From an uncultured Anaeromyxobacteraceae bacterium (lineage in GTDB: Bacteria; Myxococcota_A; UBA9042; DTJE01): a DNA stretch of 64,000 nt. The translations under genes were made by a program, and so were the position numbers. This document shows, in pieces, positions 1 to 64,000 of the stretch (within the stretch, counting starts at the first letter, position 1; every line of letters begins with the position of its first letter). The notes beneath the pieces are model-generated. The model did not search any database and was not told where the DNA came from. It saw nothing but the letters and a program-made list of their open reading frames with translations. The stretch is from positions 1,173 to 65,172 of the forward strand of contig CAYYCO010000002.1 in assembly GCA_964470365.1 (NCBI GenBank), in the 5' to 3' direction.

Positions 1-95
1 TGCAACCCGCGGGTTGCCGGCCCGGCTTTATATTATCGACCGGCCGGAAGTCCACGCTTCCGGAAGTGCTTGATATTCCGTCGCCTTTATTCCCC

Positions 96-171
96 GCGCC
101 TGTGGCTCAATGGATAGAGCATCGGACTTCGGATCCGACGGTTGGGGGTTCGAGTCCCTCCAGGCGCGCCC
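96..171 (+). tRNA. tRNA-Arg (anticodon TCG), with encoded CCA
   Basis: Cloverleaf read by hand: acceptor GCGCCTG/CAGGCGC 7 bp, D-arm GGCTCAATGGATAGAGC, anticodon stem TCGGA/TCCGA with loop CTTCGGA (U33, anticodon TCG), T-arm GGGGG-TTCGAGT-CCCTC, discriminator G, CCA. Confidence 0.9.
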
Positions 172-266
172 AATTTCCCAAGATTCCTTAATGAATACGG
201 GCAGTATACCCCGATTGGCATCCATGCCCGTTTCGACTCGTTGACGGTCTTTTCACCTCGTTTCGA
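117..266. repeat. Direct repeat copy A (tRNA-Arg 3' ~55 nt plus ~95 bp downstream)
   Basis: About 85% identical to 1602-1751. Both copies start at gagcatcggacttcgg... and end at ...ggtcttttcacctcgtttcga. Confidence 0.8.
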
Positions 267-442
267 CTTCTTCGGGTTACCAAACGGAATCCACCGCAGC
301 CTTGTCCGCCGCGTCGGCCTGATATACTCTGGCTCCTCCGCGTGCTCTGGCGCCTCCGCGTGGGCTGCGGCGTTGAAGCAGAACGGACTTTGGGCAGAAG
401 ACCAGCCTGGCCAGGCCAATCGGCCCCAATGGGAGGCGAACC

Positions 443-1519
443 ATGAGGTGTTCGGTGAACGGATTGAAGGGAGTTGTTCCTATTCTCGTCTTCGTTACCG
501 CGTGCGGCGTAAGCGATGGCAACGCGGACGCCGATGCGGACCTGGGGGCCGACGTCGCCGTCGGCACGGATGCGGCGCTCGACATGACTTCCGATCTCGA
601 CGTCGCCCCGGATTCGGACTCAGGGCCGGAGATCCTCGAAGACGCCGGGGGTGATGCCTCGGACGCGTTCGTGATGCCAGACTACGCCGGGGTCCCAATC
701 GACTACGCCGAACACGTCAGGATGATGACCTTCAACCTGCGCACGCCTTTCGCCGACGAGGGAGACCGTCTGTGGGAAAACCGCAAGGAGGCCGTGGTCG
801 CTCAGATCGAGGACTACTCCCCGGACATCCTGGTCGTCCAGGAGGCCCTGCTCGTCCCACAGTTGGAAGACCTCGAGAAGGCGATCCCGAGACTCGACTG
901 GGTCGGCATGGACAACTCGGGAACCGTGTACTTCGACGAATATGCGGCCATCTTTTTCGACCATTCGAAGTTCGTGGTACTGGACTGGAAGACCTTCGCG
1001 TTGAGCGACACGCCGGACGTCCTGCCGAGCCAGATCAGCGACGAACAGAGGTTTCCCCGCGCCGCGACCTGGGGGCGCTTCCTGCGCATCGCCGACGGGT
1101 TCCAGTTCGACATCCTCTCGACTCACTGGGACCACGCGGAGGTCGATGGTATCCGTGAGGAAATGGCGCGCATCACCATCCAGCAGATGGATATCCTGAC
1201 GGAAGGAAGGCCTGCCCTGATCGGCGCGGACTTCAACTGCCCTTACGACTCGCTTCCCTACAACATCATGGTTGGGAAGGCTGAATGGAAGGGCGTCTCC
1301 GGAGACCTCACCGACGTCTGGGTGGAACTCGGCTTGCCCGAAGAAGGCACCTATCATTCCTGGGAGGGAGTGGCCAAACCGTCCAGCAGGATCGACTGGC
1401 TGCTCCGCAACGATGGGTTCGTCGGTTTTTCCGCGGACGTCCTGACCTCCACGTACCTTGGCCTGATGACGTCGGACCATTTCCCGGTCGTGGCTGAATT
1501 CGCCATCCGGACGCCTTGA
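443..1519 (+). CDS. Secreted lipoprotein, endonuclease/exonuclease/phosphatase (EEP) family
   Basis: ATG at 443 with GGGAGG 6 nt upstream. Signal peptide plus lipobox VTAC. Acidic low-complexity linker. MTFNLR...QE...SDHFPV motifs typical of the EEP fold. Confidence 0.75.
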   Translation: MRCSVNGLKGVVPILVFVTACGVSDGNADADADLGADVAVGTDAALDMTSDLDVAPDSDSGPEILEDAGGDASDAFVMPDYAGVPIDYAEHVRMMTFNLRTPFADEGDRLWENRKEAVVAQIEDYSPDILVVQEALLVPQLEDLEKAIPRLDWVGMDNSGTVYFDEYAAIFFDHSKFVVLDWKTFALSDTPDVLPSQISDEQRFPRAATWGRFLRIADGFQFDILSTHWDHAEVDGIREEMARITIQQMDILTEGRPALIGADFNCPYDSLPYNIMVGKAEWKGVSGDLTDVWVELGLPEEGTYHSWEGVAKPSSRIDWLLRNDGFVGFSADVLTSTYLGLMTSDHFPVVAEFAIRTP

Positions 1520-1601
1520 CCATGTCAGCGCGTCGCGCTCGGGAACGAGTGATCTTGAACGTCTTGATTCGGTAATCTTACCGGTGCGTTGCAGGCTTCA
1601 G

Positions 1602-1751
1602 GAGCATCGGACTTCGGTTCCGACGGTTAGGGGTTCGAGTCCCTCCAGGCGCGCCTAATTTCCCCAGATTCCTTAATGCATATCAGCAGTATGCCTTAAT
1701 AGGCAATCATACCGGTTTCGACTCGTTAACGGTCTTTTCACCTCGTTTCGA
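1602..1751. repeat. Direct repeat copy B, including a 5'-truncated tRNA-Arg fragment (1602-1658, pseudo-tRNA/att-like)
   Basis: gagcatcggacttcggTtccgacggttAggggttcgagtccctccaggcgcgcc matches the anticodon-arm to 3' end of the tRNA at 96-171 with 2 substitutions. The 5' acceptor/D-arm partner is degenerate. The downstream ~95 bp is also conserved. Confidence 0.75.
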
Positions 1752-1878
1752 GATGTCACTAAAATCGCTGAATTCAAGCATCATTGGGCAGGATGACCTG
1801 ATTCCACAATCAGCACGTGTGACACTCGCGGCGCCACCGGAATGGGCGACCATTGACCGGCCGACTTTCATGAATCCC

Positions 1879-2739
1879 CTACCGTGCGGCAAGGATTACG
1901 GCGAGAGTACGCAGTTTTTCCTGGAAGAATTCGGTGGACCACAGTTTCAAACCGGGCTGTTCGATGACGTGCAGGAACGGGGCGACATCGGCGGCGGCCA
2001 CGGACCAGTCGATTGACGGGATTCTGTCATCGAGGGCGCCAATCAACCAGGCGGCGTCGACGGCCACGTTCCGACCCGACCACGGCCCGGTCTGATTCAG
2101 GGCATTCGCCAGCAGGGCCAGGTTCGGCGGCGTCCGCTCGCGGCAATACCATCCGAAATCGAACCAGTCTCTGCCCTTCAGGTACGGCCGGCACAGCAGA
2201 GCGTGCAGCTTCAGCGCGAAATTTGACGGCAGGTCCTGGGCGCAGACTTCAAAATCCAGCGGAAAGTCGACCAGCCGGAAATCCCACCCCGATCCCGCCG
2301 GCGGGTTCGTGTCGATTTCAAGCTTGACCTTATGATTCTGGCGTCGCCCCGTCCCCGCAAAGGAAAATTCGAGCTGACCGGCGATTGAATCGTCCTTGAT
2401 GAATGCCGCCCGGACGGCGGTGTCGGCACGGCTGCGATCCACGAATTCGCAATGAATCCCGTACTCGGCCAGGACGTCCAGCAGACCGGAAGAGTACGTC
2501 GACCATCCAAAAGCGGGCTGCGGTTCCCGGCAGATGAAGTCCAGGTCTTCGGAAAATCTGGGCAATCCATGCAGGATGCGCAGTGAAGTGCCGCCCTGGA
2601 ATGCCGCAACGGAAAAAAAGTCCACCCGCCACAGCGCGTATAGCACAATCGACTGTAATGTTTCTTTCAGCGCCTGCTGTTCATGGGCGGCATCCGTGGC
2701 CGCGTACCCCGCCAGTCTTTTGCGGATGATTTCAATCAT
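1879..2739 (-). CDS. abiEii: AbiEii-type nucleotidyltransferase toxin (type IV TA / abortive infection, DUF1814)
   Basis: GGTSLRILHGLPRFSEDLDF signature. 4 bp ATGA overlap with the upstream AbiEi-like gene. Confidence 0.8.
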   Translation of the reverse strand: MIEIIRKRLAGYAATDAAHEQQALKETLQSIVLYALWRVDFFSVAAFQGGTSLRILHGLPRFSEDLDFICREPQPAFGWSTYSSGLLDVLAEYGIHCEFVDRSRADTAVRAAFIKDDSIAGQLEFSFAGTGRRQNHKVKLEIDTNPPAGSGWDFRLVDFPLDFEVCAQDLPSNFALKLHALLCRPYLKGRDWFDFGWYCRERTPPNLALLANALNQTGPWSGRNVAVDAAWLIGALDDRIPSIDWSVAAADVAPFLHVIEQPGLKLWSTEFFQEKLRTLAVILAAR

Positions 2740-3395
2740 CGTCTCAAACCTGTTTCAAGAGCCTGGATGCACTGGCGCATGCGGGAATGCTGGTACGTTT
2801 CGGTCAGGCGGCGCCAGACATCGGGCCCGATCGGTTCCATGTCATCGATGTCGATTCGCATCGAGGCCAGGAAAACGGGCATTTCCGCTGGCGTCATTCC
2901 GCGGTCACAGACGATGTCGGCCATCGCGCGCGCAGGATCGGCGACAAGTGCGTACTGATCGCCAAACTGTTGCCTGTCCACGCCCTCAAGGAAACAGCCG
3001 CGCCGCAACGCCATCGGAACGAATTGGTACATACCCGCGATTTCGTGCCGCACATCCAGTGAACGGCGCCCCGGGACGACAGACAGCGTCACGTGGACGG
3101 CCTCAGGGATCAGGCCGTGCCACGCCAGCGCGGTTTCCATCGACACATACGACCCGGGAGCCAGCGCCTGCGCAATGACGAATGGATGCGGCATCTTCCC
3201 CGTCAGCATCGGCGACAACATGTAAATGCCGCGCCGCAAACGGACAAGTTCACCCGCCTTCAACGCCCGGTTGACAAGGTTGTACCGTCGCTGGGGCGAA
3301 CCCTCCAGCAGCCGGGCAACCTGGGCCTGGCCAATGACCCGTTCGCCCAGTTTCGCTTGAATCAACTTTTCGGTGAGGGTTTGCATGTAATGCAT
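2736..3395 (-). CDS. abiEi: AbiEi-family antitoxin/transcriptional regulator
   Basis: N-terminal wHTH-like region with ...LVRLRRGIYML... typical of AbiEi. Operon partner of AbiEii. The ORF track opens with TTG at 3422. The first ATGs are at 3395 and 3386, so the start is uncertain. Confidence 0.65.
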   Translation of the reverse strand: MHYMQTLTEKLIQAKLGERVIGQAQVARLLEGSPQRRYNLVNRALKAGELVRLRRGIYMLSPMLTGKMPHPFVIAQALAPGSYVSMETALAWHGLIPEAVHVTLSVVPGRRSLDVRHEIAGMYQFVPMALRRGCFLEGVDRQQFGDQYALVADPARAMADIVCDRGMTPAEMPVFLASMRIDIDDMEPIGPDVWRRLTETYQHSRMRQCIQALETGLRR

Positions 3396-3524
3396 GATAC
3401 TTTCATTTTTCGAAAGTTTCAAACATTCATGGCACCCGGGAAGCCGCGCAGTTGCGCAATGATGGGGGACTCAAGGCCGCTTTCATGCAACGCCGCGGGT
3501 GCCGACCGACGGGGCGCGCCACCA

Positions 3525-4706
3525 TCACCACCGCTGGAGGCTTTTTTCCGCGAAACCCGGGATGTCGCGCACCTGCAGGACCGTGCAGTCGTCAAGGACA
3601 AGCGTGCCGTTGTACATGCCGTACACCTTGGTGCCGTGCATGTAATATCCGCCGATGTCGAGTTCCGTCGGGACATGGGTGTGCGGGGTCAGTGTGAGGT
3701 CCATCCGGCCGTCGGGGCTCTGGATGACCCACGGTTTCAACGGATCGTCCGGGTCCATTTCCCATGTCATGCCGTCAAAGGCGCCCAGCTTGTGGATGAC
3801 GCCGTCGACGAGGATGCCGTCCGCGCTGGCCTGCTGGTTGGCGTCCAGCCCGGCGCCCATGTTGAACGCCACGTCGTGCCCGTCGATCACGCCATAGCCC
3901 GCGCCCCAGAACCACTGCGATTCGTGCGGCCAGGCGCCCCTGCCCCAGTCCAGCACGCCCCACGCGTCGTCGCGTGAAAAGTCGGCCCGCACGTCGCCGG
4001 CCGTCACCCAGCCGGATGTGCGCCATCCGAAGATCTTGTCTTCATAGAAAAAAGTTCCCGGATCCAGCAGCGGATGGGCCACCGAAAGACTCTCGAAACC
4101 AGGACCGTCCCCGAACACGATTTCGCCCTTGAGGTCGACGTCCCCGAACTTCCCGGGGATGTCGAACGCCAGGATACGTGCGCCGTCGGCGAACGAAATC
4201 GAAATGTGGTTGTCGCCCTGGTTCCAGCCGGCGTCGGCGTACGGCGAATCCGGCAGGATCGGGTTGGTGTCGTCGCCCAGGTCCCAGCCCGAATACTTGT
4301 CGCCCGTTTCATAGTTCAGCAGGGTGACGCCGATGAACGAAAACCAGGAAAGCCGCGCGATGGTGACCTCCGCGTACCAGTCCGGGGACTGCACCGAGTA
4401 GAAATCCCAGTCCTTGACCTGTTCCGCCAGCGATTCCGGGATTTTCGACGGGTCGTATTCAAAAATCGGGCGCCGCGCCCACGCGATTGTCGCCAGGCTG
4501 CCGTCGTCGGCCAGCACCGGCGCCCGGGAAGTCAACTCGACCTGCTCGCAGGGGCTGACGGCACAGGCCGACGGTTCGCAGGCATCGACAGGGGCAGGAT
4601 CGCCCGAACACGACAGCAGTGCCGCGGCCAGCAGCAGCGACGCGAGGGACTTCGGCCGCCGGTGACCGCGTCCGACCGGAAGGGAGCCGGATTGATTCGG
4701 GAACAT
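3525..4706 (-). CDS. Hypothetical lipoprotein (possibly DUF2804-like)
   Basis: Track ORF begins with GTG at 4760. First ATG at 4706 gives a classic signal peptide plus lipobox LLSC. Trp/Gly/Asp-rich beta-rich protein. Family assignment is tentative. Confidence 0.6.
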   Translation of the reverse strand: MFPNQSGSLPVGRGHRRPKSLASLLLAAALLSCSGDPAPVDACEPSACAVSPCEQVELTSRAPVLADDGSLATIAWARRPIFEYDPSKIPESLAEQVKDWDFYSVQSPDWYAEVTIARLSWFSFIGVTLLNYETGDKYSGWDLGDDTNPILPDSPYADAGWNQGDNHISISFADGARILAFDIPGKFGDVDLKGEIVFGDGPGFESLSVAHPLLDPGTFFYEDKIFGWRTSGWVTAGDVRADFSRDDAWGVLDWGRGAWPHESQWFWGAGYGVIDGHDVAFNMGAGLDANQQASADGILVDGVIHKLGAFDGMTWEMDPDDPLKPWVIQSPDGRMDLTLTPHTHVPTELDIGGYYMHGTKVYGMYNGTLVLDDCTVLQVRDIPGFAEKSLQRW

Positions 4707-4786
4707 GCGCAATACCCTGAAACGAGTCCCCCTATTATGTGCCTGCGGCGCGGATTTCACCTATACCGTGCGCCGACTTTCCGGCG

Positions 4787-6865
4787 TTACGGCGCCATCC
4801 ACACCCATGCGCGATCGGAGGGCAGTTCGGCGCAGCCGCCGTCCAGGGGGGTGTCGGTTGCCAGCGCCTGGGCGGGAATGGGCCAGCCCATGGGTTCGGC
4901 GCCCGGTTCCACCTGCCATGAAAATCCCTGGGACGGCCACCAGATGACGGCCGGAGGATGCAGCCTGCGCCCGCAGCCCGGAACCGGTTCCGGGGCACAT
5001 TCGGTGGTGCCCGCCGATACGCCGGGACATTCACGGTCGCCACACGCGCCGCGCATATCCAGTGCAGCCAGGGTTCCACCGACGAACACCGCCCGGGGCG
5101 CGTCCGAGGCATCCCAGGCAATCATGTACTGGCCGGGATCGCCGGCGTCGGGGATTGCCTGCTTCAGGTAAATCGTCAGGCGTTCGCCCGCCTGGACCGG
5201 CAGCACCCGCGGCGGCGGCAGATCCAGCACCAGCCGGTGTTCGACGCCGTCCGGATCCGTCAGCAGCGTTTCCGAGGTGCCGTCCGGCAGGGTCGACTGG
5301 CCCGTCACGTCCACTTCCACCGTCACCTCGAACGTATCGGCCCGCCCGTCCCAGACAAACGAGGCATGGTCGGCCAGCGGCGTTTCGGCAAGGCAGTCCG
5401 GCAGGTCGCATTCGTACCTGTCGCAGTCGTTCGACGCCAGGCGCAACGCCCCGGCCGAAGGATCCGCCCATGACGCCAGCAGCCGGGCGGAGCCGGTCGC
5501 CGGTTCGGCGTCCAGCAGTTCGAAACCGCCGGGCCCGAGATCCCTGGCAATCAGCACATGCCCGAGGTCCGGTGCCGCCAGGACCGGGGCGCCGCCACCG
5601 GCCATGGGCGCGTCCAGGTTGCCGGACGCCGGGTCCAGTGCGCGCGCGGCCACCGGAAACCATTCCATCACGTCGGTCCCGGTGACTTCCTGGAATTCGG
5701 TCAGCATCAGCCGGCCGCCGTCGCCGGACGCGTCCAGTTCGACCGGAGTCCAGTATGGCCGGCCCGCATCACGCCAGATCGACCGTGGCGCCTGACCGGG
5801 GTCGACGCGGAACACCTCGAAGCCGCCCCAGTTATCCCCCGACACGTGCGAGGCCAGCAGCAGTACCCCGCGTGCGCCCTCCAGGGCCAGAGCACGAACC
5901 ACGGTTGACCCCGGATCCACGGTCCGCGTCACGCCATCCTCGGTGATATCGACCTTGACGCCCCCGTCGGCCCAGGTCATCAAGGCACTGGTGCGGCCAT
6001 CCCACGACAGGGAACGGAACCTTGCGGTATAAACCGACCAGCGGTCGATCCATGCGTCCGGCGAGACCTGTTCGCAACGCGCCAGGTCCAGGCGGCACAG
6101 CGCGACCGGGTTTTCCTGGTCCGTGGTCGCGTCGCGCAGGTAAACCTCGATGATGAACGAACCGTCGCCGGCACGCGCCAGCGCGTTGCCGCTGAAAAAT
6201 GCCTCCCGGCCGGCCCAGTCGTGAACCAGGGGCCGGACGACCAGCTGTCCCGCCACCAGCGACAGGACCTTCCATGTGCCGGGGGCGGCACACGTCCCGT
6301 CGTCCGCCTGCGCCCGCACCAGCACGAATCCGCCGGACTCGATGCTGTCGCAGATGGGGAACGGGATCGGCACCCCGGCCCCGTCGGCCAGGTCCGCCAG
6401 AGTCATGCGCGTATAGTCGTTTCCGTTGCGCGGCCAGGCCATCAGCAGGCCGTCACGGCCGGTGGCGAATCCCATGCCCCAGAATTCCGCCACGCCAAGA
6501 TCGGTTTCGACGCCGGCGTCCACGTCGTATGCCAGCAGGCGCTGTCCGTCCCCGTCATCCAGCGTGTACGCGATGTAACGCCCCGATGGCGATGAAGCCA
6601 GGTGCCGCAGCCCGGTCGGGCCGTCGGCCGCCGACAGGCCGGTCGTTTCATCGGACGACGCGTCGTCCAGCGGCAGGCTGGAACCGGGCAGGCGGACGCG
6701 CTGAAGGACGCCCGTGGCCGAATCGTACCTGAACAGCCGCAGGCCGTCGTGGATCCAGCCCACCGGCACGGGCCGATCGACGACCGGGGCCGGGCCGTCG
6801 CCACCCGAACAGGCGGACAGCAGGGCGAGCAAAGCCGCGATGGCCACGATTGGAACGAATTTCAC
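4787..6865 (-). CDS. Lipoprotein with TolB/PD40-like beta-propeller repeats
   Basis: GTG start with AGAGG upstream. MKFVPIVAIAALLALLSAC lipobox. Repeated ...SPSGRYIAYTLDDGDG...-type blades. Confidence 0.7.
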   Translation of the reverse strand: MKFVPIVAIAALLALLSACSGGDGPAPVVDRPVPVGWIHDGLRLFRYDSATGVLQRVRLPGSSLPLDDASSDETTGLSAADGPTGLRHLASSPSGRYIAYTLDDGDGQRLLAYDVDAGVETDLGVAEFWGMGFATGRDGLLMAWPRNGNDYTRMTLADLADGAGVPIPFPICDSIESGGFVLVRAQADDGTCAAPGTWKVLSLVAGQLVVRPLVHDWAGREAFFSGNALARAGDGSFIIEVYLRDATTDQENPVALCRLDLARCEQVSPDAWIDRWSVYTARFRSLSWDGRTSALMTWADGGVKVDITEDGVTRTVDPGSTVVRALALEGARGVLLLASHVSGDNWGGFEVFRVDPGQAPRSIWRDAGRPYWTPVELDASGDGGRLMLTEFQEVTGTDVMEWFPVAARALDPASGNLDAPMAGGGAPVLAAPDLGHVLIARDLGPGGFELLDAEPATGSARLLASWADPSAGALRLASNDCDRYECDLPDCLAETPLADHASFVWDGRADTFEVTVEVDVTGQSTLPDGTSETLLTDPDGVEHRLVLDLPPPRVLPVQAGERLTIYLKQAIPDAGDPGQYMIAWDASDAPRAVFVGGTLAALDMRGACGDRECPGVSAGTTECAPEPVPGCGRRLHPPAVIWWPSQGFSWQVEPGAEPMGWPIPAQALATDTPLDGGCAELPSDRAWVWMAP

Positions 6866-6948
6866 GACGACTTACCTCTATGCGGGCGTTCGGCGAAGGT
6901 CATTCTATGTAAAACTGTTTGGTTAATCCAATCGATGATCCGTGGCCT

Positions 6949-9288
6949 TCACGGACTTGACCACAACGCCTTCTCGCCGCTCATGCCCCCGTCAATCCGC
7001 TGTATGGGATACAAGCCGATCCGATCAGGGCTTCCGCCTGTCGCCAAATGGACGTGGTCCCTGATCAATTCCCATGCGTCGCCCCAGGGCATGAGCCTGT
7101 TCTGGTAATTCAAGCGATATTCCAGCGGTTCAATACTGTGATCCGCAAGCAGGAAGATATGCTTGAATCTGGACAGGTGACGCCGCTGCAATTCCAGCTG
7201 CTCCCGACAGGCAACCAGGTCGGCGGCGGGCGGTCTTGCGGTCGAATCGTTATCCGTAATCGCAATATTCGAGTACTTGCTGGTATTGAATCTGTCCACC
7301 AGGAGATTCTGCGCGAATTCAATACTCGTGCTGACGGGACATTGCGCGGGCCAGAGCTTTTCCACGGGGTAGACGGGGCTTTTCCCGATGATGGCGACAT
7401 ACGGCCAGTCAGCCTGATCCTGTCGATGATTAAATGCAATCACGAGGGAATCCGGAGGCGGATCGAAAGTCGAGACGCTCTTGAAGACCTCGGCAATCGG
7501 CCCCAAGCGGATTCCCGCATACTGGACCCAGCCGAAAACCAGATAGAAAGCCAGAAGGGCCAGGGCCCAGCGGTGGTTCCGGGGTCGCGCAATCCATTCG
7601 CGTATATAGGGGGCGCTGATAATCGCCATTGGAACGTACAGCATGAGCGCATAGCGCCAGAAATTCACGCCCACGGGGCTCAAGGCATTCGAGTATATGA
7701 GCAGGCAGACGATAACGATGAGCTGGTAAGCCCTGGCACGCGGCACCTGCGGATCCTTGAGGGATTTGACGAAAGCCAGCTTCTGCGGAAGAAAAGGCGG
7801 CAGGATGAGTACCGTTGCCAGGAACCATATCGGCAATTTCAGGTACCAGTACGAAACCGTGTCCCCGCCTTTGTTGGCAACCTTGCGCAGGAACGCGCCG
7901 ACCAGCGTGTCGAGATTCCCGGAAAATAACAGAATGAGCATGGCCGCCACGGCCCCCCAGAGGCCGACAATGGCGAAGGCCCGCCAACGCACCCTCCTGC
8001 GCTCGACCCCGTAGTGGCAATATGTCGCCATAAAGGCGACATAGAGTGGCGGCAGGATCATGTAGTCTTTCTTGAGCGCGACGCCCAGCGCCAGCATGAA
8101 CGCAATGGCGACGGAGGCCGCGAACTGCAGCGGCAGGCCCTTGGGCACGGCGTACACGGCCAGCAGCAGGGCCAGATAAAAAACCGGCGTGGCCAGCTGT
8201 TCCTGCACCAGGCTGCCGGCCTGTCCCGTAGTCACGGGCGACAGCAGCACGATGGCGGCGGCAATCAACGCGATGGCCCGTCTGCCATACAGCTTGAAGG
8301 CCAGCAGAAAGGCCAGCACCGGCAACAGCGCCCCCAAAGCGCGACCAGGCAGCAACAGCGCCCCGAAATGATCGCCGAACAACTGCATGGATATATGCAG
8401 CAAGCCGAAAAAGGCCCCGTCATGCTGTCCGTGCCTTGTCCAGACAAGCTGCTGCAACAGCCATGACTTTGAGTGCACGAAAAACAGCGGCGCCGCAAAC
8501 CGGCTGAGCACGCTGAACAACGCAAGCGGCGCATAATAAATGTACGCCCGGACCGGCAGAAGAAACCAGCCGAACACAAGCAGCACAACCAGACAGATGG
8601 TACCGCTGATCAGCCCGAAGCCCCACGGCACATCGGCCATGGGCAAGGCAGGAATCAAGGGTGCGTAGGGGTATTTCGACACGTCGGGGGCCTGCGGCGG
8701 CCCGTCCGGCGACGGGGGCTCCATCTGTTGCGTATCCGCCTGCGCGGGTCCGGATTCGGTCGGCAGCTTTTCATCGTCACGGGCGCTGGTTCTGACCCAC
8801 AATGCCGCCAGCCGTTCGGCCTTGTCGCCCTGAAGAAACCACGATCGCCAGGCATCCACCCCGGCAATGGATACTGCGTTGGACGAAATGCCGCCCGCAC
8901 CATCGGAAAGGCAGATCAGCAGACTCTCATTGCCGAGCACCCGACATTCGCCGGCATCCGGCGGCGCCTGCCCCGCATGGCAGATCGCGAACGAGGGCTT
9001 TTCGGACGGTCCGGTGTCCGTCGTGGTCAGCGTCAGCAAATACTTGTCGAAGGCGATGCGCACATCGACGCTGGCAAATGGCAGGCCGGTGAAGTCGGTC
9101 GGGATCAACAGGTCGGCAGCCGGCCTTTCGGCGGAGCCCGGCACGATGTAGCGGGCATCATCGTCACCCGTGTCGGGCATGCCGTTTGCAGGGCTGGCGC
9201 CGAGCAGGAACAAGCCGGTGAACACGGTCGCGACAATCACCGGTATCGTTGGGTCACGCGCAGGACGCATCGTCGTTGGCCCCGTCAT
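6949..9288 (-). CDS. Large polytopic membrane protein, GT-C-type glycosyltransferase-like (ArnT/PMT-like); family tentative
   Basis: 779 aa. N-terminal signal/exported domain, roughly 11-13 TM helices, C-terminal ~250 aa soluble domain. 4 bp overlap with the upstream rSAM gene. Confidence 0.45.
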   Translation of the reverse strand: MTGPTTMRPARDPTIPVIVATVFTGLFLLGASPANGMPDTGDDDARYIVPGSAERPAADLLIPTDFTGLPFASVDVRIAFDKYLLTLTTTDTGPSEKPSFAICHAGQAPPDAGECRVLGNESLLICLSDGAGGISSNAVSIAGVDAWRSWFLQGDKAERLAALWVRTSARDDEKLPTESGPAQADTQQMEPPSPDGPPQAPDVSKYPYAPLIPALPMADVPWGFGLISGTICLVVLLVFGWFLLPVRAYIYYAPLALFSVLSRFAAPLFFVHSKSWLLQQLVWTRHGQHDGAFFGLLHISMQLFGDHFGALLLPGRALGALLPVLAFLLAFKLYGRRAIALIAAAIVLLSPVTTGQAGSLVQEQLATPVFYLALLLAVYAVPKGLPLQFAASVAIAFMLALGVALKKDYMILPPLYVAFMATYCHYGVERRRVRWRAFAIVGLWGAVAAMLILLFSGNLDTLVGAFLRKVANKGGDTVSYWYLKLPIWFLATVLILPPFLPQKLAFVKSLKDPQVPRARAYQLIVIVCLLIYSNALSPVGVNFWRYALMLYVPMAIISAPYIREWIARPRNHRWALALLAFYLVFGWVQYAGIRLGPIAEVFKSVSTFDPPPDSLVIAFNHRQDQADWPYVAIIGKSPVYPVEKLWPAQCPVSTSIEFAQNLLVDRFNTSKYSNIAITDNDSTARPPAADLVACREQLELQRRHLSRFKHIFLLADHSIEPLEYRLNYQNRLMPWGDAWELIRDHVHLATGGSPDRIGLYPIQRIDGGMSGEKALWSSP

Positions 9289-10283
9289 CTGCCATTAAAC
9301 AATTTCTGACGCACCACATTCGCCACAGCAGAAGGGTTCAGCGCATAAAAAAGGTTGAATTCCAAACGGTTGGCGCACCAGCAATCCGCACAGGTAACTT
9401 TGCCGATCGAATCGAAGGCCGCCTGCAGCCCGACTTCGGCAGCATTCATTCCCGCTCTTGGCACACGACACCGACCACACGGGAAGACATTGCCGAGCGC
9501 GTCAATCCTGCAGGAAACCAGTCCCCCGGCACATTTGATTTCCGTCGGATCCGGCCACCGCCGCAAATGCCGCAGGCCGGCAGGCGAATTGATGATAATC
9601 CGCCTGGCATCCGAACGTTTGCGCGCAATCAATTCATCGATGGCGCGGGTGTACGCCGGTCTTGACGGGGAGAGCGAGTTGTCCAGACCGGAACCGAGCT
9701 GCAGGTGAACGGAAGGCTGAAAACCAACGGGAAGGCGGAGTTCGGAGCAGAGAGTGACCACTTCGCCGATGCGTTCGGCGTTCAATGAATTGATGGTGGC
9801 CGATGCAACGACGTGCAGGCCGCGAGCCCTGGCGGCGTCAATCGCCGAGATCACCTTGTCAAACGTGCTCCTGTGACGAATCCGGTCGTGAATATCGGCC
9901 AGCCCCTCCAGAGACACCGCGATCTGCGACAGCCCGACGATTTCGTTCAGCCGTTCCCCGAGCAGTATTCCGTTGGTGTTCAGCTTTACCAGCATGTCAT
10001 GGCCGCTCGCACGCCTGACGATTGCCGGCAGGTCCTCGCGCAGGAGCGGCTCGCCCCCGGTCAGACTGACTGCGATCGTGCCGCAGGCACGCATCTGGTC
10101 GATCAGATTCAGACACTGTTCCGTGCCCAGTTCGTCGGGAATGCGTTGCCATATGCTGCAGGACGGGCATTGCTCGTTGCAGCGTCCGGTAATGGCCCAC
10201 CCGACAATCAGAGGCCTGCGCACAGGGAGGATTTTCGAGCCCATCAGAGGCAGGGCCCTAATGGCCTTTTCAATCTTTTTCAT
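9285..10283 (-). CDS. Radical SAM enzyme with C-terminal SPASM domain (paralog B)
   Basis: CNEQCPSC (CxxxCxxC), GGEPLL, and C-terminal CAGG...C...PCGRC...CADCWC cysteine cluster. Track start is GTG at 10349. First ATG at 10283 gives an N-terminus the same length as paralog A. Confidence 0.85.
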   Translation of the reverse strand: MKKIEKAIRALPLMGSKILPVRRPLIVGWAITGRCNEQCPSCSIWQRIPDELGTEQCLNLIDQMRACGTIAVSLTGGEPLLREDLPAIVRRASGHDMLVKLNTNGILLGERLNEIVGLSQIAVSLEGLADIHDRIRHRSTFDKVISAIDAARARGLHVVASATINSLNAERIGEVVTLCSELRLPVGFQPSVHLQLGSGLDNSLSPSRPAYTRAIDELIARKRSDARRIIINSPAGLRHLRRWPDPTEIKCAGGLVSCRIDALGNVFPCGRCRVPRAGMNAAEVGLQAAFDSIGKVTCADCWCANRLEFNLFYALNPSAVANVVRQKLFNGR

Positions 10284-11277
10284 GACAATCGTTTTTTGCG
10301 GCTGCGGCTGTGCCGTTCCTGCATAACACTTTACTACCCAACGACGCACGAAACAATGAAACCGCGCCGACGGAGGCCGGCAGCAGGCGCATTATCAAGG
10401 TGACCGCCAGGGCTGACGCGAAGATGGTCGACGCCGGCCCGTCCGAGGCAAAAATCAGAAGAGCCGCGCCCTCCCTGGTTCCAAGCCCGGCAAAAGAAAG
10501 CGGCAGTGCACCGACGACGTGCAACAACAGCAGCTTGTCGAAGAAAACGCCCCCGAGCACCGGTGCAAAAAACGCCACCAGCACCGCGAAGCGCAGGAAT
10601 TCATCAATGTAAACGAGCGCCATCAGGCTGACCCTCGCGGGCACCCTCATGCCGGCGATCGCGGCCAGCGCCCCCTTCAACTGATGAATCAGTTTCCACT
10701 TTTCCGGCTCGCCCTGCCCCTGCTTGACGGCCCCGGGCATTTTGATCAGGCATAGCGCAAGGCATGTCGACAGCATGGTCAACGCGATAAGGGTCCACTG
10801 GAGCGGGGGATTGCCGTAACCGAGCAGCCCCATGCCCAGCGGCAGCAGGCCCAGCAGAGCCAGGAGTTTGTCCAGGCCCCACAGGCTGATTGACTGCCCG
10901 TTGTTCAGTCCCAGGCGCCTGCCCACGACGTAGTACGCGCCGGGATCGCCCAGGAAAAATGGAACGAACGCCTTGATAAACAGCAACAGTGCCCGATTAT
11001 CAATGAGGCGGCCGAAGCCCACAGGCACGCCGATTGCGTTCAGCAGCAGTCGATGGCGCAGGGCCCGCAGGATGAAGTTCGCCAGCACGCTGGCCAGTAT
11101 CGCGAATGCCAGCGCACGCAGGTCAACTGCCATGAGGACCGAAAATTCATCCCGCTCCCCGGCGTGAATCAGATACGCGATGCACAGGCCATACAGAACC
11201 GGCACCGGGGCCAGCTTCAAAATGAATCGGGCCCGGGGCGTCAGTCGACCGAATGAATGTTCGAGAGAAACCGGCAT
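10270..11277 (-). CDS. Flippase-like / lysylphosphatidylglycerol-synthase TM-domain family membrane protein (UPF0104)
   Basis: About 8 TM helices with a ...FAGLGTREGA... motif typical of LPG_synthase_TM. Track start is GTG at 11310. First ATG at 11277. Confidence 0.55.
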   Translation of the reverse strand: MPVSLEHSFGRLTPRARFILKLAPVPVLYGLCIAYLIHAGERDEFSVLMAVDLRALAFAILASVLANFILRALRHRLLLNAIGVPVGFGRLIDNRALLLFIKAFVPFFLGDPGAYYVVGRRLGLNNGQSISLWGLDKLLALLGLLPLGMGLLGYGNPPLQWTLIALTMLSTCLALCLIKMPGAVKQGQGEPEKWKLIHQLKGALAAIAGMRVPARVSLMALVYIDEFLRFAVLVAFFAPVLGGVFFDKLLLLHVVGALPLSFAGLGTREGAALLIFASDGPASTIFASALAVTLIMRLLPASVGAVSLFRASLGSKVLCRNGTAAAAKNDCHEKD

Positions 11278-11321
11278 GCCCACCCCGCCGGCCACGCAAG
11301 GCCGCGTCACAGAGCCATATG

Positions 11322-12752
11322 TTATTTCTTTCGCTTTCTGGTATCCGAATGGACGGCATAGACCAGCATCCGAAGGGCGGTTCGAGCGCCACGCCGGAAT
11401 TCTTCCTTCGAACGGACGCGGGAGAGCGCCCGCAGGACATACGTGGGCCGATAATAGAACCAGTAGTAGGCCATCTTAGTCCACAGTTCGATGCTGCCCT
11501 CGCTCATCTCCGTCCACGGGTTCGGCAGGCGCGCCTCCTCCGCGTTGCCAAGAATGTAATCCCGCCAGAAATCCTTTCCGGTGCGTTTGATCATTTCCGA
11601 ATCGAGATCCGTGCAGGGCTTGGCGATGGTGCGGGAGAACTGGGCGTAATCCAGATCGAGACCGGTGGCATAATCGATGGTACGCAGAAGGCTCATCGGA
11701 GTCTCGCCCGGTACACCGGTCATGAAGAATCCCAGAGCCTTGATTCCGGCCTGGCGCGTCGCACGCAGCGCCAATGAAACCTTCTTCGCATCGACCTTCT
11801 TGTTCATCAGTTTCAGATGGTCTTCCGACGAGGTTTCAATTCCGAAATATATCTTTCGGCAGCCGGCACGGGCCATCAGGTCAAGCAGATCCGGATCCAC
11901 GGCATCTATGCGCGATCGACAGGACCATTCCAGATCCATCTGCCGTTCGATAAGCCCGTTGCAGAGATCGGTGATGCGGCGCCGATTTAGAGGGAAATCG
12001 GCGTCAAAGAAGTCGATTTCCCGCACGCCGTACTTGTCGTAACACTCCTGGATCTCTTCCAGAACGCTCCCGACGCTGCGGGCGTAATACGGGATCTTCG
12101 CGATGGCACAGAATGAGCACTTGTAGGGACACCCCTTGCTGGTAAGCATGATGGTGAAATTGCGGCGCTGGGACGTGATGGAATAATAACGATCATTGGG
12201 CAGCAGATGGCGCGCCGGGAACGGAAGTTCGTCGAATTCGGACTCCGTCGCGGGCGGCGAGATCACGATGCCGCCTTCCCGGCGATAGCAGACGCCCGGA
12301 ATGCCGTCAGGCTCCGTCCCTTTTTCAAGGGCATCGATCAGAAGGGGCAGAGAGTGCAGTGCCTCGCCGGAAATCGCGTAATCAATCGCCTCGTGGGTCA
12401 TCGTTTCCCGCGGATAGAGGGACAGGTTGATTCCGCCGGCCAGAATCGTCGCGCCAAGCGCCTGACGAATCGCCGCGGCATAGGCAAGGGTGTCGTGAAA
12501 CATGTAGGTCGAAAAATAGAAACCCACGTATTTCGGGGCAAATTCGGACAGGGCGGCGATCGTTTCCGGGATGCCGAGCTTCAGTGCATTTGCGTCCAGC
12601 AGAATTACTTCGTGGCCGGCCTTTTCCGCAATCGCCGCCGCATAGGCCAGGTTGATCGGGGGAAAAACCCCGAAATCCTTGTCCACTACCAGGATGTTTT
12701 CTGAAAAACGCTTGTGTTCATAAGGGGCAAAAACAAAAGCGATGCGAGCCAT
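11322..12752 (-). CDS. B12-binding-domain radical SAM enzyme (class B rSAM)
   Basis: N-terminal Rossmann-like B12-binding region (ARIAFVFAPY...VILLDANAL), then KGCPYKCSFC radical-SAM motif and the TIM-barrel core (IYFGIETSS). Confidence 0.85.
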   Translation of the reverse strand: MARIAFVFAPYEHKRFSENILVVDKDFGVFPPINLAYAAAIAEKAGHEVILLDANALKLGIPETIAALSEFAPKYVGFYFSTYMFHDTLAYAAAIRQALGATILAGGINLSLYPRETMTHEAIDYAISGEALHSLPLLIDALEKGTEPDGIPGVCYRREGGIVISPPATESEFDELPFPARHLLPNDRYYSITSQRRNFTIMLTSKGCPYKCSFCAIAKIPYYARSVGSVLEEIQECYDKYGVREIDFFDADFPLNRRRITDLCNGLIERQMDLEWSCRSRIDAVDPDLLDLMARAGCRKIYFGIETSSEDHLKLMNKKVDAKKVSLALRATRQAGIKALGFFMTGVPGETPMSLLRTIDYATGLDLDYAQFSRTIAKPCTDLDSEMIKRTGKDFWRDYILGNAEEARLPNPWTEMSEGSIELWTKMAYYWFYYRPTYVLRALSRVRSKEEFRRGARTALRMLVYAVHSDTRKRKK

Positions 12753-12755
12753 GCG

Positions 12756-13745
12756 TTAATTCACCAGCCGCACAACGTCCGCCAGAGGCCGCGGATCAAG
12801 TGAATACAGCATGTTAAGTTCGAGCGACCCGCAGAAACCGCATCCGCTGCACGATACGGCCGGAAGTTTCCCGATTGCCTCGCCAATGCTGCTGGTACGG
12901 ATGTTCGGCAGCGGCGTCGCGTACGAGACGCGATCGCAGGGCAGAATCGTTCCGTCCGAATCGATCATTATAAATACTTTGCCGGCCGAACATTCCAGGG
13001 GAGGATAGTTGGGCCAGTCGGAGATGTATTTCAGTTCGGCCAGGGAATTTCGGATGCTCCGGTTGCCGCCGCGTTTCTGATCGGTCAGCCAGGCAACAGC
13101 GTCACGCATATCAATGGCATCCGGGGCCAGTTCCCCGACGTTTTCCACCCCACGATATAAATCTTTTACCGGTTGAAATGCCACCACGCACCCAAACCCT
13201 TCAGCAATTTCGAGGATTTGCGGCAAGTGATGAACATTGAAGCGCGTTATCGTGGTCGAAAAACTGATCTTCTTGAGCCGCCGCGAGGCCAGTTCTGCGG
13301 CTTCAATTGCGGCCGCGAAAGCACCCTTCCTGCCACGCACCAGGTCATGAATTTCTTCCGGCCCGTCCAGGCTGATCTTCAGCAGTTCCAGGCCGGCGAG
13401 CTGGTCAATCCGTTTGTGGAGCATGTAACCGCTGCTGTTCATGCTCGGCGCCAGCCCCAATTCGGCCGCGCAGGACACCAGTTCACCGATATCCTTTCGA
13501 AGCAACGGTTCGCCGCCGGAAAATGAAACGTGAACGGTGCCCAGCGATTTCAATTCTGCCAGGCCCCGCTTGATAATCTCGGTCGGAAGTTCCGAAGTTG
13601 CCGAATTTCCCCAGATGTTGCAGTAGGCGCAACGATTGATACAGCGATCCAGCAGATTCCACCGCACCGCCACCGGAACGGGCCGCCCGCCAAGACGAAC
13701 CTTCAGCAGGCAAAGACTGGCCTTGAGTTGTCGCGTGACTCTCAT
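12756..13745 (-). CDS. Radical SAM enzyme with C-terminal SPASM domain (paralog A)
   Basis: CINRCAYC, GGEPLL, and C-terminal ECSAG...PCDRV...CSGCGFCGS. An ATG also exists at 13871. The 13745 start makes its N-terminus co-linear with paralog B. Confidence 0.85.
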   Translation of the reverse strand: MRVTRQLKASLCLLKVRLGGRPVPVAVRWNLLDRCINRCAYCNIWGNSATSELPTEIIKRGLAELKSLGTVHVSFSGGEPLLRKDIGELVSCAAELGLAPSMNSSGYMLHKRIDQLAGLELLKISLDGPEEIHDLVRGRKGAFAAAIEAAELASRRLKKISFSTTITRFNVHHLPQILEIAEGFGCVVAFQPVKDLYRGVENVGELAPDAIDMRDAVAWLTDQKRGGNRSIRNSLAELKYISDWPNYPPLECSAGKVFIMIDSDGTILPCDRVSYATPLPNIRTSSIGEAIGKLPAVSCSGCGFCGSLELNMLYSLDPRPLADVVRLVN

Positions 13746-14059
13746 TACCGAATCCCGATACCGCAGCCGCCCGGCTTGATGAAGGGATGAAGAAACCCCC
13801 ACAACCCCAATTCGGCAAAGTATGCCAATACTGACCGGGTTGTCAAACCGGTCTTCTCCCGATATTCCCATCCGTCGGGGCGGTTCGGTCGACGCGGGTC
13901 GCGGGCGCGGGCTGCTGCAGGTGCTGTGAACGCTCCGGATGTGTCAGGCAAATCTCCGGTTCCGGTTTGACTTCGCCGGACTCCATGAAATAAACTTTTG
14001 TCCGGCAATTCGTCTGATTGTGACAACCGATTGCTCTGACTCATTTTCTGGCAATAAAG
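13746..14059. promoter_or_regulatory. Divergent intergenic region (probable bidirectional promoter/operator) between the rSAM operon and the nitrogenase-like operon
   Basis: 314 bp non-coding (188 bp if the rSAM starts at 13871). Contains an imperfect inverted repeat ggcaattcg...ccgattgc near 14000-14035. No sigma-70 consensus could be assigned confidently. Confidence 0.35.
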
Positions 14060-14878
14060 ATGCAGCGCGAACGGGTGGCGGTGTACGGCAAGGGAGGGGG
14101 TGGCAAGTCTTTCATTTCCGCCAACCTTTCCGTTGAATTCTCGCGCCATGGTTACAGCACCCTGCAGATCGGCTGCGACCCCAAACACGATTCGACCAGG
14201 TCACTCACTTCCGGCAAATCCATCAGGACCGCGCTTTCGTACATGGAAGAAACCGGCCGGCTTGTCGGCAACACGGAATTCGACGTTGTCCAGGGACTTG
14301 AAGGTGTTGCGTGCGTCGAAACCGGCGGGCCGGAACCGGGTGTCGGCTGCGCGGGTCGCGGGATCGTCAGCGCTTTCCAGTTTTTCAGGTCCAGGAACCT
14401 CCTGGACAGATACGACGCCGTGGTGCTTGACGTCCTGGGCGACGTCGTCTGCGGCGGATTCGCCGTGCCGATGCAGCGCGGATTCGCGGAAAAGATCGTC
14501 ATCGTCGTTTCCAATGCCCTCATGTCCATGTATGCGGCGAACAACATCGCACGTGCCCTGGTCCGGTACCGCCGAAACGGGGTATTTCTGGCCGGCATAA
14601 TCGCGAACAATCTTCGCGACGACGACGACGAACAGGAAATTCGACGTTTCGCCGAAGGGTTGAGGGCGCCGGTCATCGCCGCGTTCCGCCATGACCTTCT
14701 GGTCCGCAGGGCCGAAAGGATGGCGCTTCCGCTGCTGGTGGCATTTCCCGACTGTTCCACGGCCGGGGCCTTCCGCGGCCTGGCCGATGCGATAATCAAC
14801 GCCGGCCGGGTCGATGACTGCCCGACGCCATACAGCGAGGAAGAACTGGACTGTTTCTTCAGGAGCCTGCACGAATGA
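14060..14878 (+). CDS. NifH/BchL/CfbC-family ATPase (nitrogenase-like Fe-protein homolog)
   Basis: YGKGGGGKS P-loop, CDPKHDSTR switch I, GGPEPGVGCAGRG (Cys97 equivalent) and VLGDVVCGGFAVP (Cys132 equivalent, switch II). Confidence 0.9.
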   Translation: MQRERVAVYGKGGGGKSFISANLSVEFSRHGYSTLQIGCDPKHDSTRSLTSGKSIRTALSYMEETGRLVGNTEFDVVQGLEGVACVETGGPEPGVGCAGRGIVSAFQFFRSRNLLDRYDAVVLDVLGDVVCGGFAVPMQRGFAEKIVIVVSNALMSMYAANNIARALVRYRRNGVFLAGIIANNLRDDDDEQEIRRFAEGLRAPVIAAFRHDLLVRRAERMALPLLVAFPDCSTAGAFRGLADAIINAGRVDDCPTPYSEEELDCFFRSLHE

Positions 14879-17031
14879 AGCAGTCGCAGCATCGTGCGAT
14901 CCTTGATGAATTTTCGTTCATGGCGCGCCGTCTCGGGTTCAGAATGATGGTCCCCCGTCCCGACGGGTCCCTGTTCATTCTTGTCGAACCGGGGCGCCGG
15001 CTCCTCTGGGTTCCCGAGGCGCGGGCCGGGGATATCGTGGTCAAGGGCATCCCCGGGGGGTTTTCCGGCGACGGGATCGCGCCCGCGGATCTCGAAAACA
15101 CGACACTTCGCCTGCGCGAATCGCTCGAGAGAAAAGAACTGCCGCTTCTGACGTGGCGCACGAATACCGATGTCCCGATTGAACTGTCCAGGTGGCTGGT
15201 CGATTTCCACCTCAGTCCTTTCCTTCAGGAAGAAGTGAGCTCCTGGGGTGAATTCAGGCTGCAGAAAGTCGAGGAACTCGGGGTCGACTCGGTTGCGGTG
15301 ACGTTCCAGGCCCGCGATGCCGTTGTCGTGTGCGAGGTCCGCGCGCTTCGGCTGGTGGATGCGCTAGAACTTTCGCAGTGGCATGTCGTGAATCCGCTGG
15401 CCTGGCGCGTCACTTCCGACACGCGGCTTGATGTCGAGGGCTACAGGGCGCGGCCGGAATACTATCTGTCATATGCCCTTGTTCGAACCTTCGCCCCGGG
15501 CCAGGTGACAAGGGCATTCATTCAGCCGCCAGGCGGGGCCGCGGCCGGCGAGGCCGGCGGTGGAAAAGGATGCACGATCGCTGCCGGCGACGGCTCCGGG
15601 AAAGAGGCCCGCGACACCGTCGCACAGGGATGTTCCTGCGCTTTGCCGCCCGATCCCCGGCAGGAAGTCCCGATCGACAGATTCTTCATGCCTCCGGATT
15701 TCAACCTTCTGGGCGCAGGCGACGTCTTCAGCACCCTTAACAATGCCGGGCCTGAATTCGCGCTGCTTTTCGTTGCGCCGCGCGCCTGCCTGAAGATGCC
15801 GATGTCGGCCAGCTTCAACGCGACAACCTATCTGTGGCACCGGTACGCCAGCCTGCCCATGCAGGTTTCCCGCGCGGTCGCCGCAGTCACCACGATTGAC
15901 GAAATCGACCTGGTGATGAGCATGGAGCGCCAGGTCGTGCAGGTGCTGGACAAGTCGCTGGAGGATCCCGGGGTCAGGATCCTGGTGGTGTTCAGTTGCT
16001 GCGTTGCGGATTTTGTCGGACTTGACGTCGAAGGTATCGTCAGGGAGCGCCTTGGGGATTCGCAAATGCCGCTGATTCTCTGGGGGGCAAGCCCCTGGGG
16101 TCTCGCTTCGGTCGAGGCTTTCTGGCGCCAGGTGTTTGCCATAGCACCACGTCCCCGTTCCGGATTCAAGCCTTCAGGCGTCAACCTTGTCGGGTTCGCG
16201 CCGAATGATTCCCGCATGACGGCGGAACTTGCGCTTGATCTTGGGTCAGCAGGCATCAGGGTGAATTCCACGATGGTGCCGAGCCTTGAATACGACGCTC
16301 TTAACGCGTTCAACAACGCGGAACTCTCCGTGGTTCCGATCGACGACAGCGTCCGCCTGGAACTCGGTTCGGTCCTGGAAGAAACTACATCTCCCCCCGT
16401 TTTGAGGGTTCAAAGACCTTTCGGACTCGATGGAAGCCTGAAGTTCGTCAGGAGCGTGGCATCAACCCTGGGGGTCGCCGAGGCTCCGGGGCTGCTGGAA
16501 AGCGCCGAACGGCACAGGGCCGCCTGGGACGAATACAAAACCCTGGCCTCCGGCTGCACCGTGGCCATCCCTCTCGACATGAGGACGGCTGCCTGCATCA
16601 CCAGACCCGGTGTGCTGTACGGGATCCCGGTGGTGGATCTCATCCGGGAGATGGGTTTCCGTGTCCTGATCATCGTCAGTTACCGCCGTGAAGATGGCGA
16701 AGACGTCCGACAGGTTGTCAGGGAGATCCGCTCCCTATATCCCGAGGGTGTCGATCCCGGCATTGTCATCGAAACGGCGTCGGGCGCCGAAGCGCTTCTC
16801 GATCGACTTGCGGCGGACGACGTTTCGATGGTCATGTCGGAGTTCGCGCCGGACACGCGCGTCACGGAAATGGGAAAATTCAGTTTCGCGCCGCGGCAGC
16901 TTGAGATGGGGCTGGCGGGGGCATTGCGTTCGCAACGGCTGTTGCTGCGGATGGCCCGGTCATCGTCCGTGCTGCGTCGTTTCGACGCCGTCGCCCGGGA
17001 CGCGGTCGGCTTGCCGGGGGAGGTGGTGTAA
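14875..17031 (+). CDS. Nitrogenase component-1-like (NifD/BchN/ChlN-like) subunit with ~235 aa N-terminal extension
   Basis: ATGA overlap with the NifH-like gene. C-terminal ~480 aa carries Oxidored_nitro-like motifs: ...FVAPRACLKM (cf. ChlN GSRTCAH), ILVVFSCCVADFVGLDV (cf. ChlN LVGSCPSEVIKLD, NifD TTCTTGLIGDD) and VNLVGF...AELALDLGSAGIRVN (cf. NLIG...E..LLE.GI.VN). N-terminal 1-235 has no recognisable domain. Confidence 0.7.
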   Translation: MKQSQHRAILDEFSFMARRLGFRMMVPRPDGSLFILVEPGRRLLWVPEARAGDIVVKGIPGGFSGDGIAPADLENTTLRLRESLERKELPLLTWRTNTDVPIELSRWLVDFHLSPFLQEEVSSWGEFRLQKVEELGVDSVAVTFQARDAVVVCEVRALRLVDALELSQWHVVNPLAWRVTSDTRLDVEGYRARPEYYLSYALVRTFAPGQVTRAFIQPPGGAAAGEAGGGKGCTIAAGDGSGKEARDTVAQGCSCALPPDPRQEVPIDRFFMPPDFNLLGAGDVFSTLNNAGPEFALLFVAPRACLKMPMSASFNATTYLWHRYASLPMQVSRAVAAVTTIDEIDLVMSMERQVVQVLDKSLEDPGVRILVVFSCCVADFVGLDVEGIVRERLGDSQMPLILWGASPWGLASVEAFWRQVFAIAPRPRSGFKPSGVNLVGFAPNDSRMTAELALDLGSAGIRVNSTMVPSLEYDALNAFNNAELSVVPIDDSVRLELGSVLEETTSPPVLRVQRPFGLDGSLKFVRSVASTLGVAEAPGLLESAERHRAAWDEYKTLASGCTVAIPLDMRTAACITRPGVLYGIPVVDLIREMGFRVLIIVSYRREDGEDVRQVVREIRSLYPEGVDPGIVIETASGAEALLDRLAADDVSMVMSEFAPDTRVTEMGKFSFAPRQLEMGLAGALRSQRLLLRMARSSSVLRRFDAVARDAVGLPGEVV

Positions 17032-18276
17032 TTGAAAATCGCCCCTTACTTCCTTGACGGCTGCATCCTGACGCTTGCCGGAATGCCCGACCTGGTGTCC
17101 GTTATCGATTCTCCCCTGTGCGAACTCGAGCGGGCCTACACCCTCGATCTCGTCAGCGACGGACACGCGAGCCTTCTTGGCGGCGGCCCTTACGCGAGGG
17201 GCACGAAGCGGCTGTTCACGGTGGACTGGACCCACGGACGCGACGTCAGCGGCGTCGAGCAGAGCCTTGTCGAAAGCATCATGGCCACCGCAGCGATACA
17301 CCCCGACAAACCAATAATGGTCCTCGCCGGTTTTCTGTCGCTGCTGGTGAACACCGACATACCCGGCCTTGTCGCGGATCTGTCCAGCCGTGTCGGCAAC
17401 CCGCTCATCACGGTGAAACAGGATTCTCTGGACGATGACTGGATTGACGGGATTGCTGCCACCCAGGCAGCCGTGCGCGCCGCCATGCCCGTTTCCGGCG
17501 GCGATCCCGGAAGGCCGGTTTTCGAAGGCTACGCTTTCCTTCGACAGAGCGGCGACGAGTGGGGGGACGTGGCGGAACTTGCGGCGTTCGCCAGGTCGGT
17601 CGGCCTGCCGGACCCGATATGGCCTTTTAACGGAATCACGTCTTTTCGAACGCCGTCGCATCCGTCGGCGCCGCGCATCAGGTTCCCGTATGCGCCTGCG
17701 ACCGGGGACGGGAGGGCCGTCGATGTGCCGCTGCCGATCGGACTGGACGACACCGCGCGTTTCATTCGGGTCCTTGCGGACATCGCCGGAAATCCCGCCG
17801 CCGGCGAAGAACTGATTGAACGCGAAACCATGCGCGTGATCAGGATACTCATTCCGCGGATAACGAAGTCCTTCGCGGGCCTGGGCGCTGTCGTGGTGGC
17901 GGACCCGGCGAGGGCCAGGGGGCTGGTGCTGGCGCTTCGCGACCTGGGGATATTCACCCCGCTTGTGATTGCGCTGCGACGATCCGGCATGGGCGAGGAA
18001 GACCTGGCAGCGTGCAGGGGCCCCGGCACCACGGTGATGGTGAATCCGACCCAGCATGACGTGGAAGAAAAGTTCCATGAGGTGGCCTCGAACGGACAGG
18101 CCACCCTGATGATCGGCTCCGGGTTGACGCGGGACGCTGCCCGGAATGCCGGGCTCTCGGTGATCGAGGCGGCATATCCGTGCGTGGCCGAAACCTTTGC
18201 GGCAATGACCCCTCTGATGGGATTCAACGGTTTGCTGCACCTGGCGGATCGCATCGATTCGGCCCTGCTCAGGTGA
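17032..18276 (+). CDS. Nitrogenase component-1-like (NifK/BchB/ChlB-like) subunit
   Basis: TTG start 1 nt after the upstream stop, with GGAGGTG upstream. N-terminus MKIAPYFLDGCILTLAG...VSVIDSPLCELERAY resembles BchB/ChlB MKLAYWMYAGPAHIG...VHAIMHAPLGDDY. Rossmann-like repeats follow. Confidence 0.6.
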   Translation: MKIAPYFLDGCILTLAGMPDLVSVIDSPLCELERAYTLDLVSDGHASLLGGGPYARGTKRLFTVDWTHGRDVSGVEQSLVESIMATAAIHPDKPIMVLAGFLSLLVNTDIPGLVADLSSRVGNPLITVKQDSLDDDWIDGIAATQAAVRAAMPVSGGDPGRPVFEGYAFLRQSGDEWGDVAELAAFARSVGLPDPIWPFNGITSFRTPSHPSAPRIRFPYAPATGDGRAVDVPLPIGLDDTARFIRVLADIAGNPAAGEELIERETMRVIRILIPRITKSFAGLGAVVVADPARARGLVLALRDLGIFTPLVIALRRSGMGEEDLAACRGPGTTVMVNPTQHDVEEKFHEVASNGQATLMIGSGLTRDAARNAGLSVIEAAYPCVAETFAAMTPLMGFNGLLHLADRIDSALLR

Positions 18277-18423
18277 ATGAATCCCGATACCTCCGGCGTT
18301 ACGGCGATATTTCGATAATCCTGCCGCAGGCGGCCTCAATGGAGTCCTGATGGCCTGTCGAAACCACGGACCGAAACTGTGGACTGTCCCGTTGCAACCG
18401 TGACATAATCGAAACACTTTTTC

Positions 18424-19308
18424 ATGGGGGTTATTACCATGACCGTCCGGAAGTGCCAGATTCCGAAGTCACTGTTTTTATTGATGGCGGCAGCTCTGTG
18501 CCTGGGCGCCGGCGGCTGCAAAAAATCCAGCGACACCAAATCAGTCGTCGACAATGCCGCACCCGGAGTTGCCGTCAAGCCGCCTGCCGACAAACCGATG
18601 CCCACCGGACTCCCCGTGGTCGATGAGCCTTCGGACCCGGTCACGCCGCAATCCTCGGATGACAAGCTGGCCCAGCACTTCCGCATCACAATCGACGAAT
18701 TGAAGCAGATCCGGGATACCCATGCCACTTTCCCGGTCCTGGAACTGCCGGCGTGGGCGGCCGAGGCGAAACAGGACAAGGGGCTCCCGAAAAAGAACGC
18801 GGCGATTGCCATGCCGCCTTTCAGGGTCATCACGGCGCAGGAACTGTCGAATGTTGAAACCGTGAAATGGGCCGACATCCTCAATTCCGTAAAGGAAGTC
18901 AGCCAGCGTGCCTTCGCGCTCAAAATCCCCGTATTCACCAAACCGATCGTGTTCCTCGATCTCGTCCCCGACGCCCCGGAGGGACGGGCATCCGCATTCA
19001 TCGGCCTGCCGGTGCCTGACAGCGTCAAGATTCCAAAGGGCCTCCAGACACGCGTCATGAACCAGGGCAAGGCACTTTTCCTGGGCTACAAGGATATCGA
19101 TTCACTGGGAATCTCGTCCGACGCCAAGGAACTGATGAACAAACTGAGCCCCCAGCTGGCGGTCGAAGGGAAATGCGAGGCATCGCTGATGGTCATGATC
19201 GAAGACTGGCCCACGGGGAATCCAGGTCAGCGGGAGGGTGCATCCCCCGCCACCGGCATGGCAAAGCCGACCGACGCCATGAACAGAGTCCTTCTCATCT
19301 GTCGCTGA
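18424..19308 (+). CDS. Hypothetical lipoprotein
   Basis: Signal peptide plus LGAGGC lipobox. No recognisable domain. Confidence 0.6.
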   Translation: MGVITMTVRKCQIPKSLFLLMAAALCLGAGGCKKSSDTKSVVDNAAPGVAVKPPADKPMPTGLPVVDEPSDPVTPQSSDDKLAQHFRITIDELKQIRDTHATFPVLELPAWAAEAKQDKGLPKKNAAIAMPPFRVITAQELSNVETVKWADILNSVKEVSQRAFALKIPVFTKPIVFLDLVPDAPEGRASAFIGLPVPDSVKIPKGLQTRVMNQGKALFLGYKDIDSLGISSDAKELMNKLSPQLAVEGKCEASLMVMIEDWPTGNPGQREGASPATGMAKPTDAMNRVLLICR

Positions 19309-19318
19309 AGGCACTCCG

Positions 19319-20869
19319 ATGAAATTTCTGCGAATGGCGCCGATCCTGCTGCCTGCAATTCTCGCGGCACAGGCCGCGTGTTCCGATGTCGCCGATTCCG
19401 ACGCCGACGACGGGCCTTGCGTCCCGCGGACATGCGACTACGAAAACCGCGAATGCGGCGCGATGTCGAACGGCTGCGGGGGCATGATCTCCTGCGGAAC
19501 CTGCGATCCCGGCTTTACGTGCCGTTTCGGGGCGTGCCGTGAAATCTGCGTGCCGGACTGCACCGGCAGGTGCGGGGGCAGCGACGGGTGCGACGGCTCC
19601 TGCCCCGACCGCTGCAGCCTCACAGGCCAGACCTGCGACGCAAACACCCGTGAATGCATCGGCGAATGCGTGCCCCGTTCATGCGTTTCGCTCGGTTACG
19701 AATGCGGTACATGGGACGACGGGTGCGGCGGCAGCGCCCGGTGCGGCGACTGCCTGCCTGGCGCGCCATGCGATGACGGACGCTGCGGCGCAATCGCGTC
19801 GGAGGGCCTGGGCGTCAGGTGCGAATCCGACCCGGCGGTCTGCCGGGCCCCCTTCCCCGACTGCATCAAGCTGTCCGGCGACCCTGCATTCTGTTCCCGC
19901 GAATGCCTGTCCGACGGCCAGTGCGGCATCGCGGGAACTGACACCCAGGGCAATCCGGTCCCGAACTGCTGCGTCCCGATAGACGGCGTGGGGCGGTGCG
20001 TGTCCGCCGATTTGATGAGCTGGATGTGCGAAGACCCGACGGACGCCTCGTGGTGTACCATCGACGAAACGTGCCTGCCCTCGCCGCTCGGCGCGTGCAT
20101 ATTCTGTTTCCCGGTCGGGCAGCTCACGGTCGGCGACGCATGTTCCGGGTTCAATTCGTGCGACAAGGGCCTTGCCTGCGTGAAACCGGTCGGTGACAAC
20201 AAGGCGGCCTGCCACGAAATCTGCGACCCGGCCGACATGGACGCGTGCATCGCAGACGGCCAGGATCGGCACTGCGTGGCCATGTCGGAACTCGGGGCGT
20301 GGGGCGTCTGCGTCGACGGTCCGCCCCCGTGCGACCCGTCGAAACTGGGGGCCACCTGCCCGACGGCCTGGAACTGCGTTCCCGACGCCGCCTGTTCATC
20401 GTTCGCATGCTCAAAAACAGGCGGCAAGGCGATCGGGGAACCGTGTTCCGAATACGATGCCTGCGCCCGGGGCGGCTACTGCGCCGACGGAACCTGTCGC
20501 GAAATGTGTTCCGTTTCGGACGGCTGCCCTGATTCATATGAATGCGTCCAGGGGTGCGGAACAAAAATCCGGTACTGCAACCCGGTCGGCGGAAACGACT
20601 GCAACCCCCTGCTGCCGAAATGGCTCTGTCTGGCCGGTCAGACCTGCGTGCCGGACAGCCTCTCAAACTGCGCGGCCGGCACATGCGTGGTGGCGGGAAA
20701 GACGGGCGGCGGCGGCGGCTGCGACGCGCATTCCGACTGCGTGTACGGCAGCATCTGTTACAACGATGCGTGCAGGCCGATCTGTACGCTGTCAAGGACC
20801 TGCGAACCGCCTTCGTACTGCTTTTACATATGCGGGGGTTCCGATCTGGGCGTCTGCATGACCGGCTAA
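19319..20869 (+). CDS. Secreted cysteine-rich repeat protein (myxobacterial Cys-rich repeat type)
   Basis: Lipobox AAQAAC. About 10 tandem ~40 aa modules of the form C.P..C...G.CG...DGCGG...CG.C. Confidence 0.75.
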   Translation: MKFLRMAPILLPAILAAQAACSDVADSDADDGPCVPRTCDYENRECGAMSNGCGGMISCGTCDPGFTCRFGACREICVPDCTGRCGGSDGCDGSCPDRCSLTGQTCDANTRECIGECVPRSCVSLGYECGTWDDGCGGSARCGDCLPGAPCDDGRCGAIASEGLGVRCESDPAVCRAPFPDCIKLSGDPAFCSRECLSDGQCGIAGTDTQGNPVPNCCVPIDGVGRCVSADLMSWMCEDPTDASWCTIDETCLPSPLGACIFCFPVGQLTVGDACSGFNSCDKGLACVKPVGDNKAACHEICDPADMDACIADGQDRHCVAMSELGAWGVCVDGPPPCDPSKLGATCPTAWNCVPDAACSSFACSKTGGKAIGEPCSEYDACARGGYCADGTCREMCSVSDGCPDSYECVQGCGTKIRYCNPVGGNDCNPLLPKWLCLAGQTCVPDSLSNCAAGTCVVAGKTGGGGGCDAHSDCVYGSICYNDACRPICTLSRTCEPPSYCFYICGGSDLGVCMTG

Positions 20870-22203
20870 ACGCGACGCACCCCGCGCAGCGCCCACACCA
20901 GCATCGCACCCGTGACCAGCGTGGAAACGACATCCGCGATGGGGGCCGTCCACCAGACCCCGTCAAGTCCCATCAGGCGGGGCATCAGCAGGAGCAGCGG
21001 GACATAGAACAGCAGTTGCCGCGAAAGCGCCAGGAAAGCCGACACGCCCCCTCGTCCGACCGACTGGAAGTACCGTGTCCCGATGGCATGAACGCCGAAG
21101 ATCGGGGCCGTTATGAAGACTATCCTGACCGCATGCACGGCAAGCTTCGCAAATTCGGGGTCCTTCGAAAACAGGCCCACGATGACGTGCGGGAACAGCT
21201 CGACGACCACCGTGCCGGCCATGGCGGCGATCGTCGCCCAGAACAGCGACAGCCAGACGACGCGCCGCACCCTGTCGGGTCGACCCGCGCCATGGTTGAA
21301 ACCGACGATCGGCTGCATCCCGTCGGATATGCCGAATACGGGAAGCGAAACGAACGACGACATCGCAAAGGTGATGCCGGTCACGCCGACCGCAAGTTCA
21401 CCGCCGAACCGCGCGACCTGCGAATTCAGGATTGAAAACTGGACGCTTCCGACAATGTTGGCGAAAAACGGGCCCAGCCCGAGATAAAGCATGCCGGCGC
21501 ACAGGCGCGGATCGAGACGTCTGGTGGCCCTCGTCATCGACGGGACCTCGGGGTGCCGGACCAGCCAGATCATCGCGGCGATGGCGGAAAGCAGTTCGGC
21601 GAGGACGGTCGCGACCGCGGCGCCGGCAACCCCCATCCCGAGCGGGCCGATGAATATCGGGTCCAGAACGATGTTCGCGACAGAACCGATCAGCATCAGG
21701 ACCATTGAAGTACGCGGGTGACCGGCGGCGCGGATGTGGAAATTGAGCACGAAACTGGCGGCCAGGCAGGCGGTGCCCACCATTATCACCAGCATGTAGG
21801 AACGCGCCGACGGAAGGATCGAAGGCCCGGCGCCGGACGCTTTCAGGACGGGGTCGGCCAGGATCACCGAAAGGATCGCCAGCAGGATCGACATCACCGC
21901 CGACATCCAGACCGCGTTGGCGAACACCGACCTCGCGCCGTCCAGGTCCTTCGCCCCCATTCGGATGGAAACCATTGAACCGGACCCGACGCAGATGAGG
22001 ATGATGAACGCGAACTGCACCATCAGGGCAGGGAAAGAGACCGACGACGCCGCAAGGCCTTCCGGTCCCACCATCCGTCCGACCCAGATCCGGTCGACGA
22101 TGTTGTAGGCGGCGTGGACCATCAATGCAACGATCGACGGGATGGCAAACCTGAACAGAAGGCCGCCGATGGGCGCTTTTTCGAGATCGCGTTTCGGATC
22201 CAT
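20866..22203 (-). CDS. MATE family efflux transporter
   Basis: 12-TM protein with N-terminal ...FRFAIPSIVALMVHAAYNIVDRIWVGR... typical of NorM/DinF. Confidence 0.9.
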   Translation of the reverse strand: MDPKRDLEKAPIGGLLFRFAIPSIVALMVHAAYNIVDRIWVGRMVGPEGLAASSVSFPALMVQFAFIILICVGSGSMVSIRMGAKDLDGARSVFANAVWMSAVMSILLAILSVILADPVLKASGAGPSILPSARSYMLVIMVGTACLAASFVLNFHIRAAGHPRTSMVLMLIGSVANIVLDPIFIGPLGMGVAGAAVATVLAELLSAIAAMIWLVRHPEVPSMTRATRRLDPRLCAGMLYLGLGPFFANIVGSVQFSILNSQVARFGGELAVGVTGITFAMSSFVSLPVFGISDGMQPIVGFNHGAGRPDRVRRVVWLSLFWATIAAMAGTVVVELFPHVIVGLFSKDPEFAKLAVHAVRIVFITAPIFGVHAIGTRYFQSVGRGGVSAFLALSRQLLFYVPLLLLMPRLMGLDGVWWTAPIADVVSTLVTGAMLVWALRGVRRV

Positions 22204-22335
22204 CTATCCGCTGCTCCGGGAAAGTCCCGGGCGATTCCGGCGCCCGGGGCCGTGAAGTTTACCCCCGTACGCACAAAAAAGAAGGGGCGGACGCCGGACG
22301 ATCGGGGATATGATGCCGGCCCGGGGGGCTTACGA

Positions 22336-22809
22336 ATGATCAGGACGCTTCACGACACTGTGGACGTTTTTTTCGCCAGGGCGGTCGCCGCTGCCCCGGA
22401 ACAGTTCGCCTGCGGGCCCGGGTGTGTCGAATGCTGCCGCGTCGATCTGTCGGTCTTCCAGGTCGAGGCCGCCCTGATCGCAAAGGCGTTCGCCGCACTT
22501 CCCGACGACATCAGGGCCGCCGCCGCCGAACGCGCCGCCACGGGCATCCACTGCTGCATGATCGACCCGGCCGACGGCCGATGCATCGTCTACGACGCGC
22601 GCCCCGTGATCTGCCGCAGCCACGGTTTGACGGTGCTCGTCGAAGGCGCCGCCGACCACTGCCCGCTTAACTACACGACCGCCCCGGCCGCCAGGGAAAA
22701 CGTGCTAGATCTTGAAAAACTGAACCCCGCACTCGTGGCCGTCAACGCGGCCGCGGGTCATGGTCCGGACCGGGTGCGCATCGCCGACATCGCGACAAAA
22801 AACCGCTGA
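22336..22809 (+). CDS. YkgJ/UPF0153 family Fe-S/zinc cluster protein (CxxCxxCC)
   Basis: CGPGCVECC motif plus downstream CC...C...C. The track ORF begins at 22114 and overlaps the MATE gene. Internal ATG at 22336 chosen. Confidence 0.6.
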   Translation: MIRTLHDTVDVFFARAVAAAPEQFACGPGCVECCRVDLSVFQVEAALIAKAFAALPDDIRAAAAERAATGIHCCMIDPADGRCIVYDARPVICRSHGLTVLVEGAADHCPLNYTTAPAARENVLDLEKLNPALVAVNAAAGHGPDRVRIADIATKNR

Positions 22810-22894
22810 CGAACCCACCGGGCGATCACCATCCGGCACAAACCGCTTGACAATCCCGCGCCTTTCGCAAATAATCTGTCCGCTTTTTGGCTGT

Positions 22895-22967
22895 GGGCCC
22901 ATAGCTCAATTGGTAGAGCAGCGGACTCTTAATCCGGAGGTTGGCAGTTCGATTCTGCCTGGGCTCA
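22895..22967 (+). tRNA. tRNA-Lys (anticodon CTT)
   Basis: Acceptor GGGCCCA/TGGGCTC, D-arm GCTCAATTGGTAGAGC, anticodon loop CTCTTAA (CTT), T-arm GGCAG-TTCGATT-CTGCC, discriminator A. CCA is not encoded. Confidence 0.85.
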
Positions 22968-23104
22968 CCCACTTCCCCACGAAATCACTGGAAAAACTAA
23001 TTTCGGTGGTTACGTATGTCCACGCCGCGGCAGAATCGTAATCGATGCATCTGATGACTTTCCGGACAGGTTGAACGTGCGGGCGGTGTGCAGATGACGG
23101 ACGG

Positions 23105-24508
23105 TTACATCAGGAAGACGACGTACTGCAGGACTTCGGTCATGTCGCCGGTGGAAAGCTGTTCGTCGTTGTGGAAGTTCGTGTAGACGACGCGGCCGCC
23201 CGATTCGCCGAACGGTTCAAACGAAATGAAGAACGGCTGAACCGCGTTTCCGTAAGCGGAATTGGGACCGCGCACATGAACCCGCACGTCCGCCTTCGGG
23301 GTTCCGACGATCGAGGTCAGCGGCCCCAGGCGGTATTCGATCCGGGCGGTCGTGCTGCGCATGTAGGCGGCAAGATCCTCGTCGACCAGTTCCCCGATAA
23401 CCTCGCGCGGGGTGGTGCCGGCGCTGCCGGCAAAATCGCGCGGGAACGACAGGTTGCCGATCATTTCGGGGAAGGCCATATACAGGTACACAAGCGCATA
23501 GTCCGAAGCGTAAATGGATCCGCCCTTCTGGACAAATGCCCGCAGGGTCGAAGTGACTTCGGAACCATACGAATTCATGATCAGGTCCGGCGCGTTGCCG
23601 CAGTTCAGGAAAAGGATGTCGTAGTCGTCGACCAGCTTGTACGGGCCCTTGCCGGTGTTCGTCTTCGCCTCCTGGCCGCGCAGGAGGTTCGAACCTGCCG
23701 ACGACGGGGTCTGGCCGTCTTCCGTCAGGCCGTCGTACTGGTGGTGCTTGAACCACAGCTTGATCAGCAGCTTTTCAATCTGGTCCCACTTGCCGGTGAC
23801 GACCGCGATGCGCGCCGGCTGGCCCGGGAAGCAGAGGTCGCTGGACGTGAAGTCGTTGACCTTGCATTTGTCGACCCATTTCGTGTAGTTGCCCTGGAAG
23901 TTGCCCTTTTCCATGTACACGGTCTGGGTGCCGCAGGGGATGTTGTCCAGGCGGTAGTATCCCGCGTAATCGGAATAGTCTTCAATCTTCACGGGGTTGC
24001 CGTCGCAATCGACCGTTTCGACCCACACGTGGACGTACGGCATCGCGGTGACTTCCGTCATGTTCGGGGCGCACGTCATGCCGGTGATCGAGCCGTACCC
24101 GCAGGGCTGGCACGACCCCGGATTCGCGCACTGGCCGTAATCCGGAATCGGACCGTCGTCCTTCGGGCCGAGGTCGTACCACGTCGTGTCTTCGCGCTGG
24201 ATGTCGTATGAGGCGAGATCGGTGTACCCGCCATCGCCGTGGTTAAGGTCGTACGGCATCACCACATCCTGGTGGGTGACCGTGTCCTGACCGACGACGA
24301 TGTCCATACCGGCGGTGTCGACGCCCGTCAGGTCACGCGGGATGTCGGTGCCGACCACCGCGTCGCCGTTGTTGGCGTCGTAATTGATGATTCCGTTGTC
24401 GGGAATGACGATCCCGTTGTCGGGATTCCGGTTTTCGTCGCCGCAGGCCGCAAAGGCCAGCGCCGCGGTGACTGCCAGCGCCGGAACAAGGTTGAACGTA
24501 CGGGTCAT
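23105..24508 (-). CDS. Hypothetical secreted lipoprotein
   Basis: ATG start, signal peptide plus FAAC lipobox, 467 aa, no recognised domain. Confidence 0.6.
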   Translation of the reverse strand: MTRTFNLVPALAVTAALAFAACGDENRNPDNGIVIPDNGIINYDANNGDAVVGTDIPRDLTGVDTAGMDIVVGQDTVTHQDVVMPYDLNHGDGGYTDLASYDIQREDTTWYDLGPKDDGPIPDYGQCANPGSCQPCGYGSITGMTCAPNMTEVTAMPYVHVWVETVDCDGNPVKIEDYSDYAGYYRLDNIPCGTQTVYMEKGNFQGNYTKWVDKCKVNDFTSSDLCFPGQPARIAVVTGKWDQIEKLLIKLWFKHHQYDGLTEDGQTPSSAGSNLLRGQEAKTNTGKGPYKLVDDYDILFLNCGNAPDLIMNSYGSEVTSTLRAFVQKGGSIYASDYALVYLYMAFPEMIGNLSFPRDFAGSAGTTPREVIGELVDEDLAAYMRSTTARIEYRLGPLTSIVGTPKADVRVHVRGPNSAYGNAVQPFFISFEPFGESGGRVVYTNFHNDEQLSTGDMTEVLQYVVFLM

Positions 24509-24616
24509 GTCGGGGCCCCCAAAGGTTAAGGCGAAGGATACGAACTGCCTTCGCGGCTGTCAATAAACAAAGGAAGTACAGGGTGTTAGATTAACGCAAG
24601 CGTGACATGCCGCGTC

Positions 24617-24654
24617 ACGCATGTGCACGCGGAACTGACGCATGTGCACGCGGA
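24617..24654. promoter_or_regulatory. Tandem 17-bp direct repeat (ACGCATGTGCACGCGGA x2, 21-bp period) upstream of the RND efflux operon; candidate operator
   Basis: Two exact copies at 24617-24633 and 24638-24654, about 130 bp upstream of the adaptor gene start. Each contains the GTGCAC palindrome. Confidence 0.35.
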
Positions 24655-24784
24655 GCAGATGAAGGTCCCATCAGCACGCGCAAAGGCGCCCCTGCTCCTT
24701 CACGCGATGTTCCGCTTTCGGATATAATCCTCGCGATTCCTTTTTCGACATCGGAAACGGCTCCGGCGGCGGCCGGGCCACCCG

Positions 24785-25852
24785 ATGGCACGGCAGCACA
24801 GCATGAACATATCAACACGACGGACAGTATCGATAATTGTCCCGGCAATCGCGTACGCTCTGGCCCTGCTGGCCGCGCCTGGCTGTTCCAACCGGTCCGA
24901 CGTGCCGGCGGTCCTGCCTCCGCTGCCGGTCAGGGTCATCGCGGTCGAATCGGGCCTGCAGGCCATGACCAAGCGGTTTTCAGGGTACACGCACCCGTGG
25001 GAAGCGGCGGGCGTCGGCTTCCTGATCGGGGGCCGCGTGACCTCGATCAACGTCTCGGAGGGTGACCACGTCCGCAAGGGCGACCTGCTGGCGACAATCG
25101 ACCCGGACGATTACGCCCTGATCGAACAGCTGACCGAGGCGCAGGTCGATGCAATCAAACCGAATTACGAACGCGTCGTCGGCCTGATTCGCGAAGACGC
25201 GCTGCCCCGGGCCAAACTCGACGAAGTCGAGGGCATGTACAAGGCGGCGGTCACACAGAAAAAGCAGGCCGAACGCCAGGTGGGCTACACGCGCCTGAGG
25301 GCGCCCATCGACGGCGTCGTCATGAACCGCGGCACGGCCGTCGGCCAGGTGATCGGCCCGGGCATGCCCGCCGTCATCGTCCTGAACCTTTCGAAAATCA
25401 AGGTCAAGTTCGGCGTGACGCAGAAGGAACTGGAGCTTTTCCAGGGCGGCTCGGAAATATCGGTGGCATTCGACGGCATCGACGGGCAGGTCGCGGCCAG
25501 GGTCCTGAACGTCGCGCTGGTTCCGGACCTGACGACGCGGCTATTCGAGGTGACCCTGGAAATCGACAACCCCGACGAAAAACTGCGTCCCGGCATGCTG
25601 GCGAGGGTGGAAACCACGGTCCGCCGGGCCGAGGGCATATTCGTGCCGCTCCGCGCCGTCAAGCGCAACTCCGCACACGAAAAGGTCGTCTATGTCGTCG
25701 GGGCGGGCGACACGGTGGCGGAACGCATCGTGCAGACAGGTGAACTGTTCGGGCAGCAGATACAGATTACGGGCGGACTGCTTGCCGGCGAACGGGTGAT
25801 TGTGGACGGCCTGGCGTTCGTGTCACCGGGCGAAAAGGTGACCGTGCTATGA
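24785..25852 (+). CDS. RND efflux periplasmic adaptor subunit (HlyD/AcrA family)
   Basis: Lipoprotein signal. Beta-barrel, lipoyl and alpha-hairpin regions. 4 bp overlap with the downstream permease. Confidence 0.9.
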   Translation: MARQHSMNISTRRTVSIIVPAIAYALALLAAPGCSNRSDVPAVLPPLPVRVIAVESGLQAMTKRFSGYTHPWEAAGVGFLIGGRVTSINVSEGDHVRKGDLLATIDPDDYALIEQLTEAQVDAIKPNYERVVGLIREDALPRAKLDEVEGMYKAAVTQKKQAERQVGYTRLRAPIDGVVMNRGTAVGQVIGPGMPAVIVLNLSKIKVKFGVTQKELELFQGGSEISVAFDGIDGQVAARVLNVALVPDLTTRLFEVTLEIDNPDEKLRPGMLARVETTVRRAEGIFVPLRAVKRNSAHEKVVYVVGAGDTVAERIVQTGELFGQQIQITGGLLAGERVIVDGLAFVSPGEKVTVL

Positions 25853-28800
25853 ACATTCCCCGGTTTGCCCTGAACAACCGCGTCATCATCTGGATCCTGG
25901 TCGTCGCGATGATGGCCTGGGGGCTGTGGACGTACAACACCATCAGCCGCAGGGAGGATCCGGAAGTCAAGATCGCGTATGCACTGGTGTACGCGATATG
26001 GCCGGGCAAGGGCGCCGAGGACATCGAGCGCATGGTCACGACCAAGCTCGAGGACGAAATCGAAAAACTCGGGTCGCTGAAAACGATGTCTTCCATCACC
26101 AGGGAAAACATCGCGCTGGTGTTCGTAAACATCACGTACAACTCGAATGAACAACTGGAATGGCAGCGGCTGCGCAACCTGGTCAACGAGGCGCGGCCCA
26201 ACCTGCCGTCCGGTCTCATGGGCCCGTTCGTCCTGGACGACCTGGGCGACGTCACGTCCATGGTCTATTCGCTGAGTTCGGACACCGCGACGCCATCGGA
26301 ACTGAAGGAATGGGCCGACAGGCTCCGGCGCGAGGTCAGGTCGGTCGAGTCGGTCGGCAAGGTGTCGTTCCTGGGCGAACAGGAAGAAGTGATTTACATC
26401 GAAGGACCGATGGAGAGCTTCTCCCTGTACAACTTCTCGCCTCTGACCGCGTCGAAGATTCTCGACTTCACCAACGTCAACCTGCCGGCCGGATACGTCC
26501 GGACCCACGAACAGGATCTCCGCCTGGACACGTCCGGCGCTTTCGGGGCCGTGGAACAGATTGAAAACGCCGTTATCGACGTGTCCCGCGACACCGGCGC
26601 CCCGCTCAAGGTCAAGGACGTTTTTTCGGTACGCAGCGCGTATCGCGAGCCGCCGAATTCGATGATGCGGACGATGGGGCTTCCGTCGGTCGGCGTCGAC
26701 ATCAAGATGAAGGACGGATACAACGTCGTCGCCATGGGCCGCGACGTCAAAAAGGCCGTCGCCGCGTTCGAGAAGGACCTGCCGAAAAACATCAGGCTTA
26801 CGCTGATCCACGACCAGCCGCGCGAGGTCGATGAATTCGTCGGGCTGTTCATGGAAAACCTGTTCGAGGGCCTGGTGATCGTCATCCTGGTGATGCTGAC
26901 GCTGATGGGCATCAGATCAACGCTGATCGTCGCGGTCAGCCTGCCCCTGGCGATCATGGCGACCATCGCCCTGATGCCGGCCCTGAAAATCGACCTCGAA
27001 ATGGTCAGCATCGCGTCATTCATCGTGGCCCTCGGCATGCTGGTCGACAACTCGATCATCATGATCGACAACATCCACGTGCGTATGGAACACGGTGACT
27101 CGCCCGTGGACGCTGCCGTCAACGGCACGCACGAACTGATGATCCCTGCGCTGACCGGGACGCTTGCAACCTGCATCGCCTTCCTTCCTCTGCTGCTGCT
27201 GAAGGAGGAAATCGGTTCGTACACCAGGTCGCTGCCATGGATCATAACCATATCAATGCTTTTCTCTTACCTTATCGCGGCGACGATTATCCCGATACTG
27301 GCGGCCAGGTTCGTGAAGGTCAAAAAGGTCGATGTCGAAACGCGGCAGAACCGGCCGGTGGCCCGTTTCTACAACCGGCTGATGCGCGGCGGCCTGCGTT
27401 TCAGGTATGTCGTGGTCGCGGTGACGCTGCTGGCCCTTGCCGGCTCGATCCTGATGATCCCGGTGGTCGGCATTTCGTTCTTCCCGACCTGGGACCGCGA
27501 CCAGTTCACGATTGACGTCAGGCTGCCGGCAGGCGCGGGCGTCGCGAAGACCACGGAGATAGTCGAACTGGTCGAGGCGCGGCTGGCAACCGAACCGGAG
27601 ATCGTCAACTACGCAGCCTACGTCGGCGAGGGCGGCCCCCGGTTCCAGATCGCCGTGATGCCCGAATTCAACGCGCCGAACTACGCAAGGTTCATGGTGA
27701 CGACCAGGGACAAGGAAGTGACGCGGGCCCTCGTTGCGCGGTTGCGCGACGAATTCAGGGCCACGATTCCGGGCGCGCGGGTGACACCGCAGAACCTTCT
27801 GCTGGCAATACCGGTCGAGGCCCCGATTGCAATCAAGATCGAGGGGCCCGACATCGACGTGATGCGATCCGTCAGCCAGCAGATACAGGGAATCCTGAAA
27901 AGCATCCCCGGCACCGACATGGTGCGCGACGACCTGGGACAGGAAATCGAAAGCCTCTCGGTCAACGTGGATTCGGAAGCCGCGTTGATGGCCGGCATTT
28001 CGAACACCGAGGTCGCCCTGGCGATGCTGACCGCCCAGGAGGGCCTGCCGGTCACGGAAATAAGGACGCAGGAAAAGAAAATCCCGGTCGTCCTGAGATC
28101 GGACGAGGCCGCCCGCCAGGGCAACCGGACCCTGGACGAACTGCGTGTCACTTCGGTTGCGACCGGGGCCAAGGTTCCCCTTTCGGCCATCGCCGACATC
28201 AGGCCGGCATGGGCCCCGGGGGTGATCCACCGGCGCGACAACCACAGGGTGGTCACGGTTCTGTCGGACGTCAGCGGCCGATTGGCATCGGACGTGATGA
28301 AGGACGCCTGGCCCCGGATAAAATCACTAAAGATCCCGTCGGGTTACAAGCTACTGTCCGAAGGCGAGGAAAAGGAGCGCACGAAGGCGTTCAACCAGCT
28401 GATCGTCATCTTCATCATCATCGTCCTGGCCATCATGTTCATGCTGACCATCCAGTTCAAGTCAATCAAGAAATCCCTCGTTATCATGTCCAGCGTTCCG
28501 CTGGCGATAATCGGGGCCGTCATCGGCCTTTACATCAGCGGCAGCAGCATCGGCTTCATGGAATTCCTTGGCATCGTTTCGCTGGCCGGCATGGTCATCA
28601 AAAACGCTGTCGTATGGGTCGAATTCGTCGACCAGTCGCTGAAGGCCGGGCACCGTTTCAGCGATTCGATTGTCCAGGCGGGCATCGCACGTTTCAGGCC
28701 GATCGTGCTGACGGCCGGAACGACCATAGGCGGCCTGATTCCGCTGGGGCTGTTCGGCGGACCGCTGTGGGAGGGACTGGCCTGGGCCATGGTGGCCGGG

Positions 28801-28923
28801 CTGGCCCTGTCCACCATCCTGACCCTGTACGTGGTGCCGACTATTTATTACATGTCTTTCCGTGGCGAGTACCGCAGCCGCGACGCCGTACCCCCAGCAG
28901 AACCGCAGCCGCAGCAAGCATGA
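25849..28923 (+). CDS. RND efflux permease (AcrB/HAE1 family)
   Basis: 1024 aa, 12 TM helices with two large periplasmic loops. Typical AcrB N-terminus MNIPRFALNNRVIIWIL. Confidence 0.95.
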   Translation: MNIPRFALNNRVIIWILVVAMMAWGLWTYNTISRREDPEVKIAYALVYAIWPGKGAEDIERMVTTKLEDEIEKLGSLKTMSSITRENIALVFVNITYNSNEQLEWQRLRNLVNEARPNLPSGLMGPFVLDDLGDVTSMVYSLSSDTATPSELKEWADRLRREVRSVESVGKVSFLGEQEEVIYIEGPMESFSLYNFSPLTASKILDFTNVNLPAGYVRTHEQDLRLDTSGAFGAVEQIENAVIDVSRDTGAPLKVKDVFSVRSAYREPPNSMMRTMGLPSVGVDIKMKDGYNVVAMGRDVKKAVAAFEKDLPKNIRLTLIHDQPREVDEFVGLFMENLFEGLVIVILVMLTLMGIRSTLIVAVSLPLAIMATIALMPALKIDLEMVSIASFIVALGMLVDNSIIMIDNIHVRMEHGDSPVDAAVNGTHELMIPALTGTLATCIAFLPLLLLKEEIGSYTRSLPWIITISMLFSYLIAATIIPILAARFVKVKKVDVETRQNRPVARFYNRLMRGGLRFRYVVVAVTLLALAGSILMIPVVGISFFPTWDRDQFTIDVRLPAGAGVAKTTEIVELVEARLATEPEIVNYAAYVGEGGPRFQIAVMPEFNAPNYARFMVTTRDKEVTRALVARLRDEFRATIPGARVTPQNLLLAIPVEAPIAIKIEGPDIDVMRSVSQQIQGILKSIPGTDMVRDDLGQEIESLSVNVDSEAALMAGISNTEVALAMLTAQEGLPVTEIRTQEKKIPVVLRSDEAARQGNRTLDELRVTSVATGAKVPLSAIADIRPAWAPGVIHRRDNHRVVTVLSDVSGRLASDVMKDAWPRIKSLKIPSGYKLLSEGEEKERTKAFNQLIVIFIIIVLAIMFMLTIQFKSIKKSLVIMSSVPLAIIGAVIGLYISGSSIGFMEFLGIVSLAGMVIKNAVVWVEFVDQSLKAGHRFSDSIVQAGIARFRPIVLTAGTTIGGLIPLGLFGGPLWEGLAWAMVAGLALSTILTLYVVPTIYYMSFRGEYRSRDAVPPAEPQPQQA

Positions 28924-30763
28924 CCGCGACCGGCAGCGGGGCCGCCCGGCCGCCGGAGCATCCGCCCGCCGGGCATTCGCAGGGCGTCCGGTCGGGTTCG
29001 CATGCGGTTTCGTCGGTTCCGGCCACGTCCGGCGCGTCGACGGACTGGACCGCGTCCGCGTCATCGACCTCGATCCGCTCGGCCACGAACGGCAGGTCGT
29101 CTTCCGCCGGTTCCGCAACGACGGGCGCCCATTCATCGCCGCCGGTCAAGTTGATAACCAGGCCGCCGAAGCCGGCAGCCACCGTGAGCGTGCCGGAAAC
29201 GGGCACGATATCCTCGGAAGAAAGCGGCACGAAATACCCTGGGTTCGGTTCGTATCGCGGTGAGCTGCTTCCGGCGATCGACAGCCGCAGCGAGTGGCCG
29301 GACGGCAGTTCGACCGCGACCGGGCCGAGTCCGATCTCAACGTCGTAAGCCTGTCCCGGAACGACCGGCGCCGCGGCTGCGTTGTCTGCGAGGAACCGAC
29401 CTCGAACCGCACCGTCGGCAAGCAGCATGACCGCACCGTCCGGCGTGACCTGGCTGAGCCTGGCCACGACGTCGCCGTCATTTCCCGAAAACACGACCCG
29501 CAGGCGGGCCGAGACATCACCCTCGACCAGCGTGTCCGCGGCCACCGGTTCCGTCTGGAACCAGACGACGTCCTGGCGCGCGTCGATGGCCGCCTGGTCG
29601 AAAATGCCGGCCGGCGTCGTCAGGTTGCCGCCACCCCTGGACGGCACAGGATCCAGCGGATTCACGGGGATCTCGATCCACGACGGCTCGAACGGGGGCA
29701 GGCCGGGGGCAAGGGTCCGGTCGGGCATGGTCGAAAGCACGACCTCGCGGCCGGCCGGGGGCCAGCGGTCAGCGGTCCGCCAGGACCCGACCGCGTGGAA
29801 TCCATCGTCGGACAGCCTGCTCCTGAAATACCGTATCGGAGCCCAGGCCGGCCTTTCACCCTCGAGCAGGGTCCATTCCATGAACTCCAGGATATCGAAC
29901 CAGACCAGGTCGTAAGACGCGCCCCTTATGAATTCGACCTCGCCCTCCATCACGGGACTGCCCTCGGCGAACGCCATGCCGCCGTGCGTCCAGGGGCCCA
30001 TCACGATGAACTGGTCCGCGCGTGAACCGGGCGCGACCTGGTCCTGCATATCGCGGTGCATCCTGAGCTGGCTGTGACTGAAAATGTCGAAGAAGCCGCC
30101 GATGTGGAATATCGGGAAATCAATCCTGGCCCGCTCCTCCGGCGTAAGGCGCCCGCGATCCCAGTACGGGCCGCGGGCCTCGTTTGCACGCCATCCGGCC
30201 AGCACTTCCGGGGCGACAAGGCCGTCCAGCCAGGCGGTGGTCATTTCCTGGCGCCAGACGCCATTGCCGATCATGCCCTCGTACACGTCGTCGGTCGCGA
30301 CGAACGGGATCATCCCGACGAGGCCCTGCGGCCCCTCCCCGGCGGCCATGAGCTGCACGACCCCTTCAGCCGAGCCGCCGAACGTGCATACGCGGCCGTT
30401 AGACCAGGGCTGCGAAGCCGCCCACTCGATCGCCGCGCGTCCATCGGCGGCGTCCGTCAGGAACGGCAGGAAGACGCCCCCGCTGGCGCCGCGTCCCCTG
30501 ACGTCCTGGGTGACGTAAACATATCCAAGCGAACTGAATCCGGCAGCGTCCGATTCCTGCACGATCCTGCCGTACGGCGTCCGTCGCAGTACCACGGGCC
30601 AGCCGCCTTCGGGCATTTCGCCGGCCGGCAGCCAGACGTCGGTCGCCAGCGCGGTATCGGCGTCCACAGGAACCATTTCGGTCTGAAGCGTCTGAGCGCC
30701 CGCGGAAGACGACGCGACGACCACAACGAGTACAGGCAGAAATCCCGCCGCGAAACGAACCAT
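28841..30763 (-). CDS. CocE/NonD (X-Pro dipeptidyl-peptidase S15) family hydrolase with MYXO-CTERM-like C-terminal sorting tail
   Basis: Signal peptide. ...TPYGR...YVYVTQDVRGRGASGG... S15-like core. C-terminal ...CECPAGGCSGG-hydrophobic-RRRG. Track start is TTG at 30781. First ATG at 30763. Confidence 0.75.
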   Translation of the reverse strand: MVRFAAGFLPVLVVVVASSSAGAQTLQTEMVPVDADTALATDVWLPAGEMPEGGWPVVLRRTPYGRIVQESDAAGFSSLGYVYVTQDVRGRGASGGVFLPFLTDAADGRAAIEWAASQPWSNGRVCTFGGSAEGVVQLMAAGEGPQGLVGMIPFVATDDVYEGMIGNGVWRQEMTTAWLDGLVAPEVLAGWRANEARGPYWDRGRLTPEERARIDFPIFHIGGFFDIFSHSQLRMHRDMQDQVAPGSRADQFIVMGPWTHGGMAFAEGSPVMEGEVEFIRGASYDLVWFDILEFMEWTLLEGERPAWAPIRYFRSRLSDDGFHAVGSWRTADRWPPAGREVVLSTMPDRTLAPGLPPFEPSWIEIPVNPLDPVPSRGGGNLTTPAGIFDQAAIDARQDVVWFQTEPVAADTLVEGDVSARLRVVFSGNDGDVVARLSQVTPDGAVMLLADGAVRGRFLADNAAAAPVVPGQAYDVEIGLGPVAVELPSGHSLRLSIAGSSSPRYEPNPGYFVPLSSEDIVPVSGTLTVAAGFGGLVINLTGGDEWAPVVAEPAEDDLPFVAERIEVDDADAVQSVDAPDVAGTDETACEPDRTPCECPAGGCSGGRAAPLPVAVMLAAAAVLLGVRRRGCGTRHGKTCNK

Positions 30764-30839
30764 GGCGCCCCCGGAGAACAAATGGACAGGGTAGGATTAT
30801 AACTGCGGCAACGTGGGAACGGTTGGCAATGTCCGACGA

Positions 30840-31826
30840 TTATTCGGGATCGGCGTAGGTAACGGTTTGGGTGTAGAACGAGCCCTTCAGCGCGAAGCCC
30901 TCGTTGACCGAGTCGCCGTTCATGTCGCAGTTCAGCGGAACGCCGAAACCGACGACGACGCCGCCGAAATTGGTCCACGGCATGGCGCCGCAGTGGTGTT
31001 CACAGTAAGACGCCTCGCAGGGAACGGGGGTGACCGACGGATCGGGCGTCACGCTGTCCCACAGGCTGTAATCGGGTGCCGTGAGGAAGTCGCAGATTTC
31101 GCAGGCGGCGTCCTTGCTGATGCAGCCGTCAAGTTCCCCGTCAACCATGCCGGTGCACGTGTCGTTGAAGCGGCCGGCCGCGTGCAGCATGCGGATGGGT
31201 ACGGTGTTCTGCGGCAGGTCGAGCGCCTCGTTGCCGCCGGAGCAGATGAGCCACTTTTCAACCGGGCCCGGACGGAAGTTCAAGTAGGGCTTCGAATTGT
31301 CGACCGGGCTGTTGATCGTTTCGAAATTGCACTGGGCATCGACCCTGATGTAGACGGTCGACGTGTACTCCATGACGTTGAAAAAGAATGATTCCGGCAC
31401 CTTGCCATGATCGATGGCCACGACTTCGTCGAACGGAAGATTGTGCCAGGCGGAACCGGCCGTCGCCTTCAGCAGCAGGCCGTCGCCGTCCTGGGTCACT
31501 TCCTCGATCTTCAGCATGATGTTTAGGCGGTAGTCCACGATGTCCGGCGCCCAGATGCCGTTGAGCAGGTTGGGCAGTTCCATCGGTGTCGACGGTTCGG
31601 TCACGTCGAGCTGCCTGAACAGGTAGGTCTGGCCGGCGGCAAGGCACGACAGGCAGGCATTCGACTGGGTCGTGTCCCGGACGGCGGTGTCTTCCTGAAC
31701 CTGGGTGTCCTCGACCTGCACGACATCCTGCGGATTACCGGTGTCATCGGGATTTTCGTCATCGTTACAGGCAGCGGCGAACGCCGCCACGCAACCAGCA
31801 AGAACCAGAATCCGGAATGCTTTCAC
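30840..31826 (-). CDS. Hypothetical lipoprotein
   Basis: GTG start with GAGGTG upstream. LAGC lipobox. Cys-rich secreted protein. Confidence 0.55.
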   Translation of the reverse strand: MKAFRILVLAGCVAAFAAACNDDENPDDTGNPQDVVQVEDTQVQEDTAVRDTTQSNACLSCLAAGQTYLFRQLDVTEPSTPMELPNLLNGIWAPDIVDYRLNIMLKIEEVTQDGDGLLLKATAGSAWHNLPFDEVVAIDHGKVPESFFFNVMEYTSTVYIRVDAQCNFETINSPVDNSKPYLNFRPGPVEKWLICSGGNEALDLPQNTVPIRMLHAAGRFNDTCTGMVDGELDGCISKDAACEICDFLTAPDYSLWDSVTPDPSVTPVPCEASYCEHHCGAMPWTNFGGVVVGFGVPLNCDMNGDSVNEGFALKGSFYTQTVTYADPE

Positions 31827-32017
31827 GAGGCACCTCGCAAAGTGATGCGGGGATTATACATTTATGGTTTCGCGGGGCAACATCCGGTTTTAACGACGGT
31901 TCGGAAACCATCGATTCCGCCCCGAGGATGAACCTTGACCTCGCGGGCGCGTGCTGGTAACTTCCCGAAGCGGTGAAAGTCGTCACAGTTTTATTCCCTG
32001 ATTTGCGTGGTGCATCA

Positions 32018-33610
32018 ATGATTTCGAAGATGGTCAGGATCATTCCGGCGCTGGCGGCGGTCGCGGCGCTTGCCATTCCAGCGGGCGCCGTGTCGGCCGG
32101 ATTCGAATACGGGCCGCAGGGGCTTCACGCCGTCGGGCGCGGCGGCGCGTTCACGGTCGCGGCGGACGACGCGTCGGCCGTGTACTGGAACCCGTCCCGG
32201 CTCGCGTTGTTCAACGGCACCCAGGCCTACGTCAGCCTGAACATGTCGTACCTCGACATGTCCTTCAAGCGGGCCGACGCCAGTCTCCGGCATGTGTCAC
32301 GAGATCCCGCGACCGGCCAGGTCGTCTACGGCGACTACTACGACGCGGCGACCCAGGCGGCGAAGGGATACCCTCACAGCTTCGACACGGTTGAAAACTC
32401 GGACAAGCTCTTCCCGCTCGGGGCTTCGATCTTCCTGGTCAGCGACTTCGGACTGGAGGACTGGGGCTTCGGAATCGGGTTCCATGCGCCGACCGCCAAC
32501 GGCAAGGTCACGTTCCCGAACGCGTTCGACGCCGCCAACAAATACATGTTCAGCGGCATGGACACGATCGTCGGTTACGTGGATTTCAGCGCCGCCTGGA
32601 AATACAAGGAATGGTTCGGCCTGGGCGTGACGTTCCAGTATGTCATGGTGCCCTACCTGAAGTACCAGATGGCCATCATGGGTCCCGCCGCCTACATCAA
32701 CCAGAACACCCCGGTAAACAACTCGAACGACATCGTTACCGACGTCAACGTGTCCGACTGGGGCTCGTTCTCGATGCTGGCCGGTTTCTGGGTCCGCCCG
32801 TTCCAGATGTTCAAGGGCATGAAAAAATTCGAGATCGGCTTCAACGCCCGCGTCGTGCCGTACGATGTCAAGGCAACCGGCGACATCACGATTTCCGGCA
32901 ACGAACAGTCGGTCTACTACAACTACAAATCGACGATCCCGGGCGAACTCAGCTTCACGTTCCCGTGCCACATCCAGACCGGCATCAGGTACGCGTACGA
33001 CTGGGAAGGGCGGGAACTGTTCGATATCGAGGTCGACTACGTCTGGGAAAACTGGGCGGCGATGGACAACTTCTACATGAAGATGCTCGACGAGGTCGCC
33101 GGACCCGGCGTAACCCTGTCCGCCATGGACGTCACGATTCCGCGAAACAACGTCGACACGCACAGCGTCAGGCTTGGCGGCCAGTACAATGCCATCGATC
33201 CGTGGCTGACCGTCCGTCTCGGGACCTGGTGGGAATCCGCCGCGCAGCCGTACGCATGGACCAACCTTGACCTGCCCTCGTGGGAACGGTTCGGCATCGC
33301 GGTCGGCGCGTCGACCAACATCTACGGTTTCGAAATCGGATTCTCTTACAACCACATCTTCCAGATGCCCCGCGACGTGACGGACGGCGGTATTACCCAG
33401 CAGATCATGGACATCACAAGCGTCGACGGTCAGCCCGGCACCGTCATCCGCAAGGGCTACGTGGTTAACAACGGCCATTACGAAAGCAGCATCGACGTCT
33501 TCACCATCGGCCTCAGCTACACGCACAAACCGAAAAAGCACGTGCAGCCGATCGACGACATCGTCGAGGTTGGTTCCCCGGAAGCCGTGGACGCGCCTGC
33601 AGTCGACTAG
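32018..33610 (+). CDS. Outer-membrane hydrophobic-compound channel, OMPP1/FadL/TodX family
   Basis: Signal peptide, then GFEYGPQGLHAVGRGGAFTVAADDASAVYWNPSRLA (FadL N-terminal hatch/NPA-like motif). Beta-strand-rich. Track start is 31973. Coordinates here are +/-1 because my base count disagreed with the track by one between 31921 and 31981. Confidence 0.75.
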   Translation: MISKMVRIIPALAAVAALAIPAGAVSAGFEYGPQGLHAVGRGGAFTVAADDASAVYWNPSRLALFNGTQAYVSLNMSYLDMSFKRADASLRHVSRDPATGQVVYGDYYDAATQAAKGYPHSFDTVENSDKLFPLGASIFLVSDFGLEDWGFGIGFHAPTANGKVTFPNAFDAANKYMFSGMDTIVGYVDFSAAWKYKEWFGLGVTFQYVMVPYLKYQMAIMGPAAYINQNTPVNNSNDIVTDVNVSDWGSFSMLAGFWVRPFQMFKGMKKFEIGFNARVVPYDVKATGDITISGNEQSVYYNYKSTIPGELSFTFPCHIQTGIRYAYDWEGRELFDIEVDYVWENWAAMDNFYMKMLDEVAGPGVTLSAMDVTIPRNNVDTHSVRLGGQYNAIDPWLTVRLGTWWESAAQPYAWTNLDLPSWERFGIAVGASTNIYGFEIGFSYNHIFQMPRDVTDGGITQQIMDITSVDGQPGTVIRKGYVVNNGHYESSIDVFTIGLSYTHKPKKHVQPIDDIVEVGSPEAVDAPAVD

Positions 33611-33654
33611 TTCCAGGACACTGTCCGGACTGACCCACACCAGGAGGCTTGGCG

Positions 33655-34554
33655 ATGAACACCGGCGTCACCACCAGGATCGACACGGATCTGTGCATCG
33701 GGTGCGGCGAATGCGTCCGCGTATGTCCGCAGGACACGATTTCCATGGTTGACGGGCGCGCGGCCGTGACCGGCCGGCGATCCCTGAACTGCGGCCACTG
33801 CGCGGCAATATGTCCCACCGGCGCGGTGGTGGTCGGCAGCCTGGATCCCTGGATGCAGGAATTCAACGGCTTCACGATGAACCGGGACTGGCGCGAATAC
33901 GGCTGCGGCGGCACCGCGGAACTGGCACGCCTGATGGCATCGCGGCGCTCCACACGCCATTACACCGACAGGGACGTGCCGGCCGGGGCGCTGGAAGACC
34001 TCGTCAAGATCGGCTGCCTGGCACCGTCCAGCACGAACAGCCAGGTCTGGACGTATTCAATACTGCCTTCTCGCGCGCACCTGCTTGCGGTCGGCCGCCT
34101 GGCCATGGAATTTTTCGAAAAGCTGAACCGGATGTCCGCGAATCCTCTCCTCAGGGCGTTTTCCGGCCAGCTCCGCTTTTACCACCGTGAATACGCGGCC
34201 CAGGTCGCGGAAGGTATCGCGGAATTCAAGGCCGGCAAACGTGACATGCTTTTCCACGGTGCGCCGGCCGCCATCGTTATCGGCGCGAAGCCGGGCGGAT
34301 CCGGCCCCTGCGAGGACGCTTTGCTGGCGTCGCAGAACATCATGCTGGCGGCGCACACGATGGGCTTCGGGACTTGTCTGATCGGCATGGCGGTCGAGGC
34401 GGCCAGGCATGATCCGCGAATTCATTCCGCTCTGGGTTTCAACGCGGGCGAACGCGTCTATTCGATGATCGTGGTCGGCGAACCGGACGAACCCTGGCGA
34501 CACGTGGCCGGCAGGATGAGGGCCGATATCCGCACCGCGAAACCGCTGAATTGA
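33655..34554 (+). CDS. 2x[4Fe-4S] ferredoxin domain fused to nitroreductase-family domain
   Basis: CIGCGECVRVCP and CGHCAAICP motifs, then a nitroreductase-like fold. AGGAGG 7 nt before the ATG at 33655. Track begins at TTG 33649. Confidence 0.75.
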   Translation: MNTGVTTRIDTDLCIGCGECVRVCPQDTISMVDGRAAVTGRRSLNCGHCAAICPTGAVVVGSLDPWMQEFNGFTMNRDWREYGCGGTAELARLMASRRSTRHYTDRDVPAGALEDLVKIGCLAPSSTNSQVWTYSILPSRAHLLAVGRLAMEFFEKLNRMSANPLLRAFSGQLRFYHREYAAQVAEGIAEFKAGKRDMLFHGAPAAIVIGAKPGGSGPCEDALLASQNIMLAAHTMGFGTCLIGMAVEAARHDPRIHSALGFNAGERVYSMIVVGEPDEPWRHVAGRMRADIRTAKPLN

Positions 34555-34586
34555 CGCGCCCGTCCCGTGCCGATTATCATCCGCGA

Positions 34587-35276
34587 ATGAACCTCTCGAA
34601 ATACGGCGCAATCTTCGATCTCGATGGAACTCTCGTGGCGTCGGAGGTTCTTTACCAGCGGGCCACGTCCTGGATCCTGAAGAAGGCCGGCCGCTCGCTG
34701 GACGAACTATCCCCAGCCGAAAAGGCAGCGATTCCGGGCAGATCCGCACTGGAAAACATGCGTTTCTACTGTTCGAAATTCGATCTGCCCTGGGCGCCCG
34801 AATTCCTGGTCGCCAAACGGATGGAACTGGTCGAATCGCTTGTCCGCGGACAGGGCGTGATGCTCATCCCTGGCGTCTTCGAATTCTGCGAAACCCTCAA
34901 GACCGCAGGATTCGGCATGGCTGTCGCCTCGTCGTCGCCGGCGCCCTACGTCCGGCTCATCCTTGAGGTGACCGGGATGAACGGCTTTTTCGACACGGTC
35001 CTGTCGGGCGACGACGTGACGCGCCACAAACCGGATCCTGAAATATTCCTGGCCGCAGCCGGCAGGCTGGACGTACCGCCGCGTCAGTGCGTGGTATTCG
35101 AGGATGCGGATTCCGGCCTGCGCGCCGCCAGGGCGGCCGGAATGAAATCGATACTGATCGAAAACGACACGATCCTGCCGCAGCAGCGACTCAACGCCAC
35201 GAGGGTCGTTCCGCACTACTGCGGCCTGGGTGTCCCGGATGTCAAACGCGTGATTGACGGCCTGATAATTATGTAG
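34587..35276 (+). CDS. HAD-IA family hydrolase (beta-phosphoglucomutase/phosphatase-like)
   Basis: IFDLDGTL motif I, S/T motif II, K...VFEDADSG motif III/IV. The track TTG at 34551 is replaced by the ATG at 34587. Confidence 0.8.
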   Translation: MNLSKYGAIFDLDGTLVASEVLYQRATSWILKKAGRSLDELSPAEKAAIPGRSALENMRFYCSKFDLPWAPEFLVAKRMELVESLVRGQGVMLIPGVFEFCETLKTAGFGMAVASSSPAPYVRLILEVTGMNGFFDTVLSGDDVTRHKPDPEIFLAAAGRLDVPPRQCVVFEDADSGLRAARAAGMKSILIENDTILPQQRLNATRVVPHYCGLGVPDVKRVIDGLIIM

Positions 35277-35331
35277 GGACGAACGACGATTCGCCCTCCC
35301 AAGGGGGAAAAATCCCCTTCTGGACAACGAC

Positions 35332-36753
35332 ATGACGATTCGGGATCTTCCGCGAACCATCGGTCTGACCACGGCGACCGCCATCGTGGTCGGCTCGGTC
35401 ATCGGTTCAGGCATCTTCAAAAAGACGGCGGCCATGACCGACGCATTGCCTTCGCCGGCGCTGGTGCTGGCCGTGTGGGTGCTGGCCGGCGCGGTTTCGC
35501 TGGTCGGGGCCTTCTGCGCAGCCGAGCTTTCGGCGGCGTGGCCCGACGCCGGCGGCCTTTACGCACACCTGAAGAGGATCCTCGGGCCGTTCTGGGGGTT
35601 CCTTTACGGGTGGTCGACGCTTTCGGTGATTCAGACCGGTTCCATCGCGTCGATCGCCTACGTCTTCGCGCAGTACCTCCGATATTTCATTCCGTGGGGC
35701 GACGTGCCTCCGGAACTTGCCGGGTGGGGCGTCAACTTCGGCGGGGTGTTCGATCTCTATCCGCTGCGCGACCTCGGGACCAAGGCCGTGGCCATCGCAT
35801 GCATCTGGGTCCTGTCCATCATCAACATCGTCGGGGTCCGGCCGGGGGCTTTCGTCCAGGACGTCTTCATGTACCTGAAGTTCCTGATAATGGCCGGTAT
35901 CGTGGTGGTCGCGGCTTTCGGCGCCGGACACCTGATGCATGCCCTCGGGGGACCGCTGTTCCCCCCTGAAATCAGCCCGCCCTCCCTGGGCGGCAGCGCA
36001 TCGTGGACCGCCTTGCCCGGGGCGGTCGCCATCGCACTTTCGGGCGCTTTCTGGGCATATGACGCATGGATCTGCGCGACGTACATGGCGGCAGAAGTAC
36101 GCGAACCGCAGCGCAACATGCCAAGGGCGCTGCTGCTGGGCATGGGCGCTGCGACCGTGTGTTACATCCTGGTCAACGCGGCATACTTCCATCTTCTTTC
36201 GGTGACGGAAATCCGGACCTCGACGCTGGTGGCGTCGGACGCGCTCGGCAGGGTGCTGCCCGCGGCCGGGGCTTTCGTCGCGGCGGCCGTGGTCCTGTCG
36301 ACGTTCGGCACCATCAACGGCACGGCGATGTCGTCGGCCCGGGTGTACCACGCGCTTTCGCGTGACGGCCTGTTTTTCAGGGCACTTGCGGACGTGCACC
36401 CGGAAAGGCGCACGCCGCACGTGGCGCTTCTGGTTCAGGCCGCGTGGTCGTCCCTGCTCGTCTTTTCGGGGACGTTCGACCAGGTCACGGACATGCTGAT
36501 CTTCGTTTCCTGGGGCTTTTACGCGCTGCTGGCCCTCGCGGTGATCGTCGGCCGGAAACGCTTCCCCGACGCAGCAAGGCCCTTCCGAACCCCCGGATAC
36601 CCCTGGCTGCCGGCCATCTTCATCGCGTTTTCACTGGCCTACCTGGTGTTTTCCGTGGTGGCCAACACCAGGAACGCCTTGATGGGCCTGCTGCTGGTGC
36701 TGCCCGGCATCCCCTTCTTCCTGTATTTCCGTAAAAGGGGCGTCCCGGCCTGA
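35332..36753 (+). CDS. APC-superfamily amino acid permease
   Basis: 12-TM protein with typical APC N-terminus ...LGLTTATAIVVGSVIGSGIFK.... Confidence 0.85.
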   Translation: MTIRDLPRTIGLTTATAIVVGSVIGSGIFKKTAAMTDALPSPALVLAVWVLAGAVSLVGAFCAAELSAAWPDAGGLYAHLKRILGPFWGFLYGWSTLSVIQTGSIASIAYVFAQYLRYFIPWGDVPPELAGWGVNFGGVFDLYPLRDLGTKAVAIACIWVLSIINIVGVRPGAFVQDVFMYLKFLIMAGIVVVAAFGAGHLMHALGGPLFPPEISPPSLGGSASWTALPGAVAIALSGAFWAYDAWICATYMAAEVREPQRNMPRALLLGMGAATVCYILVNAAYFHLLSVTEIRTSTLVASDALGRVLPAAGAFVAAAVVLSTFGTINGTAMSSARVYHALSRDGLFFRALADVHPERRTPHVALLVQAAWSSLLVFSGTFDQVTDMLIFVSWGFYALLALAVIVGRKRFPDAARPFRTPGYPWLPAIFIAFSLAYLVFSVVANTRNALMGLLLVLPGIPFFLYFRKRGVPA

Positions 36754-36763
36754 TACGCCTTCG

Positions 36764-39736
36764 TCAGTCGGGCGATCCCGCGGTCGAGATCATCACGCGG
36801 CCGTTCCTGCCGTCCATGGTGATGGTCAGGGGCTCGGGCGGCCTGTAATGGACGCAGTGCGCCGTTCGCGCGGCCACCTCCCATCCGGCGGTCATTTCCA
36901 GGTTCACCCACGATTCGGGATGCCGGTGCCGGATCTTCATGTAACCGGCATTGCGGGCCACGATGTTGTGGAAAAAGTGCGTGCCCTGGGAGGATTCGAC
37001 CCGGAAGCCGGCAAGATCCATTTCGACGATGGCGACCGCCTGGCTGATGTCGCCCCACATTACCGGCACGCCGAGGAACCGGTCGCTGGACCCCCACCGG
37101 CCCGGCCCCACCAGCACGTAACCGCGTCCAGCTTCACGCATCGCCGCGTTGATGGCCGCGATTTCGTCCTTGATCGCAGCCGTTTCCGTGGTTACGAACG
37201 TTGCCGGATCGACGACCACGACGTCCACGACCCCGCGGACTTCGCCATTACCGAGAGCCTCGGCGGAATAAAGGAATATCCCGGGCCCGGCCGATTCGCG
37301 GGTCATCAGCGGCACGTCCATGAAAGCCTTGTTGACCGCCAGCGGCCTTATCTGCAGCACGAAGAATTCGCGTTGGCCGGAGGGACCCGGACTGATGTTC
37401 GTCGCGAATTCCACCTCGACGGGCAGCCCGAAAGCCTCCTCGCCGAGTGCCATCACGTCCCGCACGATGGAAGGCAGCGGGAAGCCGCCGTACTTCAGGA
37501 CCTTCGCAAAATCGAGCACCCTCGGGCCCGGGCCGTCCAGATCGGTCACCATCATTTCGCTCGACATGTCCCACCTGGACGCCAGCGAATTCAGCACGCC
37601 GTGCTTTTCGGCCTCCGCCAGGGGCAGGCGTACCATCGTGTCGACCTCGCCATCGACAATGCCGGCAACGGGCGCATCCAGCCTCAAAGCCCAGAAATCC
37701 TTCTGCACGTTGCTCATGAGATCCCGCGCCGTCAGGATGTCCGTCCTCGGAAAGGCCGGGCAGAACCTGAAGATCCGTCCGCCGTCCACGATGGTGCGGC
37801 CCAGGCCGAGCGCGATGCCTGCGACGCCGTCCGACGACCGCAGGGACCCGGTCGGATAGAAGTTGTACGACTGCGCGACACCTGAAATGTCCGGATAAAA
37901 ATATTCCCCGTGACGGCGACCCACCATTTCCTGGATGATGACGGCCATCTTTTCGTCACGCGGCTTGAACCCGCTGCCCGCCAGAAATTGCCTGGCCCGT
38001 CTTTCATAGACGCTTGAAAAGACGAGTTTCAACGCCCTGCACAGCTCGTGGTAACGCGTGCCGATCTCGGGCGATGAATTCGGGACCATGACGGTCCTGT
38101 ACACCCCGGCCAGCGGGCACGCCTGGGAATCCTCAAGGAGGCTCGACGACCGAACCGCCAGCGGAACGTCGATTGTCTGCACCAGTTCCAGCAGACTTCT
38201 TTTCAGGTTGGACGACAGGCTGCCGGCCAGGAACCTTTCCCGGATTTCGTCGTCCGACAGATCGTCAAGCTCACCCTCAATCTGATTTATTTCAATAAAA
38301 TCATCATATTCCGACGTTCCGACGAACGCCGTCAGCGGAAGGGATATGTCGACGTCCGGATACCGTTCGATCATCGCCATCATGTTCAGGGACGAATTCA
38401 GGAAGGCCAGCCCGCGGCCCTTTCCACCCATGGATCCCGGGCACAGCCTGACTATCTCGGCCCGCTGGGTCCTTTCCCAGTCGACAACGTCGACGACATT
38501 GCCCCTGTTCGCGGCACGCCTGACCTCCCCGAAGACCTTCAGCAGGTACTGACGCACATCTTCAAGCGAATCGAAATTGGACACGCTGAGCGGCTGGATC
38601 CTGCGTGCGAAATCGATTTCGCCATGTGCCATCAGCCAGCCGGAAAAATGGTTGTACCGCGAGTGCCAGGCCACGCTTTCGACGGGAACCCTTGCAAGGG
38701 CATCGATGAATTCGTCGATGCTGGACACGGCTTCGACTTCACTGTTGTCCGGAAGCCTGAACACGAAATCGCCGAACCCGAGCTGGGTGACGATGAAATC
38801 CTTCAGCGCGACGGTCAGCCAGGACGAATTCTTGTCCGCGAAGTAAGCGCCAAGCCGTTCCGCCTTCGCCCTGTTCGCAGGGTCCGCCGACTGCAGCAGC
38901 ACCGGAAGCGTGGCCCGCTCGCGCCGGATCATCTCCAGGAAACTGACACCGGCCTGGTCGTCCATCTTTCCGTTCCTGCGGTACTGGACGTCAGAAATGA
39001 TTCCTATCAGGTAATCCTTGTATTCGGCGAACGCCTGCGCTGCGGCATCGAAATCGTGGACGGCGATGACCTTGGGTCGGGATCGCATTCGCGCGCGCCG
39101 CACGCTTTCCGACGCCCCCTCGTTGATCAGCATCTGGGTCTGCTTGACGATCTGGGAATACAGAATCGGCAGGAAGTACGAATAATGCTGTATCGAATCC
39201 TCGACCACCAGGATGACGCGCACGTTTCCGACAGACGTGTCGTGCCGGATGTTATGACGATCCTCCGTCGATTTGATCATCGCGAGGAACACTTTGCTGT
39301 CGCCGCTCCAGAGGAAGATGTCGTCCACGACCCCGCGGGCGGCCGCTTCAACCCAGGTCCTGTCGGAAAGGTTGTTCAGCAGCAGCAGGACGGGCAGGTC
39401 AGGACGGCCCGTCTTGATGTCCGACGCCACCTCGGCAAATGTCTTGTCCCCCACCCGGGGCATGATGATGACCATGTCGAACTGGCGCTCGGCAAGTGCC
39501 GACATGGCCTCTGCCGGGGACGCGGCATGGCGCACATGCGGGGGGAAGCTGAGGTTCAGTCCGCTGTATTCGCCGTACAGCTGCTCAGTCAGCACGCCGT
39601 CCTGCTCGAAGATGAACGCATCGTAGTAGCTTGAGCACAGAAGGATTTCATTGACGCGCCACCTGGTCAGTTCGTGGCCGCGATCCTCGATGGCTTTCAG
39701 CCTCTGTAGAGACGATCGGATTTCTGCGTCGAACAT
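36764..39736 (-). CDS. PEP/pyruvate-binding (PPDK_N / PEP-synthase ATP-grasp) domain protein with N-terminal tandem receiver-like domains
   Basis: GSMGGKGRGLAFL and AVRSSSLLEDS motifs of the pyruvate-phosphate-dikinase N-terminal domain. Two CheY-like regions at the N-terminus. Confidence 0.7.
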   Translation of the reverse strand: MFDAEIRSSLQRLKAIEDRGHELTRWRVNEILLCSSYYDAFIFEQDGVLTEQLYGEYSGLNLSFPPHVRHAASPAEAMSALAERQFDMVIIMPRVGDKTFAEVASDIKTGRPDLPVLLLLNNLSDRTWVEAAARGVVDDIFLWSGDSKVFLAMIKSTEDRHNIRHDTSVGNVRVILVVEDSIQHYSYFLPILYSQIVKQTQMLINEGASESVRRARMRSRPKVIAVHDFDAAAQAFAEYKDYLIGIISDVQYRRNGKMDDQAGVSFLEMIRRERATLPVLLQSADPANRAKAERLGAYFADKNSSWLTVALKDFIVTQLGFGDFVFRLPDNSEVEAVSSIDEFIDALARVPVESVAWHSRYNHFSGWLMAHGEIDFARRIQPLSVSNFDSLEDVRQYLLKVFGEVRRAANRGNVVDVVDWERTQRAEIVRLCPGSMGGKGRGLAFLNSSLNMMAMIERYPDVDISLPLTAFVGTSEYDDFIEINQIEGELDDLSDDEIRERFLAGSLSSNLKRSLLELVQTIDVPLAVRSSSLLEDSQACPLAGVYRTVMVPNSSPEIGTRYHELCRALKLVFSSVYERRARQFLAGSGFKPRDEKMAVIIQEMVGRRHGEYFYPDISGVAQSYNFYPTGSLRSSDGVAGIALGLGRTIVDGGRIFRFCPAFPRTDILTARDLMSNVQKDFWALRLDAPVAGIVDGEVDTMVRLPLAEAEKHGVLNSLASRWDMSSEMMVTDLDGPGPRVLDFAKVLKYGGFPLPSIVRDVMALGEEAFGLPVEVEFATNISPGPSGQREFFVLQIRPLAVNKAFMDVPLMTRESAGPGIFLYSAEALGNGEVRGVVDVVVVDPATFVTTETAAIKDEIAAINAAMREAGRGYVLVGPGRWGSSDRFLGVPVMWGDISQAVAIVEMDLAGFRVESSQGTHFFHNIVARNAGYMKIRHRHPESWVNLEMTAGWEVAARTAHCVHYRPPEPLTITMDGRNGRVMISTAGSPD

Positions 39737-39965
39737 GGCGAATCACCTCGGACCGGGGTCGGCAACGAGTGTCGCACACATCGATTCTGCACGGTATTGA
39801 CTAAATGCGGGTATTGGGCTAGGTACGTTACGGCTGCGAGGCGATTCACATGGTGTGGATCCGCCTTGACCGGGCCGGCGGCCTCTGATCGATTTTGTGG
39901 CGTTCGCCCCGAAAATCACGCCCTGCCCCCCGGGGTTTCCCGTACTCGCCTCTGGAGGTTTCCAA

Positions 39966-41303
39966 ATGACTCGTCAGGAATTCTTGGATCAGGTCGCAGC
40001 GAAGAACCCGGCTCAGCCGGAGTTCCTGCAGGCGGTGGCCGAAGTCGTCGACAATATCTGGGATATCGTCGAGGCGAACCCCGCGTTCAAGAGCTCGAAC
40101 GTCCTCGGAAGGATCGTGGAGCCGGAACGCGTGCACACGTTCCGCGTGGCCTGGGTCAACGATCGCGGCGAAGTGGAAGTGAACCGTGGATACCGCATCC
40201 AGTTCAACAGCGCCATCGGACCGTACAAGGGCGGCATCCGCTTCCATCCGTCCGTGAACCTGTCCATCCTCAAATTCCTTGGATTCGAGCAGATCTTCAA
40301 GAACGCCCTGACGACCCTCCCGATGGGCGGCGGCAAGGGCGGCGCGGACTTCAACGCCCGCGGTCGCTCCGACGGCGAAATCATGCGCTTCTGCCAGGCG
40401 TTCATGACCGAACTCTTCCAGTACATCGGTCCTGATACCGACGTTCCCGCCGGCGACATCGGGGTCGGCGGCCGTGAAATCGGTTACATGTTCGGGCAGT
40501 ACAGGAAGCTCACGCACGAGTTCACCGGCGTCCTGACCGGCAAGGGCAGGACCTGGGGCGGCTCGCTGATCCGTCCGGAAGCCACCGGCTTCGGCGTCAC
40601 CTACATGGCCGACGCGATACTCAACAGGAACGGCCAGTCCTTCGAAGGCAAGAACGTCGCGGTATCGGGCTTCGGCAACGTGGCCTGGGGCGCCTGCCAG
40701 AAGGTCACGCACCTTGGCGGCAAGGTCGTCACGGTTTCCGGCCCGGACGGCTACATCTACGACAGGGACGGCGTCGGCACACAGGAAAAGTGGGACTACC
40801 TGGTTGAACTGCGCGCCTCGAACAACGACCGCGTCGAAGACTACGCGAAGCGTTTCGGCTGCGAATTCGTGGCCGGCCGCAGGCCGTGGGAACGCAAGGT
40901 CGACGTGGCCCTGCCGTGCGCGACCCAGAACGAACTCGGCGCCGAAGACGCGAAAAACCTGCTGAACAACGGATGCACCTGCGTCGTCGAGGGCGCCAAC
41001 ATGCCCTGCACGCCCGACGCCGTCCACGTGTTCCAGCAGGCGAAGATCATGTTCGCGCCCGGAAAGGCCGCGAACGCCGGCGGCGTCGCCACGTCCGGAC
41101 TGGAAATGACCCAGAACAGCATCCGCATGTCCTGGGCGCCGGCCGAGGTCGATGAAAAGCTGCACGGGATCATGAATTCGATCCACGAAGCCTGCGTCAC
41201 CCACGGCAAGCGCGAAGACGGCACGGTCGACTACGTGAAGGGCGCCAACGTCGCCGGCTTCATGAAGGTCGCCACCGCCATGGTTGAACAGGGCATCATC
41301 TGA
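39966..41303 (+). CDS. gdhA: Glutamate dehydrogenase (NAD(P)-dependent, GdhA type)
   Basis: KGGIRFHP, LPMGGGKGG and GFGNVAWG motifs. GGAGG 10 nt upstream of the ATG at 39966. Track ORF begins at GTG 39897. Confidence 0.95.
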   Translation: MTRQEFLDQVAAKNPAQPEFLQAVAEVVDNIWDIVEANPAFKSSNVLGRIVEPERVHTFRVAWVNDRGEVEVNRGYRIQFNSAIGPYKGGIRFHPSVNLSILKFLGFEQIFKNALTTLPMGGGKGGADFNARGRSDGEIMRFCQAFMTELFQYIGPDTDVPAGDIGVGGREIGYMFGQYRKLTHEFTGVLTGKGRTWGGSLIRPEATGFGVTYMADAILNRNGQSFEGKNVAVSGFGNVAWGACQKVTHLGGKVVTVSGPDGYIYDRDGVGTQEKWDYLVELRASNNDRVEDYAKRFGCEFVAGRRPWERKVDVALPCATQNELGAEDAKNLLNNGCTCVVEGANMPCTPDAVHVFQQAKIMFAPGKAANAGGVATSGLEMTQNSIRMSWAPAEVDEKLHGIMNSIHEACVTHGKREDGTVDYVKGANVAGFMKVATAMVEQGII

Positions 41304-41353
41304 CCCGGACCACCGGTCCGGGTCATCACGCCGAAGTCGCGCCGCAGGCGCGA
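41304..41353. terminator. Two GC-rich hairpins in the convergent gap after gdhA (CCCGGACC-acc-GGTCCGGG; TCGCGCC-gca-GGCGCGA)
   Basis: Perfect inverted repeats directly after the gdhA stop. No U-tract, which is common in high-GC genomes. Confidence 0.4.
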
Positions 41354-41442
41354 CGAAGGCGGATCACCTCGTTAACCTGGCCTCCCCACCCCGCATCAGC
41401 CAGTTCAAGCCCTCATTGATTTCGGATCGATGATTGAAAATG

Positions 41443-42072
41443 CTATTTCCTGGCGTCCTCGAGCGACCGTCGGAAGTCGCCGAGTGCCTCGTTGACCTGG
41501 GCGTCGCGGACGATCATCGCCGGGATGGAACCGCCCGGCTCGCTGTAAACCTGGTACTGGACGACGCTGCCGCCGGCAGGGTCGGGCGTCACCTGCCAGA
41601 ATCCCTTGACCAGCGGCATCCTGACGTAGCCGGGATCCACCGGGGGCCCGAATTCCGTGGTCGTCTGGAACTCAATCCGCAGTGCCCCTTCCGAATCGAC
41701 ACGACGGATGCGCATCGTATAGTCGCGGTCAGACACGACGGGCGTTTTCACGCGGTCGTAAAAGACGATTTCCCTGGATTCCCGCTTGAAGAACCTTCTT
41801 TCCTGCACGGGCGGCTGATAAGTGAAGAAGCTTTCCCACAGTCTTTCGACGAGTTGATCCGGAGCCACCGGGGATTTCGTGTCGAACCTGGTCACATAAA
41901 ACCCCTTCGTGCGGCCGGGCTTGCGGCTGATCGTTATTCCATCCTTCGTGCGCCGCAGCTCCTTGAAACCGTCGCCCTGCGCCGTGGCCGGAACCGGCGC
42001 CAGGCAGGCCGCCAAAACGACCGCTGTGACAGGCAGCGCCGCCGCCATCGACCGGAAAACTGGCGCAATCAT
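41443..42072 (-). CDS. Hypothetical secreted protein
   Basis: Internal ATG at 42072 gives a signal peptide MIAPVFRSMAAALPVTAVVLAAC. The longer track ORF N-terminus is Cys/Arg-rich and implausible. Confidence 0.5.
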   Translation of the reverse strand: MIAPVFRSMAAALPVTAVVLAACLAPVPATAQGDGFKELRRTKDGITISRKPGRTKGFYVTRFDTKSPVAPDQLVERLWESFFTYQPPVQERRFFKRESREIVFYDRVKTPVVSDRDYTMRIRRVDSEGALRIEFQTTTEFGPPVDPGYVRMPLVKGFWQVTPDPAGGSVVQYQVYSEPGGSIPAMIVRDAQVNEALGDFRRSLEDARK

Positions 42073-42356
42073 GTCGAACACCTCACGAAAAAAGTGACTG
42101 AAAAATTCTAGCATAACGGGGACCGGCCTTCCCGGGCAGATCGACGGAATGCGCGCCGCGACGTGAACGGGGGGCGGACCGTGACGACCGCAGATACAAC
42201 AATGCCGGAATACCCGACAACCGGGGATCACGAACGATACTCGAATGACGGGCCGATTGCAGTCCTTTGACCATGCGCGCATTGACAAACACTGGTTCAG
42301 CACCTACAAATATCTGCGACCGTCCGCAAAGGGCGGCAAACGGTACGGGGGCGACG

Positions 42357-43103
42357 ATGGATTCCCAGGAAAAGCAGGATCTCATGGACGAATTCGGTGC
42401 GAACGGCGGTGACGCGGCAACGGTTCCTCAAGGGGGGCCGGTCGGCTCTGAACAGGCTCGGGACGACTCAAAGGCCTCGGGTTCCGCGGGAACGGCCGGG
42501 GATGCCGGCGACGGACATGAATTTGATCCCGCGGAGACCGTTGGAAGCGACGAAAACACCGTGACCGATCGGATGGTATTCGACGTGATTCATGATGTCG
42601 AACCGCCGGCGGCCGCTTCACTGGCCCGGATCGGCGAAGATCCGACCTCGGTCGAACTGTCGGAAACCAAGGAGCGCCTGCTGCGCCTGGCTGCCGAATT
42701 CGAAAACTTCAAGAAACGTCGCATCAGGGAACGTGAAGAGCATCTCAAATTCGCAAACGAACGGCTGCTCAAGGATTTTCTGCCGGTCGTGGACAACCTT
42801 GAAAGGGCTCTCGAATCGGCGCGGCAGAGCGGACAGGGCCAGGCTATCGTCGCCGGACTGGAACTGGTCATACATGAATTCCTCAACGTGATGGCCCGGG
42901 AGGGCGTCGTCCCGGTTGAATCGGTGGGCAAGCCCTTCGACCCTTCGCACCAGGATGCCCTGCAACAGATCGAAACATCGGAATTCGAACCGGGCACGGT
43001 CGCCGCAGAGGTACTCAAGGGATACCTGCTCAACGGGCGCGTGCTTCGCGCCGCGCTCGTCGTCGTCGCCCGCGAACCCCAGGCGCGCCCCCCCCAGAAC
43101 TGA
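42357..43103 (+). CDS. grpE: Nucleotide exchange factor GrpE
   Basis: ...LLRLAAEFENFKKR... coiled coil and C-terminal beta-domain ...GTVAAEVLKGY. Confidence 0.9.
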   Translation: MDSQEKQDLMDEFGANGGDAATVPQGGPVGSEQARDDSKASGSAGTAGDAGDGHEFDPAETVGSDENTVTDRMVFDVIHDVEPPAAASLARIGEDPTSVELSETKERLLRLAAEFENFKKRRIREREEHLKFANERLLKDFLPVVDNLERALESARQSGQGQAIVAGLELVIHEFLNVMAREGVVPVESVGKPFDPSHQDALQQIETSEFEPGTVAAEVLKGYLLNGRVLRAALVVVAREPQARPPQN

Positions 43104-43197
43104 CGTTCCTCCGGCCAGCCCCCATGTCGTCCTGCCTCTCGCCGCGCCTGCCCCTGCGCGCCGGCGACAATCGCTGGTAACGTGTTTGGCGCCACAC

Positions 43198-44328
43198 ATG
43201 ATAGAATCGGTTGAATTCGACACGGTGCCGATCCGCGGGGGGAACAGAATGGGTGACTTCGACGCCAGGACGCCGGAACTGCTGGAAACGCTGTCCAGAT
43301 ACGCCGGCAAGCGACTGTTCGTGGCGGTGATCGGCTCTCCGGATCCCGACGGACTCGCTTCCGCATGGTCGCTCCGGATGATGGCCAGGTGTGTCGGCGT
43401 GACGATGGACATCCTGACGTTTGAAATCCTGTCGCGCCCCGATAACATCGCGTTCTGCCAGATGCTCGAAATTCCCTTCAAATACGTCGACAGACTGCCC
43501 AGGGTCGGCTACGCGGGATACTGCGTCGTGGATCGGCAGAACGCGCGGCTTCCGATCGGATACACGCGCAAGCTCCCGCTGGTCGCACACATCGACCACC
43601 ACGTCGAAATTCCGACGGGCGCCATGTTCGCACAGCAGGCGCCGGCGTTCGGCAGCACCAGCAGCGTGATGGCGCACCACATGAAACACATGCTGGCCAA
43701 CTTCGAACTCGATCCTTCGGAAGTCTGCCGGATTGCGACTGCGCTGATGTTCGGCATCAGGACCGACACCCAGAACTTCCTGACGGCAAAATCCCAGGAT
43801 TACGAGGCATCGGCGATACTTGCACCGCTGGCGTCGACCGAACTGGTCCGCACGATGGTGAACACCCCTGTCGGCCGCCCCTTCATCAATACGCTTGCGG
43901 TCGCGCTTGATTCCCGGGAAAGTCATATCGGCCTCACGATTGCGTACGCCGGAAACGTCGCGAAAAGCGCGCGTGACACGATCGGCCAGACCGCCGATTT
44001 CCTGATCCGCGGCGACAAGACGGTCGCGATTATCGTTTACGGGGTCGTCGACAATTACATCGTCGGTTCCATGAGGGCCATCGATGCCGACCTCGACCCC
44101 TTCGTATTTATCGACAAATCACTTTCAATAATCTTCCCGTTCCCGATCGACTGCGGTGGCAGGACATTCTCCGGCGGCTTCCAGATCCCGCTGAAACTGA
44201 TCACCGACGAAGACATCGAAACCACCTGCAGAAGAATCAACAAATCCTTCTTCGACGTGTGGTCGGCAACCATGCGCGGCAGGGGTTCCAGGTCCGGCTG
44301 GAACAAAAGGCGCATCTCGCGGCTTTGA
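43198..44328 (+). CDS. DHH-family phosphoesterase (NrnA-like oligoribonuclease/pAp phosphatase)
   Basis: DHH motif HIDHH and DHHA1-like C-terminus. Start is uncertain (43198 or 43249). Confidence 0.75.
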   Translation: MIESVEFDTVPIRGGNRMGDFDARTPELLETLSRYAGKRLFVAVIGSPDPDGLASAWSLRMMARCVGVTMDILTFEILSRPDNIAFCQMLEIPFKYVDRLPRVGYAGYCVVDRQNARLPIGYTRKLPLVAHIDHHVEIPTGAMFAQQAPAFGSTSSVMAHHMKHMLANFELDPSEVCRIATALMFGIRTDTQNFLTAKSQDYEASAILAPLASTELVRTMVNTPVGRPFINTLAVALDSRESHIGLTIAYAGNVAKSARDTIGQTADFLIRGDKTVAIIVYGVVDNYIVGSMRAIDADLDPFVFIDKSLSIIFPFPIDCGGRTFSGGFQIPLKLITDEDIETTCRRINKSFFDVWSATMRGRGSRSGWNKRRISRL

Positions 44329-44400
44329 TCGATTCGTGCTTACAATTCCATTGCAAGCAACGGGCCAATCGCATATACTCACCGCGCTTTTGTGCCCTAT

Positions 44401-44476
44401 GGGCCTATAGCTCAGTTGGTAGAGCCACCGGCTCATAACCGGTTGGTCCCTGGTTCGAGCCCAGGTGGGCCCACCA
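44401..44476 (+). tRNA. tRNA-Met (anticodon CAT; elongator type or tRNA-Ile2), with encoded CCA
   Basis: GGGCCTA acceptor, D-arm AGCTCAGTTGGTAGAGC, anticodon stem ACCGG/CCGGT with loop CTCATAA, T-arm CCTGG-TTCGAGC-CCAGG, discriminator A, CCA. Confidence 0.85.
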
Positions 44477-44585
44477 GAAACCGTGTGGTGGCGATGGGGT
44501 TGGCAACAAAACCCTCGATGAAATCAATGGCTCCGGGACGGCCCGCACCAATGCGTGCAGCCGGGGGCCATGTGGACGGGATGAA

Positions 44586-44612
44586 GGGCGCTCCAGTACG
44601 GGCGCCTTTTTT
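44586..44612 (+). terminator. Rho-independent terminator candidate (GGGCGC-loop-GCGCC + T6)
   Basis: GC hairpin followed by TTTTTTGT about 110 bp downstream of tRNA-Met. Confidence 0.5.
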
Positions 44613-44684
44613 GTATCCGGCCGTTTTCGCAATCCGCACGACACCTTTCCTTTTTGCACCCATTAACTACCAGGAGGCGCCGTC

Positions 44685-45410
44685 TTGAAAGAAGTCATAT
44701 CCGCCCTGCGCGCGCTGCAGGATGTCGATCAGCACAGGATCGATGCAGAAAAGGAACGCCAGGCCATCATGGAACGTGTCCAGAGCCTTTCGGCCCGCGT
44801 CGCCGACCTCGAAAGGGAACAGTCGGAAAAGCGCGACAAGCTGCGCGAAGCCGAAAAATGGTACCTGGAACGCGACAAGGAACTGAAGGAAGACAACGAA
44901 AAGATCCGCCGGGCGCAGATGCGCCTTAACGCGCTCAGCAAGCAGAAGGAACACGCCGCGGTGCAGCGCGAAATCGAAAGCCTGCGCCATGGCAACCAGC
45001 TTCGTGAAGAGGAAATCCAGAAGCTGCAGACCGTGATGAGCGAATTCAAGGCCGCCGTGGACGAAGAAGAAAAACTGCTCGAAGAAATGCGTGAAGATCT
45101 CGCGCGCGAGCAGGCATCATCGGTCGAACGCGTCCAGGAACTGGATCGCAGGATCCACGACCTTGCATCGACGTACAAGGATTACGAAGCCAACATCCCC
45201 GCCGAAACCCTGCGGCGTTACAAACGCATCCAGAAGGCCTGGCTGGGCATGGCGGTCGTTCCGGTCGACACGAAGGGCAGCTGCGGCGGGTGCCACCGGC
45301 GCCTTCCGCCCCAGCTTTACAACACCCTGCTGCGTAACGATTCCCTGCACACCTGCCCCTACTGCAACCGCTTCGTGTTCGTGGAAATCAAGGAATCCGC
45401 AGAAGACTGA
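44685..45410 (+). CDS. Coiled-coil zinc-ribbon protein (COG1579-like, C4 zinc ribbon)
   Basis: TTG start with AGGAGG 7 nt upstream. Long coiled coil. C-terminal CGGC...18...CPYC. Confidence 0.6.
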   Translation: MKEVISALRALQDVDQHRIDAEKERQAIMERVQSLSARVADLEREQSEKRDKLREAEKWYLERDKELKEDNEKIRRAQMRLNALSKQKEHAAVQREIESLRHGNQLREEEIQKLQTVMSEFKAAVDEEEKLLEEMREDLAREQASSVERVQELDRRIHDLASTYKDYEANIPAETLRRYKRIQKAWLGMAVVPVDTKGSCGGCHRRLPPQLYNTLLRNDSLHTCPYCNRFVFVEIKESAED

Positions 45411-45477
45411 ACGCCGCCGTCACTCCGCGACAGCTTCGTCCCGGTGAACGTCCGCCGATGTCGAAAAGCGTTTTCGC

Positions 45478-48400
45478 CTACTTCATGCAGGCGGAAGTGG
45501 TGTTGCGGAGACTGGTCAGCGTCTTGCCCTGCGAATCGGCAGTGACGATGTCGAGACACCCGTCGGCGTCAACGTCAACGACCGACATGTCGATCGGTGC
45601 CGTGCCGGTGTCGAAGCCGTAGGGTTCGCTGAAATGGCGGTTCCCGAGGTTGACGTAGATCCAGGCCATCGACGAATCCTTGTCCAGGACGACGATATCC
45701 ATGTATCCGTCGCCGTTCATGTCGGCCAGTTCCAGCGCCACCGGCGCCGATCCGGGAAACGGAACCGCGACCGGGGGTTCGAAGCCGATGTCTTCACCGA
45801 TCATGCCCACTCCGTCCTTGTCGAGCGAATACGATATGACGATGTTCCGGCTCAGCAGCGCCACGACGTCGGGATATCCGTTGTTCGCGTCGGCAATCGG
45901 CGCCGTGCCGTCAATCGGGCTGCGCAGATATCCGGCCTTTATGTCGACAGGCGCGCCGCCGACCGCGAAATCGCGGCTGCCCTCGGCCTTGGTACGGAAG
46001 ATGCCGAGCCCCTTGGCGAGGAACACCGTGAAGTCGCCCGTTCCCGCATTGGCGACAATCAGGTCGTTGCTGCCGGCCTTTCCCAGGGCGTAGTTTCCGA
46101 GGATGCGCCGCATCGGGAAAGCAATTATCGTGGAGGGCTGGCGGTCCTCCTCAATCTCAAGCGGTGCAATCAGGCTCCCGCTCGACGTCGTGAACTTGAA
46201 CGACCCGTCCATGTTGCCAAGCATCGGCTGGAGCATCCACATCGCATTTTCCCCCTCGACGTGATAGATGAACGCCACGTCCGTCACGTCGTAACCGACG
46301 CTGCTCAGCTCGTCAAAATCGGCGACCGCGGCCAGCGAAGGCAGGTTGCCGGCCACTATCGGCCGTACCGACGCCCCGACCGACATGTGCGAAGTCTCGT
46401 TGAAAAGGACCGCCGCCGATGTCGCGTGATCAGGGGCGTTCTGCGCTTCGGAGGACGTGACGATCAGGTCATCCGGCCTTTCCGCGGCTTCGGTCGACCC
46501 CAGGTAGAGGTGAAGGTCCAGGTTGCCCGCGACGATCCGCTTCGCGGTTCCCAGTCCAAGTTCGATCTCGCCGGACGGAATGATTGGCATACCGACGACG
46601 GAATCGGACGCGAAGACGCCGATCCTGCTTTTGTTGGCCACGGGCGGCAACAGGACGGCGGCATCGACGAAATCGGCCTTGGCGCCCGACAGCGGCTGCG
46701 TGAAGTGGCCTGTGGCCAGGGACAGTGGCACGTCGCCGAGCAGCGCCTGGTACGACCCCATGAAGCGCCGTCCATCCTCCTGCTCGCGATAGTAGATCAC
46801 CGTGAGGGCGTCGCCGTCGCGGTTCAGAAGCACCACGTCCATAAGACCGTCGGCGTCCATATCGGCCATCGCCACGTCGCGGGCAGCGCCCGAAAGAAGC
46901 GATATGTCGCTGCGGACGTATTCGTAGCCCGTGAAATCGCTGTTTCCCATGAAGAGCTGAACCATGTTCGCGCCCGCGCACAGGACCGCCAGGTCGACGA
47001 CGTTGTTGCCGTCGATGTCGCCAATCGCGATGTCTCTGGGATTGAGACCAGTGGGCCATGCCTTGCGGGACTCGACCCTGAAGGACGTGTCAACCAGGCC
47101 GGCGATGCTGAACAGGCCGTCGCCGGACGAATCAAGCACAATCAATGAGTCCGGTGCGGCAGTCATAGATGCGAAATTGACCGCTGCCAGGGCCGAGACG
47201 TCGTCAATCTGCCCGTCTTCGGGAGTAAGTGTGCTGTTTTCACCGCTGGTCACGACACCGTCCTGGTTGACCGGGAACACCGTGACCATGCCGCTGGCCG
47301 GCCTGCCGACCACCACTGCGTTGCGCCCGTTGGCGCTGAACCTGCCGATGGTGACCTGTTGCGGCATAATCGCCCCGGAATAGAAATCTGCCGCACCCCA
47401 GGTTTCAAGGTCGCCGTATTCATCGACCAGCGAAAGGATGATCCCCGTCGAATCGAGTTCGTCATCGTCGACGAAGGCGATGTCGGGGAAGTTGTCGGAG
47501 TTGAGCTTGTCGACCGCCATGCCGATTACGTCGACCGACAAAGGAATCGTGCCGATCTCCACGAATTCAAGATTGTCCGACTGCGCGATGATGACGATGC
47601 GGCGGGTTTCCTGCGCGCCGCAGAAGGCGACGATGTCGTCCATGCCGTCGACGTTCATGTCGACGACGGCGATGCGCTGGCAGCCGTCCGCCAGAACGTC
47701 GGCCACTGGTTCGGCGATTCCGAACCTGATTCGCTGCTGGATGGACAGGCCGTCGGCCTCCGCGACCGCGATCCCCCAGATGCCGTCGTCGGCAGGCCCG
47801 AGCCTGATACCGGCGATGGTGGTGCCGACCGTTCCGAGCGGGAAAGCCACGTTTTCACCGCCCACGAACCCCGGAACCTCGACGAGGTTCATCGAATGTT
47901 CGACCAGAACATCGTGCCCCGCAACGCCGTCGTCGGCCGTAACGGTCATTGTAACAGGCCCACCCAGCCATCCGGCGATCGGAACGACCAGATCAGTGAC
48001 GTTTTCCCCGTCGACGACCCTCGTGTCCACGACCTCGGCCGTTGCCCCGGCCTGTTCGGGCCACGACCATTCGAACCCGTTGACCGAGATGCCCACGTTG
48101 TGGACCTTGTTGCCTTCGTCGGACACCTTTACGCGGATCGTCAGGCCGCCGATGAAATTGGAATCCGCAAGCGGGGTCGGGTCCAGGATTTCGACCAGCG
48201 GGGCCTTGTTGTCGACAAGTATCTTACCCTTGACCGAGACCTCGCGGTTGTCCTGCGAAACGGCCACGATCCTGATGGATTCGTTGCCCTCGAGCAGCTT
48301 CCTGGTGTCGATGTCGACGGTATATGTGCCGGAGCCGTCGATACCCATCACGATGGGCTCAAACGACGTGTTCCTGACCATCGAAACCGTCACGGACGCC

Positions 48401-48639
48401 GGAAGATCCAGCGAATCCTCATAACGGAATTGAGCCTTGTACGTGCCGGAAATCACGGGCCTTGCTGCCGGATCGGGCGCGATGAACGACACGGTCTGCG
48501 TCGGGACGGCCACGTCCTCTTCCTGTCCAATGTCGGCCGGCCCGAGATCGTTCGTCTCCGGGCCGTCGCCGCACCCGCCGACCAGCAACCCGGACGCCAG
48601 AACGCAAAATCCCGTCAGCAACATGGTTTTATTTAGCAT
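45478..48639 (-). CDS. Giant secreted FG-GAP/VCBS-repeat lipoprotein
   Basis: Lipobox GGC. Repeated Ca-binding-like DxDxDG motifs (DIDGNNVVD, DMDADGLMD, DMNGDGYMD, DVDADGCLD). Confidence 0.75.
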   Translation of the reverse strand: MLNKTMLLTGFCVLASGLLVGGCGDGPETNDLGPADIGQEEDVAVPTQTVSFIAPDPAARPVISGTYKAQFRYEDSLDLPASVTVSMVRNTSFEPIVMGIDGSGTYTVDIDTRKLLEGNESIRIVAVSQDNREVSVKGKILVDNKAPLVEILDPTPLADSNFIGGLTIRVKVSDEGNKVHNVGISVNGFEWSWPEQAGATAEVVDTRVVDGENVTDLVVPIAGWLGGPVTMTVTADDGVAGHDVLVEHSMNLVEVPGFVGGENVAFPLGTVGTTIAGIRLGPADDGIWGIAVAEADGLSIQQRIRFGIAEPVADVLADGCQRIAVVDMNVDGMDDIVAFCGAQETRRIVIIAQSDNLEFVEIGTIPLSVDVIGMAVDKLNSDNFPDIAFVDDDELDSTGIILSLVDEYGDLETWGAADFYSGAIMPQQVTIGRFSANGRNAVVVGRPASGMVTVFPVNQDGVVTSGENSTLTPEDGQIDDVSALAAVNFASMTAAPDSLIVLDSSGDGLFSIAGLVDTSFRVESRKAWPTGLNPRDIAIGDIDGNNVVDLAVLCAGANMVQLFMGNSDFTGYEYVRSDISLLSGAARDVAMADMDADGLMDVVLLNRDGDALTVIYYREQEDGRRFMGSYQALLGDVPLSLATGHFTQPLSGAKADFVDAAVLLPPVANKSRIGVFASDSVVGMPIIPSGEIELGLGTAKRIVAGNLDLHLYLGSTEAAERPDDLIVTSSEAQNAPDHATSAAVLFNETSHMSVGASVRPIVAGNLPSLAAVADFDELSSVGYDVTDVAFIYHVEGENAMWMLQPMLGNMDGSFKFTTSSGSLIAPLEIEEDRQPSTIIAFPMRRILGNYALGKAGSNDLIVANAGTGDFTVFLAKGLGIFRTKAEGSRDFAVGGAPVDIKAGYLRSPIDGTAPIADANNGYPDVVALLSRNIVISYSLDKDGVGMIGEDIGFEPPVAVPFPGSAPVALELADMNGDGYMDIVVLDKDSSMAWIYVNLGNRHFSEPYGFDTGTAPIDMSVVDVDADGCLDIVTADSQGKTLTSLRNTTSACMK

Positions 48640-48760
48640 GCTGAACCCCATGAAATCCCGCCATATTGTCACGGATGGGCCATACAGCGTCAAGAAAACG
48701 GCCCGGGATGCGGGTGGGCGATCAATCAGGCATGATGCGGAATTTTATTAAACCGGGGAA

Positions 48761-49042
48761 TCAGGAGGAGCTGCCGTCGATGACCGAAACCACCGCGGCA
48801 TCGGTCAGAACGTCGCGGCTGCGCGGTTCAACGGCGTTTCGGGCCCCGCTTCCGAACGCGATAACGACGTCCTGGCCGACCGATGCGTCGAGATTGTCGG
48901 TGGCGACAACCAGCCGGCCCGTGGTTTCGTACCCGCCGCCGCCCAGGGCGCGCAGTTCAGCAACCAGCAGCAGTTTCATGCCCGATATGCGGGGTGCCTT
49001 CTTCGTGGCCCAGACCTCCCCGACGACGCGGCCACGGATCAT
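48761..49042 (-). CDS. Bacterial microcompartment vertex protein (BMC-P; EutN/CcmL/PduN family), paralog 1
   Basis: MIRGRVVGEVWATKK...GMKLLLV...VATDNLDASVGQDVVIAFGSGAR...AAVVSVID matches the EutN_CcmL pattern. Confidence 0.8.
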   Translation of the reverse strand: MIRGRVVGEVWATKKAPRISGMKLLLVAELRALGGGGYETTGRLVVATDNLDASVGQDVVIAFGSGARNAVEPRSRDVLTDAAVVSVIDGSSS

Positions 49043-49344
49043 ATGTTCACCCCCTGGCCACGGACAGGCAGACCCTCATAAATTTCCACGCCGTCGACGA
49101 TGGCCGCGACCGACGCCTCGACCGGGTACCTGGTGTCGCCCATCGCCCACCTGGCCGGCAGTCCCATGCAGACGACCACGTCCTGGCCGACCTCGGCGCC
49201 GACCGGGTCCACGGCAATCAGGTTGTCGCCGTCATGGTCGGGACGGTGCCAGCACAGCGGCTGGATGATCAGCAGCTTCGTGCCGCCAAGCCGTTCGCAT
49301 TTTCTGGTGGCCCAGAGCTGGCCTATGACACGCCCAAGAATCAT
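49039..49344 (-). CDS. BMC-P (EutN/CcmL/PduN family), paralog 2
   Basis: MILGRVIGQLWATRK...GTKLLIIQPL...IAVDPVGAEVGQDVVV...PVEASVAAIVDGVEI. ATGA overlap with paralog 1. Confidence 0.85.
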   Translation of the reverse strand: MILGRVIGQLWATRKCERLGGTKLLIIQPLCWHRPDHDGDNLIAVDPVGAEVGQDVVVCMGLPARWAMGDTRYPVEASVAAIVDGVEIYEGLPVRGQGVNI

Positions 49345-49356
49345 TCCGGTTCCCGT

Positions 49357-49668
49357 TCAGCAGTCGATCGATGCCGCGTCGACAATCGCGATGACCGCGT
49401 TCTTCGTAGTCACTTCCGGCCCCAGGGCAAGGTCCCGCACGCGGCTGCCGATCGCGACGACGACGATCTGACCCACATCGGCGCCCAGCGGGTCGACCGC
49501 CAGCAGGGTCGAACCGGACAGCATCGGCCCGTCGATGTCGGCCCTGATCGTGGTTCCGGGACCAGCGCCGTCCAGACTGATGCGCCGGATCTCGACCACG
49601 CGCCGGGATACCAGCCCGTCTGACTGCCGCGCGCCCCAAACCGTTCCGATTACCTTGCCCAGGATCAT
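49357..49668 (-). CDS. BMC-P (EutN/CcmL/PduN family), paralog 3
   Basis: MILGKVIGTVWGARQ...LLAVDPLGADVGQIVVVAIGSR...AVIAIVDAASI. Confidence 0.85.
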   Translation of the reverse strand: MILGKVIGTVWGARQSDGLVSRRVVEIRRISLDGAGPGTTIRADIDGPMLSGSTLLAVDPLGADVGQIVVVAIGSRVRDLALGPEVTTKNAVIAIVDAASIDC

Positions 49669-50177
49669 CTGTCCGCGCCCTTTTCCAGCAGCGATTTCAT
49701 GGCCGCCGCCTCGTCGTCGAGTATCTTGCGCGCGGTGTCGGCAATTATCAACTCGGCAATCTTCCCCACCAGGAACACCTTGATCTTCAGTTCACCGGAG
49801 ATGATGCGGCGCGTGCGGCCGCCGCCCAGATCGACGAATTCCATCGTGCCGGTGTTTTCAAGCAGGGGCACGATGCCCGCGGTCGTAGGCACGTTTTCGA
49901 ACGACGCCCGGCAGGCGGCAAGATCGATTTCCGATTCCTCGACCCATTCCATCCACTGCGGCTCGACCTTCTTTCCACCGACGTCGCCGATCAGCGGAAC
50001 AGGAAGATACCTGACCCTGCGGCGGATCCGGTCGCCGTCGCGGGACCATTCGAGCGTTTCCGCGTCCAGCACCGTGATCATGGAACCTTTCAGCCGTTCC
50101 GTGACGCCGTTTTCGAAGATTGCCTCCACCAGGCGGCGACGGTCACACGGGAAATCGTGTTCGTACTTGAATTTCAT
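49665..50177 (-). CDS. Hypothetical protein (possibly SRPBCC/DUF2505-like)
   Basis: Internal ATG at 50177 (MKFKYEHDFPCD...), 170 aa. ATGA overlap with BMC-P paralog 3. The longer track ORF N-terminus is implausible. Confidence 0.5.
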   Translation of the reverse strand: MKFKYEHDFPCDRRRLVEAIFENGVTERLKGSMITVLDAETLEWSRDGDRIRRRVRYLPVPLIGDVGGKKVEPQWMEWVEESEIDLAACRASFENVPTTAGIVPLLENTGTMEFVDLGGGRTRRIISGELKIKVFLVGKIAELIIADTARKILDDEAAAMKSLLEKGADR

Positions 50178-50259
50178 GCCGGTTTCCTTGAACGCGACTG
50201 GCCGACATGATACCTTCCGCACATGTTTCGTGGCAATCCCTCCTTCAGGGTTCCCTATC

Positions 50260-51153
50260 ATGATCAGACTTAACAAATTTATCGCAGACGCCGGGATGGC
50301 CTCGCGCAGGCAGGCAGAACAGATGATCGCCGAAGGCCGTGTGACCGTTAACGGCAACACGGCGACCATCGGCCAATCGATCGATCCGGAAAGGGACCGC
50401 GTAATGATCGACGGTTCCGGCATCCGCAAGATGCCGGCGCGCGTTTACATGATCATGAACAAGCCGCGCGAGGTCCTCTGCACCGCCGCGGACGCCAATG
50501 GCCGCCGCACCGTGTACGATCTGCTGCCTGATCTTCCGTCCAGGGTCCATTCGGTCGGCCGGCTCGATTTCATGAGCGAAGGCGTGCTGCTTTTCACGAA
50601 CGACGGCGACCTCACCCGGAAACTGACGCACCCGTCGGGCGGCCTGGAAAGGGAATACGAGGTCAAGCTGCAGGGGCCGGTGCGCGACTGGGTCCTGGGC
50701 CGCCTGGCCAGCGGGGTCCAGCTCAACGACGGGATGGCGCGGGCGCTGCGCGTGTCCCGTCTGAGGATGGCGCGCACGAACGAATGGCTGACGATCACCC
50801 TGGCCGAGGGCCGGTACCGCGAGGTCAGGCGCATGTTCGAGGCGGTCGGCTACAACGTCCTGAAACTGAAACGCGTCCGCTTCGGGCCGATCCAGCTCGG
50901 CGACCTGCCGATCGGGCGGGTCAGGGATCTGACCGATGAAGAGGTGATGGCGCTGAAGTCAGGCCGCTCGACCCCGCTGCCGAAACCCGGGGAGGTACGC
51001 AGGAAGCACCTGTCGGAACAGAAAAAACGCGAAAAGGGCTGGGCAGTGTCAAAGGAAAAGAAGCCCCGCCCCGGTTCGTCCTCCTCAAGATCGCCGAAGA
51101 CCGGCACCGGAAACGCCAGACCCCGCACCGCGGCCACGCGTCAGAAAGTGTAA
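50260..51153 (+). CDS. rluB: 23S rRNA pseudouridine synthase, RluB type (S4 domain + RsuA-family catalytic domain, basic C-tail)
   Basis: MIRLNKFIADAGMASRRQAEQMIAEGRVTVNG (S4), HSVGRLD catalytic Asp motif, Lys/Arg-rich C-terminus. Confidence 0.8.
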   Translation: MIRLNKFIADAGMASRRQAEQMIAEGRVTVNGNTATIGQSIDPERDRVMIDGSGIRKMPARVYMIMNKPREVLCTAADANGRRTVYDLLPDLPSRVHSVGRLDFMSEGVLLFTNDGDLTRKLTHPSGGLEREYEVKLQGPVRDWVLGRLASGVQLNDGMARALRVSRLRMARTNEWLTITLAEGRYREVRRMFEAVGYNVLKLKRVRFGPIQLGDLPIGRVRDLTDEEVMALKSGRSTPLPKPGEVRRKHLSEQKKREKGWAVSKEKKPRPGSSSSRSPKTGTGNARPRTAATRQKV

Positions 51154-54100
51154 AGAATCCCGAAGTGGATGTTCCCGAATTCGTCGTTCGACTGGCACTG
51201 GCCCGTATCCGGGTCGATTGTCTTGCAGCGCCTGTCAAGTATGATGCCGTAATCAAGCCTGATCGGGACCACGCCTGCCAGCATGTACCGGAGTCCGACA
51301 CCGACCGAGTGCCTGAAACTCGCACCGCTCAGTTCGTCAAACGATTCCGCCAGCGCCCCGAAATCGTAGAAGGCGGCGCCGTACAGGTCGATCTTCCGGA
51401 TGATCGGGAACCGGATCTCAAACGAACCCGAAACGACGACGTCGCCGCCGAACGGCTTGTACCAGGTCGTCTTCATCGCCTGGTTTCCCTGATCGTCCAG
51501 GACCGGGTCCCCGTTTTCATCCACCATCGGTTCGTCATATGACCGAAGTCGCAGCGACTTGTCCGGTTTGTACTGCCCGACCCCGTCGGTCGAAAATCCC
51601 CGCAGCCCACGGTTTCCGCCGAGCGTGTACCGTTCCTCGATCGGCAGGTCGCCTGACGAAGAGAACGATTGGGAGCCGCCGATCCGGGCGAACAGCCCGA
51701 ACGTGACAATCTTGCGGACACTGAAGAATGCCTTGCCGGTGAATTCGTATTTCAGGTAGTTGCCCTGCGAAACATCGTTGATGTACGCAAGGCTGGCCTG
51801 GGCGAAGAACCCCTTGGTCGGGTTGATCGGATGGTCCAGGCCGTCGTATGTGATCGAGGGCATAAGCTTGTTTTCGTAACGCCACGGGTCGTAAGCGGAC
51901 GACATTGACGGGTCGCGGGTCTTGATGACGCCGGTGTCGAACGACAGCGAACCGAACAGGTGCGGCACGAATTCCTTGGAAATCGCAATCTCGGCGCCGA
52001 ACTGGATCCGGTCCAGCGCCTTGGTCGCCCGGTCGTATTCGGCATACGGCGTGACGCGGAACGAAAGGCCCTTCGCGAAGAAGTTCGGGTCGAGGTACGT
52101 CGGCGTGAACGATGCGTAGCGGTCCCAGGCGGTAAACGAAAGCCCGTACTTGACCGGCAGGTACAGCCGCTTCCCGTAGCCCAGGAAATTGGTGTCCGAG
52201 TACCTCACTTCGAGCGTCATCAGGATATCGGGCAGGTTCAGGCCGAGGCTCCGCCCGAAGCCGGTCGTGGTTATGTCGTTGATCGCGACGGTGTTCGTCA
52301 GGATGGACGACACCGCGGCCGGCATGCTGGCCGACCTGGTCGAATCGAGCTTCTCGATCCCGACGGCGATATCGACGAACTTCGATTTCGCCTCGCGTAC
52401 CCGGACGACAAGGCCGACCCGTTCCCTCGCCGGCTTTTCGTCGGCCCCGACGACGTCGACACGCACGGACTCGAATATCCCGAGATTGTTCAGGTACCTG
52501 ACCGCCGCCGACACCTTCTCCACGTCGTAGGGATCGCCGGTCCTGGGGAAGTCCTTCAGTATGACCGAAGTCTTCGTCTTGACGGCGCCCTCCACGAACA
52601 CCTCACCGACGATGGTGCGCGGCCCCTCGTCGATCTCCAGAAACAGGTCGACCATTTCGGACTTCACGTCGGTCGGCCTGCACGATTCCCGATCGATGTC
52701 TGGCGCGGTGCCTTCGCAGGAAATGTTGACGCGGGCGTTCAGGAATCCTTCCCTGGCGTACCGCCTGCCCAGTTCGCGCAGCGCCTTGTCCAGCGTGACC
52801 GGCGAAAACGCCCGCCCCTTGACCAGCCTCATTATGTCCTGGATCTGCCTGGTCGAAAGGAACTTGTTGCCGCTGATGAGAACTGTTCCGATGGAGGTCC
52901 GGACACCCTCGTCGATCGATATGTCCAGATAAACGCCCTCGGTTTCGCCGATGACGACCACCTCGAACGCGCTCTGGACGCCCGAATACGACAGGACCTC
53001 GTTTCCTTCGTCATCCTTGCGTGTGGTGACGCTGTATCCCTTGTCTATCGTCCCGACGAACTTCATGTCCGGGAAACCGCGCTCCCGATAGAGGGTCCTG
53101 ACCTTGTCAAGGTCGATGGCAATCTGTCCAGGCATCACCGCGCCCGTGCCTCCGAAGAAGTCATAAGGCTTCGTCCCCATCACGGCGACGATATCGGCCT
53201 TCTTCACGGACTTGTTGCCCCTTATCCGGATATCCCTGATTTCCGCCTTCCCGCCGGCCGTGATGAAGTACGAAATCCTCCCGGCGACGCCCTGCCCGAA
53301 CCCGGTCGCCGGCCCGGATCTGGGCCTTGACCTGTAATCCAGTACGACGTCGGCGAAGAGGTAACCGCGATCCTCGAACCACTGCTGCAGGCCGGCGCGC
53401 CCGCGGGAGGCCTCCGACAGGTCGAATATGCCCGACTCGTCGAACGACAGCGATTCGAGGAGGTCCGGGTTGTCGACGGGCTTGAAACCGTTCCTGGCGT
53501 CTTCCGGATCGTCCCGGCGGTATATCCTGATGAGCCAGCAGGAATCCCACGTCACATCCACATTCATCGTTCCGGTGGCCTGGATGTATTCGGACTTGAC
53601 CTTGACGCCGGCATAACCGACCTGACGCAGCCGCCTGACCAGCGCCCTGGCGATTTCAGGATTCGTCTTTTCGGTAAGCGGGCTGCCGCGCCTGATGCCG
53701 GACCACGAAACGAGGTCGGCCTCACGGATGGCTGGACACTCCTCGACCGGCTCGACACCTGACTGGAGGCTGCCGTCCGTACGCGCGGGCGCCGCCACCG
53801 CCATGGACCGCCGCATCGCCACACGGACATCCTTGAGTCTGATGCGCGGCCCTTCCCTGATATCGACGCGCAGCGATACCGAATAGTCGTCGACCGGCAG
53901 GATCTCGATTGTCACCGTCGTCCCGGTGTAGCCGTCCTTCTGGTACTCCTTGCGCAGCACGTTTTCCTGACTGTGCAGGAACTTGATATCGCTGACATTG
54001 GATGCGTCGAACGGATCCCCGACCCTCAAGGACAACTTCTCGGCCAGGTACGAATCCCAGAAATGCTTGTTGCCCTTGAACTTTATCTTCGCAATGCGTT

Positions 54101-54443
54101 TCACCGGGATGACGCTCAACCTGACGTCGACGCCGCTGCCGGCGTTGACGCATTCGATGTCGGCGTGCGTGAAGAAACCCAGTTTCGCGACACGGGCCAG
54201 AGCCACGGGGATCTTTCCCGGATCCAGGTAACCGCCGACCCTCACGTCAACAAGGCTTATCAGGCGCGAAACGAAGTCCGGTTCCCTGCACTCCCTGGTG
54301 GCGCAATCGACGATGGACACCGAAAGGACGGGGCCTTCGCCGCAGGACTCGTATTCCGACGCGTACTGCGCGTTCGCGGGCCACGCCGGTACGGTCTGCA
54401 GCAGGGCGGCCGCCAGGGCCGTTATGGCGATACTCCTATTCAA
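51141..54443 (-). CDS. Omp85-family outer-membrane protein (BamA/TamA-like), unusually long at 1100 aa
   Basis: TTG start with a signal peptide. Multiple POTRA-like repeats. C-terminal beta-barrel ending ...IHFGILYTF. Confidence 0.75.
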   Translation of the reverse strand: MNRSIAITALAAALLQTVPAWPANAQYASEYESCGEGPVLSVSIVDCATRECREPDFVSRLISLVDVRVGGYLDPGKIPVALARVAKLGFFTHADIECVNAGSGVDVRLSVIPVKRIAKIKFKGNKHFWDSYLAEKLSLRVGDPFDASNVSDIKFLHSQENVLRKEYQKDGYTGTTVTIEILPVDDYSVSLRVDIREGPRIRLKDVRVAMRRSMAVAAPARTDGSLQSGVEPVEECPAIREADLVSWSGIRRGSPLTEKTNPEIARALVRRLRQVGYAGVKVKSEYIQATGTMNVDVTWDSCWLIRIYRRDDPEDARNGFKPVDNPDLLESLSFDESGIFDLSEASRGRAGLQQWFEDRGYLFADVVLDYRSRPRSGPATGFGQGVAGRISYFITAGGKAEIRDIRIRGNKSVKKADIVAVMGTKPYDFFGGTGAVMPGQIAIDLDKVRTLYRERGFPDMKFVGTIDKGYSVTTRKDDEGNEVLSYSGVQSAFEVVVIGETEGVYLDISIDEGVRTSIGTVLISGNKFLSTRQIQDIMRLVKGRAFSPVTLDKALRELGRRYAREGFLNARVNISCEGTAPDIDRESCRPTDVKSEMVDLFLEIDEGPRTIVGEVFVEGAVKTKTSVILKDFPRTGDPYDVEKVSAAVRYLNNLGIFESVRVDVVGADEKPARERVGLVVRVREAKSKFVDIAVGIEKLDSTRSASMPAAVSSILTNTVAINDITTTGFGRSLGLNLPDILMTLEVRYSDTNFLGYGKRLYLPVKYGLSFTAWDRYASFTPTYLDPNFFAKGLSFRVTPYAEYDRATKALDRIQFGAEIAISKEFVPHLFGSLSFDTGVIKTRDPSMSSAYDPWRYENKLMPSITYDGLDHPINPTKGFFAQASLAYINDVSQGNYLKYEFTGKAFFSVRKIVTFGLFARIGGSQSFSSSGDLPIEERYTLGGNRGLRGFSTDGVGQYKPDKSLRLRSYDEPMVDENGDPVLDDQGNQAMKTTWYKPFGGDVVVSGSFEIRFPIIRKIDLYGAAFYDFGALAESFDELSGASFRHSVGVGLRYMLAGVVPIRLDYGIILDRRCKTIDPDTGQCQSNDEFGNIHFGILYTF

Positions 54444-57400
54444 TCGGAATCCTGTACCTCAACCTGGTGTCGTAATTACGGCCGATGTCTTCCTGGTCGG
54501 TCGAATACTCGACGGCCTTGAGCCTGCCCTCCAGCGAAAGTCCCTCGGTCAGCCTGATCTTGAAACCGGTACTGTACTGGCTGGTGCCGGCCCCCTGCTG
54601 GACCTGGGTCTGGAACTTGAGCCTGCGCCCGATGTGCGCCGACACGTCGAGGTTGACGTCCCCGCTCGCGGAAACGCCGACGCTGACGGAGTCGACGAGG
54701 TCGGCCAGCATCACCTTGACCAGCGAATCGGTGACGCTGCCGGTCAGCAGGTTCATGTTCACGAAGGAACCCGTGCCGGACGTCACCGACTGCCCCGGCG
54801 CAATCCCGGTCAGCAGCAGCACCTGGAGATCGGCCTGGCTGATCCCGCGGTTCGGCGAGGTGATCTCGATGTCGAGGTCCGGGTACCTGCCCGAAAGCGC
54901 AAGATTCACCTGGATCATGTCGCCGTAGAAGGCATCGTTGCCCTCATCTGCCGAAAACCGCGAAGCGGCCACCATGCCGCCGGAAAAGCCGCTGTATTCG
55001 ATGTAAGTCCTGGCCATGACGTCCAGTTCCGGGTGCCCCGCCTCGCCGTCGAAGTCGAGCGTGCCCCGGTAAACCTCGAACTCGCGCCGGACCACGTTGT
55101 ACGTGAACGTGCCGCCGGGAATGACCTCGACGCGGTTCCAGACCTCCGGGTATTTCAATGTTCCGCGCAGGTTCAGGTTCACGCCGAGATCGAGGTTCGT
55201 CTCGCCCACGCCCAGCTTCGTCCTGACGCCGAACGACGACGCCCTGAGCGCGATATCCAGCCTGGCGTCGGCCAGCCAGGGCACCGACTTCAGGAGACCC
55301 GCGCCCGTCCTCCTTGCGACACGGTCGCCCGTGATGCTGGAAAACGCGTTCCGAACGATGTTGAAGTCCTTATGGTACGAACCGTCCGTCACGTCTATCT
55401 GGCCGGAAACCGCAATTCCCGCGTCCGCCGGATCGGCCAGGGCCCCCGGCAGGAGGCCAATCTTCTCGAATGTCGCGGTCAGCCTGGGTTCGGCCACCAC
55501 GAAAAATTCGCCGGTCGAAACATACCTGACCTGCGACCCGTTCAGGCGCAATTCGCCGTTTTCCAGTCGGCCCTCACGGAGCATGGCGCCCCCGGCCAGG
55601 TTGAACGTACCATCCCCGACGGTTCCCGAAATCCAGTGTTCGTCGGGAATTTTCACGGTCGTGTAGGTTCTGCCCGACGGGCCGACCCATGGTTCCAGGA
55701 CGATCTCGCCGCCGCCGTCGATCGATATCGAATCCCCGAAACCCCTGATCCCCATGCCGATCCTGCCGGTTCTGATGATTCCGTCCAGAACCGGGTTTCT
55801 CAGGGTGCCCGACACGAAAAGTCCGCCCTCGCCGGACGCCATTGCCTGATCGCAGCCACCCGGCGCCGCGCGCTGCGCCCCGCCCCTGCCGGAGATCCCC
55901 AGTTCGCCGTCGGCATTGGAAAACACTCCCTTGATGGCCCTCAGCCAGTGCGTGCCGACCGTTCCGCGAACCATCGCCTTCAGGCCCGACGAATCGTGTT
56001 CCCCGCATACTGACAGGCTCGACACGCCGTCGTCCAGGGTCAGTCCGGAAAGCTGGACATGCCCGTCCGATTCAAAAGTCACATGCAGGAAATCACGGTT
56101 TTCGATCCGCGACTGGAGGTTCATCAGTTCGACCCAGAGGCCGCCCGGCGGGGATTCGAGACGACCGGTTATCGCACCGTCCGAAAAAGATGGCATTCCA
56201 ACGTACAGATGGGCCGTCAGGGCGCCGGCGACCTTCCTTTCCGGTATCGACGGGATCACGTCCTGCGGCTTCAGATCGCGTATTTCGATATCGAGATTCA
56301 TGCCGCTGAAGGTGCCGTCCCTCCAGAACACCCTTGAACCCTGTCCCAGTCTCATGGCCCGGAACAGGTGGTCGGAGGACAGCTGAAGATCCCCGCCGGG
56401 AATCCTTTTCGCGGAGGCGCTTACCGGGGCGAAACTGTAACTTCCGTATTCGAAATCCGGCAGATCCACCACCGCTTCCATCGCCGGGTCGGACAGGCTG
56501 CCCGAAACCCGGGCCGTTGCCGAAACGTTCCCCGACAGGACCGAATCGGGCTGCAGCGCAAGGAGTGTCCTTAACGGAACGCCCTTGAGATCACCCGTCA
56601 GGTCCAGCACGTCGTCGTTCAGGTTCCAGCCACCCCTGACCGCAACGGAACCACCCCCGCGCACGAGGGCGTCGGCCGCAAGCATTTCCAGGTTTCCACC
56701 GGTCGCCGACGCCTTGAGGGTGACGAATTCCAGGGCCCTGTCGAATGCCTCGAGCCTGTCCAGGTGGATCACGGCATCACCCGAAACGGTTCCGGCCGGG
56801 TTTGAAAGCGAGAAGCCTATGTGGCCGGAAGCGCCATGCCCGGTGCCCTGGACACCCTTCATGAAAGGCAGCCGGCCGACGTCCACGGCGGCCAGCTTGA
56901 CGCCGTCAAGGACGACCTCGCCGGCACGGCCGTTACGCGCCGGCGAAGGAAGCTCGATTGCCGCGTCGCGGGCCTCCACGCGGGCGAACGGTGCGACCGC
57001 GCGGAAATTCGCGAGCGTCAGCCTTCCGGCATCGAGGGAGGCGATGGCCGAAGCCGACGACACGATCCAGCCGGCGTAATCGAATCCGGCAACCGCAACA
57101 GCGGCGCTTCCCGATGGCGACGACGCCCTTCCCGACAGACGAAGGTCTTCCAGGGCGACCGAGCCGGCCATGGGAACCTTGAACGGCTTCATCAGGGAAC
57201 CGAGGTCCTTGGCGATCCTGCCTGTCGCGAGCAGCCTGTCCCGTTCCAGATCGATCGACCCGCGAAGGTCCATCGTGTCGGTGCCGCACGTCAGGCGGAA
57301 ACCGGAAACGGAAATCGCCGGGCGCATAAGGTTCCTGCCGGACATCGCCGCCGATATGTCGAACTTGTACGTCTTGCCCTGCAGCACCCCGTAACGGCTA

Positions 57401-58776
57401 ATCCTTCCGGATACCGAGCCGCTGGCGGACAGGCGCATCTCCGAAGTGGTGTCGACCGGCCCTGGTCCCTCGGGCCCCCTGACGGAAGACGCTCCCAGCT
57501 TCAGTTCGCCGGAACTGCCGCCGGGGATCGGGATGGCCGCCGGCCTTATCTTCCTGCCGAGCGTACGCAGAATCGCGGCGACATTGACCCTCGTGAAGTA
57601 CAGCGTGGCGGAACTGTTCCACTTCAGTTCGGGATCCGAAGGGAACGGTTCGAACAACCCGTCGGACAGGTAGACCGATGAAACACCGGCCTTCGCGGTG
57701 GCGGCCACGTCGAAAATCCGGTATTCGCCGCCGTCGTCGCGCCCCCCGGACGCCTCGACATGCACGATGCCAAGATCGACCCCGCCCAGTTTCATGGCCG
57801 GCGAATCAAGCTGTGCGGCGAACTCCGGATTCGCGCGGTCGCCGCGCCCGGTGACCGTCAGTGACACCGGCCCCTTCACCAGCCCTCGCCCCGCCGAGTC
57901 CACTACCGGGCTCCCTTCGGGCAGGTCGATACGGGCCGAAAGCGTGTATTTCAGGTTGTCGCCCCACGACAGATACCCGCCGGATGCGTCCAGCGCCCCG
58001 AAGTCGAACCCGGCGCGGAACCGGTCGAACCGAACCTCGTCCCAGTCGTACACCAGGCCGTCGATCAGGCCCTGCCTGAGGATGGTTTCCCCGGGAACCC
58101 CCATGGCCCCGCCGACCCTGACGTGGGCGATGCCCGACAGGTAATTGAAACGCTCCGCATCGACCCTGATGTGCGTCGGGAAGGTCTGGAGACTGAAGTC
58201 GGTCTTCATGTCGATCCCGTCAATCCGGAGGTCCCATTCGGGGAATTCCAGGTACGCCTGGCCGTTGGTGCCGGATACATGCTCGATGCCCATCAGTATC
58301 TGAAGGGGATTCGGGCTCCTGGGTTTCTGGCCCGGAAAATCGAAGGCATCGACCAGTTCGAGGTGGCCCTTGTCGTCAAACTGAAGCAGAACCTGGTAGT
58401 CGTACAGCCTGACCGACGAAAATTCGAGCCGCAGCTTGCGCTGGTCCAGGTTCAGCACGGAATTGACCAGGGGAAGCAGCTTCACGCGGACCCGTACCAG
58501 CCCCGCCTTGATTATCGGCTTGCCGGCCGGTGTCTTGATGGCGAAATCGGTGACGTCGACAATCCACGGTATCGGGCTGATCTGGATCCGGCCGGCCTCG
58601 AAGCTGCCGGGAATCACGCCCGTCAGGGCCTTGAACAGCAGGTCCGGGAAACCGCTGGAATTCAGCACGAAAAACAGGGCGGTGAACACCACGGCGACGG
58701 TAAGGAGCGTCCTCGTCACAAAGATGTACAGGCCGACGCCAACGGCCCTGACAACCTTTCCGAGGGTCACCGCCAT
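54436..58776 (-). CDS. tamB: TamB/AsmA-like translocation-and-assembly-module protein (DUF490-type)
   Basis: N-terminal TM anchor, huge beta-helix-rich body, 8 bp overlap with the downstream Omp85 gene. ATG at 58776 with GGAGAA upstream. Confidence 0.7.
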   Translation of the reverse strand: MAVTLGKVVRAVGVGLYIFVTRTLLTVAVVFTALFFVLNSSGFPDLLFKALTGVIPGSFEAGRIQISPIPWIVDVTDFAIKTPAGKPIIKAGLVRVRVKLLPLVNSVLNLDQRKLRLEFSSVRLYDYQVLLQFDDKGHLELVDAFDFPGQKPRSPNPLQILMGIEHVSGTNGQAYLEFPEWDLRIDGIDMKTDFSLQTFPTHIRVDAERFNYLSGIAHVRVGGAMGVPGETILRQGLIDGLVYDWDEVRFDRFRAGFDFGALDASGGYLSWGDNLKYTLSARIDLPEGSPVVDSAGRGLVKGPVSLTVTGRGDRANPEFAAQLDSPAMKLGGVDLGIVHVEASGGRDDGGEYRIFDVAATAKAGVSSVYLSDGLFEPFPSDPELKWNSSATLYFTRVNVAAILRTLGRKIRPAAIPIPGGSSGELKLGASSVRGPEGPGPVDTTSEMRLSASGSVSGRISRYGVLQGKTYKFDISAAMSGRNLMRPAISVSGFRLTCGTDTMDLRGSIDLERDRLLATGRIAKDLGSLMKPFKVPMAGSVALEDLRLSGRASSPSGSAAVAVAGFDYAGWIVSSASAIASLDAGRLTLANFRAVAPFARVEARDAAIELPSPARNGRAGEVVLDGVKLAAVDVGRLPFMKGVQGTGHGASGHIGFSLSNPAGTVSGDAVIHLDRLEAFDRALEFVTLKASATGGNLEMLAADALVRGGGSVAVRGGWNLNDDVLDLTGDLKGVPLRTLLALQPDSVLSGNVSATARVSGSLSDPAMEAVVDLPDFEYGSYSFAPVSASAKRIPGGDLQLSSDHLFRAMRLGQGSRVFWRDGTFSGMNLDIEIRDLKPQDVIPSIPERKVAGALTAHLYVGMPSFSDGAITGRLESPPGGLWVELMNLQSRIENRDFLHVTFESDGHVQLSGLTLDDGVSSLSVCGEHDSSGLKAMVRGTVGTHWLRAIKGVFSNADGELGISGRGGAQRAAPGGCDQAMASGEGGLFVSGTLRNPVLDGIIRTGRIGMGIRGFGDSISIDGGGEIVLEPWVGPSGRTYTTVKIPDEHWISGTVGDGTFNLAGGAMLREGRLENGELRLNGSQVRYVSTGEFFVVAEPRLTATFEKIGLLPGALADPADAGIAVSGQIDVTDGSYHKDFNIVRNAFSSITGDRVARRTGAGLLKSVPWLADARLDIALRASSFGVRTKLGVGETNLDLGVNLNLRGTLKYPEVWNRVEVIPGGTFTYNVVRREFEVYRGTLDFDGEAGHPELDVMARTYIEYSGFSGGMVAASRFSADEGNDAFYGDMIQVNLALSGRYPDLDIEITSPNRGISQADLQVLLLTGIAPGQSVTSGTGSFVNMNLLTGSVTDSLVKVMLADLVDSVSVGVSASGDVNLDVSAHIGRRLKFQTQVQQGAGTSQYSTGFKIRLTEGLSLEGRLKAVEYSTDQEDIGRNYDTRLRYRIPIE

Positions 58777-59113
58777 CCGGGTTCTCCATGCCTGCGGGCC
58801 GTGCGGCGCATCCGCGCTGCGGGCGCACACTCCCACGGGTACAACAATTTAGCAGACGTGTGGATAAATACACAGTTAACGACCTTTTCACGCGCGTCCG
58901 CGTGGGGCAGGCGCGTCCGCCGGGGCGCCGTAACCCGCATCGCCGGAGTCTTTCGGGCAGCCTGGACAAAACGCGCACACGATGGCGCCCGAGCCACCGG
59001 ATATCCAGCCGGCGCCGAATCGATGCCAAACGAGAACACTTTAATATCAATCGGTTACGCATCAGGCACGCCGATTGCTGCAATGGCCGGGACCCCGTAC
59101 CAGGTTATGGACG

Positions 59114-60643
59114 ATGAACGTTCGGGTATCTTCGGCCGTGTTGTGCGGCATCGACGGGTTGATGGTCGACGTCGAGGTCGACATCCACCCGGGCGTCGGA
59201 CACTTCGACATCGTCGGCCTGCCGGAAGCAGCGGTCAGGGAAAGCCGCGTGCGGGTCACGTCGGCGATGCGCAATCTCGGACACCGGATAACCAGCCGCT
59301 GGATCACGGTGAACCTGGCCCCGGCGGACGTCCGGAAATCGGGCACCCTGTATGACCTGCCGATCGCGGTCGGGGCGCTTGCCTGTATGGACCAGATACC
59401 GCCTGCTTCCCTCGACGGACGCCTCGTGGTCGGCGAACTGTCCCTGGACGGCCAGGTGCGGCCGGTTCCGGGCGTGCTCCCGATGGTCTCCGCGGCCCGC
59501 GACGCCGGCCTTGCCGAGGCGGTCGTGCCGGTCGAAAACGCGTGCGAGGCCGCCGTCGTCCAGGGGATCCGCTGCATACCGGCAGGGTCGCTGTCCGACC
59601 TCATCGCCCACCTCGCCGGCACGGCACCGATCGCCCCCAGCCCCGGCCCGACGGCATCCCCGTGCGCCGGGACGGGAATCGACCTCGCCGACGTCCGCGG
59701 CCAGGCCCAGGTTAAACGCGCCCTGGAAATCGCCGCGGCCGGCCGTCACAACATGATCATGATCGGGCCGCCCGGATGCGGCAAAACGATGCTCGCCAGG
59801 CGGATCGTGTCGATCCTTCCCGGCATGACCTACGACGAAAGCCTCGAAACCAGTCGCGTGTACAGCGTTGCCGGACTCCTGCGCCACCGGGGCGGCCTGA
59901 TATCTGAACGCCCGTTCAGGACGCCGCACCACACCGGCTCCGCGGCATCAATCGTCGGCGGCGGCTCCAATCCCAGGCCCGGCGAGGTGTCGCTGGCGCA
60001 CAACGGCGTGCTGTTCCTGGACGAACTGCCGGAATGGCGCCGGGAAGTGCTGGAAGTGCTGCGCCAGCCGGTCGAGGAGCGCCACGTCGTCATCACTCGG
60101 GTCAGGCAGGCCGTCGCGTTCCCCGCCGATTTCCTGCTCATCGCGGCGATGAACCCGTGTCCGTGCGGTTATCTGGGCGACCCGCGCCACGAATGTTCCT
60201 GCACGTCCGGCGAAATATCGCGGTACCGGGCAAAAGTGTCGGGGCCGCTGCTCGACCGCATGGACATCCAGGTGGAAGTGTCCCCCGTGCCGTTCAGGGA
60301 ACTGTCGTCCGCGCCCCCGACCGGGGGCGGCTCGGCGGCCGCTGGAAAACGCGTCGAGGCGGCGGCTGCCAGCCAGCGTGACAGGTTCGCCGGAACCGCG
60401 ACCAGGTTCAACGGAAGAATGGATTCGAACCAGGTTCGCCGCCACTGCCAGGTACCCGAGGACGCCTTGAGGATCCTTGAACACTCGATGGACAGGCTCG
60501 GACTTTCGGCGCGGGCGCTGGACAGGATACTGAAGGTGGCCCGCACCATCGCGGACCTTGACGGCGGCGGCCCGGTACGGACCGAGCATGTCGCGGAGGC
60601 GGTGCAGTACAGGCTTATGGACCGCTCGATCGCGGACCAGTGA
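59114..60643 (+). CDS. comM: YifB/ComM-family Mg-chelatase-like AAA+ ATPase
   Basis: N-terminal Lon-protease-like domain (...GLPEAAVRESRVRV...), Walker A GPPGCGKT, sensor motifs, C-terminal ChlI-like region. Confidence 0.85.
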   Translation: MNVRVSSAVLCGIDGLMVDVEVDIHPGVGHFDIVGLPEAAVRESRVRVTSAMRNLGHRITSRWITVNLAPADVRKSGTLYDLPIAVGALACMDQIPPASLDGRLVVGELSLDGQVRPVPGVLPMVSAARDAGLAEAVVPVENACEAAVVQGIRCIPAGSLSDLIAHLAGTAPIAPSPGPTASPCAGTGIDLADVRGQAQVKRALEIAAAGRHNMIMIGPPGCGKTMLARRIVSILPGMTYDESLETSRVYSVAGLLRHRGGLISERPFRTPHHTGSAASIVGGGSNPRPGEVSLAHNGVLFLDELPEWRREVLEVLRQPVEERHVVITRVRQAVAFPADFLLIAAMNPCPCGYLGDPRHECSCTSGEISRYRAKVSGPLLDRMDIQVEVSPVPFRELSSAPPTGGGSAAAGKRVEAAAASQRDRFAGTATRFNGRMDSNQVRRHCQVPEDALRILEHSMDRLGLSARALDRILKVARTIADLDGGGPVRTEHVAEAVQYRLMDRSIADQ

Positions 60644-60661
60644 AACCCACAAGGAGGAACC

Positions 60662-61717
60662 ATGGGAAAGAAGCACGAAGAACTGATGGACGACCTTGAC
60701 AGGCTCATCGCAACGATGGACAGACAGTTCGGCAAGGGCGCGGTCATGCGTTACGGCGACGGCCCGGTCGAACGGGTTCCCGCCTTTTCCACCGGCAGCA
60801 TCTCGCTGGACAGGGCGCTTGGTATCGGCGGCATCCCCAAGGGACGCATCATCGAGGTGTATGGACCGGAATCGTCCGGCAAGACGACACTGACCATGGA
60901 GGTGATTGCCCAGGCGCAGAAATCCGGGGCGGTTGCCGCATTCATCGACGCCGAACACGCCTTCGACATCACCTACGCGCGCAACCTGGGAATCAGGGTC
61001 GAAGACCTCCTGGTCAGCCAGCCCGACTACGGCGAACAGGCCCTGGACATCGCCGAAACCCTGGTGCGCAGCGGCTCGATCGACCTCATCGTCATCGATT
61101 CGGTCGCCGCGCTTGTTCCGAAGGCGGAAATCGAGGGCGAAATGGGCGACAGCCACGTCGGGCTCCAGGCCCGTCTCATGTCCCAGGCTCTGCGCAAGCT
61201 GGTCGGGCTCTGTTACAAACAGGACTGCACCGTGATTTTCATCAACCAGCTGCGCCAGAAGATTGGCGTTATGTTCGGGAATCCCGAAACGACGACCGGC
61301 GGTAACGCCCTGAAATTCTATTCCTCCATCAGGCTGGACGTCAGGCGCAAGGGCTCCCAGAAGGACGGCAACGTCGTGACCGCCAACAGGGTCAGGGTCA
61401 AGGTCGCGAAAAACAAGATGGCCCCGCCATTCCTGGAGGCCGAATTCGACATCGTGTTCGGCGAGGGCATAAACCGCACGCTCGACCTTGTGGAGGCGGC
61501 CGAATCGATGGGACTGATCGAAAAATCGGGGTCGTGGCTTTCCTTCATGGGCGAACAGCTCGGGCAGGGACGCGACCAGGCGGAAAAACGCCTGCGGACC
61601 GACGATGCCCTGCGTGCCAGGATGATGGAAGCGGTACGCAACGGTCCCGTGCCGTCCGTCACCGCCGGCGCCTGCCCCGTCCCCGCTTCCCCCGAGGCCG
61701 ACGAAGACGCGGCATGA
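60662..61717 (+). CDS. recA: Recombinase RecA
   Basis: GPESSGKTT Walker A. L1/L2 loops ...SQALRKL... and GNALKFY. AAGGAGG RBS. Confidence 0.97.
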
Positions 61718-62088
61718 CGTCGTTCGATTCGGCGCCGGGTGGCGCGCCACGTGGCCCCGGGGTTATCACCCCCCGTTTTCCCGGGGTTGACACCCCGGGC
61801 TCTGAATGGCGGGCCTCCCTCCGGTCGGGCCGTCCGGGACGATGGCGGGGCGTTTAAGGCGGGACTGCCAATCCGGAGCGAATGCGGAGGATTGCGCTGC
61901 CCGCCAACGTGCCGGCCTGACACGCCGAAGCCCTGGCGGAGGCGGTTCAGGCACAACTGCGTCCATGTCGGCGCGTGCGATCCGGGAGGGCGAATGTCAT
62001 TCGCCCCTACGAGGCGGTCGGGCCGGACGTTGCATCCGGATGGCAACGGGACAATACTCGGTCATCCCATATGAATGGCGGTGACGTC

Positions 62089-62289
62089 ATGGCCGACAGC
62101 GTGAAAGGCCCGATGCCCTGTGAAAACTGCGGGTTCAGGGCGAAATACGACAACAACCCCGCATCACTGCTGGGCAGGATCTGGCGCTGGCATGCCGGAT
62201 GGTGCCCCGGCTGGAAAAAATACATGGCGTCCCTGCCCGACGACAGGCGCCGTGAACTGGCCGAACGTTATCACATGAAAACCTGGTGA
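62089..62289 (+). CDS. Small hypothetical Cys-containing protein (66 aa)
   Basis: MADSVKGPMPCENCGF...WCPGW. The track ORF begins earlier at 61975. Weak call. Confidence 0.3.
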   Translation: MADSVKGPMPCENCGFRAKYDNNPASLLGRIWRWHAGWCPGWKKYMASLPDDRRRELAERYHMKTW

Positions 62290-62344
62290 ATGCAGGGCGG
62301 AACAACGTGGAAACCGGCTGGCGGGCGCGGGAACGAAGTCCCGG

Positions 62345-63130
62345 TCACACGATGAACGGGATCAGGGCCTTGCGGTCCTTCGGGTAATCCGGGAAACTGT
62401 CCTGGTACCACTTGTGCGACGAAATCGCGCGCGGCGCCAGGTTCGCGGTCGTCCACATCACGAACACGAAACCCGGGAAACACCACGTCGCAATCGCATA
62501 CCCCGTCCATTCAAGCAGTTCGCCCAGGTAATTCGGGCAGGAAACGAACCTGAACATGCCGCCGTGCGGAATCTTGTACCCGGTTTCGCCCGGTTTCAGC
62601 AGGTTGCGCAGGATCGAATCGGACTGCTGGTTGATGAAGAACCCGATGAAAAACACGACGACGCCGATGATGAAGCGGGGATCCCACAGCCAGGAAACGT
62701 CGTACGTCGGCCCCAGCGTGTTGATCCAGCGGCTGACGATGTACGCGTTGAGCAGGTTGAAAATGAACCCGAACAGCGCGATCGACAGCGGCATGTCCCT
62801 GCGGTTTCCGCGAAGGCGGAACGGGAAGATGAACGTCCGGTTGATGTAGTGCAGTTCCCAGATGCACAGGAACACAATCGGCAGGACACTGGACGTCCGT
62901 TCACCCATGAAAAACAGGACGGCGAACAGCACCGGCGCCGGGAATTCCATGAGGACCCAGCCCAGGGTGTCGTTCATGCGCGGCCCCCAGCCCTTGCGTG
63001 TCGTGCGGCCGTACGGCGCCGACACGAACAGCAGCGCCGCGAACACGATGGCCCCGAGCGCCAGGAAACCGATCATCAGGTACAGGTGGAACTGGGCCTC
63101 ATGTGCCAGGAACCATTCCATTTTTGTCAC
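62345..63130 (-). CDS. 3-oxo-5-alpha-steroid 4-dehydrogenase (steroid 5-alpha-reductase/TECR) family membrane protein
   Basis: Polytopic protein with C-terminal ...GGMFRFVSCPNYLGELLEWTGYA... matching the Steroid_dh signature. GTG at 63130 overlaps the upstream stop by 4 bp. Alternative ATG at 63121. Confidence 0.75.
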   Translation of the reverse strand: MTKMEWFLAHEAQFHLYLMIGFLALGAIVFAALLFVSAPYGRTTRKGWGPRMNDTLGWVLMEFPAPVLFAVLFFMGERTSSVLPIVFLCIWELHYINRTFIFPFRLRGNRRDMPLSIALFGFIFNLLNAYIVSRWINTLGPTYDVSWLWDPRFIIGVVVFFIGFFINQQSDSILRNLLKPGETGYKIPHGGMFRFVSCPNYLGELLEWTGYAIATWCFPGFVFVMWTTANLAPRAISSHKWYQDSFPDYPKDRKALIPFIV

Positions 63131-64000
63131 CTCTTTTCAAGCAGCCCGGCTTCCTTGAACCAGGCGTAAATGTCCTTGATCGTCTCGTCGAACGGCCTGG
63201 GATCGTACCCCAGTTCGCGCGCCGCCTTGTCGTGACGGATGTCGTGGTTGGCGCGCAGGGCGTTCAGCGATTCCGGAGTGAACAGCGGCGGGATGCTGGT
63301 GTGCATCGAAATGAACAGGGCCGCCGGGGCGACCGCGCGCGCCAGCCACATGGGGCACAGGAACTTCGGCGCCGGCCTTCCACACACCTTTTCGAAGCGC
63401 TGAGCCAGTTCCCTGAAAGGGATGTAGTGCCCGCCGAGCAGGTAAAGCTCGCCGGTCCGGCCCTTCTTTTCGGCCGCGATGGCGCCGGCCGCCACGTCGC
63501 GGACATCCACCCAGTCGAATCCTCCGACGACCCCGCCGGGAAGAGTGCCGCGCGCCAGCGACAGGAAAACGGTGCCCATACGCGACAGCTTGTAATCAAG
63601 CGGCCCGATGACACCGGTCGGGCAGACCACGACCGCGTCCAGTCCCCTTTTCACGGCGTCAAGGATCTTCAGTTCGCCGTCACCCTTCGAGATATCGTAT
63701 GCCGGGGTGCCCTTGCCCCACGACCGCTCGCGCGTTTCGTCGACCGGCTTGTCCAGGTCGGTGTTGATGTTCCGGGCGTGGATCGAGCTGAAGTGGACCA
63801 GCCTGCGGACCCCGCACTGCAGGCAGGCCTCGGCAACGTTGGCCGCACCTTCGACGTTGATGGCGCGGACCAGGCCGCCCTCCGGACCGATGATCGATAT
63901 CCTGGACGCAAGGTGGTAAACCACGTCCGCGCCGGCGAATGCGGCCTTCAGGCTTTCCAGGTCGCGGACATCCCCGTACACCCTCTCGACGTCAAGACCG
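63127..64000 (-). CDS. NAD-dependent epimerase/dehydratase / 3beta-hydroxysteroid-dehydrogenase-like SDR (partial; N-terminus beyond window edge)
   Basis: Extended SDR with YDISK (YxxxK) catalytic motif. ORF is open to the end of the window. Confidence 0.7.
   Translation of the reverse strand, partial: GLDVERVYGDVRDLESLKAAFAGADVVYHLASRISIIGPEGGLVRAINVEGAANVAEACLQCGVRRLVHFSSIHARNINTDLDKPVDETRERSWGKGTPAYDISKGDGELKILDAVKRGLDAVVVCPTGVIGPLDYKLSRMGTVFLSLARGTLPGGVVGGFDWVDVRDVAAGAIAAEKKGRTGELYLLGGHYIPFRELAQRFEKVCGRPAPKFLCPMWLARAVAPAALFISMHTSIPPLFTPESLNALRANHDIRHDKAARELGYDPRPFDETIKDIYAWFKEAGLLEKR

Follow-up and report, generated by a model that had tools for sequence, protein, structure and literature searches.

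A putative one-gene islet without an integrase in the 3' part of tRNA-Arg(TCG) in uncultured Myxococcota

Organization of the tRNA-Arg(TCG) locus

The 64,000-nt stretch of DNA analysed here (the window) opens on an intact tRNA-Arg(TCG) gene, designated T. Downstream of it lie a single gene of the EEP fold enclosed by two copies of a 150-nt direct repeat, an AbiE pair and a DUF2804 gene. The features, in window coordinates, are as follows.

95-172, + strand: T, intact tRNA-Arg(TCG) gene in an attL-like position (ARAGORN; Rfam tRNA model, 71.6 bits at 96-168)
117-266, + strand: repeat copy A, made up of the 3' 54 nt of the tRNA (117-170) and a 96-nt flank, M (171-266)
267-442, + strand: linker K and EEP upstream region, with an 18-nt tandem repeat at 327-362
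443-1519, + strand: gene of a predicted EEP lipoprotein of 358 aa, the cargo (PF03372, E = 1.7e-08)
1520-1601, + strand: segment x, from the EEP stop codon to T'
1602-1655, + strand: T', a 54-nt tRNA-Arg(TCG) fragment from the 3' strand of the D stem to the acceptor end, a displaced-fragment or attR-like element
1656-1751, + strand: M', a second, diverged (83%) copy of the tRNA 3' flank
1879-2739, - strand: AbiEii (PADLOC, 2.8e-94)
2736-3422, - strand: AbiEi (start at 3395 according to gene callers; PADLOC, 9.2e-77)
3525-4760, - strand: DUF2804 gene (PF10974)

The ARAGORN and Rfam calls bear out the tRNA-Arg that a previous, sequence-only reading of this DNA had placed near the window start. 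The gene closes the cluster tRNA-Arg(TCT)-tRNA-His-tRNA-Arg(TCG), whose upstream members were read in the near-identical contig L001. In other phyla, tRNA-Arg(TCG) and tRNA-Lys(CTT) are adjacent.

The genes of the AbiEi transcriptional antitoxin and the AbiEii nucleotidyltransferase toxin, a type IV toxin-antitoxin or abortive-infection pair, are adjacent, and their ORFs overlap by 4 nt. Both the Pfam set for the pair (PF08843/PF13338) and PADLOC identify them, in agreement with the earlier placement of an AbiE pair just past copy B.

The 150-nt direct repeat

The repeat search aligned the two copies (117-266 and 1602-1751) with 88% identity, 18 mismatches and no gaps; the coordinates of the sequence-only reading thus stand, and its estimate of about 85% identity is replaced by the measured value. 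For two sub-motifs of the repeat (24 and 37 nt), exactly two occurrences each were counted in the window, with none expected from 100 shuffles. A profile search with nhmmer found no third copy in the 64 kb, which ruled out a larger or tandem island marked by such a copy. Copy A begins with GAGC, which forms the 3' strand of the D stem, passes the 3' end of the tRNA and continues for approximately 96 nt, as had been read (a start inside the tRNA and about 95 bp beyond it). Both edges are sharp, since similarity to the left of 117 (p = 0.83) and to the right of 266 (p = 0.13) is that of shuffled sequence.

Divergence between the copies is uneven. T and T' match in direct orientation at 52 of 54 positions (117-170; 3.7% divergence), and along M the mismatches number 3 of 24 (171-194), 12 of 35 (195-229) and 1 of 37 (230-266). 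M and M' accordingly diverge by 17% overall and by 34% in their core (66% identity), and the 37-nt block that closes M, GTTTCGACTCGTTGACGGTCTTTTCACCTCGTTTCGA, is identical at 36 positions and contains two CGTTTCGAC direct repeats. The uniform divergence expected of a simple segmental duplication was not seen. The difference between 17% for M/M' and 3.7% for T/T' is better explained by two origins, an island arm and a native flank, than by one duplication.

Copy B is not a tRNA gene by the methods applied: ARAGORN made no call, the Rfam score of 22.9 bits is below the gathering score of 29, and the folding energy is no better than that of shuffles (z about 0). These results uphold the earlier view that copy B lacks a functional 5' half. 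T' begins just 5' of the anticodon stem. A degenerate full-length tRNA was rejected because the sequence 5' of 1602 resembles a tRNA no more than shuffles do, and a conserved RNA structure in T' or M because folding equals that of shuffles and Rfam gave no match beyond the tRNA model.

The cargo gene and its recent exchange

The single credible gene between the copies (443-1519, + strand) belongs to Pfam PF03372 (Exo_endo_phos). In the translated sequence, the N-terminus MRCSVNGLKGVVPILVFVTAC has the appearance of a lipoprotein signal with a lipobox, and the EEP-fold protein is predicted to be an exported lipoprotein. The description of the interval as holding only an EEP lipoprotein gene is therefore retained. 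Self-mobilization by the protein as a nuclease (LINE endonuclease fold) was judged unlikely in view of the export signal.

A comparison of dS between lineages covered seven gene families. The EEP block is 95-96% identical at the nucleotide level across three deeply diverged lineages, with an EEP dS of 0.056-0.072. The values for syntenic flanking genes are 1.26 (DUF2804), 1.3-1.8 (a 516-aa gene), 1.6 (MatE), 1.9 (Lcl_C) and 0.43 (enolase). Because the EEP dS is this low while flanking genes are saturated, the block was clearly exchanged, horizontally and recently, between distantly related Myxococcota. In the three lineages compared it has always landed 3' of tRNA-Arg(TCG). The gene also occurs in an unrelated, tRNA-free context in L018 and L019, where homology to the window starts at 350; T' is absent there and in the third lineage described below.

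Comparison of the locus between lineages

The locus was compared between the lineage type of the window (W; the window, L001 and L020-L022), a sister lineage (L010; 8 contigs) and a third lineage (L3; at least 10 contigs). Lineages that are saturated with substitutions in their other genes share a fully (100%) identical tRNA-Arg(TCG) gene, and their identity across the entire tRNA cluster region (84-86%) far exceeds that of the flanking genes.

The tRNA flank corresponding to M is 94.6% identical in L3 and 75% identical in L010, where it lacks 62 nt relative to the window. This state of the L010 flank would be unexpected had M travelled with the EEP gene. The linker K varies even between near-identical strains: L001 is 100% identical to the window over 417-3573, and yet its K lacks 67 nt and has an alternative unit. 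W and L010 share 90-93% identity over K, x and T'. Conservation of segment x (93%) extends as far as the start of T', which occupies the same place in L010, and homology between W and L010 ends exactly at 1655, the last base of T'. The end of the fragment is thus the start of lineage-specific DNA. M' was found only in the lineage of the window, with no counterpart after T' in L010, and is most likely the displaced native tRNA flank of that lineage. The treatment of the repeat as one unit consequently holds for the lineage of the window and fails for the second lineage, in which only the 54-nt tRNA fragment recurs. L3 retains the first ~39 nt of x only and has no T'. The junctions of the shared block therefore vary by lineage, R-S being absent from L010 and x/T' from L3, and imprecise or homologous recombination accounts for this variation no less well than a site-specific process.

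Synteny between W and L010 resumes at window position 3488, with DUF2804 as the first gene (78% nucleotide identity). What fills the variable slot between T'/M' and DUF2804 depends on the lineage; in W it is the AbiE pair, which lies outside the EEP islet. In L010 the slot measures 3.8 kb and contains three unannotated ORFs in place of AbiE. L3 has an AbiE pair that corresponds to different PADLOC models, lies at a different position and is flanked by a separate direct repeat of ~28-30 nt, not by tRNA fragments. An AbiE pair adjoins M-type sequence in both W and L3. Membership of M in a mobile AbiE cassette was rejected, as AbiEii homologues with 71-78% identity occur elsewhere with neither M nor a tRNA nearby and the W and L3 pairs best match different PADLOC models.

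A further candidate, the 22.7 kb from tRNA-Arg(TCG) to tRNA-Lys(CTT) as one island, was rejected because this region consists of ordinary genes syntenic across the clade and because tRNA-Lys also lies beyond MatE in L3.

Searches for an integrase, a parent element and an empty site

A Pfam screen of the non-overlapping ORFs of at least 100 aa in the window found no PF00589 integrase, consistent with the sequence-only reading. The upstream integrase for which that reading proposed to look outside the window was not found: L001 carries only tRNA-His and tRNA-Arg(TCT) there, sister lineages have housekeeping genes upstream, and an integrase just beyond the window was rejected. In L010 and L035, none was detected over ~9 kb on the upstream side or 10 kb on the downstream side; the sole trace was in L010, where a fragment adjoins tRNA-Thr 8.5 kb upstream. 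Genome, metagenome and viral scans yielded neither an unoccupied tRNA-Arg site in relatives nor an integrase-bearing parent or helper element, and scans of viral contigs gave no match to a parent phage or element. L005 has an identical tRNA in an unrelated neighbourhood, and searches for an empty site by way of DUF2804 and distant EEP homologues led to unrelated contexts.

Interpretation of the repeat-bounded interval

We regard the interval 117-1601, with a probability of roughly 0.58, as a decayed CIME-like element: a tiny islet that was acquired horizontally and occupies the 3' part of tRNA-Arg(TCG). The earlier preference for an att-like island remnant over a segmental duplication is supported by the EEP dS, the end of homology at the 3' end of T' and the sharp junctions. 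The decayed, CIME-like character follows from the lack of a recombinase gene in the islet. An observation against the island reading is that L3 has the EEP block and yet no T'. According to the sequence-only reading, its interpretation would be refuted by relatives with the same arrangement as conserved core and no adjacent integrase. Relatives with this arrangement and no adjacent integrase do exist; conserved core, however, it is not, being far younger than its surroundings.

Besides a tRNA 3' end that replaced the native one, the islet would carry ~100 nt of flank (M), linker K, the EEP gene and x. It may have arrived as a circle of ~1.5 kb with an attP-like region of ~230 nt in which x is followed by the tRNA 3' fragment and then by M; the lengths of x, T' and M sum to about 232 nt. 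Recombination between the circle and the chromosomal tRNA gene would regenerate the tRNA from island-borne sequence (copy A) and displace the original 3' fragment with its native flank (T' and M', copy B) 1,485 nt downstream, segment x being the putative island-side arm of the attR-like junction. The repeat would extend over 150 nt in this model because the island arm and the native flank are homologous. The vehicle of spread may have been a tyrosine integrase from a helper, acting in trans or in cis, or RecA recombination through the conserved tRNA sequence. The repeat with its sharp edges, the recent horizontal exchange of the EEP block, the boundary at the end of T' and the lack of an integrase are observed. 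We infer the circular intermediate, which of the copies is island-borne and the enzyme involved, the participation of an integrase included.

Alternative explanations

An unlikely alternative is that no integrase ever acted and that RecA-dependent or homology-facilitated illegitimate recombination moved the block, with the near-invariant tRNA genes as anchors. T' would then derive from a one-off partial duplication or from a Campbell-type insertion of a circle via the 54-nt homology. The perfectly conserved tRNA between otherwise saturated lineages, the similarity of the cluster region and the lineage-dependent junctions all agree with such a process, as does the failure to find an integrase near the locus; differences in K between strains that are identical over 3.1 kb point to frequent recombination here. 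On the other hand, 54 nt is a very short anchor for genomes so diverged, an initial event that creates T' is still needed, and the onset of the fragment 5' of the anticodon stem, as in islands made by integrases, is left unexplained.

It is improbable that the repeat is an old within-genome duplication of the tRNA 3' part and its flank, with copy B as a decayed pseudogene and EEP as an unrelated resident gene. Such an event would accommodate the 96 nt by which the repeat outruns the tRNA, the lack of an integrase and the occurrence of the arrangement in a second lineage. The EEP gene and its flanks are, however, far younger than the neighbourhood, a single duplication predicts neither the contrast between the tRNA part and the flank with its core nor the missing M' after T' in L010, and a tandem duplication of 117-1601 would have doubled EEP as well.

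Slightly more improbable still is selection on copy B or on the block at the end of M, whether for a role in the EEP 3' UTR (a tRNA-like signal for processing or stability) or for one towards the neighbouring AbiEii (a tRNA-mimic decoy or regulator). MenT toxins, relatives of AbiEii, modify the acceptor ends of tRNAs. In the anticodon stem of the L010 T' there is a compensatory double change (A31G and U39C), the block at the end of M is nearly invariant next to a core of 66% identity, and AbiE adjoins M-type sequence in two lineages. Against a function of this kind, T' diverges between lineages by ~7%, at about the same rate as adjoining non-coding DNA, and copy B neither folds better than shuffles nor reaches the Rfam threshold. 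The conserved block is missing from L010, the EEP gene occurs without T' in L3 and L018/L019, and neither a tRNA nor M lies close to the AbiEii homologues mentioned above.

An assembly or binning artefact, with a chimeric join at the tRNA sequence of co-occurring species, is highly improbable: all sequences are metagenomic and short Logan contigs break inside T'/M', but independently made assemblies, drawn from different samples and pipelines, show the same structures, and the copy-specific mismatches are reproduced exactly.

Relation to known elements and significance

The Islander signature is an intact tDNA and a displaced tDNA fragment that bound an island, with an integrase as a requirement (Hudson, Lau and Williams 2015, PMC4383910). 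At the present locus, an intact tRNA gene and a cognate 3' fragment in the same orientation lie on one replicon, and the DNA between them was, judging from the EEP dS relative to the flanks, horizontally acquired. The start of the fragment near the anticodon stem is compatible with the anticodon-centred class, which makes up about half of the islands in the Islander database, and the reconstructed attP of about 230-250 bp is close to the quoted size of roughly 250 bp (PMC4383910). In contrast to Islander islands, the interval spans only ~1.5 kb and holds the EEP gene as its one cargo gene, with no tyrosine integrase gene; in the lineage of the window, identity runs 96 nt past the tRNA, and neither an empty site nor an excised form was seen.

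CIMEs are a recognised class of elements that keep attL and attR and have lost their integration genes; they were described in the ICESt1/ICESt3 family and are catalogued in ICEberg 2.0 (PMC5704250, PMC6323972). The islet resembles them in that an integrase is missing in every lineage: judged from its sequence, it has two att-like repeats at the 3' end of the target gene and no genes for integration or transfer. Like CIMEs, it also stands next to other variable DNA in a tandem or accretion-type arrangement, and evidence points to continuing spread. By definition, however, a CIME descends from a known ICE or IME and is mobilised by a related helper, and neither a parent nor a helper turned up for the islet in the genome, metagenome and viral scans; the islet also lies in Myxococcota, not in Firmicutes. 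In the definition of Hacker and Kaper as cited in PMC2704930, genomic islets are horizontally acquired regions of <10 kb. The interval agrees with them in its small size, tRNA link, flanking direct repeats and lineage-specific neighbours; the term is purely descriptive and, unlike our model, implies no mechanism.

As in defence hotspots beside tRNA genes, the tRNA-Arg slot holds differing AbiE models in two lineages and unrelated ORFs in a third; the difference is that the AbiE pair here lies outside the repeat-bounded islet. It is unlikely that the 1.5-kb unit, with its attP-like region of ~230 nt and one cargo gene, is a still-active mobile cassette that crosses deeply diverged Myxococcota, a recombinase in trans both inserting it at tRNA-Arg(TCG) and excising it again; defence cassettes, AbiE among them, would then land in the slot behind the displaced fragment. 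If this were true, the unit would be the counterpart, for tRNA targets, of integron cassettes or Xer-dependent elements.

The islet belongs to a known class of feature in an unusually minimal form and is a modest addition to that well-known class. Island finders that require an integrase would discard such sites. The locus provides an example from uncultured Myxococcota of a tRNA-proximal slot filled with different defence genes by lineage. If its movement uses a recombinase from elsewhere, the islet, with one gene and an attachment site, would come close to the lower size limit for a mobile unit that targets a tRNA.

The tRNA-Arg locus and its direct repeat

A repeat search of the window returned a single long direct repeat of 150 nt, gapless and with 88% identity, whose first copy begins inside an intact tRNA-Arg gene predicted by ARAGORN and matched by the Rfam tRNA model at 96–168 (71.6 bits). 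The imperfect 150-bp repeat beside a tRNA-Arg described in the sequence-only reading was thus borne out.

Features of the locus (window positions)
95–172, intact tRNA-Arg(TCG), designated T
117–266, copy A of the repeat
171–266, 96-nt flank, designated M
267–442, linker, designated K
443–1519, EEP-fold gene (endonuclease/exonuclease/phosphatase, PF03372) with a lipoprotein-type signal; the sole gene between the copies
1520–1601, segment designated x
1602–1751, copy B of the repeat
1602–1655, 54-nt tRNA fragment, designated T′
1656–1751, second copy of the flank, designated M′
3′ of copy B, minus strand, AbiEii and AbiEi, then DUF2804

Two sub-motifs of the repeat each occurred exactly twice in the window (none expected from shuffles), and a profile search detected no third copy there. 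Copy A extends from the 3′ strand of the D stem to 96 nt beyond the tRNA, and the edges are sharp, with the similarity left of 117 and right of 266 no better than that of shuffled sequence. The divergence is uneven: the copies differ at 2 of the 54 positions of the tRNA part, at 3 of the next 24, at 12 in a 35-nt core and at 1 in the last 37-nt block, corresponding to 3.7% between T and T′ and 17% between M and M′. Copy B is not a tRNA, as judged by ARAGORN, Rfam and folding.

The AbiE pair lies just beyond copy B, as the sequence-only reading had also stated, and is outside the repeat-bounded unit. That reading saw no integrase in the window, and none (PF00589) was found among the screened non-overlapping window ORFs of at least 100 aa. 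Its proposal to look for an integrase beyond the window gave a negative answer directly upstream, because in L001, a near-identical Logan contig, T closes a tRNA-Arg(TCT)-tRNA-His-tRNA-Arg(TCG) cluster. In three other phyla (L002, L004, and L006), Arg(TCG), Lys(CTT), and Leu(TAG) directly adjoin one another in the order Pro-Gly-Arg-His-Arg-Lys-Leu. In this clade, Arg(TCG) (95–172) and Lys(CTT) (22894–22971) are 22.7 kb apart with ordinary genes between them and no tRNA-Leu following; the split is also found in the L3 lineage described below and is therefore old.

Comparison with related lineages

DNA-pattern scans and protein look-ups brought up two more lineages from the Myxococcota clade to which the window belongs. 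The L010 type (L010–L017, including contigs of GCA_035430925.1 and GCA_035386465.1) has enolase, radical SAM, CutA1, and YbaK-like genes ahead of the tRNA cluster, after which come a partial M, then K, EEP, x, and T′. Behind T′ is a 3.8-kb stretch whose three ORFs are unannotated; DUF2804, Lcl_C, genes of 286 aa and 516 aa, and MatE lie beyond it in that order. Colinearity with the window spans 4–1655 at 88.5% identity; the homology ends precisely at the final base of T′ (1655) and synteny returns at DUF2804. T′ is present and M′ is absent, while the M adjoining the tRNA is 75% identical to that of the window and lacks 62 nt.

The L010 tRNA fragment (L010 11185–11238) has two mutually compensating substitutions, A31G and U39C, in what was the anticodon stem and is also changed at loop position 38, where T′ of the window differs too, by another base. 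The first ORF behind it (L010 11291–12406, 371 aa) is made of diverged ~81-nt tandem repeats, has no Pfam or PADLOC match, and differs between strains L010 and L017. Within ~9–10 kb of the locus, the only integrase in any lineage was a tyrosine integrase gene fragment (L010 61–842) adjoining tRNA-Thr(CGT), 8.5 kb upstream of the tRNA-Arg cluster, which probably belongs to another island cut by the contig end.

The L3 type (L003, L007–L009, and L035–L040, including a contig of GCA_035401265.1) has the same tRNA cluster followed by M, an AbiE pair, K, and EEP, without T′ and DUF2804. Its 1.58-kb AbiE pair, whose best matches are different PADLOC models from those of the window pair, is inserted at the end of M and flanked by an imperfect direct repeat of ~28–30 nt derived from that end (CACCTCGTTTCGATTTCTTCGGGTTACCA; L003 1748–1775 and 3357–3390). 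A GGTTACC motif occurs beside this repeat and in a palindrome upstream of AbiEi.

L001 is 100% identical to the window over 417–3573, yet its K differs (283–420 versus L001 529–600): it shares an alternative unit, GGAATCCGGCGGGTCATCTCCTTGTCC, with L3 and lacks 67 nt (an alignment gap) beside an 18-nt tandem repeat at 327–362. The pattern suggests recombination or slippage at this site.

A fourth context was found in L018/L019, where homology is limited to window 350–1536 and EEP (84% aa identity, dS about 0.18–0.20) has no tRNA and lies between type ISP restriction and Mrr nuclease genes and an IS91-family (Y2) transposase (L019 960–6411, GCA_029975745.1). Here EEP sits in another mobile setting, unrelated to the tRNA locus.

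Elsewhere in the window, 9285–18276 carries a gene cluster for a nitrogenase-like reductase system. Its products comprise a NifH-like ATPase, two proteins resembling nitrogenase component 1 (718 and 414 aa), an LPG_synthase_TM protein, and three radical SAM proteins, of which one has a B12-binding domain and another matches SPASM weakly, below threshold. The L010 and L3 loci, as far as they were retrieved, yielded no counterpart.

Age of the EEP block

Synonymous divergence was calculated from codon alignments.

dS between lineages
EEP, all pairs of window, L010 and L3: 0.056–0.072
Enolase, L010–L3: 0.43
DUF2804, window–L010: 1.26
516-aa gene, all pairs: 1.3–1.8
MatE, window–L3: 1.6
Lcl_C, L010–L3: 1.9

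EEP is 95–96% identical in nucleotides, and the non-coding K, x, and T′ are 90–93% identical between the window and L010. The low dS of EEP relative to the flanking genes, together with these identities, indicates that the K-EEP-x-T′ block, located just 3′ of tRNA-Arg(TCG) in three lineages, is far younger than the host chromosomes. The block has been exchanged horizontally. The dN/dS of EEP (roughly 0.55–0.7 between lineages) and the absence from the L3 copy of some 45 residues in the Asp-rich linker behind the lipobox suggest relaxed or diversifying selection on a predicted exported enzyme.

Origin of the locus

Islands integrated at tRNA genes leave a regenerated tRNA, the island, and a displaced 3′ fragment whose end is the island end (PMC4383910), and the anatomy of the window fits this Islander-type mapping signature. 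We consider integration of an islet at the tRNA the most probable explanation (about 0.58), and infer the following mechanism of block movement. At copy A, a chromosomal 5′ tRNA part would be joined to sequence brought by the island; the other island arm would consist of x plus the left edge of T′, and the remainder of T′ and all DNA beyond would be the original chromosome. Such an arrangement explains why the window–L010 homology ends exactly at 1655, why T′ in the window is followed by M′ and then by lineage-specific genes, why M and M′ have diverged so much more than T and T′, and why the combined length of x, the tRNA fragment, and M (~232 nt) is normal for an attP. The att-like island remnant proposed from the sequence is supported with one refinement: what recurs in a second lineage is the 54-nt tRNA fragment only, and the 96-nt tail M′ is most likely a displaced native flank. 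Because a recombinase gene is absent in all lineages, the most fitting description of the EEP unit is a decayed islet resembling cis-mobilizable elements (CIMEs), which retain attL and attR and have lost integration and transfer genes (PMC5704250, PMC6323972).

The diverged, shortened M of L010, the lack of T′ in L3, and shared-block junctions that vary between lineages do not fit this reading. Neither do the tRNA-cluster spacers, 84–86% identical across lineages and far above the flanking genes, or the K difference between otherwise identical strains. Together these features suggest an additional role for homologous recombination via the invariant tRNA sequences in shaping the locus. Such recombination may be how the block spreads at present, although as the main account it is rather unlikely. 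A plain internal duplication fits the data less well and is improbable. Slightly more doubtful still is a functional RNA or DNA element in copy B or the M-end block, suggested mainly by the single compensatory change in L010 and the strongly conserved 37-nt block; a structure signal is absent, T′ diverges at a neutral-like rate, EEP occurs elsewhere without T′, and AbiE homologues occur elsewhere without a nearby tRNA. An assembly artefact has next to no likelihood, since each arrangement is repeated in many independent assemblies, which rules out chimeric assembly.

AbiE fills the interval between T′ and DUF2804 in the window lineage, and the three unannotated ORFs do so in L010; these differing contents, together with the insertion in L3, indicate that the tRNA-Arg-proximal region acts as a hotspot for repeated insertion.

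Follow-up and report, generated by a model that had tools for sequence, protein, structure and literature searches.

The plus strand of the 64-kb window (the whole stretch of DNA that was analyzed) carries a nitrogenase-like H/D/K trio at 14060-18276, which lies head-to-head with radical-SAM (rSAM) and membrane-protein genes on the minus strand at 13745-6949. Sequence comparison places the trio among the Group VI nitrogen-fixation-like (NFL) enzymes. On balance, we read the locus as a Group VI HDK reductase and rSAM tailoring enzymes acting on one organic substrate, possibly a membrane-associated one. The system itself is already published as Group VI; the novelty here is an extra N-terminal domain in NflD and the membrane-protein neighbors. 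All eight open reading frames of the original prediction were confirmed at their coordinates, the H/D/K trio among them, and both D and K give significant PF00148 matches. The features are as follows.

14060..14878, plus strand: NflH, NifH-like ATPase/[4Fe-4S] reductase component, 272 aa (PF00142 Fer4_NifH, E = 3.9e-76)
14875..17031, plus strand: NflD, 718 aa (PF00148, E = 7.8e-23, residues 317-612 only)
14875..15540, plus strand: NflD N-terminal domain, residues 1-222, a fold without known homologue
15646..17031, plus strand: NflD nitrogenase-component-1-like core, residues ~258-718 (PF00148)
17032..18276, plus strand: NflK, second component-1-like subunit, 414 aa, TTG start (PF00148, E = 3.1e-28)
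13746..14059, no strand: divergent intergenic region, 314 bp, one promoter-like site per strand
12756..13745, minus strand: rSAM protein with partial SPASM/twitch C-terminus, 329 aa from Met43 (Radical_SAM 2.1e-20)
11322..12752, minus strand: B12-binding rSAM enzyme, 476 aa (B12-binding 6.2e-15, Radical_SAM 9.5e-24)
10270..11310, minus strand: flippase-like polytopic membrane protein, LPG_synthase_TM family, 346 aa (PF03706, E = 1.6e-12)
9285..10283, minus strand: second rSAM protein, 332 aa from Met23 (Radical_SAM 2.8e-21; longest ORF to 10349)
6949..9288, minus strand: orphan polytopic membrane protein M779, 779 aa (from hydropathy; no family match)
4787..6865, minus strand: lipoprotein-like protein, 692 aa, possible operon tail (signal peptide then Cys)
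3525..4760, minus strand: DUF2804 protein, 411 aa, possible operon tail (PF10974, E = 4.6e-75)

The start and stop overlaps that had been proposed are present. Both the H/D junction and the junction between the second rSAM gene (rSAM354, the 9285-10349 ORF) and M779 are ATGA overlaps, and the LPG_synthase_TM gene overlaps rSAM354 by 14 nt, given Met23 as the rSAM354 start. The NflK start directly follows the NflD stop, and a gap of 3 nt separates the first rSAM gene from the B12-binding one. The head-to-head layout also holds, and the divergent region contains two promoter-like sites, at 13846-13819 (minus) and 13967-13996 (plus), versus 0.2 expected from shuffles; no Rfam match at E <= 1 and no credible small ORF was found in it. 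Since the minus-strand site lies inside the longest ORF of the first rSAM gene, which reaches 13871, the predicted start at 13745 is plausible. The paired sites and the divergent layout favor co-regulation of both operons. The segment is flanked by two tRNA genes, has a lower GC3 and contains a toxin-antitoxin pair.

According to the available text of Méheust et al. 2020 (bioRxiv 10.1101/765248), Group VI comprises NifH paralogs co-occurring with rSAM suites, B12-binding members included, in Elusimicrobia, Gracilibacteria and 14 Myxococcales genomes. In the same text, rSAM genes cluster near the Group VI loci in three phyla and MAG J133 (GCA_003694255.1) is on the genome list. As both the clade and its rSAM association are described there, the window system is not undescribed, contrary to the original prediction. 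Group VI was also reviewed in 2026 (PMC13474568, section 7, as far as available to us). In the literature we found no biochemical data on any Group VI enzyme, and the function is still unassigned there.

The Group VI assignment was made through MAG J133, with the Elusimicrobia sequences outside the comparison. Its H protein, P0017, is 48% identical to NflH; residues 258-698 of NflD align to its 464-aa D (E = 8e-33); and its K is 33% identical to NflK, which is 35-42% identical to K of seven long-D loci. In a neighbor-joining tree that included no references for NifH, BchL or the Elusimicrobia members of Group VI, a 40-member clade unites NflH with H of every long-D locus and H of MAG J133, and CfbC-labelled sequences are excluded from it in 100 of 100 bootstraps. 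The window further shares with Group VI a NifH-like protein with a P-loop (GKGGGGKS) and two cluster Cys (Cys97 and Cys131), very divergent D/K proteins that keep no FeMo-co ligands and no more than four of the six P-cluster Cys, nearby rSAM genes (some of them B12-binding), relatives whose genomes have several D/K sets, and occurrence in Myxococcales/'Deltaproteobacteria' MAGs. On the other hand, the ~220-aa N-terminal domain of D and the flippase-like/polytopic genes are absent from the published description in its available part.

The trio was predicted to stand outside DPOR, COR, CfbCD, Nif and MAR, and the NCBIfam equivalog scores bear this out. The best NCBIfam match of NflH is CfbC with 255.7 bits (cut-off 402), and NifH gives 248.5 bits (cut-off 394); with both scores under the cut-offs, NflH is a member of neither family. 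Canonical DPOR/COR identity was likewise rejected, as the scores are far under the cut-offs for BchL (174.5 bits, cut-off 345) and BchX (176.7, cut-off 331), and for the D/K proteins against BchN (31.5, cut-off 420), BchB (27.4, cut-off 490) and BchZ (19.1, cut-off 529). The closest solved structures by sequence are MarH (9FMG, 198 bits) and MarD, which reaches 67 bits with the D-family profile.

A ~300-residue N-terminal extension, absent from the original prediction, precedes the PF00148 region of NflD. The ~220-aa domain at its start has a confident predicted fold for which no structural homologue was found, and residues 223-257 form a variable low-complexity linker. A HMMER search of 1.84e9 representative proteins returned 485 relatives of NflD, and those ranked best are mostly 570-790-aa forms, not canonical NifD or BchN. 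The domain is common to 59 of the 149 best relatives. No other protein searched exceeds 34% identity to the window NflD. We read the domain as a family-specific add-on that probably serves in substrate, carrier or partner recognition.

C305 and C376 are the sole invariant Cys of the NflD family, the latter in a motif that aligns with the MarD motif 'tsCptaiiGDD', and C30 is the sole invariant Cys of the NflK family, in which the second NifK-type position is not conserved. No invariant His was found in the NflD family alignment, and the FeMo-co-type ligands are not conserved. With two invariant Cys and no His in D, the ligands for an L- or M-type cluster are absent, and the three invariant interface Cys (two D, one K) without FeMo-co-type ligands point to a simple Fe-S cluster in the D/K complex, as judged from the alignments. 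This pattern agrees with the Group VI description in the available part of the review (PMC13474568).

These results also bear on the earlier suggestion that the SPASM rSAM proteins serve as NifB or MarB do, by building a complex Fe-S-C cofactor for insertion into D/K. NifB and MarB are rSAM enzymes, MAR has P-type and L-type clusters and requires MarB (PMC13474568, available part), and isethionate reductase (ISR) is likewise tied to an rSAM enzyme in the sources available to us; the window resembles MarBHDK and isethionate reductase in being an rSAM-associated NFL system. Nevertheless, we consider this role very improbable. The D family has no counterpart of NifD Cys275/His442 and keeps half of the P-cluster ligands only, the window has neither P/L-cluster ligands nor a NifB/MarB-like match nor sulfur-salvage genes nearby, and for neither rSAM protein do the top 25 of its 58-59 NCBIfam matches include NifB. 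The available text of the review also describes Group VI genomes as lacking NifB and FeMo-co ligands (PMC13474568).

DPOR, COR and CfbCD are simple-[4Fe-4S] NFL enzymes; in the available part of the review (PMC13474568), all characterized enzymes of this kind reduce tetrapyrroles, and the inter-subunit cluster of DPOR is held by 3 Cys and 1 Asp. The window trio has the three-component architecture of DPOR (BchL/BchN/BchB) and COR (BchX/BchY/BchZ), and would share with them a simple [4Fe-4S] between subunits, to which the canonical positions contribute fewer than four Cys. The likely chemistry, an ATP-driven reduction at the C=C bond of an organic substrate, would also be the same. It differs in that its Cys are split two (D) plus one (K), compared with three (N) plus Asp (B) in DPOR, in having no bacteriochlorophyll genes, and in the extra domain of D. 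CfbCD also has a simple [4Fe-4S] catalytic component. However, CfbD works without a K partner, whereas K is present and conserved in the window family, and no F430/methanogenesis genes accompany it.

We propose that NflH is a P-loop ATPase, a homodimer bridged by a [4Fe-4S] cluster, whose ATP hydrolysis would push low-potential electrons into NflD/NflK. There, a simple inter-subunit Fe-S cluster would sit on the three invariant Cys and a fourth ligand. The predicted lack of a P-cluster and of a FeMo-co/L-type cofactor implies that an organic substrate, not N2, would be reduced, most plausibly at a C=C bond or another that is similarly difficult to reduce, in the manner of DPOR, COR and CfbCD. 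Two SPASM/twitch-type rSAM proteins and one B12-dependent rSAM enzyme from the minus-strand operon would probably tailor the same molecule.

Of the two rSAM-SPASM proteins that had been predicted, the rSAM part stands in both and the SPASM part is weak or non-canonical. The first has a SPASM score of 20.2 bits, just under the 21.5 cut-off, with a CX3CX2C motif and five C-terminal Cys; its best NCBIfam matches are PTO1314, PqqE and NirJ, all far under the cut-offs. The second has no Pfam SPASM match, and carries a CX3CX2C motif and seven C-terminal Cys, including GNVFPC. Their C-terminal stretches are alike by inspection and the architecture is similar. The B12-binding enzyme, which is as predicted, has HpnJ as its top match over the full length (135.8 bits, cut-off 577.6), followed by ApyD, BzaD and BchE, none at cut-off.

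A tetrapyrrole is the substrate proposed for Group VI in the available text of Méheust et al. (10.1101/765248), from phylogeny and B12/HemN_C-containing rSAM neighbors. The HDK enzyme would reduce a porphyrinoid ring double bond, and AhbC/AhbD/NirJ-like and BchE-like rSAM enzymes would remodel side chains into a novel cofactor or pigment. The known substrates of DPOR, COR and CfbCD speak for this, and the window rSAM proteins have AhbC, NirJ, AhbD and BchE among their better NCBIfam matches. However, we regard it as rather unlikely. The matches reflect the generic rSAM core, 4-7-fold under the cut-offs and on par with PqqE, MftC, HpnJ and ApyD. Since HpnJ, BchE, AhbC and NirJ give similar scores, all far under the cut-offs, the rSAM matches do not discriminate a lipid from a tetrapyrrole. 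As the original prediction had it, no tetrapyrrole, F430 or methionine-salvage genes occur in the 64-kb window, and tetrapyrrole biosynthesis genes are also absent from the Pfam-annotated neighbors of six related loci (L001, L002, L007, L008, L009 and L014; the annotation for L005 and L006 is partial). According to the available text (10.1101/765248), uroporphyrinogen III synthesis is missing from most of the Elusimicrobia with Group VI.

An isoprenoid-type lipid or lipid-linked compound is slightly favored over a tetrapyrrole as the substrate of the proposed reductase and tailoring enzymes. L014, whose subfamily carries another kind of N-extension, encodes an HpnE-like enzyme (227.6 bits) beside D/K, together with two enzymes of the CrtI/CrtD family, and its FAD enzymes there score 227 and 170 bits for the HpnE/phytoene-desaturase family versus 35-41 bits for protoporphyrinogen oxidase. 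Other hints in the same direction are the PMT-type GT-C near D/K in L009, the window LPG_synthase_TM protein and the HpnJ match of the B12-binding enzyme. The window also resembles the hopanoid genes HpnH/HpnJ/HpnL in bringing together an rSAM protein (HpnH matches it at 8.6e-20), a B12-binding rSAM enzyme and a membrane protein of the LPG_synthase_TM family, to which HpnL belongs. All scores are far under the equivalog cut-offs, though, and no squalene-hopene cyclase occurs in the window; the likeness extends to protein classes only and is a lead, not membership.

RiPP maturation appears improbable. Here SPASM-type and B12-binding rSAM enzymes would modify a ribosomal peptide, HDK would reduce a residue and MatE/membrane proteins would export the product. 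The NCBIfam matches include maturases (PqqE, MftC, ApyD and those of sactipeptides and ranthipeptides), an HxsB-like rSAM (192 bits) adjoins K in L014, and the rSAM complement differs between loci, as in natural-product clusters. But the maturase matches are all under the cut-offs, Pfam revealed neither a protease nor a leader-peptide-binding domain nor an RRE, and the intergenic gaps contain no plausible precursor ORF, in line with the original prediction. To our knowledge, no NFL enzyme acts on a peptide.

Within 10 kb of D/K, we counted three rSAM genes in the window, four plus one weak in L002, two adjacent ones in L005, two in L006 (recognized only from the CX3CX2C motif and a weak similarity in BLAST), at least seven in L014 and one plus one weak in L007, whereas L001, L008 and L009, which have the long-D enzyme, have none within that distance. 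Overall, rSAM genes are near D/K in 5-6 of the nine loci including the window, far above the few tenths of an rSAM gene that we roughly estimate as background for 20 kb. Genes from different loci share at most 31% identity and are not orthologs, and with three of nine loci lacking them, the link between HDK and rSAM is statistical and holds at class level only. The expected conservation of the neighborhood was borne out for the rSAM class and not for the specific minus-strand operon, whose genes are without orthologues in the related HDK loci examined. An unlikely alternative is that the two operons have separate functions and just happen to lie side by side, perhaps within an acquired island. 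The missing orthologues, the orphan M779, the three loci without rSAM genes, the flanking tRNA genes, the lower GC3 and the toxin-antitoxin pair are all consistent with this. Against it stand the recurrence of rSAM genes in our loci and, in the available text of Méheust et al., in three phyla, as well as the divergent promoter-like pair.

For the HDK and rSAM enzymes acting together, the flippase-like, M779 and lipoprotein-like neighbors suggest a membrane-associated or exported molecule in the window organism, which is weak evidence because membrane proteins are common in any genome. The predicted LPG-synthase-type protein was recovered with 47.9 bits (cut-off 33.4) and ~8 hydrophobic segments. 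M779 consists of one N-terminal hydrophobic segment, a ~190-aa loop, ~10 more segments and a ~180-aa C-terminal domain. It gave self-matches only among 5.8e9 clusters and no Pfam or PDB match even at E = 10, and its single-sequence AF2 model has a pLDDT of 42; none of the searches supports the GT-C-like label of the original prediction. Its tie to the operon is the ATGA overlap only, and its orphan status excludes it from the conserved parts of the system. The minus-strand operon may extend further through 4787-6865 and 3525-4760, with uncertain membership. The 692-aa lipoprotein-like gene, whose product has no Pfam match, follows M779 on the same strand after an 83-nt gap with an RBS-like GAGG, and the DUF2804 gene lies 26 nt from the gene upstream.

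By its sequence, the window locus is probably a new and strongly diverged representative of Group VI, a published and functionally uncharacterised branch of the nitrogenase superfamily. The original prediction had read it as a candidate undescribed system, with an H/D/K reductase operon divergent from an operon for radical-SAM (rSAM), flippase-like and GT-C-like membrane proteins. Every open reading frame in that reading is present in the sequence, and nothing in the observation qualifies as a chance artefact.

Genes of the two divergent operons
14060-14878, plus strand: NifH-family protein (NflH), 272 aa; PF00142, E = 3.9e-76
14875-17031, plus strand: NflD, 718 aa; PF00148 on residues 317-612, E = 7.8e-23
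17032-18276, plus strand: NflK, 414 aa; PF00148, E = 3.1e-28
12756-13871, minus strand: rSAM protein with a sub-threshold SPASM match
11322-12752, minus strand: B12-binding rSAM protein
10270-11310, minus strand: LPG_synthase_TM protein
9285-10349, minus strand: second rSAM protein (rSAM354)
6949-9288, minus strand: M779, 779 aa, about 11 hydrophobic segments; matches no family

With PF00148 matching both D and K, the predicted nitrogenase-like character of the pair is upheld. The junctions also agree with the prediction: ATGA overlaps join H to D and rSAM354 to M779, the K start follows directly after the D stop, and the remaining gaps are 3-14 nt. The LPG_synthase_TM protein and M779 lie in one operon and are apparently translationally coupled. 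For the first rSAM gene, the predicted start at 13745 makes sense, since the longer ORF contains a TTGACA-16-CATACT site (13846-13819). The H gene is faced by a TTGACT-18-TAAACT site (13967-13996), and the divergent region holds 2 promoter-like sites when 0.2 are expected. An Rfam search of this region returned no riboswitch and no other RNA. Two further genes, one lipoprotein-like (692 aa) and one for a DUF2804 protein, may also belong to the minus-strand operon.

According to the available text of Méheust et al. 2020 (bioRxiv 10.1101/765248), Group VI NifH paralogs were defined in Elusimicrobia lineages IV and V, and the group was recognised as well in genomes of two Gracilibacteria and of fourteen Myxococcales, listed in their Table S2. 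The published description, as far as its available text goes, is of a NifH paralog with a MgATP-binding glycine-rich loop and with Cys97 and Cys132 bridging a [4Fe-4S] cluster. One genome on the Table S2 Group VI list, the metagenome-assembled genome (MAG) J133 (GCA_003694255.1), encodes an H protein (P0017, which we take to be the J133 protein scored by Méheust et al.) that is 48% identical to the window H. The D protein adjoining P0017 aligns with residues 258-698 of the window D (E = 8e-33), and the J133 K is 33% identical to the window K. In a neighbor-joining tree of 118 H sequences, built without Elusimicrobia Group VI, NifH or BchL sequences, a 40-member clade contains the window H, the J133 H and the H of every locus with a long D, that is, a D protein with the N-terminal domain of the window type; CfbC-labelled sequences fall outside this clade in 100 of 100 bootstraps. 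The relatives of the window H have 47-55% identity, and their loci keep the order H, long D, K. Models for BchL, BchX and NifH, and PDB chains, score lower for the window H or fall below their cut-offs.

The D family is harder to see. A word-index protein search found almost nothing, and the family came to light only when HMMER was run in full against 1.84 billion representatives; this gave 485 relatives at E <= 0.001, of which 23 reach E <= 1e-30. The top of this list consists mostly of proteins of 570-790 aa rather than of NifD or BchN, and the labelled relatives come from 'Deltaproteobacteria'/Myxococcales MAGs. A search of genome contigs with a narrower alignment returned two loci only, both in one MAG, and a metagenome scan returned one 3-kb fragment. 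The window sequence itself is also found in the Logan assemblies of SRR10083296 and SRR10083294.

Since Group VI is already published, the system is not undescribed. From the original interpretation, a nitrogenase-like reductase that lies outside the characterised clades and is linked to rSAM genes survives, while the novelty, and probably a NifB-like role of the rSAM enzymes, has to be given up. Group VI is the sole major nitrogenase-superfamily branch without an assigned function. A 2026 Chem Rev article (PMC13474568) describes it, in its available text, as an NFL (nitrogen-fixation-like) system with simple Fe-S clusters and no NifB, and lists its function as an open problem. What the window locus adds is the N-terminal domain of D, the ligand pattern and a non-tetrapyrrole context. 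Also, the cultured myxobacterium Enhygromyxa salina SWB007 appears in the available part of the Group VI list of Méheust et al. 2020, which opens the Group VI question to experiment.

When compared with the NCBIfam equivalog models for CfbC, NifH, BchX, BchL, BchN, BchB, BchZ and NifE, all window scores are far below the cut-offs, so that, as predicted, the trio does not fall inside the DPOR, COR, Cfb or Mar clades. For DPOR and COR, membership was rejected with scores 2- to 25-fold below the cut-offs, and the 64-kb window has no Bch/Chl genes. CfbCD was rejected with a CfbC score of 255.7 bits against a cut-off of 402 and with the CfbC-labelled proteins outside the H clade; moreover, the D of CfbCD acts without a K subunit, whereas the window has a conserved K partner. 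Nif and methylthio-alkane reductase (MAR) were rejected as well, their cut-offs not being reached. The closest solved structures are those of the R. rubrum methylthio-alkane reductase, MarH (198 bits) and MarD (67 bits, with the family profile), and the NifE, BchN and BchB models give 16-32 bits on the window D and K.

The conserved cysteines suggest what kind of enzyme this could be. The window H has GKGGGGKS at residues 10-17, Cys97, Cys131 and the switch-like motifs DPKHDST and DVLGDVVCGGF, as read from the sequence; because the P-loop, two cluster cysteines and switch-like motifs are present, we expect it to work as an ordinary ATP-dependent electron donor. Among 22 aligned D sequences, C305 and C376 are the sole invariant cysteines and no histidine is invariant. 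C376 lies inside a 'TC..liG.D' motif that aligns with the Cys154-type ligand of MarD/NifD, and from its position and the preceding 'HGxxGC'-like context we infer that C305 is the Cys88-type ligand. In the K alignment (9 sequences), C30 is the sole invariant cysteine, at the NifK Cys95-type position, and the Cys153-type position is not conserved. Nitrogenase and MAR-type enzymes have six P-cluster cysteines (three in D and three in K) plus the M/L-cluster cysteine and a NifB/MarB partner, whereas the window type has three invariant cysteines in total. Across these 22 D and 9 K sequences, both proteins are highly divergent from NifD and NifK, lacking some P-cluster cysteines and the FeMo-co Cys/His ligands. 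A single [4Fe-4S]-type cluster, held by three cysteines and one further ligand, is implied by the three thiolates that are conserved at the D/K interface and by the lack of M/L-cluster ligands. The available text of PMC13474568 gives a precedent in DPOR, with three Cys and one Asp as ligands, and states that, of the six P-cluster cysteines, Group VI D/K pairs keep no more than four, with which the window pattern agrees. The expected chemistry is an ATP-driven reduction of an organic substrate. Since two Cys in D plus one in K predict a simple cluster, the chemistry is narrowed to two-electron reductions like those of DPOR and CfbCD.

The same ligand pattern bears on the proposal that the SPASM rSAM proteins are analogues of NifB or MarB and assemble the cofactor. 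Because M/L-cluster ligands are absent from D and K, this proposal is probably wrong. NifB is not among the listed best 25 of the 58-59 NCBIfam matches of either rSAM, and no NifB/NifEN-type cofactor assembly genes are present in the 64-kb window. We rank cofactor assembly by the rSAM proteins as the least probable of the readings considered here. CX3CX2C is found in all three window rSAM proteins. The SPASM assignment is borderline: for PF13186 (cut-off 21.5 bits), the first rSAM protein scores 20.2 bits, and there is no match in the other, rSAM354, which has seven C-terminal cysteines and a GX4C element among them.

D begins with a distinct domain (residues 1-222), after which comes a variable, low-complexity linker. 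Of the 149 best relatives of D, 59 carry the domain, as judged with an HMM built from it. A second D subfamily, of about 600 aa, has a different N-extension that is non-homologous to the window domain in a profile-profile comparison (hhalign probability 2%), and a third, of about 455 aa and including the J133 D, has no N-extension. We found no mention of the domain in the available text of Méheust et al. 2020 or PMC13474568. Binding of a substrate, carrier, membrane or partner are the obvious options for its role; it is well folded, has no structural relative, and should mark substrate or partner recognition in a large D subfamily.

Whether the two operons belong together was judged from the context of 9-10 loci. 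Nine loci with D/K homologues, the window included, were read, and rSAM genes were counted within 10 kb.

rSAM genes within 10 kb of D/K in the window and in related loci
Window: 3 rSAM genes
L002: 4 rSAM genes and 1 weak, plus a SnoaL protein
L005: 2 rSAM genes, adjacent and convergent, one with SPASM
L006: 2 rSAM genes at a distance of 6.5-9 kb, recognised solely by the CX3CX2C motif and weak BLAST similarity
L007: 1 rSAM gene and 1 weak
L014: at least 7 rSAM genes
L001, L008, L009: no rSAM genes

In the window, the three rSAM genes, one of them B12-binding, lie at most 5 kb from nflH, and L002, L005, L006 and L014 repeat this kind of arrangement. The density of rSAM genes near D/K is far above a rough expectation from typical genomic rSAM frequencies and agrees with Méheust et al. 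[quoted passage not shown] The proteins are not orthologous between loci, with at most 31% identity. Because rSAM genes recur yet without orthology, and the word-index search gave no homologue of M779, we read the association as genuine for the enzyme class, with details that differ by lineage, as expected for tailoring enzymes that surround a conserved core reaction. We lean towards the view that the H/D/K and rSAM/membrane operons share one substrate; that they are mere neighbours, as the three loci with no rSAM genes might suggest, seems unlikely given the rSAM density.

Some of these loci have features of their own. In L002 (GCA_964594295.1), a 774-aa K-like protein at 12996-15320 consists of the K core and a C-terminal extension of about 350 aa, which has a CX3CX2C motif and no Pfam match; it is followed by three rSAM genes, a SnoaL-domain protein and a B12-rSAM. 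L001 and L009 are two long-D sets about 520 kb apart in the same genome (ENA ERZ21869602, contig ctg94814l, 2.37 Mb), the former with H and the latter without an adjacent H and with a PMT-type GT-C membrane protein 4 kb upstream. In L008, the HDK genes are flanked by unusually long MFS-type transporters, one of 629 aa (6949-8838), which immediately precedes H in the same orientation, and one of 802 aa (3400-5808). L014 (GCA_039794305.1, 1-21887) has a 628-aa D and K pair with no adjacent H among its rSAM genes, of which two are B12-binding, one is an rSAM-methyltransferase fusion and one is HxsB-like.

For the substrate, the published proposal for Group VI is a tetrapyrrole (Méheust et al. 2020, 10.1101/765248, in its available text), with DPOR, COR and CfbCD as precedent. 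AhbC, NirJ, AhbD and BchE are among the NCBIfam matches of the window rSAM proteins, but these matches are generic and far below the cut-offs. No tetrapyrrole biosynthesis gene is found in the 64-kb window, nor among the Pfam-annotated neighbours of L001, L002, L007, L008, L009 and L014 (L005 and L006 being partly annotated). For the window locus we place this proposal slightly below a membrane lipid or lipid-linked (isoprenoid) substrate, at which several weak indications point. The LPG_synthase_TM flippase-like protein and the polytopic M779 share an operon, and HpnJ is the best full-length NCBIfam match of the B12-rSAM. Also, a PMT-type GT-C lies near the L009 D/K genes, and an HpnE-like enzyme (227.6 bits; cut-off 283) and two CrtI/CrtD-family flavoenzymes flank the L014 D/K genes, which is the clearest isoprenoid-flavoured context among the loci read, although L014 belongs to another D subfamily than the window. 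Because of the flippase-like and polytopic genes, the HpnE/CrtI-like enzymes of L014 and the lack of tetrapyrrole genes, the tetrapyrrole assumption for Group VI is not secure from the contexts read. RiPP maturation by the rSAM enzymes has a low probability: no precursor-peptide ORF with a start and RBS, and non-overlapping, was found in the intergenic gaps around 13700-14100, and the other gaps are at most 295 nt.

M779 has about 180 aa of C-terminal domain and a DTGDDD motif after its first hydrophobic segment, a topology compatible with GT-C. It has no match in Pfam, NCBIfam or PDB even at E = 10 and no homologue in the word-index protein search, hence none to align, and its single-sequence AF2 model has a pLDDT of 42.

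A more specific form of the lipid reading, in which the long-NflD branch of Group VI is an anoxic lipid reductase and not a tetrapyrrole enzyme, we consider quite unlikely. The enzyme would perform an ATP-driven saturation or reductive remodelling of a membrane isoprenoid, or another lipid or lipid-linked substrate, under anoxic conditions, and the N-terminal domain of about 220 aa would be a docking module for the lipid, the membrane or a carrier. Lineage-specific rSAM enzymes would methylate or cross-link that lipid, and the flippase-like protein would then carry it across the membrane. If true, lipid biochemistry would gain its first enzyme of the nitrogenase family; any non-tetrapyrrole substrate would widen the reaction space of nitrogenase-like enzymes.

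The cluster lies within a stretch of about 22.7 kb between tRNA-Arg (95-172) and tRNA-Lys (22894-22971). GC3 is 0.63-0.76 in this stretch and 0.79-0.86 in the flanks, and an AbiEi/AbiEii toxin-antitoxin pair is present at one end (1879-3422). From the tRNA brackets, the lower GC3 and the AbiEi/AbiEii pair, the stretch may be a horizontally acquired island; no integrase was seen in it with Pfam. The downstream lipoprotein-like genes (18424-20869) were rejected as part of the system, having no homologue in any related locus. One of them (19319-20869, plus strand) encodes a lipoprotein-like protein of 516 aa, 75 of them cysteines, that matches nothing in Pfam; a 294-aa lipoprotein-like gene immediately precedes it, and the related HDK loci contain no homologue of either. 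Between a MatE gene and the tRNA-Lys, 22114-22809 (plus strand) encodes a small protein of the CxxCxxCC type (PF03692), a putative metal chelator, which the Logan contig L004 has too.

Elsewhere the window is ordinary chromosome, with RecA, ComM-like, BamA/TamB-like, AcrB/HlyD, glutamate dehydrogenase and other genes. A 990-aa protein (36764-39736, minus strand) has a PPDK_N (PEP-utilising, ATP-binding) domain together with a weak match to a response-regulator receiver, an unusual fusion unrelated to the locus. At 62345-63130 and 63127-63981 (both minus strand), a 3-oxo-5-alpha-steroid 4-dehydrogenase-family gene (E = 3.2e-53) adjoins a 3-beta-HSD/epimerase-family gene, a sterol-type modification pair of a kind unusual for bacteria.

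Follow-up and report, generated by a model that had tools for sequence, protein, structure and literature searches.

A five-gene radical-SAM operon that may tailor a lipid-linked envelope sugar in an uncultured myxobacterium

What is the substrate of two paralogous radical-SAM enzymes whose genes lie with a B12-binding radical-SAM gene, next to a nitrogenase-like operon and without a visible precursor peptide? This arrangement occurs in a 64-kb stretch of DNA (here, the window) from an uncultured Anaeromyxobacteraceae bacterium. The initial annotation described the paralogues as SPASM enzymes and considered a non-peptide substrate or cofactor maturation.

RESULTS

Organization of the operon

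Both radical-SAM genes (A and B) are present on the minus strand with the N-termini given earlier, and the B12 radical-SAM gene is genuine, as Pfam matched both of its domains (Table 1). The description of A and B as bracketing the B12 enzyme needs amending: the B12 gene does lie between them, but so does a gene for a flippase-like membrane protein of the LPG_synthase_TM family. This gene and that of a 779-amino-acid (aa) membrane protein had been missed, and both belong to the same operon, which runs A, B12 radical-SAM, flippase-like, B, and GT-C. The five genes are closely packed. A spacer of 3 nt separates A from the B12 gene, the next spacer is 44 nt, and overlaps of 14 nt (the flippase-like stop with the start of B) and 4 nt follow. 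The start of A is identical in the gene call from independent assemblies. We placed the flippase-like start at the ATG at 11277, with a GTG at 11310 as a possible alternative. Membership of the downstream lipoprotein gene in the cassette is doubtful: the protein has no Pfam family and no counterpart in any related locus, and the GC3 of its gene (0.82) is like that of the flanking genome and unlike that of the cassette.

Table 1. Positions of the operon genes and adjoining features in the window
Feature	Position	Strand	Description
Predicted lipoprotein, 692 aa	4787..6865	-	Signal sequence with LLSAC lipobox; follows the GT-C gene after 83 nt
Membrane protein, 779 aa	6949..9288	-	Predicted GT-C fold (AF2 model and Foldseek); start overlaps stop of B by 4 nt
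Radical-SAM paralogue B, 332 aa	9285..10283	-	Pfam Radical_SAM, 77 bits
LPG_synthase_TM flippase-like polytopic membrane protein, 335 aa	10270..11277	-	Pfam PF03706, 47.9 bits (cut-off 33.4)
B12-binding radical-SAM enzyme, 476 aa	11322..12752	-	Pfam B12-binding, 55.5 bits (cut-off 32.1); Radical_SAM, 84.9 bits
Radical-SAM paralogue A, 329 aa	12756..13745	-	First operon gene; Pfam Radical_SAM, 74.4 bits
Divergent intergenic region between cassette and NifH-like gene	13746..14059	.	314 bp; one promoter-like site per direction

The radical-SAM paralogues

The paralogy of A and B was confirmed by BLASTP (31% identity over 304 residues; E = 3e-48), with a collinear alignment from residue 24 to the C terminus and a similarity far above chance. 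Orthologues of A in other phyla are closer to A (41 to 63% identity) than B is, and the sequences therefore indicate an ancient duplication. B has its own clade, shared with L010_x2 (52% identity) and L007_x2 (43%). The cluster motif of A, CX3CX2C, consists of C35, C39, and C42.

The C-terminal regions, previously called SPASM, do carry cysteines and are similar up to the C terminus, but they are not canonical: A scored 20.4 bits against the Pfam SPASM cut-off of 21.5, and B had no match. The cysteines are spaced Cx17Cx28Cx2Cx2C in A and Cx6Cx10Cx2Cx25Cx2Cx1C in B. In 42 family members and 26 paralogues, the invariant cysteines of this domain were limited to C252, C270, C299, and C302 (CX17C...CX2C), and none of these sequences had the CX2CX5CX3C block. 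Since only four cysteines are invariant, the domain fits a noncanonical SPASM domain of the truncated, Twitch-like type.

Comparison with NCBIfam, which the initial annotation had proposed, placed neither A nor B above any curated cut-off, and no characterized SPASM subfamily was reached. The best model for both was TIGR03961 (PTO1314 family radical SAM protein), which has 332 positions and aligned end to end, at 101 bits (A) and 98 bits (B) against a cut-off of 306; this family is itself uncharacterized. Weaker matches of B included HpnH (71 bits; cut-off 225) and Tes (56.5 bits; cut-off 450). The closest solved relatives by sequence profile were SkfB, PqqE, and CteB, and SkfB was also the top Foldseek match of the AF2 model of A (pLDDT 89). 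The top sequence and fold matches were mixed, with SkfB, PqqE, SuiB, and anSME alongside BlsE, viperin, DesII, and MoaA, so sugar-acting and peptide-acting relatives are not separable on this basis. That SPASM enzymes usually modify peptides, as had been stated, is half true: Twitch/SPASM enzymes also use sugars, nucleotides, tetrapyrroles, and lipids, examples with non-peptide substrates being BtrN and MoaA (PMC9012708) and Hbs (bioRxiv 10.1101/2023.10.20.563219).

The other operon products

The B12 enzyme reached no NCBIfam cut-off: its best match there, HpnJ, gave 135.8 bits where 577.6 are required. In the PDB, its best match was AprD4 from apramycin biosynthesis. The flippase-like protein missed the cut-off of NCBIfam TIGR00374 (18 versus 43.2 bits). 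To our knowledge, MprF is the one LPG_synthase_TM protein for which flipping is established.

The 779-aa protein had no Pfam match even at E < 5. The protein runs from a signal anchor through a beta-rich periplasmic domain and about 10 transmembrane helices to a C-terminal periplasmic domain, and its AF2 model has a pLDDT of 80. All 25 top Foldseek matches in the PDB were GT-C enzymes (among them AglB, ArnT, PglB, STT3, ALG9/12, AftA, Emb, Pmt4, and DPY19; E from 1.8e-6), at low TM-scores (0.3 to 0.5). The model thus predicts a GT-C glycosyltransferase fold. The family is very small, with 21 relatives among 1.84 billion representatives; 2 of 18 members match Pfam PMT_2 at 8.7e-8. Orthologues adjoin the cassette in two related loci (L003 and L010).

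Related loci

A has 708 homologues and belongs to a family common in uncultured bacteria, with relatives in Omnitrophota, Elusimicrobiota, Patescibacteria, and Myxococcota; hosts of the cassette are mostly small-genome uncultured lineages. Our census covered 14 distinct loci with an orthologue of A, including that of the window. All 14 encode at least two Twitch paralogues. A B12 radical-SAM orthologue (36 to 69% identity) lies beside or near A in 12. LPG_synthase_TM proteins occur in 9 loci, DegT aminotransferases in 8, GT2 glycosyltransferases in 7, and annotated GT-C proteins (PMT_2, YfhO, or the 779-aa type) in 7. In six of the eight loci with DegT, it directly adjoins a Twitch paralogue.

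The recurring neighbors are glycan and lipid genes (GT2, PMT_2, YfhO, other GT-C, DegT, Wzy_C, ABC2 exporter, and LPG_synthase_TM). One locus (L095) adds Wzy_C, WbqC, and an ABC2-type exporter. Two others carry PMT_2 and two GT2 genes each, together with a CmcI-type methyltransferase (L094) or with a carbamoyltransferase and an asparagine-synthase-type amidotransferase (L004). Gene fusions join the same functions: in L014, one fusion links the B12 radical-SAM enzyme with a polyprenyl-phosphate-type GT2 domain and GT2-TM-radical-SAM forms a single open reading frame (ORF), and L008 has a fusion of an LPG_synthase_TM domain with a class I methyltransferase. The L004 GT2 genes and the fused GT2 domain of L014 scored best against ArnC, AglJ, PgfS, and PpgS, all of which are polyprenyl-phosphate sugar synthases. 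Neither GT2 nor DegT genes were found across the 64 kb of the window, so the sugar-loading step must be encoded elsewhere.

DISCUSSION

A putative pathway for a lipid-linked envelope sugar

The cassette most likely acts on a non-peptide substrate and tailors an envelope glycan. On balance, we lean toward the operon encoding a membrane-associated pathway for the radical tailoring of a lipid-carried sugar, its export, and its attachment outside the cytoplasmic membrane. The carried sugar would most likely be a polyprenyl-phosphate sugar. We infer the substrate, the order of steps, and the chemistry of each as follows. A GT2 polyprenyl-phosphate glycosyltransferase, encoded outside the window but present in related loci, would load the sugar onto the lipid. 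At the cytoplasmic face, each of the enzymes A and B would remove a hydrogen atom from a C-H group of the sugar, in an oxidation, epimerization, or deoxygenation-type reaction in which a single Cys-ligated auxiliary cluster takes the electron. The B12 enzyme would then methylate an unactivated carbon or rearrange the ring. The lipid-linked product may be held or flipped by the LPG_synthase_TM protein and transferred to a periplasmic or surface acceptor by the GT-C enzyme.

We count in favor of this pathway the operon packing, the 14-locus census, the GT2 best scores, the fusions, the predicted GT-C fold, the DegT adjacency, and the lack of a recognition domain, conserved small ORF, or peptidase (see below). 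Against it count the absence of GT2 and DegT from the window and of sugar-nucleotide synthesis genes from the operon, the ambiguous sequence and fold matches, the missed TIGR00374 model, and the low TM-scores of the GT-C matches, though these matches were uniform.

Alternative explanations

A and B could instead be peptide or protein maturases (RiPP- or anSME-like) with a substrate encoded elsewhere in the genome, which we consider very unlikely. Their closest solved relatives, the top Foldseek match, and many of the weak NCBIfam matches are peptide maturases, but the curated maturase models all scored far under cut-off. Pfam detected no PqqD domain, and in the model of A, the radical-SAM barrel is preceded by a single helix (residues 3 to 19), too little to accommodate a PqqD-like recognition domain; there is no N-terminal extension to house one. 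Among 11 loci compared, no small ORF outside the large genes was conserved, in agreement with the reported lack of a precursor peptide. The 65-aa ORF noted at 13939 to 14136 is present and overlaps the start of the NifH-like gene; none of the related loci has a counterpart. The partners kept across loci are glycan genes, and no peptidase or peptide exporter recurs in related neighborhoods. The absent small ORF and PqqD-like domain, with the glycan and lipid neighbors, support the non-peptide substrate suggested initially. The other initial suggestion, cofactor maturation, was not supported, nor was a tie to the nitrogenase-like genes. The cassette might serve to mature the cofactor or metal cluster of the nitrogenase-like proteins, or the two operons might act on a common substrate, and NifB, the builder of the nitrogenase cofactor, is itself a radical-SAM enzyme. 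The operons share the divergent intergenic region, with promoter-like sites on the minus strand (TTGACA-16-CATACT, 13846 to 13819, 10/12 matches) and plus strand (TTGACT-18-TAAACT, 13967 to 13996), although counts of such sites over the scanned region did not exceed those of shuffled controls. Both operons also have a lower GC3 (0.65 to 0.76) than flanking genes (0.79 to 0.86), and their adjacency is repeated in two Logan assemblies (L001 and L002). These, however, derive from the window's own population, and NifH-, D-, and K-like genes were absent within 10 kb in all 13 other distinct cassette loci. Among the 175 loci fetched, Nif-like matches were limited to L001, L002, and one unrelated weak match (L093). 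The D-like protein is a near-orphan, essentially without relatives, whereas A has more than 700 homologues, so the cassette works without the nitrogenase-like genes. NifB models were also absent from the best 25 NCBIfam matches listed for A or B. We therefore disfavor this link as quite improbable.

A closer contender, which we still regard as unlikely, is that remodeling by these enzymes targets a membrane lipid, or the sugar head group of that lipid, and not a glycan donor. The B12 enzyme might contract a sugar head group to a cyclitol, as in hopanoid HpnI/J/K/L or archaeal calditol synthase. Alternatively, as with the Hbs-Hgm pair, the reactions might be bridging and methylation of alkyl chains. 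HpnJ is the best match of the B12 enzyme, B matches HpnH and Tes, and the flippase-like protein shares its Pfam family with HpnL. The GT2, B12 radical-SAM, and LPG_synthase_TM genes of L008 mirror hpnI-J-L (PMC13459092), and Hbs-Hgm sets a precedent for clustered SPASM/Twitch and B12 radical-SAM genes that both act on lipids. The HpnJ, HpnH, and Tes scores nevertheless lie far below their cut-offs, and neither Pfam on the main ORFs of the window nor the gene tables of related loci revealed a squalene-hopene cyclase, Tes, Mss, or ether-lipid gene. A and B also lack the domains that define Hbs, and the GT-C transferase, Wzy_C, and ABC2 exporter point to glycan transfer, not a finished lipid. A lipid-linked donor and a glycolipid head group would look alike in the neighborhood evidence. 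It seems highly improbable that the product is a diffusible metabolite resembling an aminocyclitol or aminoglycoside and made by the logic of butirosin or gentamicin, with a radical-SAM dehydrogenase, DegT aminotransferase, B12 radical-SAM C-methyltransferase, and glycosyltransferases. The DegT adjacency, the presence of a B12 radical-SAM enzyme, its match to AprD4, and the activity of BtrN would suit such a pathway. No locus, however, encodes a sugar-phosphate cyclase or other cyclitol-forming enzyme, the window lacks DegT, the hosts are mostly small-genome lineages, and the integral-membrane GT-C, flippase-like protein, Wzy_C, and PMT_2 point to a lipid-linked surface pathway.

Comparison with known systems

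A and B resemble the SPASM maturases PqqE, MftC, SkfB, AlbA, and anSME, their closest solved structures, in their radical-SAM core and in the opening half of the C-terminal motif (CX12GX4C followed by CX2C). They differ in lacking a recognition domain, a peptide, and the CX2CX5CX3C block, and their scores are less than a third of the cut-offs. BtrN of butirosin biosynthesis is a truncated SPASM (Twitch) enzyme whose single auxiliary cluster has four Cys ligands; it oxidizes a secondary alcohol of an aminocyclitol, and transamination follows (PMC9012708). The cassette paralogue adjoining DegT in related loci resembles this pair, but BtrN was absent from the sequence matches and top-50 fold matches, the window lacks an aminotransferase, and the cassette context is membrane bound.

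In the synthesis of archaeal H-GDGT lipids, the clustered Hbs (SPASM/Twitch-class) and Hgm (B12 radical-SAM) genes serve a non-peptide membrane substrate, and Hbs has an N-terminal COG4001 domain and 7 to 8 C-terminal cysteines (bioRxiv 10.1101/2023.10.20.563219). The cassette shares the clustering of the two enzyme classes; A and B have neither Hbs feature, and no Tes or Mss genes lie nearby. The hopanoid side-chain module combines HpnI (GT2), HpnJ (B12 radical-SAM), HpnK, and HpnL (LPG_synthase_TM) (PMC13459092). The cassette likewise clusters these three protein classes and would remodel a lipid-attached sugar by radical chemistry. It lacks the hopanoid core genes and an HpnK-type deacetylase, and it adds Twitch radical-SAM paralogues and a GT-C transferase.

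Three-component lipid-linked glycosylation systems include ArnC/ArnD/ArnEF/ArnT, GtrA/GtrB/Gtr-type transferase, and CsbB/GtcA/YfhO. Like the cassette, they combine a polyprenyl-phosphate GT2 (for the cassette, in related loci), a small flippase-type membrane protein, and a GT-C transferase. ArnD of the Arn pathway modifies the lipid-linked sugar prior to flipping, an order comparable to the one proposed here. We know of no such system that includes a radical-SAM enzyme, with or without a B12-binding domain. The flippase candidate of the cassette also belongs to the LPG_synthase_TM family instead of being GtrA, ArnEF, or GtcA, and the window's operon has no GT2 gene and a GT-C protein from a very small family. 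The GT-C fold, the ArnC-, AglJ-, and PpgS-like GT2 proteins, and the PMT_2 and YfhO neighbors carry the resemblance, and the cassette is an uncharacterized variant of lipid-linked glycosylation systems.

Results

The radical-SAM paralogues A and B belong to a densely packed operon of five minus-strand genes, here called the cassette, which runs from position 13745 to 6949. From A onward, consecutive genes are joined by a 3-nt spacer, a 44-nt spacer, a 14-nt overlap, and a 4-nt overlap, and genes called in two Logan assemblies, obtained independently from this population, have identical starts. The initial annotation had described A and B as bracketing a B12-binding radical-SAM enzyme (the B12 enzyme). 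The B12 gene does lie between them, but an LPG_synthase_TM gene also separates it from B. This gene, which encodes a flippase-like membrane protein (Pfam, 47.9 bits; cut-off, 33.4), and the gene for a large membrane protein downstream of B had both been missed.

A promoter-like sequence (TTGACA-16-CATACT) precedes A if the shorter of its starts is used; across the entire scanned region, the count of promoter-like sites was not above that of shuffled sequence. An Rfam scan of the window returned only three tRNAs and no cobalamin or other riboswitch. Separated from the operon by 83 nt, downstream of its last gene, is a gene for a predicted 692-aa lipoprotein with an LLSAC lipobox. Its GC3 is like that of the genome around it, it has no assigned family and no relative among the other loci, and it could be an acceptor or be unrelated. 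An AbiEi/AbiEii toxin-antitoxin pair is encoded further downstream.

Features of the window discussed in the text
Feature	Position	Strand	Length
tRNA-Arg	95-172
AbiEi/AbiEii toxin-antitoxin pair	1879-3422	minus
Predicted lipoprotein	4787-6865	minus	692 aa
Polytopic membrane protein	6949-9288	minus	779 aa
Radical-SAM paralogue B	9285-10283	minus	332 aa
LPG_synthase_TM membrane protein	10270-11277	minus	335 aa
B12-binding radical-SAM enzyme	11322-12752	minus	476 aa
Radical-SAM paralogue A	12756-13745	minus	329 aa
Promoter-like site	13846-13819
Small ORF	13939-14136		65 aa
NifH-, D-, and K-like genes	14060-18276	plus
Protein without Pfam or NCBIfam match	18424-19308	plus	294 aa
Cysteine-rich protein	19319-20869	plus	516 aa
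tRNA-Lys	22894-22971

A and B are collinear from the radical-SAM motif through the C terminus (31% identity over 304 residues; E = 3e-48), which confirms the paralogy proposed for them. The label SPASM, taken strictly, does not apply. The SPASM motif consists of seven cysteines (CX9-15GX4C ... CX2CX5CX3C ... C), the ligands for two auxiliary Fe-S clusters. Pfam SPASM (PF13186) matched A below its cut-off (20.4 versus 21.5 bits) and did not match B. In an alignment of 42 A orthologues, the invariant cysteines were C35/C39/C42, followed by C252, C270, C299, and C302, with C305 kept in at least 90% of sequences. The same four C-terminal cysteines were the only ones common to 26 paralogues from 11 loci, in which C-terminal totals ranged from 4 to 8. 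The CX2CX5CX3C block and the final distal cysteine occurred in none of these orthologues or paralogues. The invariant CX17C...CX2C pattern, contained in a C-terminal domain of about 80 residues, fits the description of Twitch, a truncated SPASM with a short domain of beta-hairpin and helix and cysteines enough for one auxiliary cluster. In the structural model of A, a hairpin at residues 258 to 268 is followed by helices; the domain would bind one auxiliary cluster. SPASM domains hold two auxiliary clusters (PMC9012708); because B has seven C-terminal cysteines, a second cluster is possible in B.

A protein was assigned to a subfamily when its score attained the curated NCBIfam cut-off, which neither A, B, nor the B12 enzyme reached for any curated model. 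A and B thus lie outside the characterized SPASM/Twitch subfamilies tested (PqqE, MftC, SkfB, NirJ, AhbC/D, MoaA, BlsE, HpnH, and Tes), and also outside the PTO1314 family. The initial annotation had named strong membership of both enzymes in a characterized SPASM subfamily as the finding that would overturn its reading, and on this point the reading stands. A PDB profile search with A ranked SkfB, PqqE, CteB, viperins, and BlsE, and a Foldseek comparison of its AlphaFold model (pLDDT 89) with the PDB gave an equally mixed radical-SAM/Twitch list (TM-scores near 0.65). Profile and predicted fold place A in the SPASM/Twitch class, with matches that do not discriminate between substrates. Identity with Hbs/Hgm was considered and rejected.

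NCBIfam scores and curated cut-offs (bits)
Protein	Model	Score	Cut-off
A	PTO1314 family, unknown function (TIGR03961)	101	306
A	PqqE	92	381
A	NirJ	87	515
A	MftC	83	265
A	AhbD	76	500
B	PTO1314 family, unknown function (TIGR03961)	98	306
B	AhbC	94	650
B	HpnH	71	225
B	Tes	56	450
B12 enzyme	HpnJ (TIGR03471)	135.8	577.6

The middle enzyme was correctly recognized at the outset: it combines an N-terminal B12-binding domain (PF02310, 55.5 bits; cut-off, 32.1; residues 22 to 135) with a radical-SAM core (PF04055, 84.9 bits; residues 204 to 361), the architecture that defines cobalamin-dependent radical-SAM enzymes; either a methylation or a rearrangement would be compatible with its sequence. After HpnJ, its next NCBIfam matches (ApyD, BzaD, PhpK, and BchE) had similar scores, and the list therefore does not tell its reaction. 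Assignment to HpnJ calls for hopanoid gene context in addition to the score, and Pfam scans of the main ORFs of the window revealed no shc or hpn core genes. We rejected HpnH for B and HpnJ for the B12 enzyme.

Pfam was blank, even at E < 5, for the 779-aa protein and the other large membrane proteins. A word-indexed protein search with the 779-aa protein found essentially only itself; a full HMMER scan was needed, and of the 1.84 billion representative proteins that it covered, only 21 were relatives. PMT_2 was matched by 2 of 18 members of the family (8.7e-8), and orthologues adjoin the cassette in two related loci (L003 and L010). A PDB sequence-profile search with an alignment used as search profile (A2) gave no match. 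The AlphaFold model (pLDDT 80) retrieved GT-C enzymes as all of its best 25 Foldseek PDB matches (E from 1.8e-6; probability of 1.00 for the first 15), namely AglB, ArnT, PglB, STT3, ALG9/12, AftA, EmbA/B, Pmt4, and DPY19. GT-C denotes a polytopic membrane fold, as in ArnT, PglB, STT3, and PMT, enzymes whose donor is a sugar linked to a lipid phosphate. The modeled protein is of the GT-C fold class, with donor use predicted; TM-scores are low (0.3 to 0.5), and we therefore claim the class and not a specific family. Another feature of the model is unusual: a beta-rich periplasmic domain follows the first transmembrane helix as an insertion.

Among the candidates scored, 708 were homologous to A at E < 1e-10, and those with names came mostly from Omnitrophota, Elusimicrobiota, and Patescibacteria metagenome-assembled genomes (MAGs). 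The closest relatives (52 to 63% identity) include a Myxococcota protein, in agreement with the composition and gene content of the window (TamB, Omp85, and cysteine-rich secreted proteins). Collection scans with the clade A alignment and a further alignment (A1 and A3) mainly picked up genes of the PqqE type, since the generic SGGEPLLRxD pattern dominated the results; no more than about 7 true family loci were gained. Plasmid records held no close relative (all below 31% identity, mostly PqqE).

Gene content within about 10 kb of A in 14 distinct loci with an A orthologue, window included
Feature	Loci
At least two Twitch paralogues	14/14
B12-enzyme orthologue (36 to 69% identity), usually adjoining A	12/14
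LPG_synthase_TM	9/14
DegT/DnrJ/EryC1 aminotransferase	8/14
GT2 glycosyltransferase	7/14
Annotated GT-C enzyme (PMT_2, YfhO, or 779-aa type)	7/14
Nitrogenase-like genes	1/14 (window)

In a tree, the paralogues formed three clades. Members of clade A partner the B12 enzyme; clade B holds the B of the window, and in both the window and L010 its gene comes immediately after the flippase-like one; the third clade adjoins DegT and is missing from the window. Individual loci carry extra genes for a Wzy_C ligase/polymerase, WbqC, an ABC2-type exporter, a CmcI-type methyltransferase, a carbamoyltransferase, or an asparagine-synthase-type amidotransferase. The typable GT2 genes of related loci scored best against ArnC, AglJ, PgfS, and PpgS, all of which load sugars onto polyprenyl phosphate. 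Under a three-component definition (GT2, flippase, and GT-C enzyme together), related cassettes supply an ArnC-, AglJ-, or PpgS-like GT2, and the 64-kb window contains no GT2.

Natural fusions provide a physical link between the radical-SAM enzymes and the synthesis of lipid-linked sugars. Two of them come from an Elusimicrobiales MAG (L014, JAQTZB010000010.1; 7821-10004 and 5197-7824): in one, a B12 radical-SAM enzyme continues at its C terminus into an ArnC/AglJ/PpgS-like polyprenyl-phosphate GT2 domain, and in the other, a single uninterrupted ORF encodes GT2, a hydrophobic linker, and a radical-SAM domain. In another locus (L008, 10987-12417), LPG_synthase_TM forms one fusion protein with a class I SAM methyltransferase (best NCBIfam match, DVU_1556 family). 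Four Omnitrophota-type loci (L004, L013, L094, and L095) have three or four Twitch paralogues and up to two B12 radical-SAM genes per cluster, which suggests several successive radical steps on one product. Several transposase genes (DDE_Tnp_1, DDE_3, and DUF4096) come before the cassette that is most similar to that of the window (L010, 5693-9451; A 61 to 62% and B12 enzyme 69% identical), consistent with cassette mobility.

Nitrogenase-like genes lie divergent from the cassette. The NifH-like protein has typical cluster-ligand motifs and an odd P-loop (GKGGGGKS) and scored below the NCBIfam cut-offs for CfbC (256 versus 402) and NifH (249 versus 394); the D-like protein (718 aa) has an N-terminal extension of about 300 aa, and the K-like protein has 414 aa. 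Relatives of the D-like protein were nearly absent: a single weak one turned up in 5.8 billion proteins, JGI metagenome contigs gave none, and a word-indexed search with the protein found essentially only itself. GC3 was 0.65 to 0.76 for the cassette, the nitrogenase-like genes, and the 294-aa ORF directly after them (6949-19308) and 0.79 to 0.86 in the rest of the window. Given this shared lower GC3 and the position between tRNA-Arg and tRNA-Lys genes, both operons may have arrived by horizontal transfer; no integrase was seen. Next to the 294-aa ORF is a gene for a cysteine-rich protein with a hydrophobic signal-like N terminus and no Pfam or NCBIfam match.

Discussion

We lean modestly toward the cassette being a system for radical-SAM tailoring of a lipid-linked sugar, followed by GT-C transfer outside the membrane; all of the chemistry is inferred. 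A GT2 would place a sugar on polyprenyl phosphate, to be altered at the cytoplasmic face by A, B, and the B12 enzyme. The LPG_synthase_TM protein would then handle or flip the modified lipid-linked sugar, and the GT-C enzyme would move the sugar to the outside of the membrane.

The main alternative is remodeling of a membrane glycolipid head group or lipid core, for which HpnI/J/K/L or Cds (PMC13459092) and Hbs-Hgm offer precedents; the transferase and exporter context runs contrary to it and lipid-core genes are absent, which makes it unlikely in our view. SPASM/Twitch enzymes also invite the idea of a maturase acting on a hidden peptide. The initial annotation saw no precursor gene, and an all-against-all comparison of small ORFs (18 to 110 aa) from 11 loci bears this out: none outside large genes was conserved between any two loci, and all cross-locus matches were alternative frames inside radical-SAM, B12, or other large genes. 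The 65-aa ORF, which had looked spurious from the start, matched nothing in any other compared locus. A RiPP maturase would be expected to have a precursor gene in its cluster and a PqqD-like domain fused or adjacent; we found neither, with no Pfam match to PqqD and no such gene in related neighborhoods. The model of A has a single N-terminal helix (residues 3 to 19) before the first barrel strand at residue 26, which leaves no space for a PqqD-like peptide-recognition domain. We judge a hidden peptide substrate very improbable. A common annotation reflex is thereby corrected: when no peptide is visible, a SPASM/Twitch radical-SAM gene should not simply be taken for a RiPP maturase with a hidden precursor.

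A joint role with the nitrogenase-like genes, such as maturation of their cofactor, is just as improbable. The adjacency is real (window and two Logan assemblies) and is not conserved: in a tblastn search of 175 fetched loci, other cassette loci included, NifH/D/K-like genes appeared only in those two assemblies, apart from one unrelated weak match. NifB-type maturation, which would combine co-occurrence with NifB similarity, was rejected, given the single co-occurrence in the census and the absence of NifB among the best 25 NCBIfam matches listed for A and for B. A diffusible aminocyclitol as the product appears less probable still.

Tailoring of lipid-linked sugars by radical-SAM enzymes could, as a more tentative extension, be a widespread and undescribed branch of envelope-glycan synthesis in anaerobic, mostly uncultured lineages. 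Its hosts may include Omnitrophota, Elusimicrobiota, Patescibacteria, DPANN-type archaea, and some Myxococcota. Twitch paralogues and their dedicated B12 partner would substitute for the usual NAD-dependent sugar-nucleotide enzymes, and C-methylated, keto/amino, or carbocyclic sugars would be made on the polyprenyl carrier before flipping and GT-C transfer. The searchable literature on PTO1314, on a flippase role of HpnL, and on undecaprenyl-linked glycan clusters with radical-SAM enzymes did not describe the cassette. If the proposal is true, hundreds of genomes from poorly known phyla encode surface sugars built by radical chemistry undescribed for envelope glycans, lipid-linked glycosylation gains a new enzyme class, and the many entries that carry no annotation beyond "radical SAM protein" acquire a biological context. 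The modified sugars might also act as chemical markers of their host organisms. The practical gain is modest until the product is identified.

In related loci, a Twitch paralogue is paired with DegT, in parallel to the BtrN step that is followed by transamination (PMC9012708). By analogy, this suggests that at least some paralogues oxidize a sugar hydroxyl. The components come from known classes, and their overall logic matches lipid-linked glycosylation. Three-component systems of this kind are ArnC/ArnD/ArnEF/ArnT, Gtr, and CsbB/GtcA/YfhO; the cassette is like them, and radical-SAM tailoring would be its addition.
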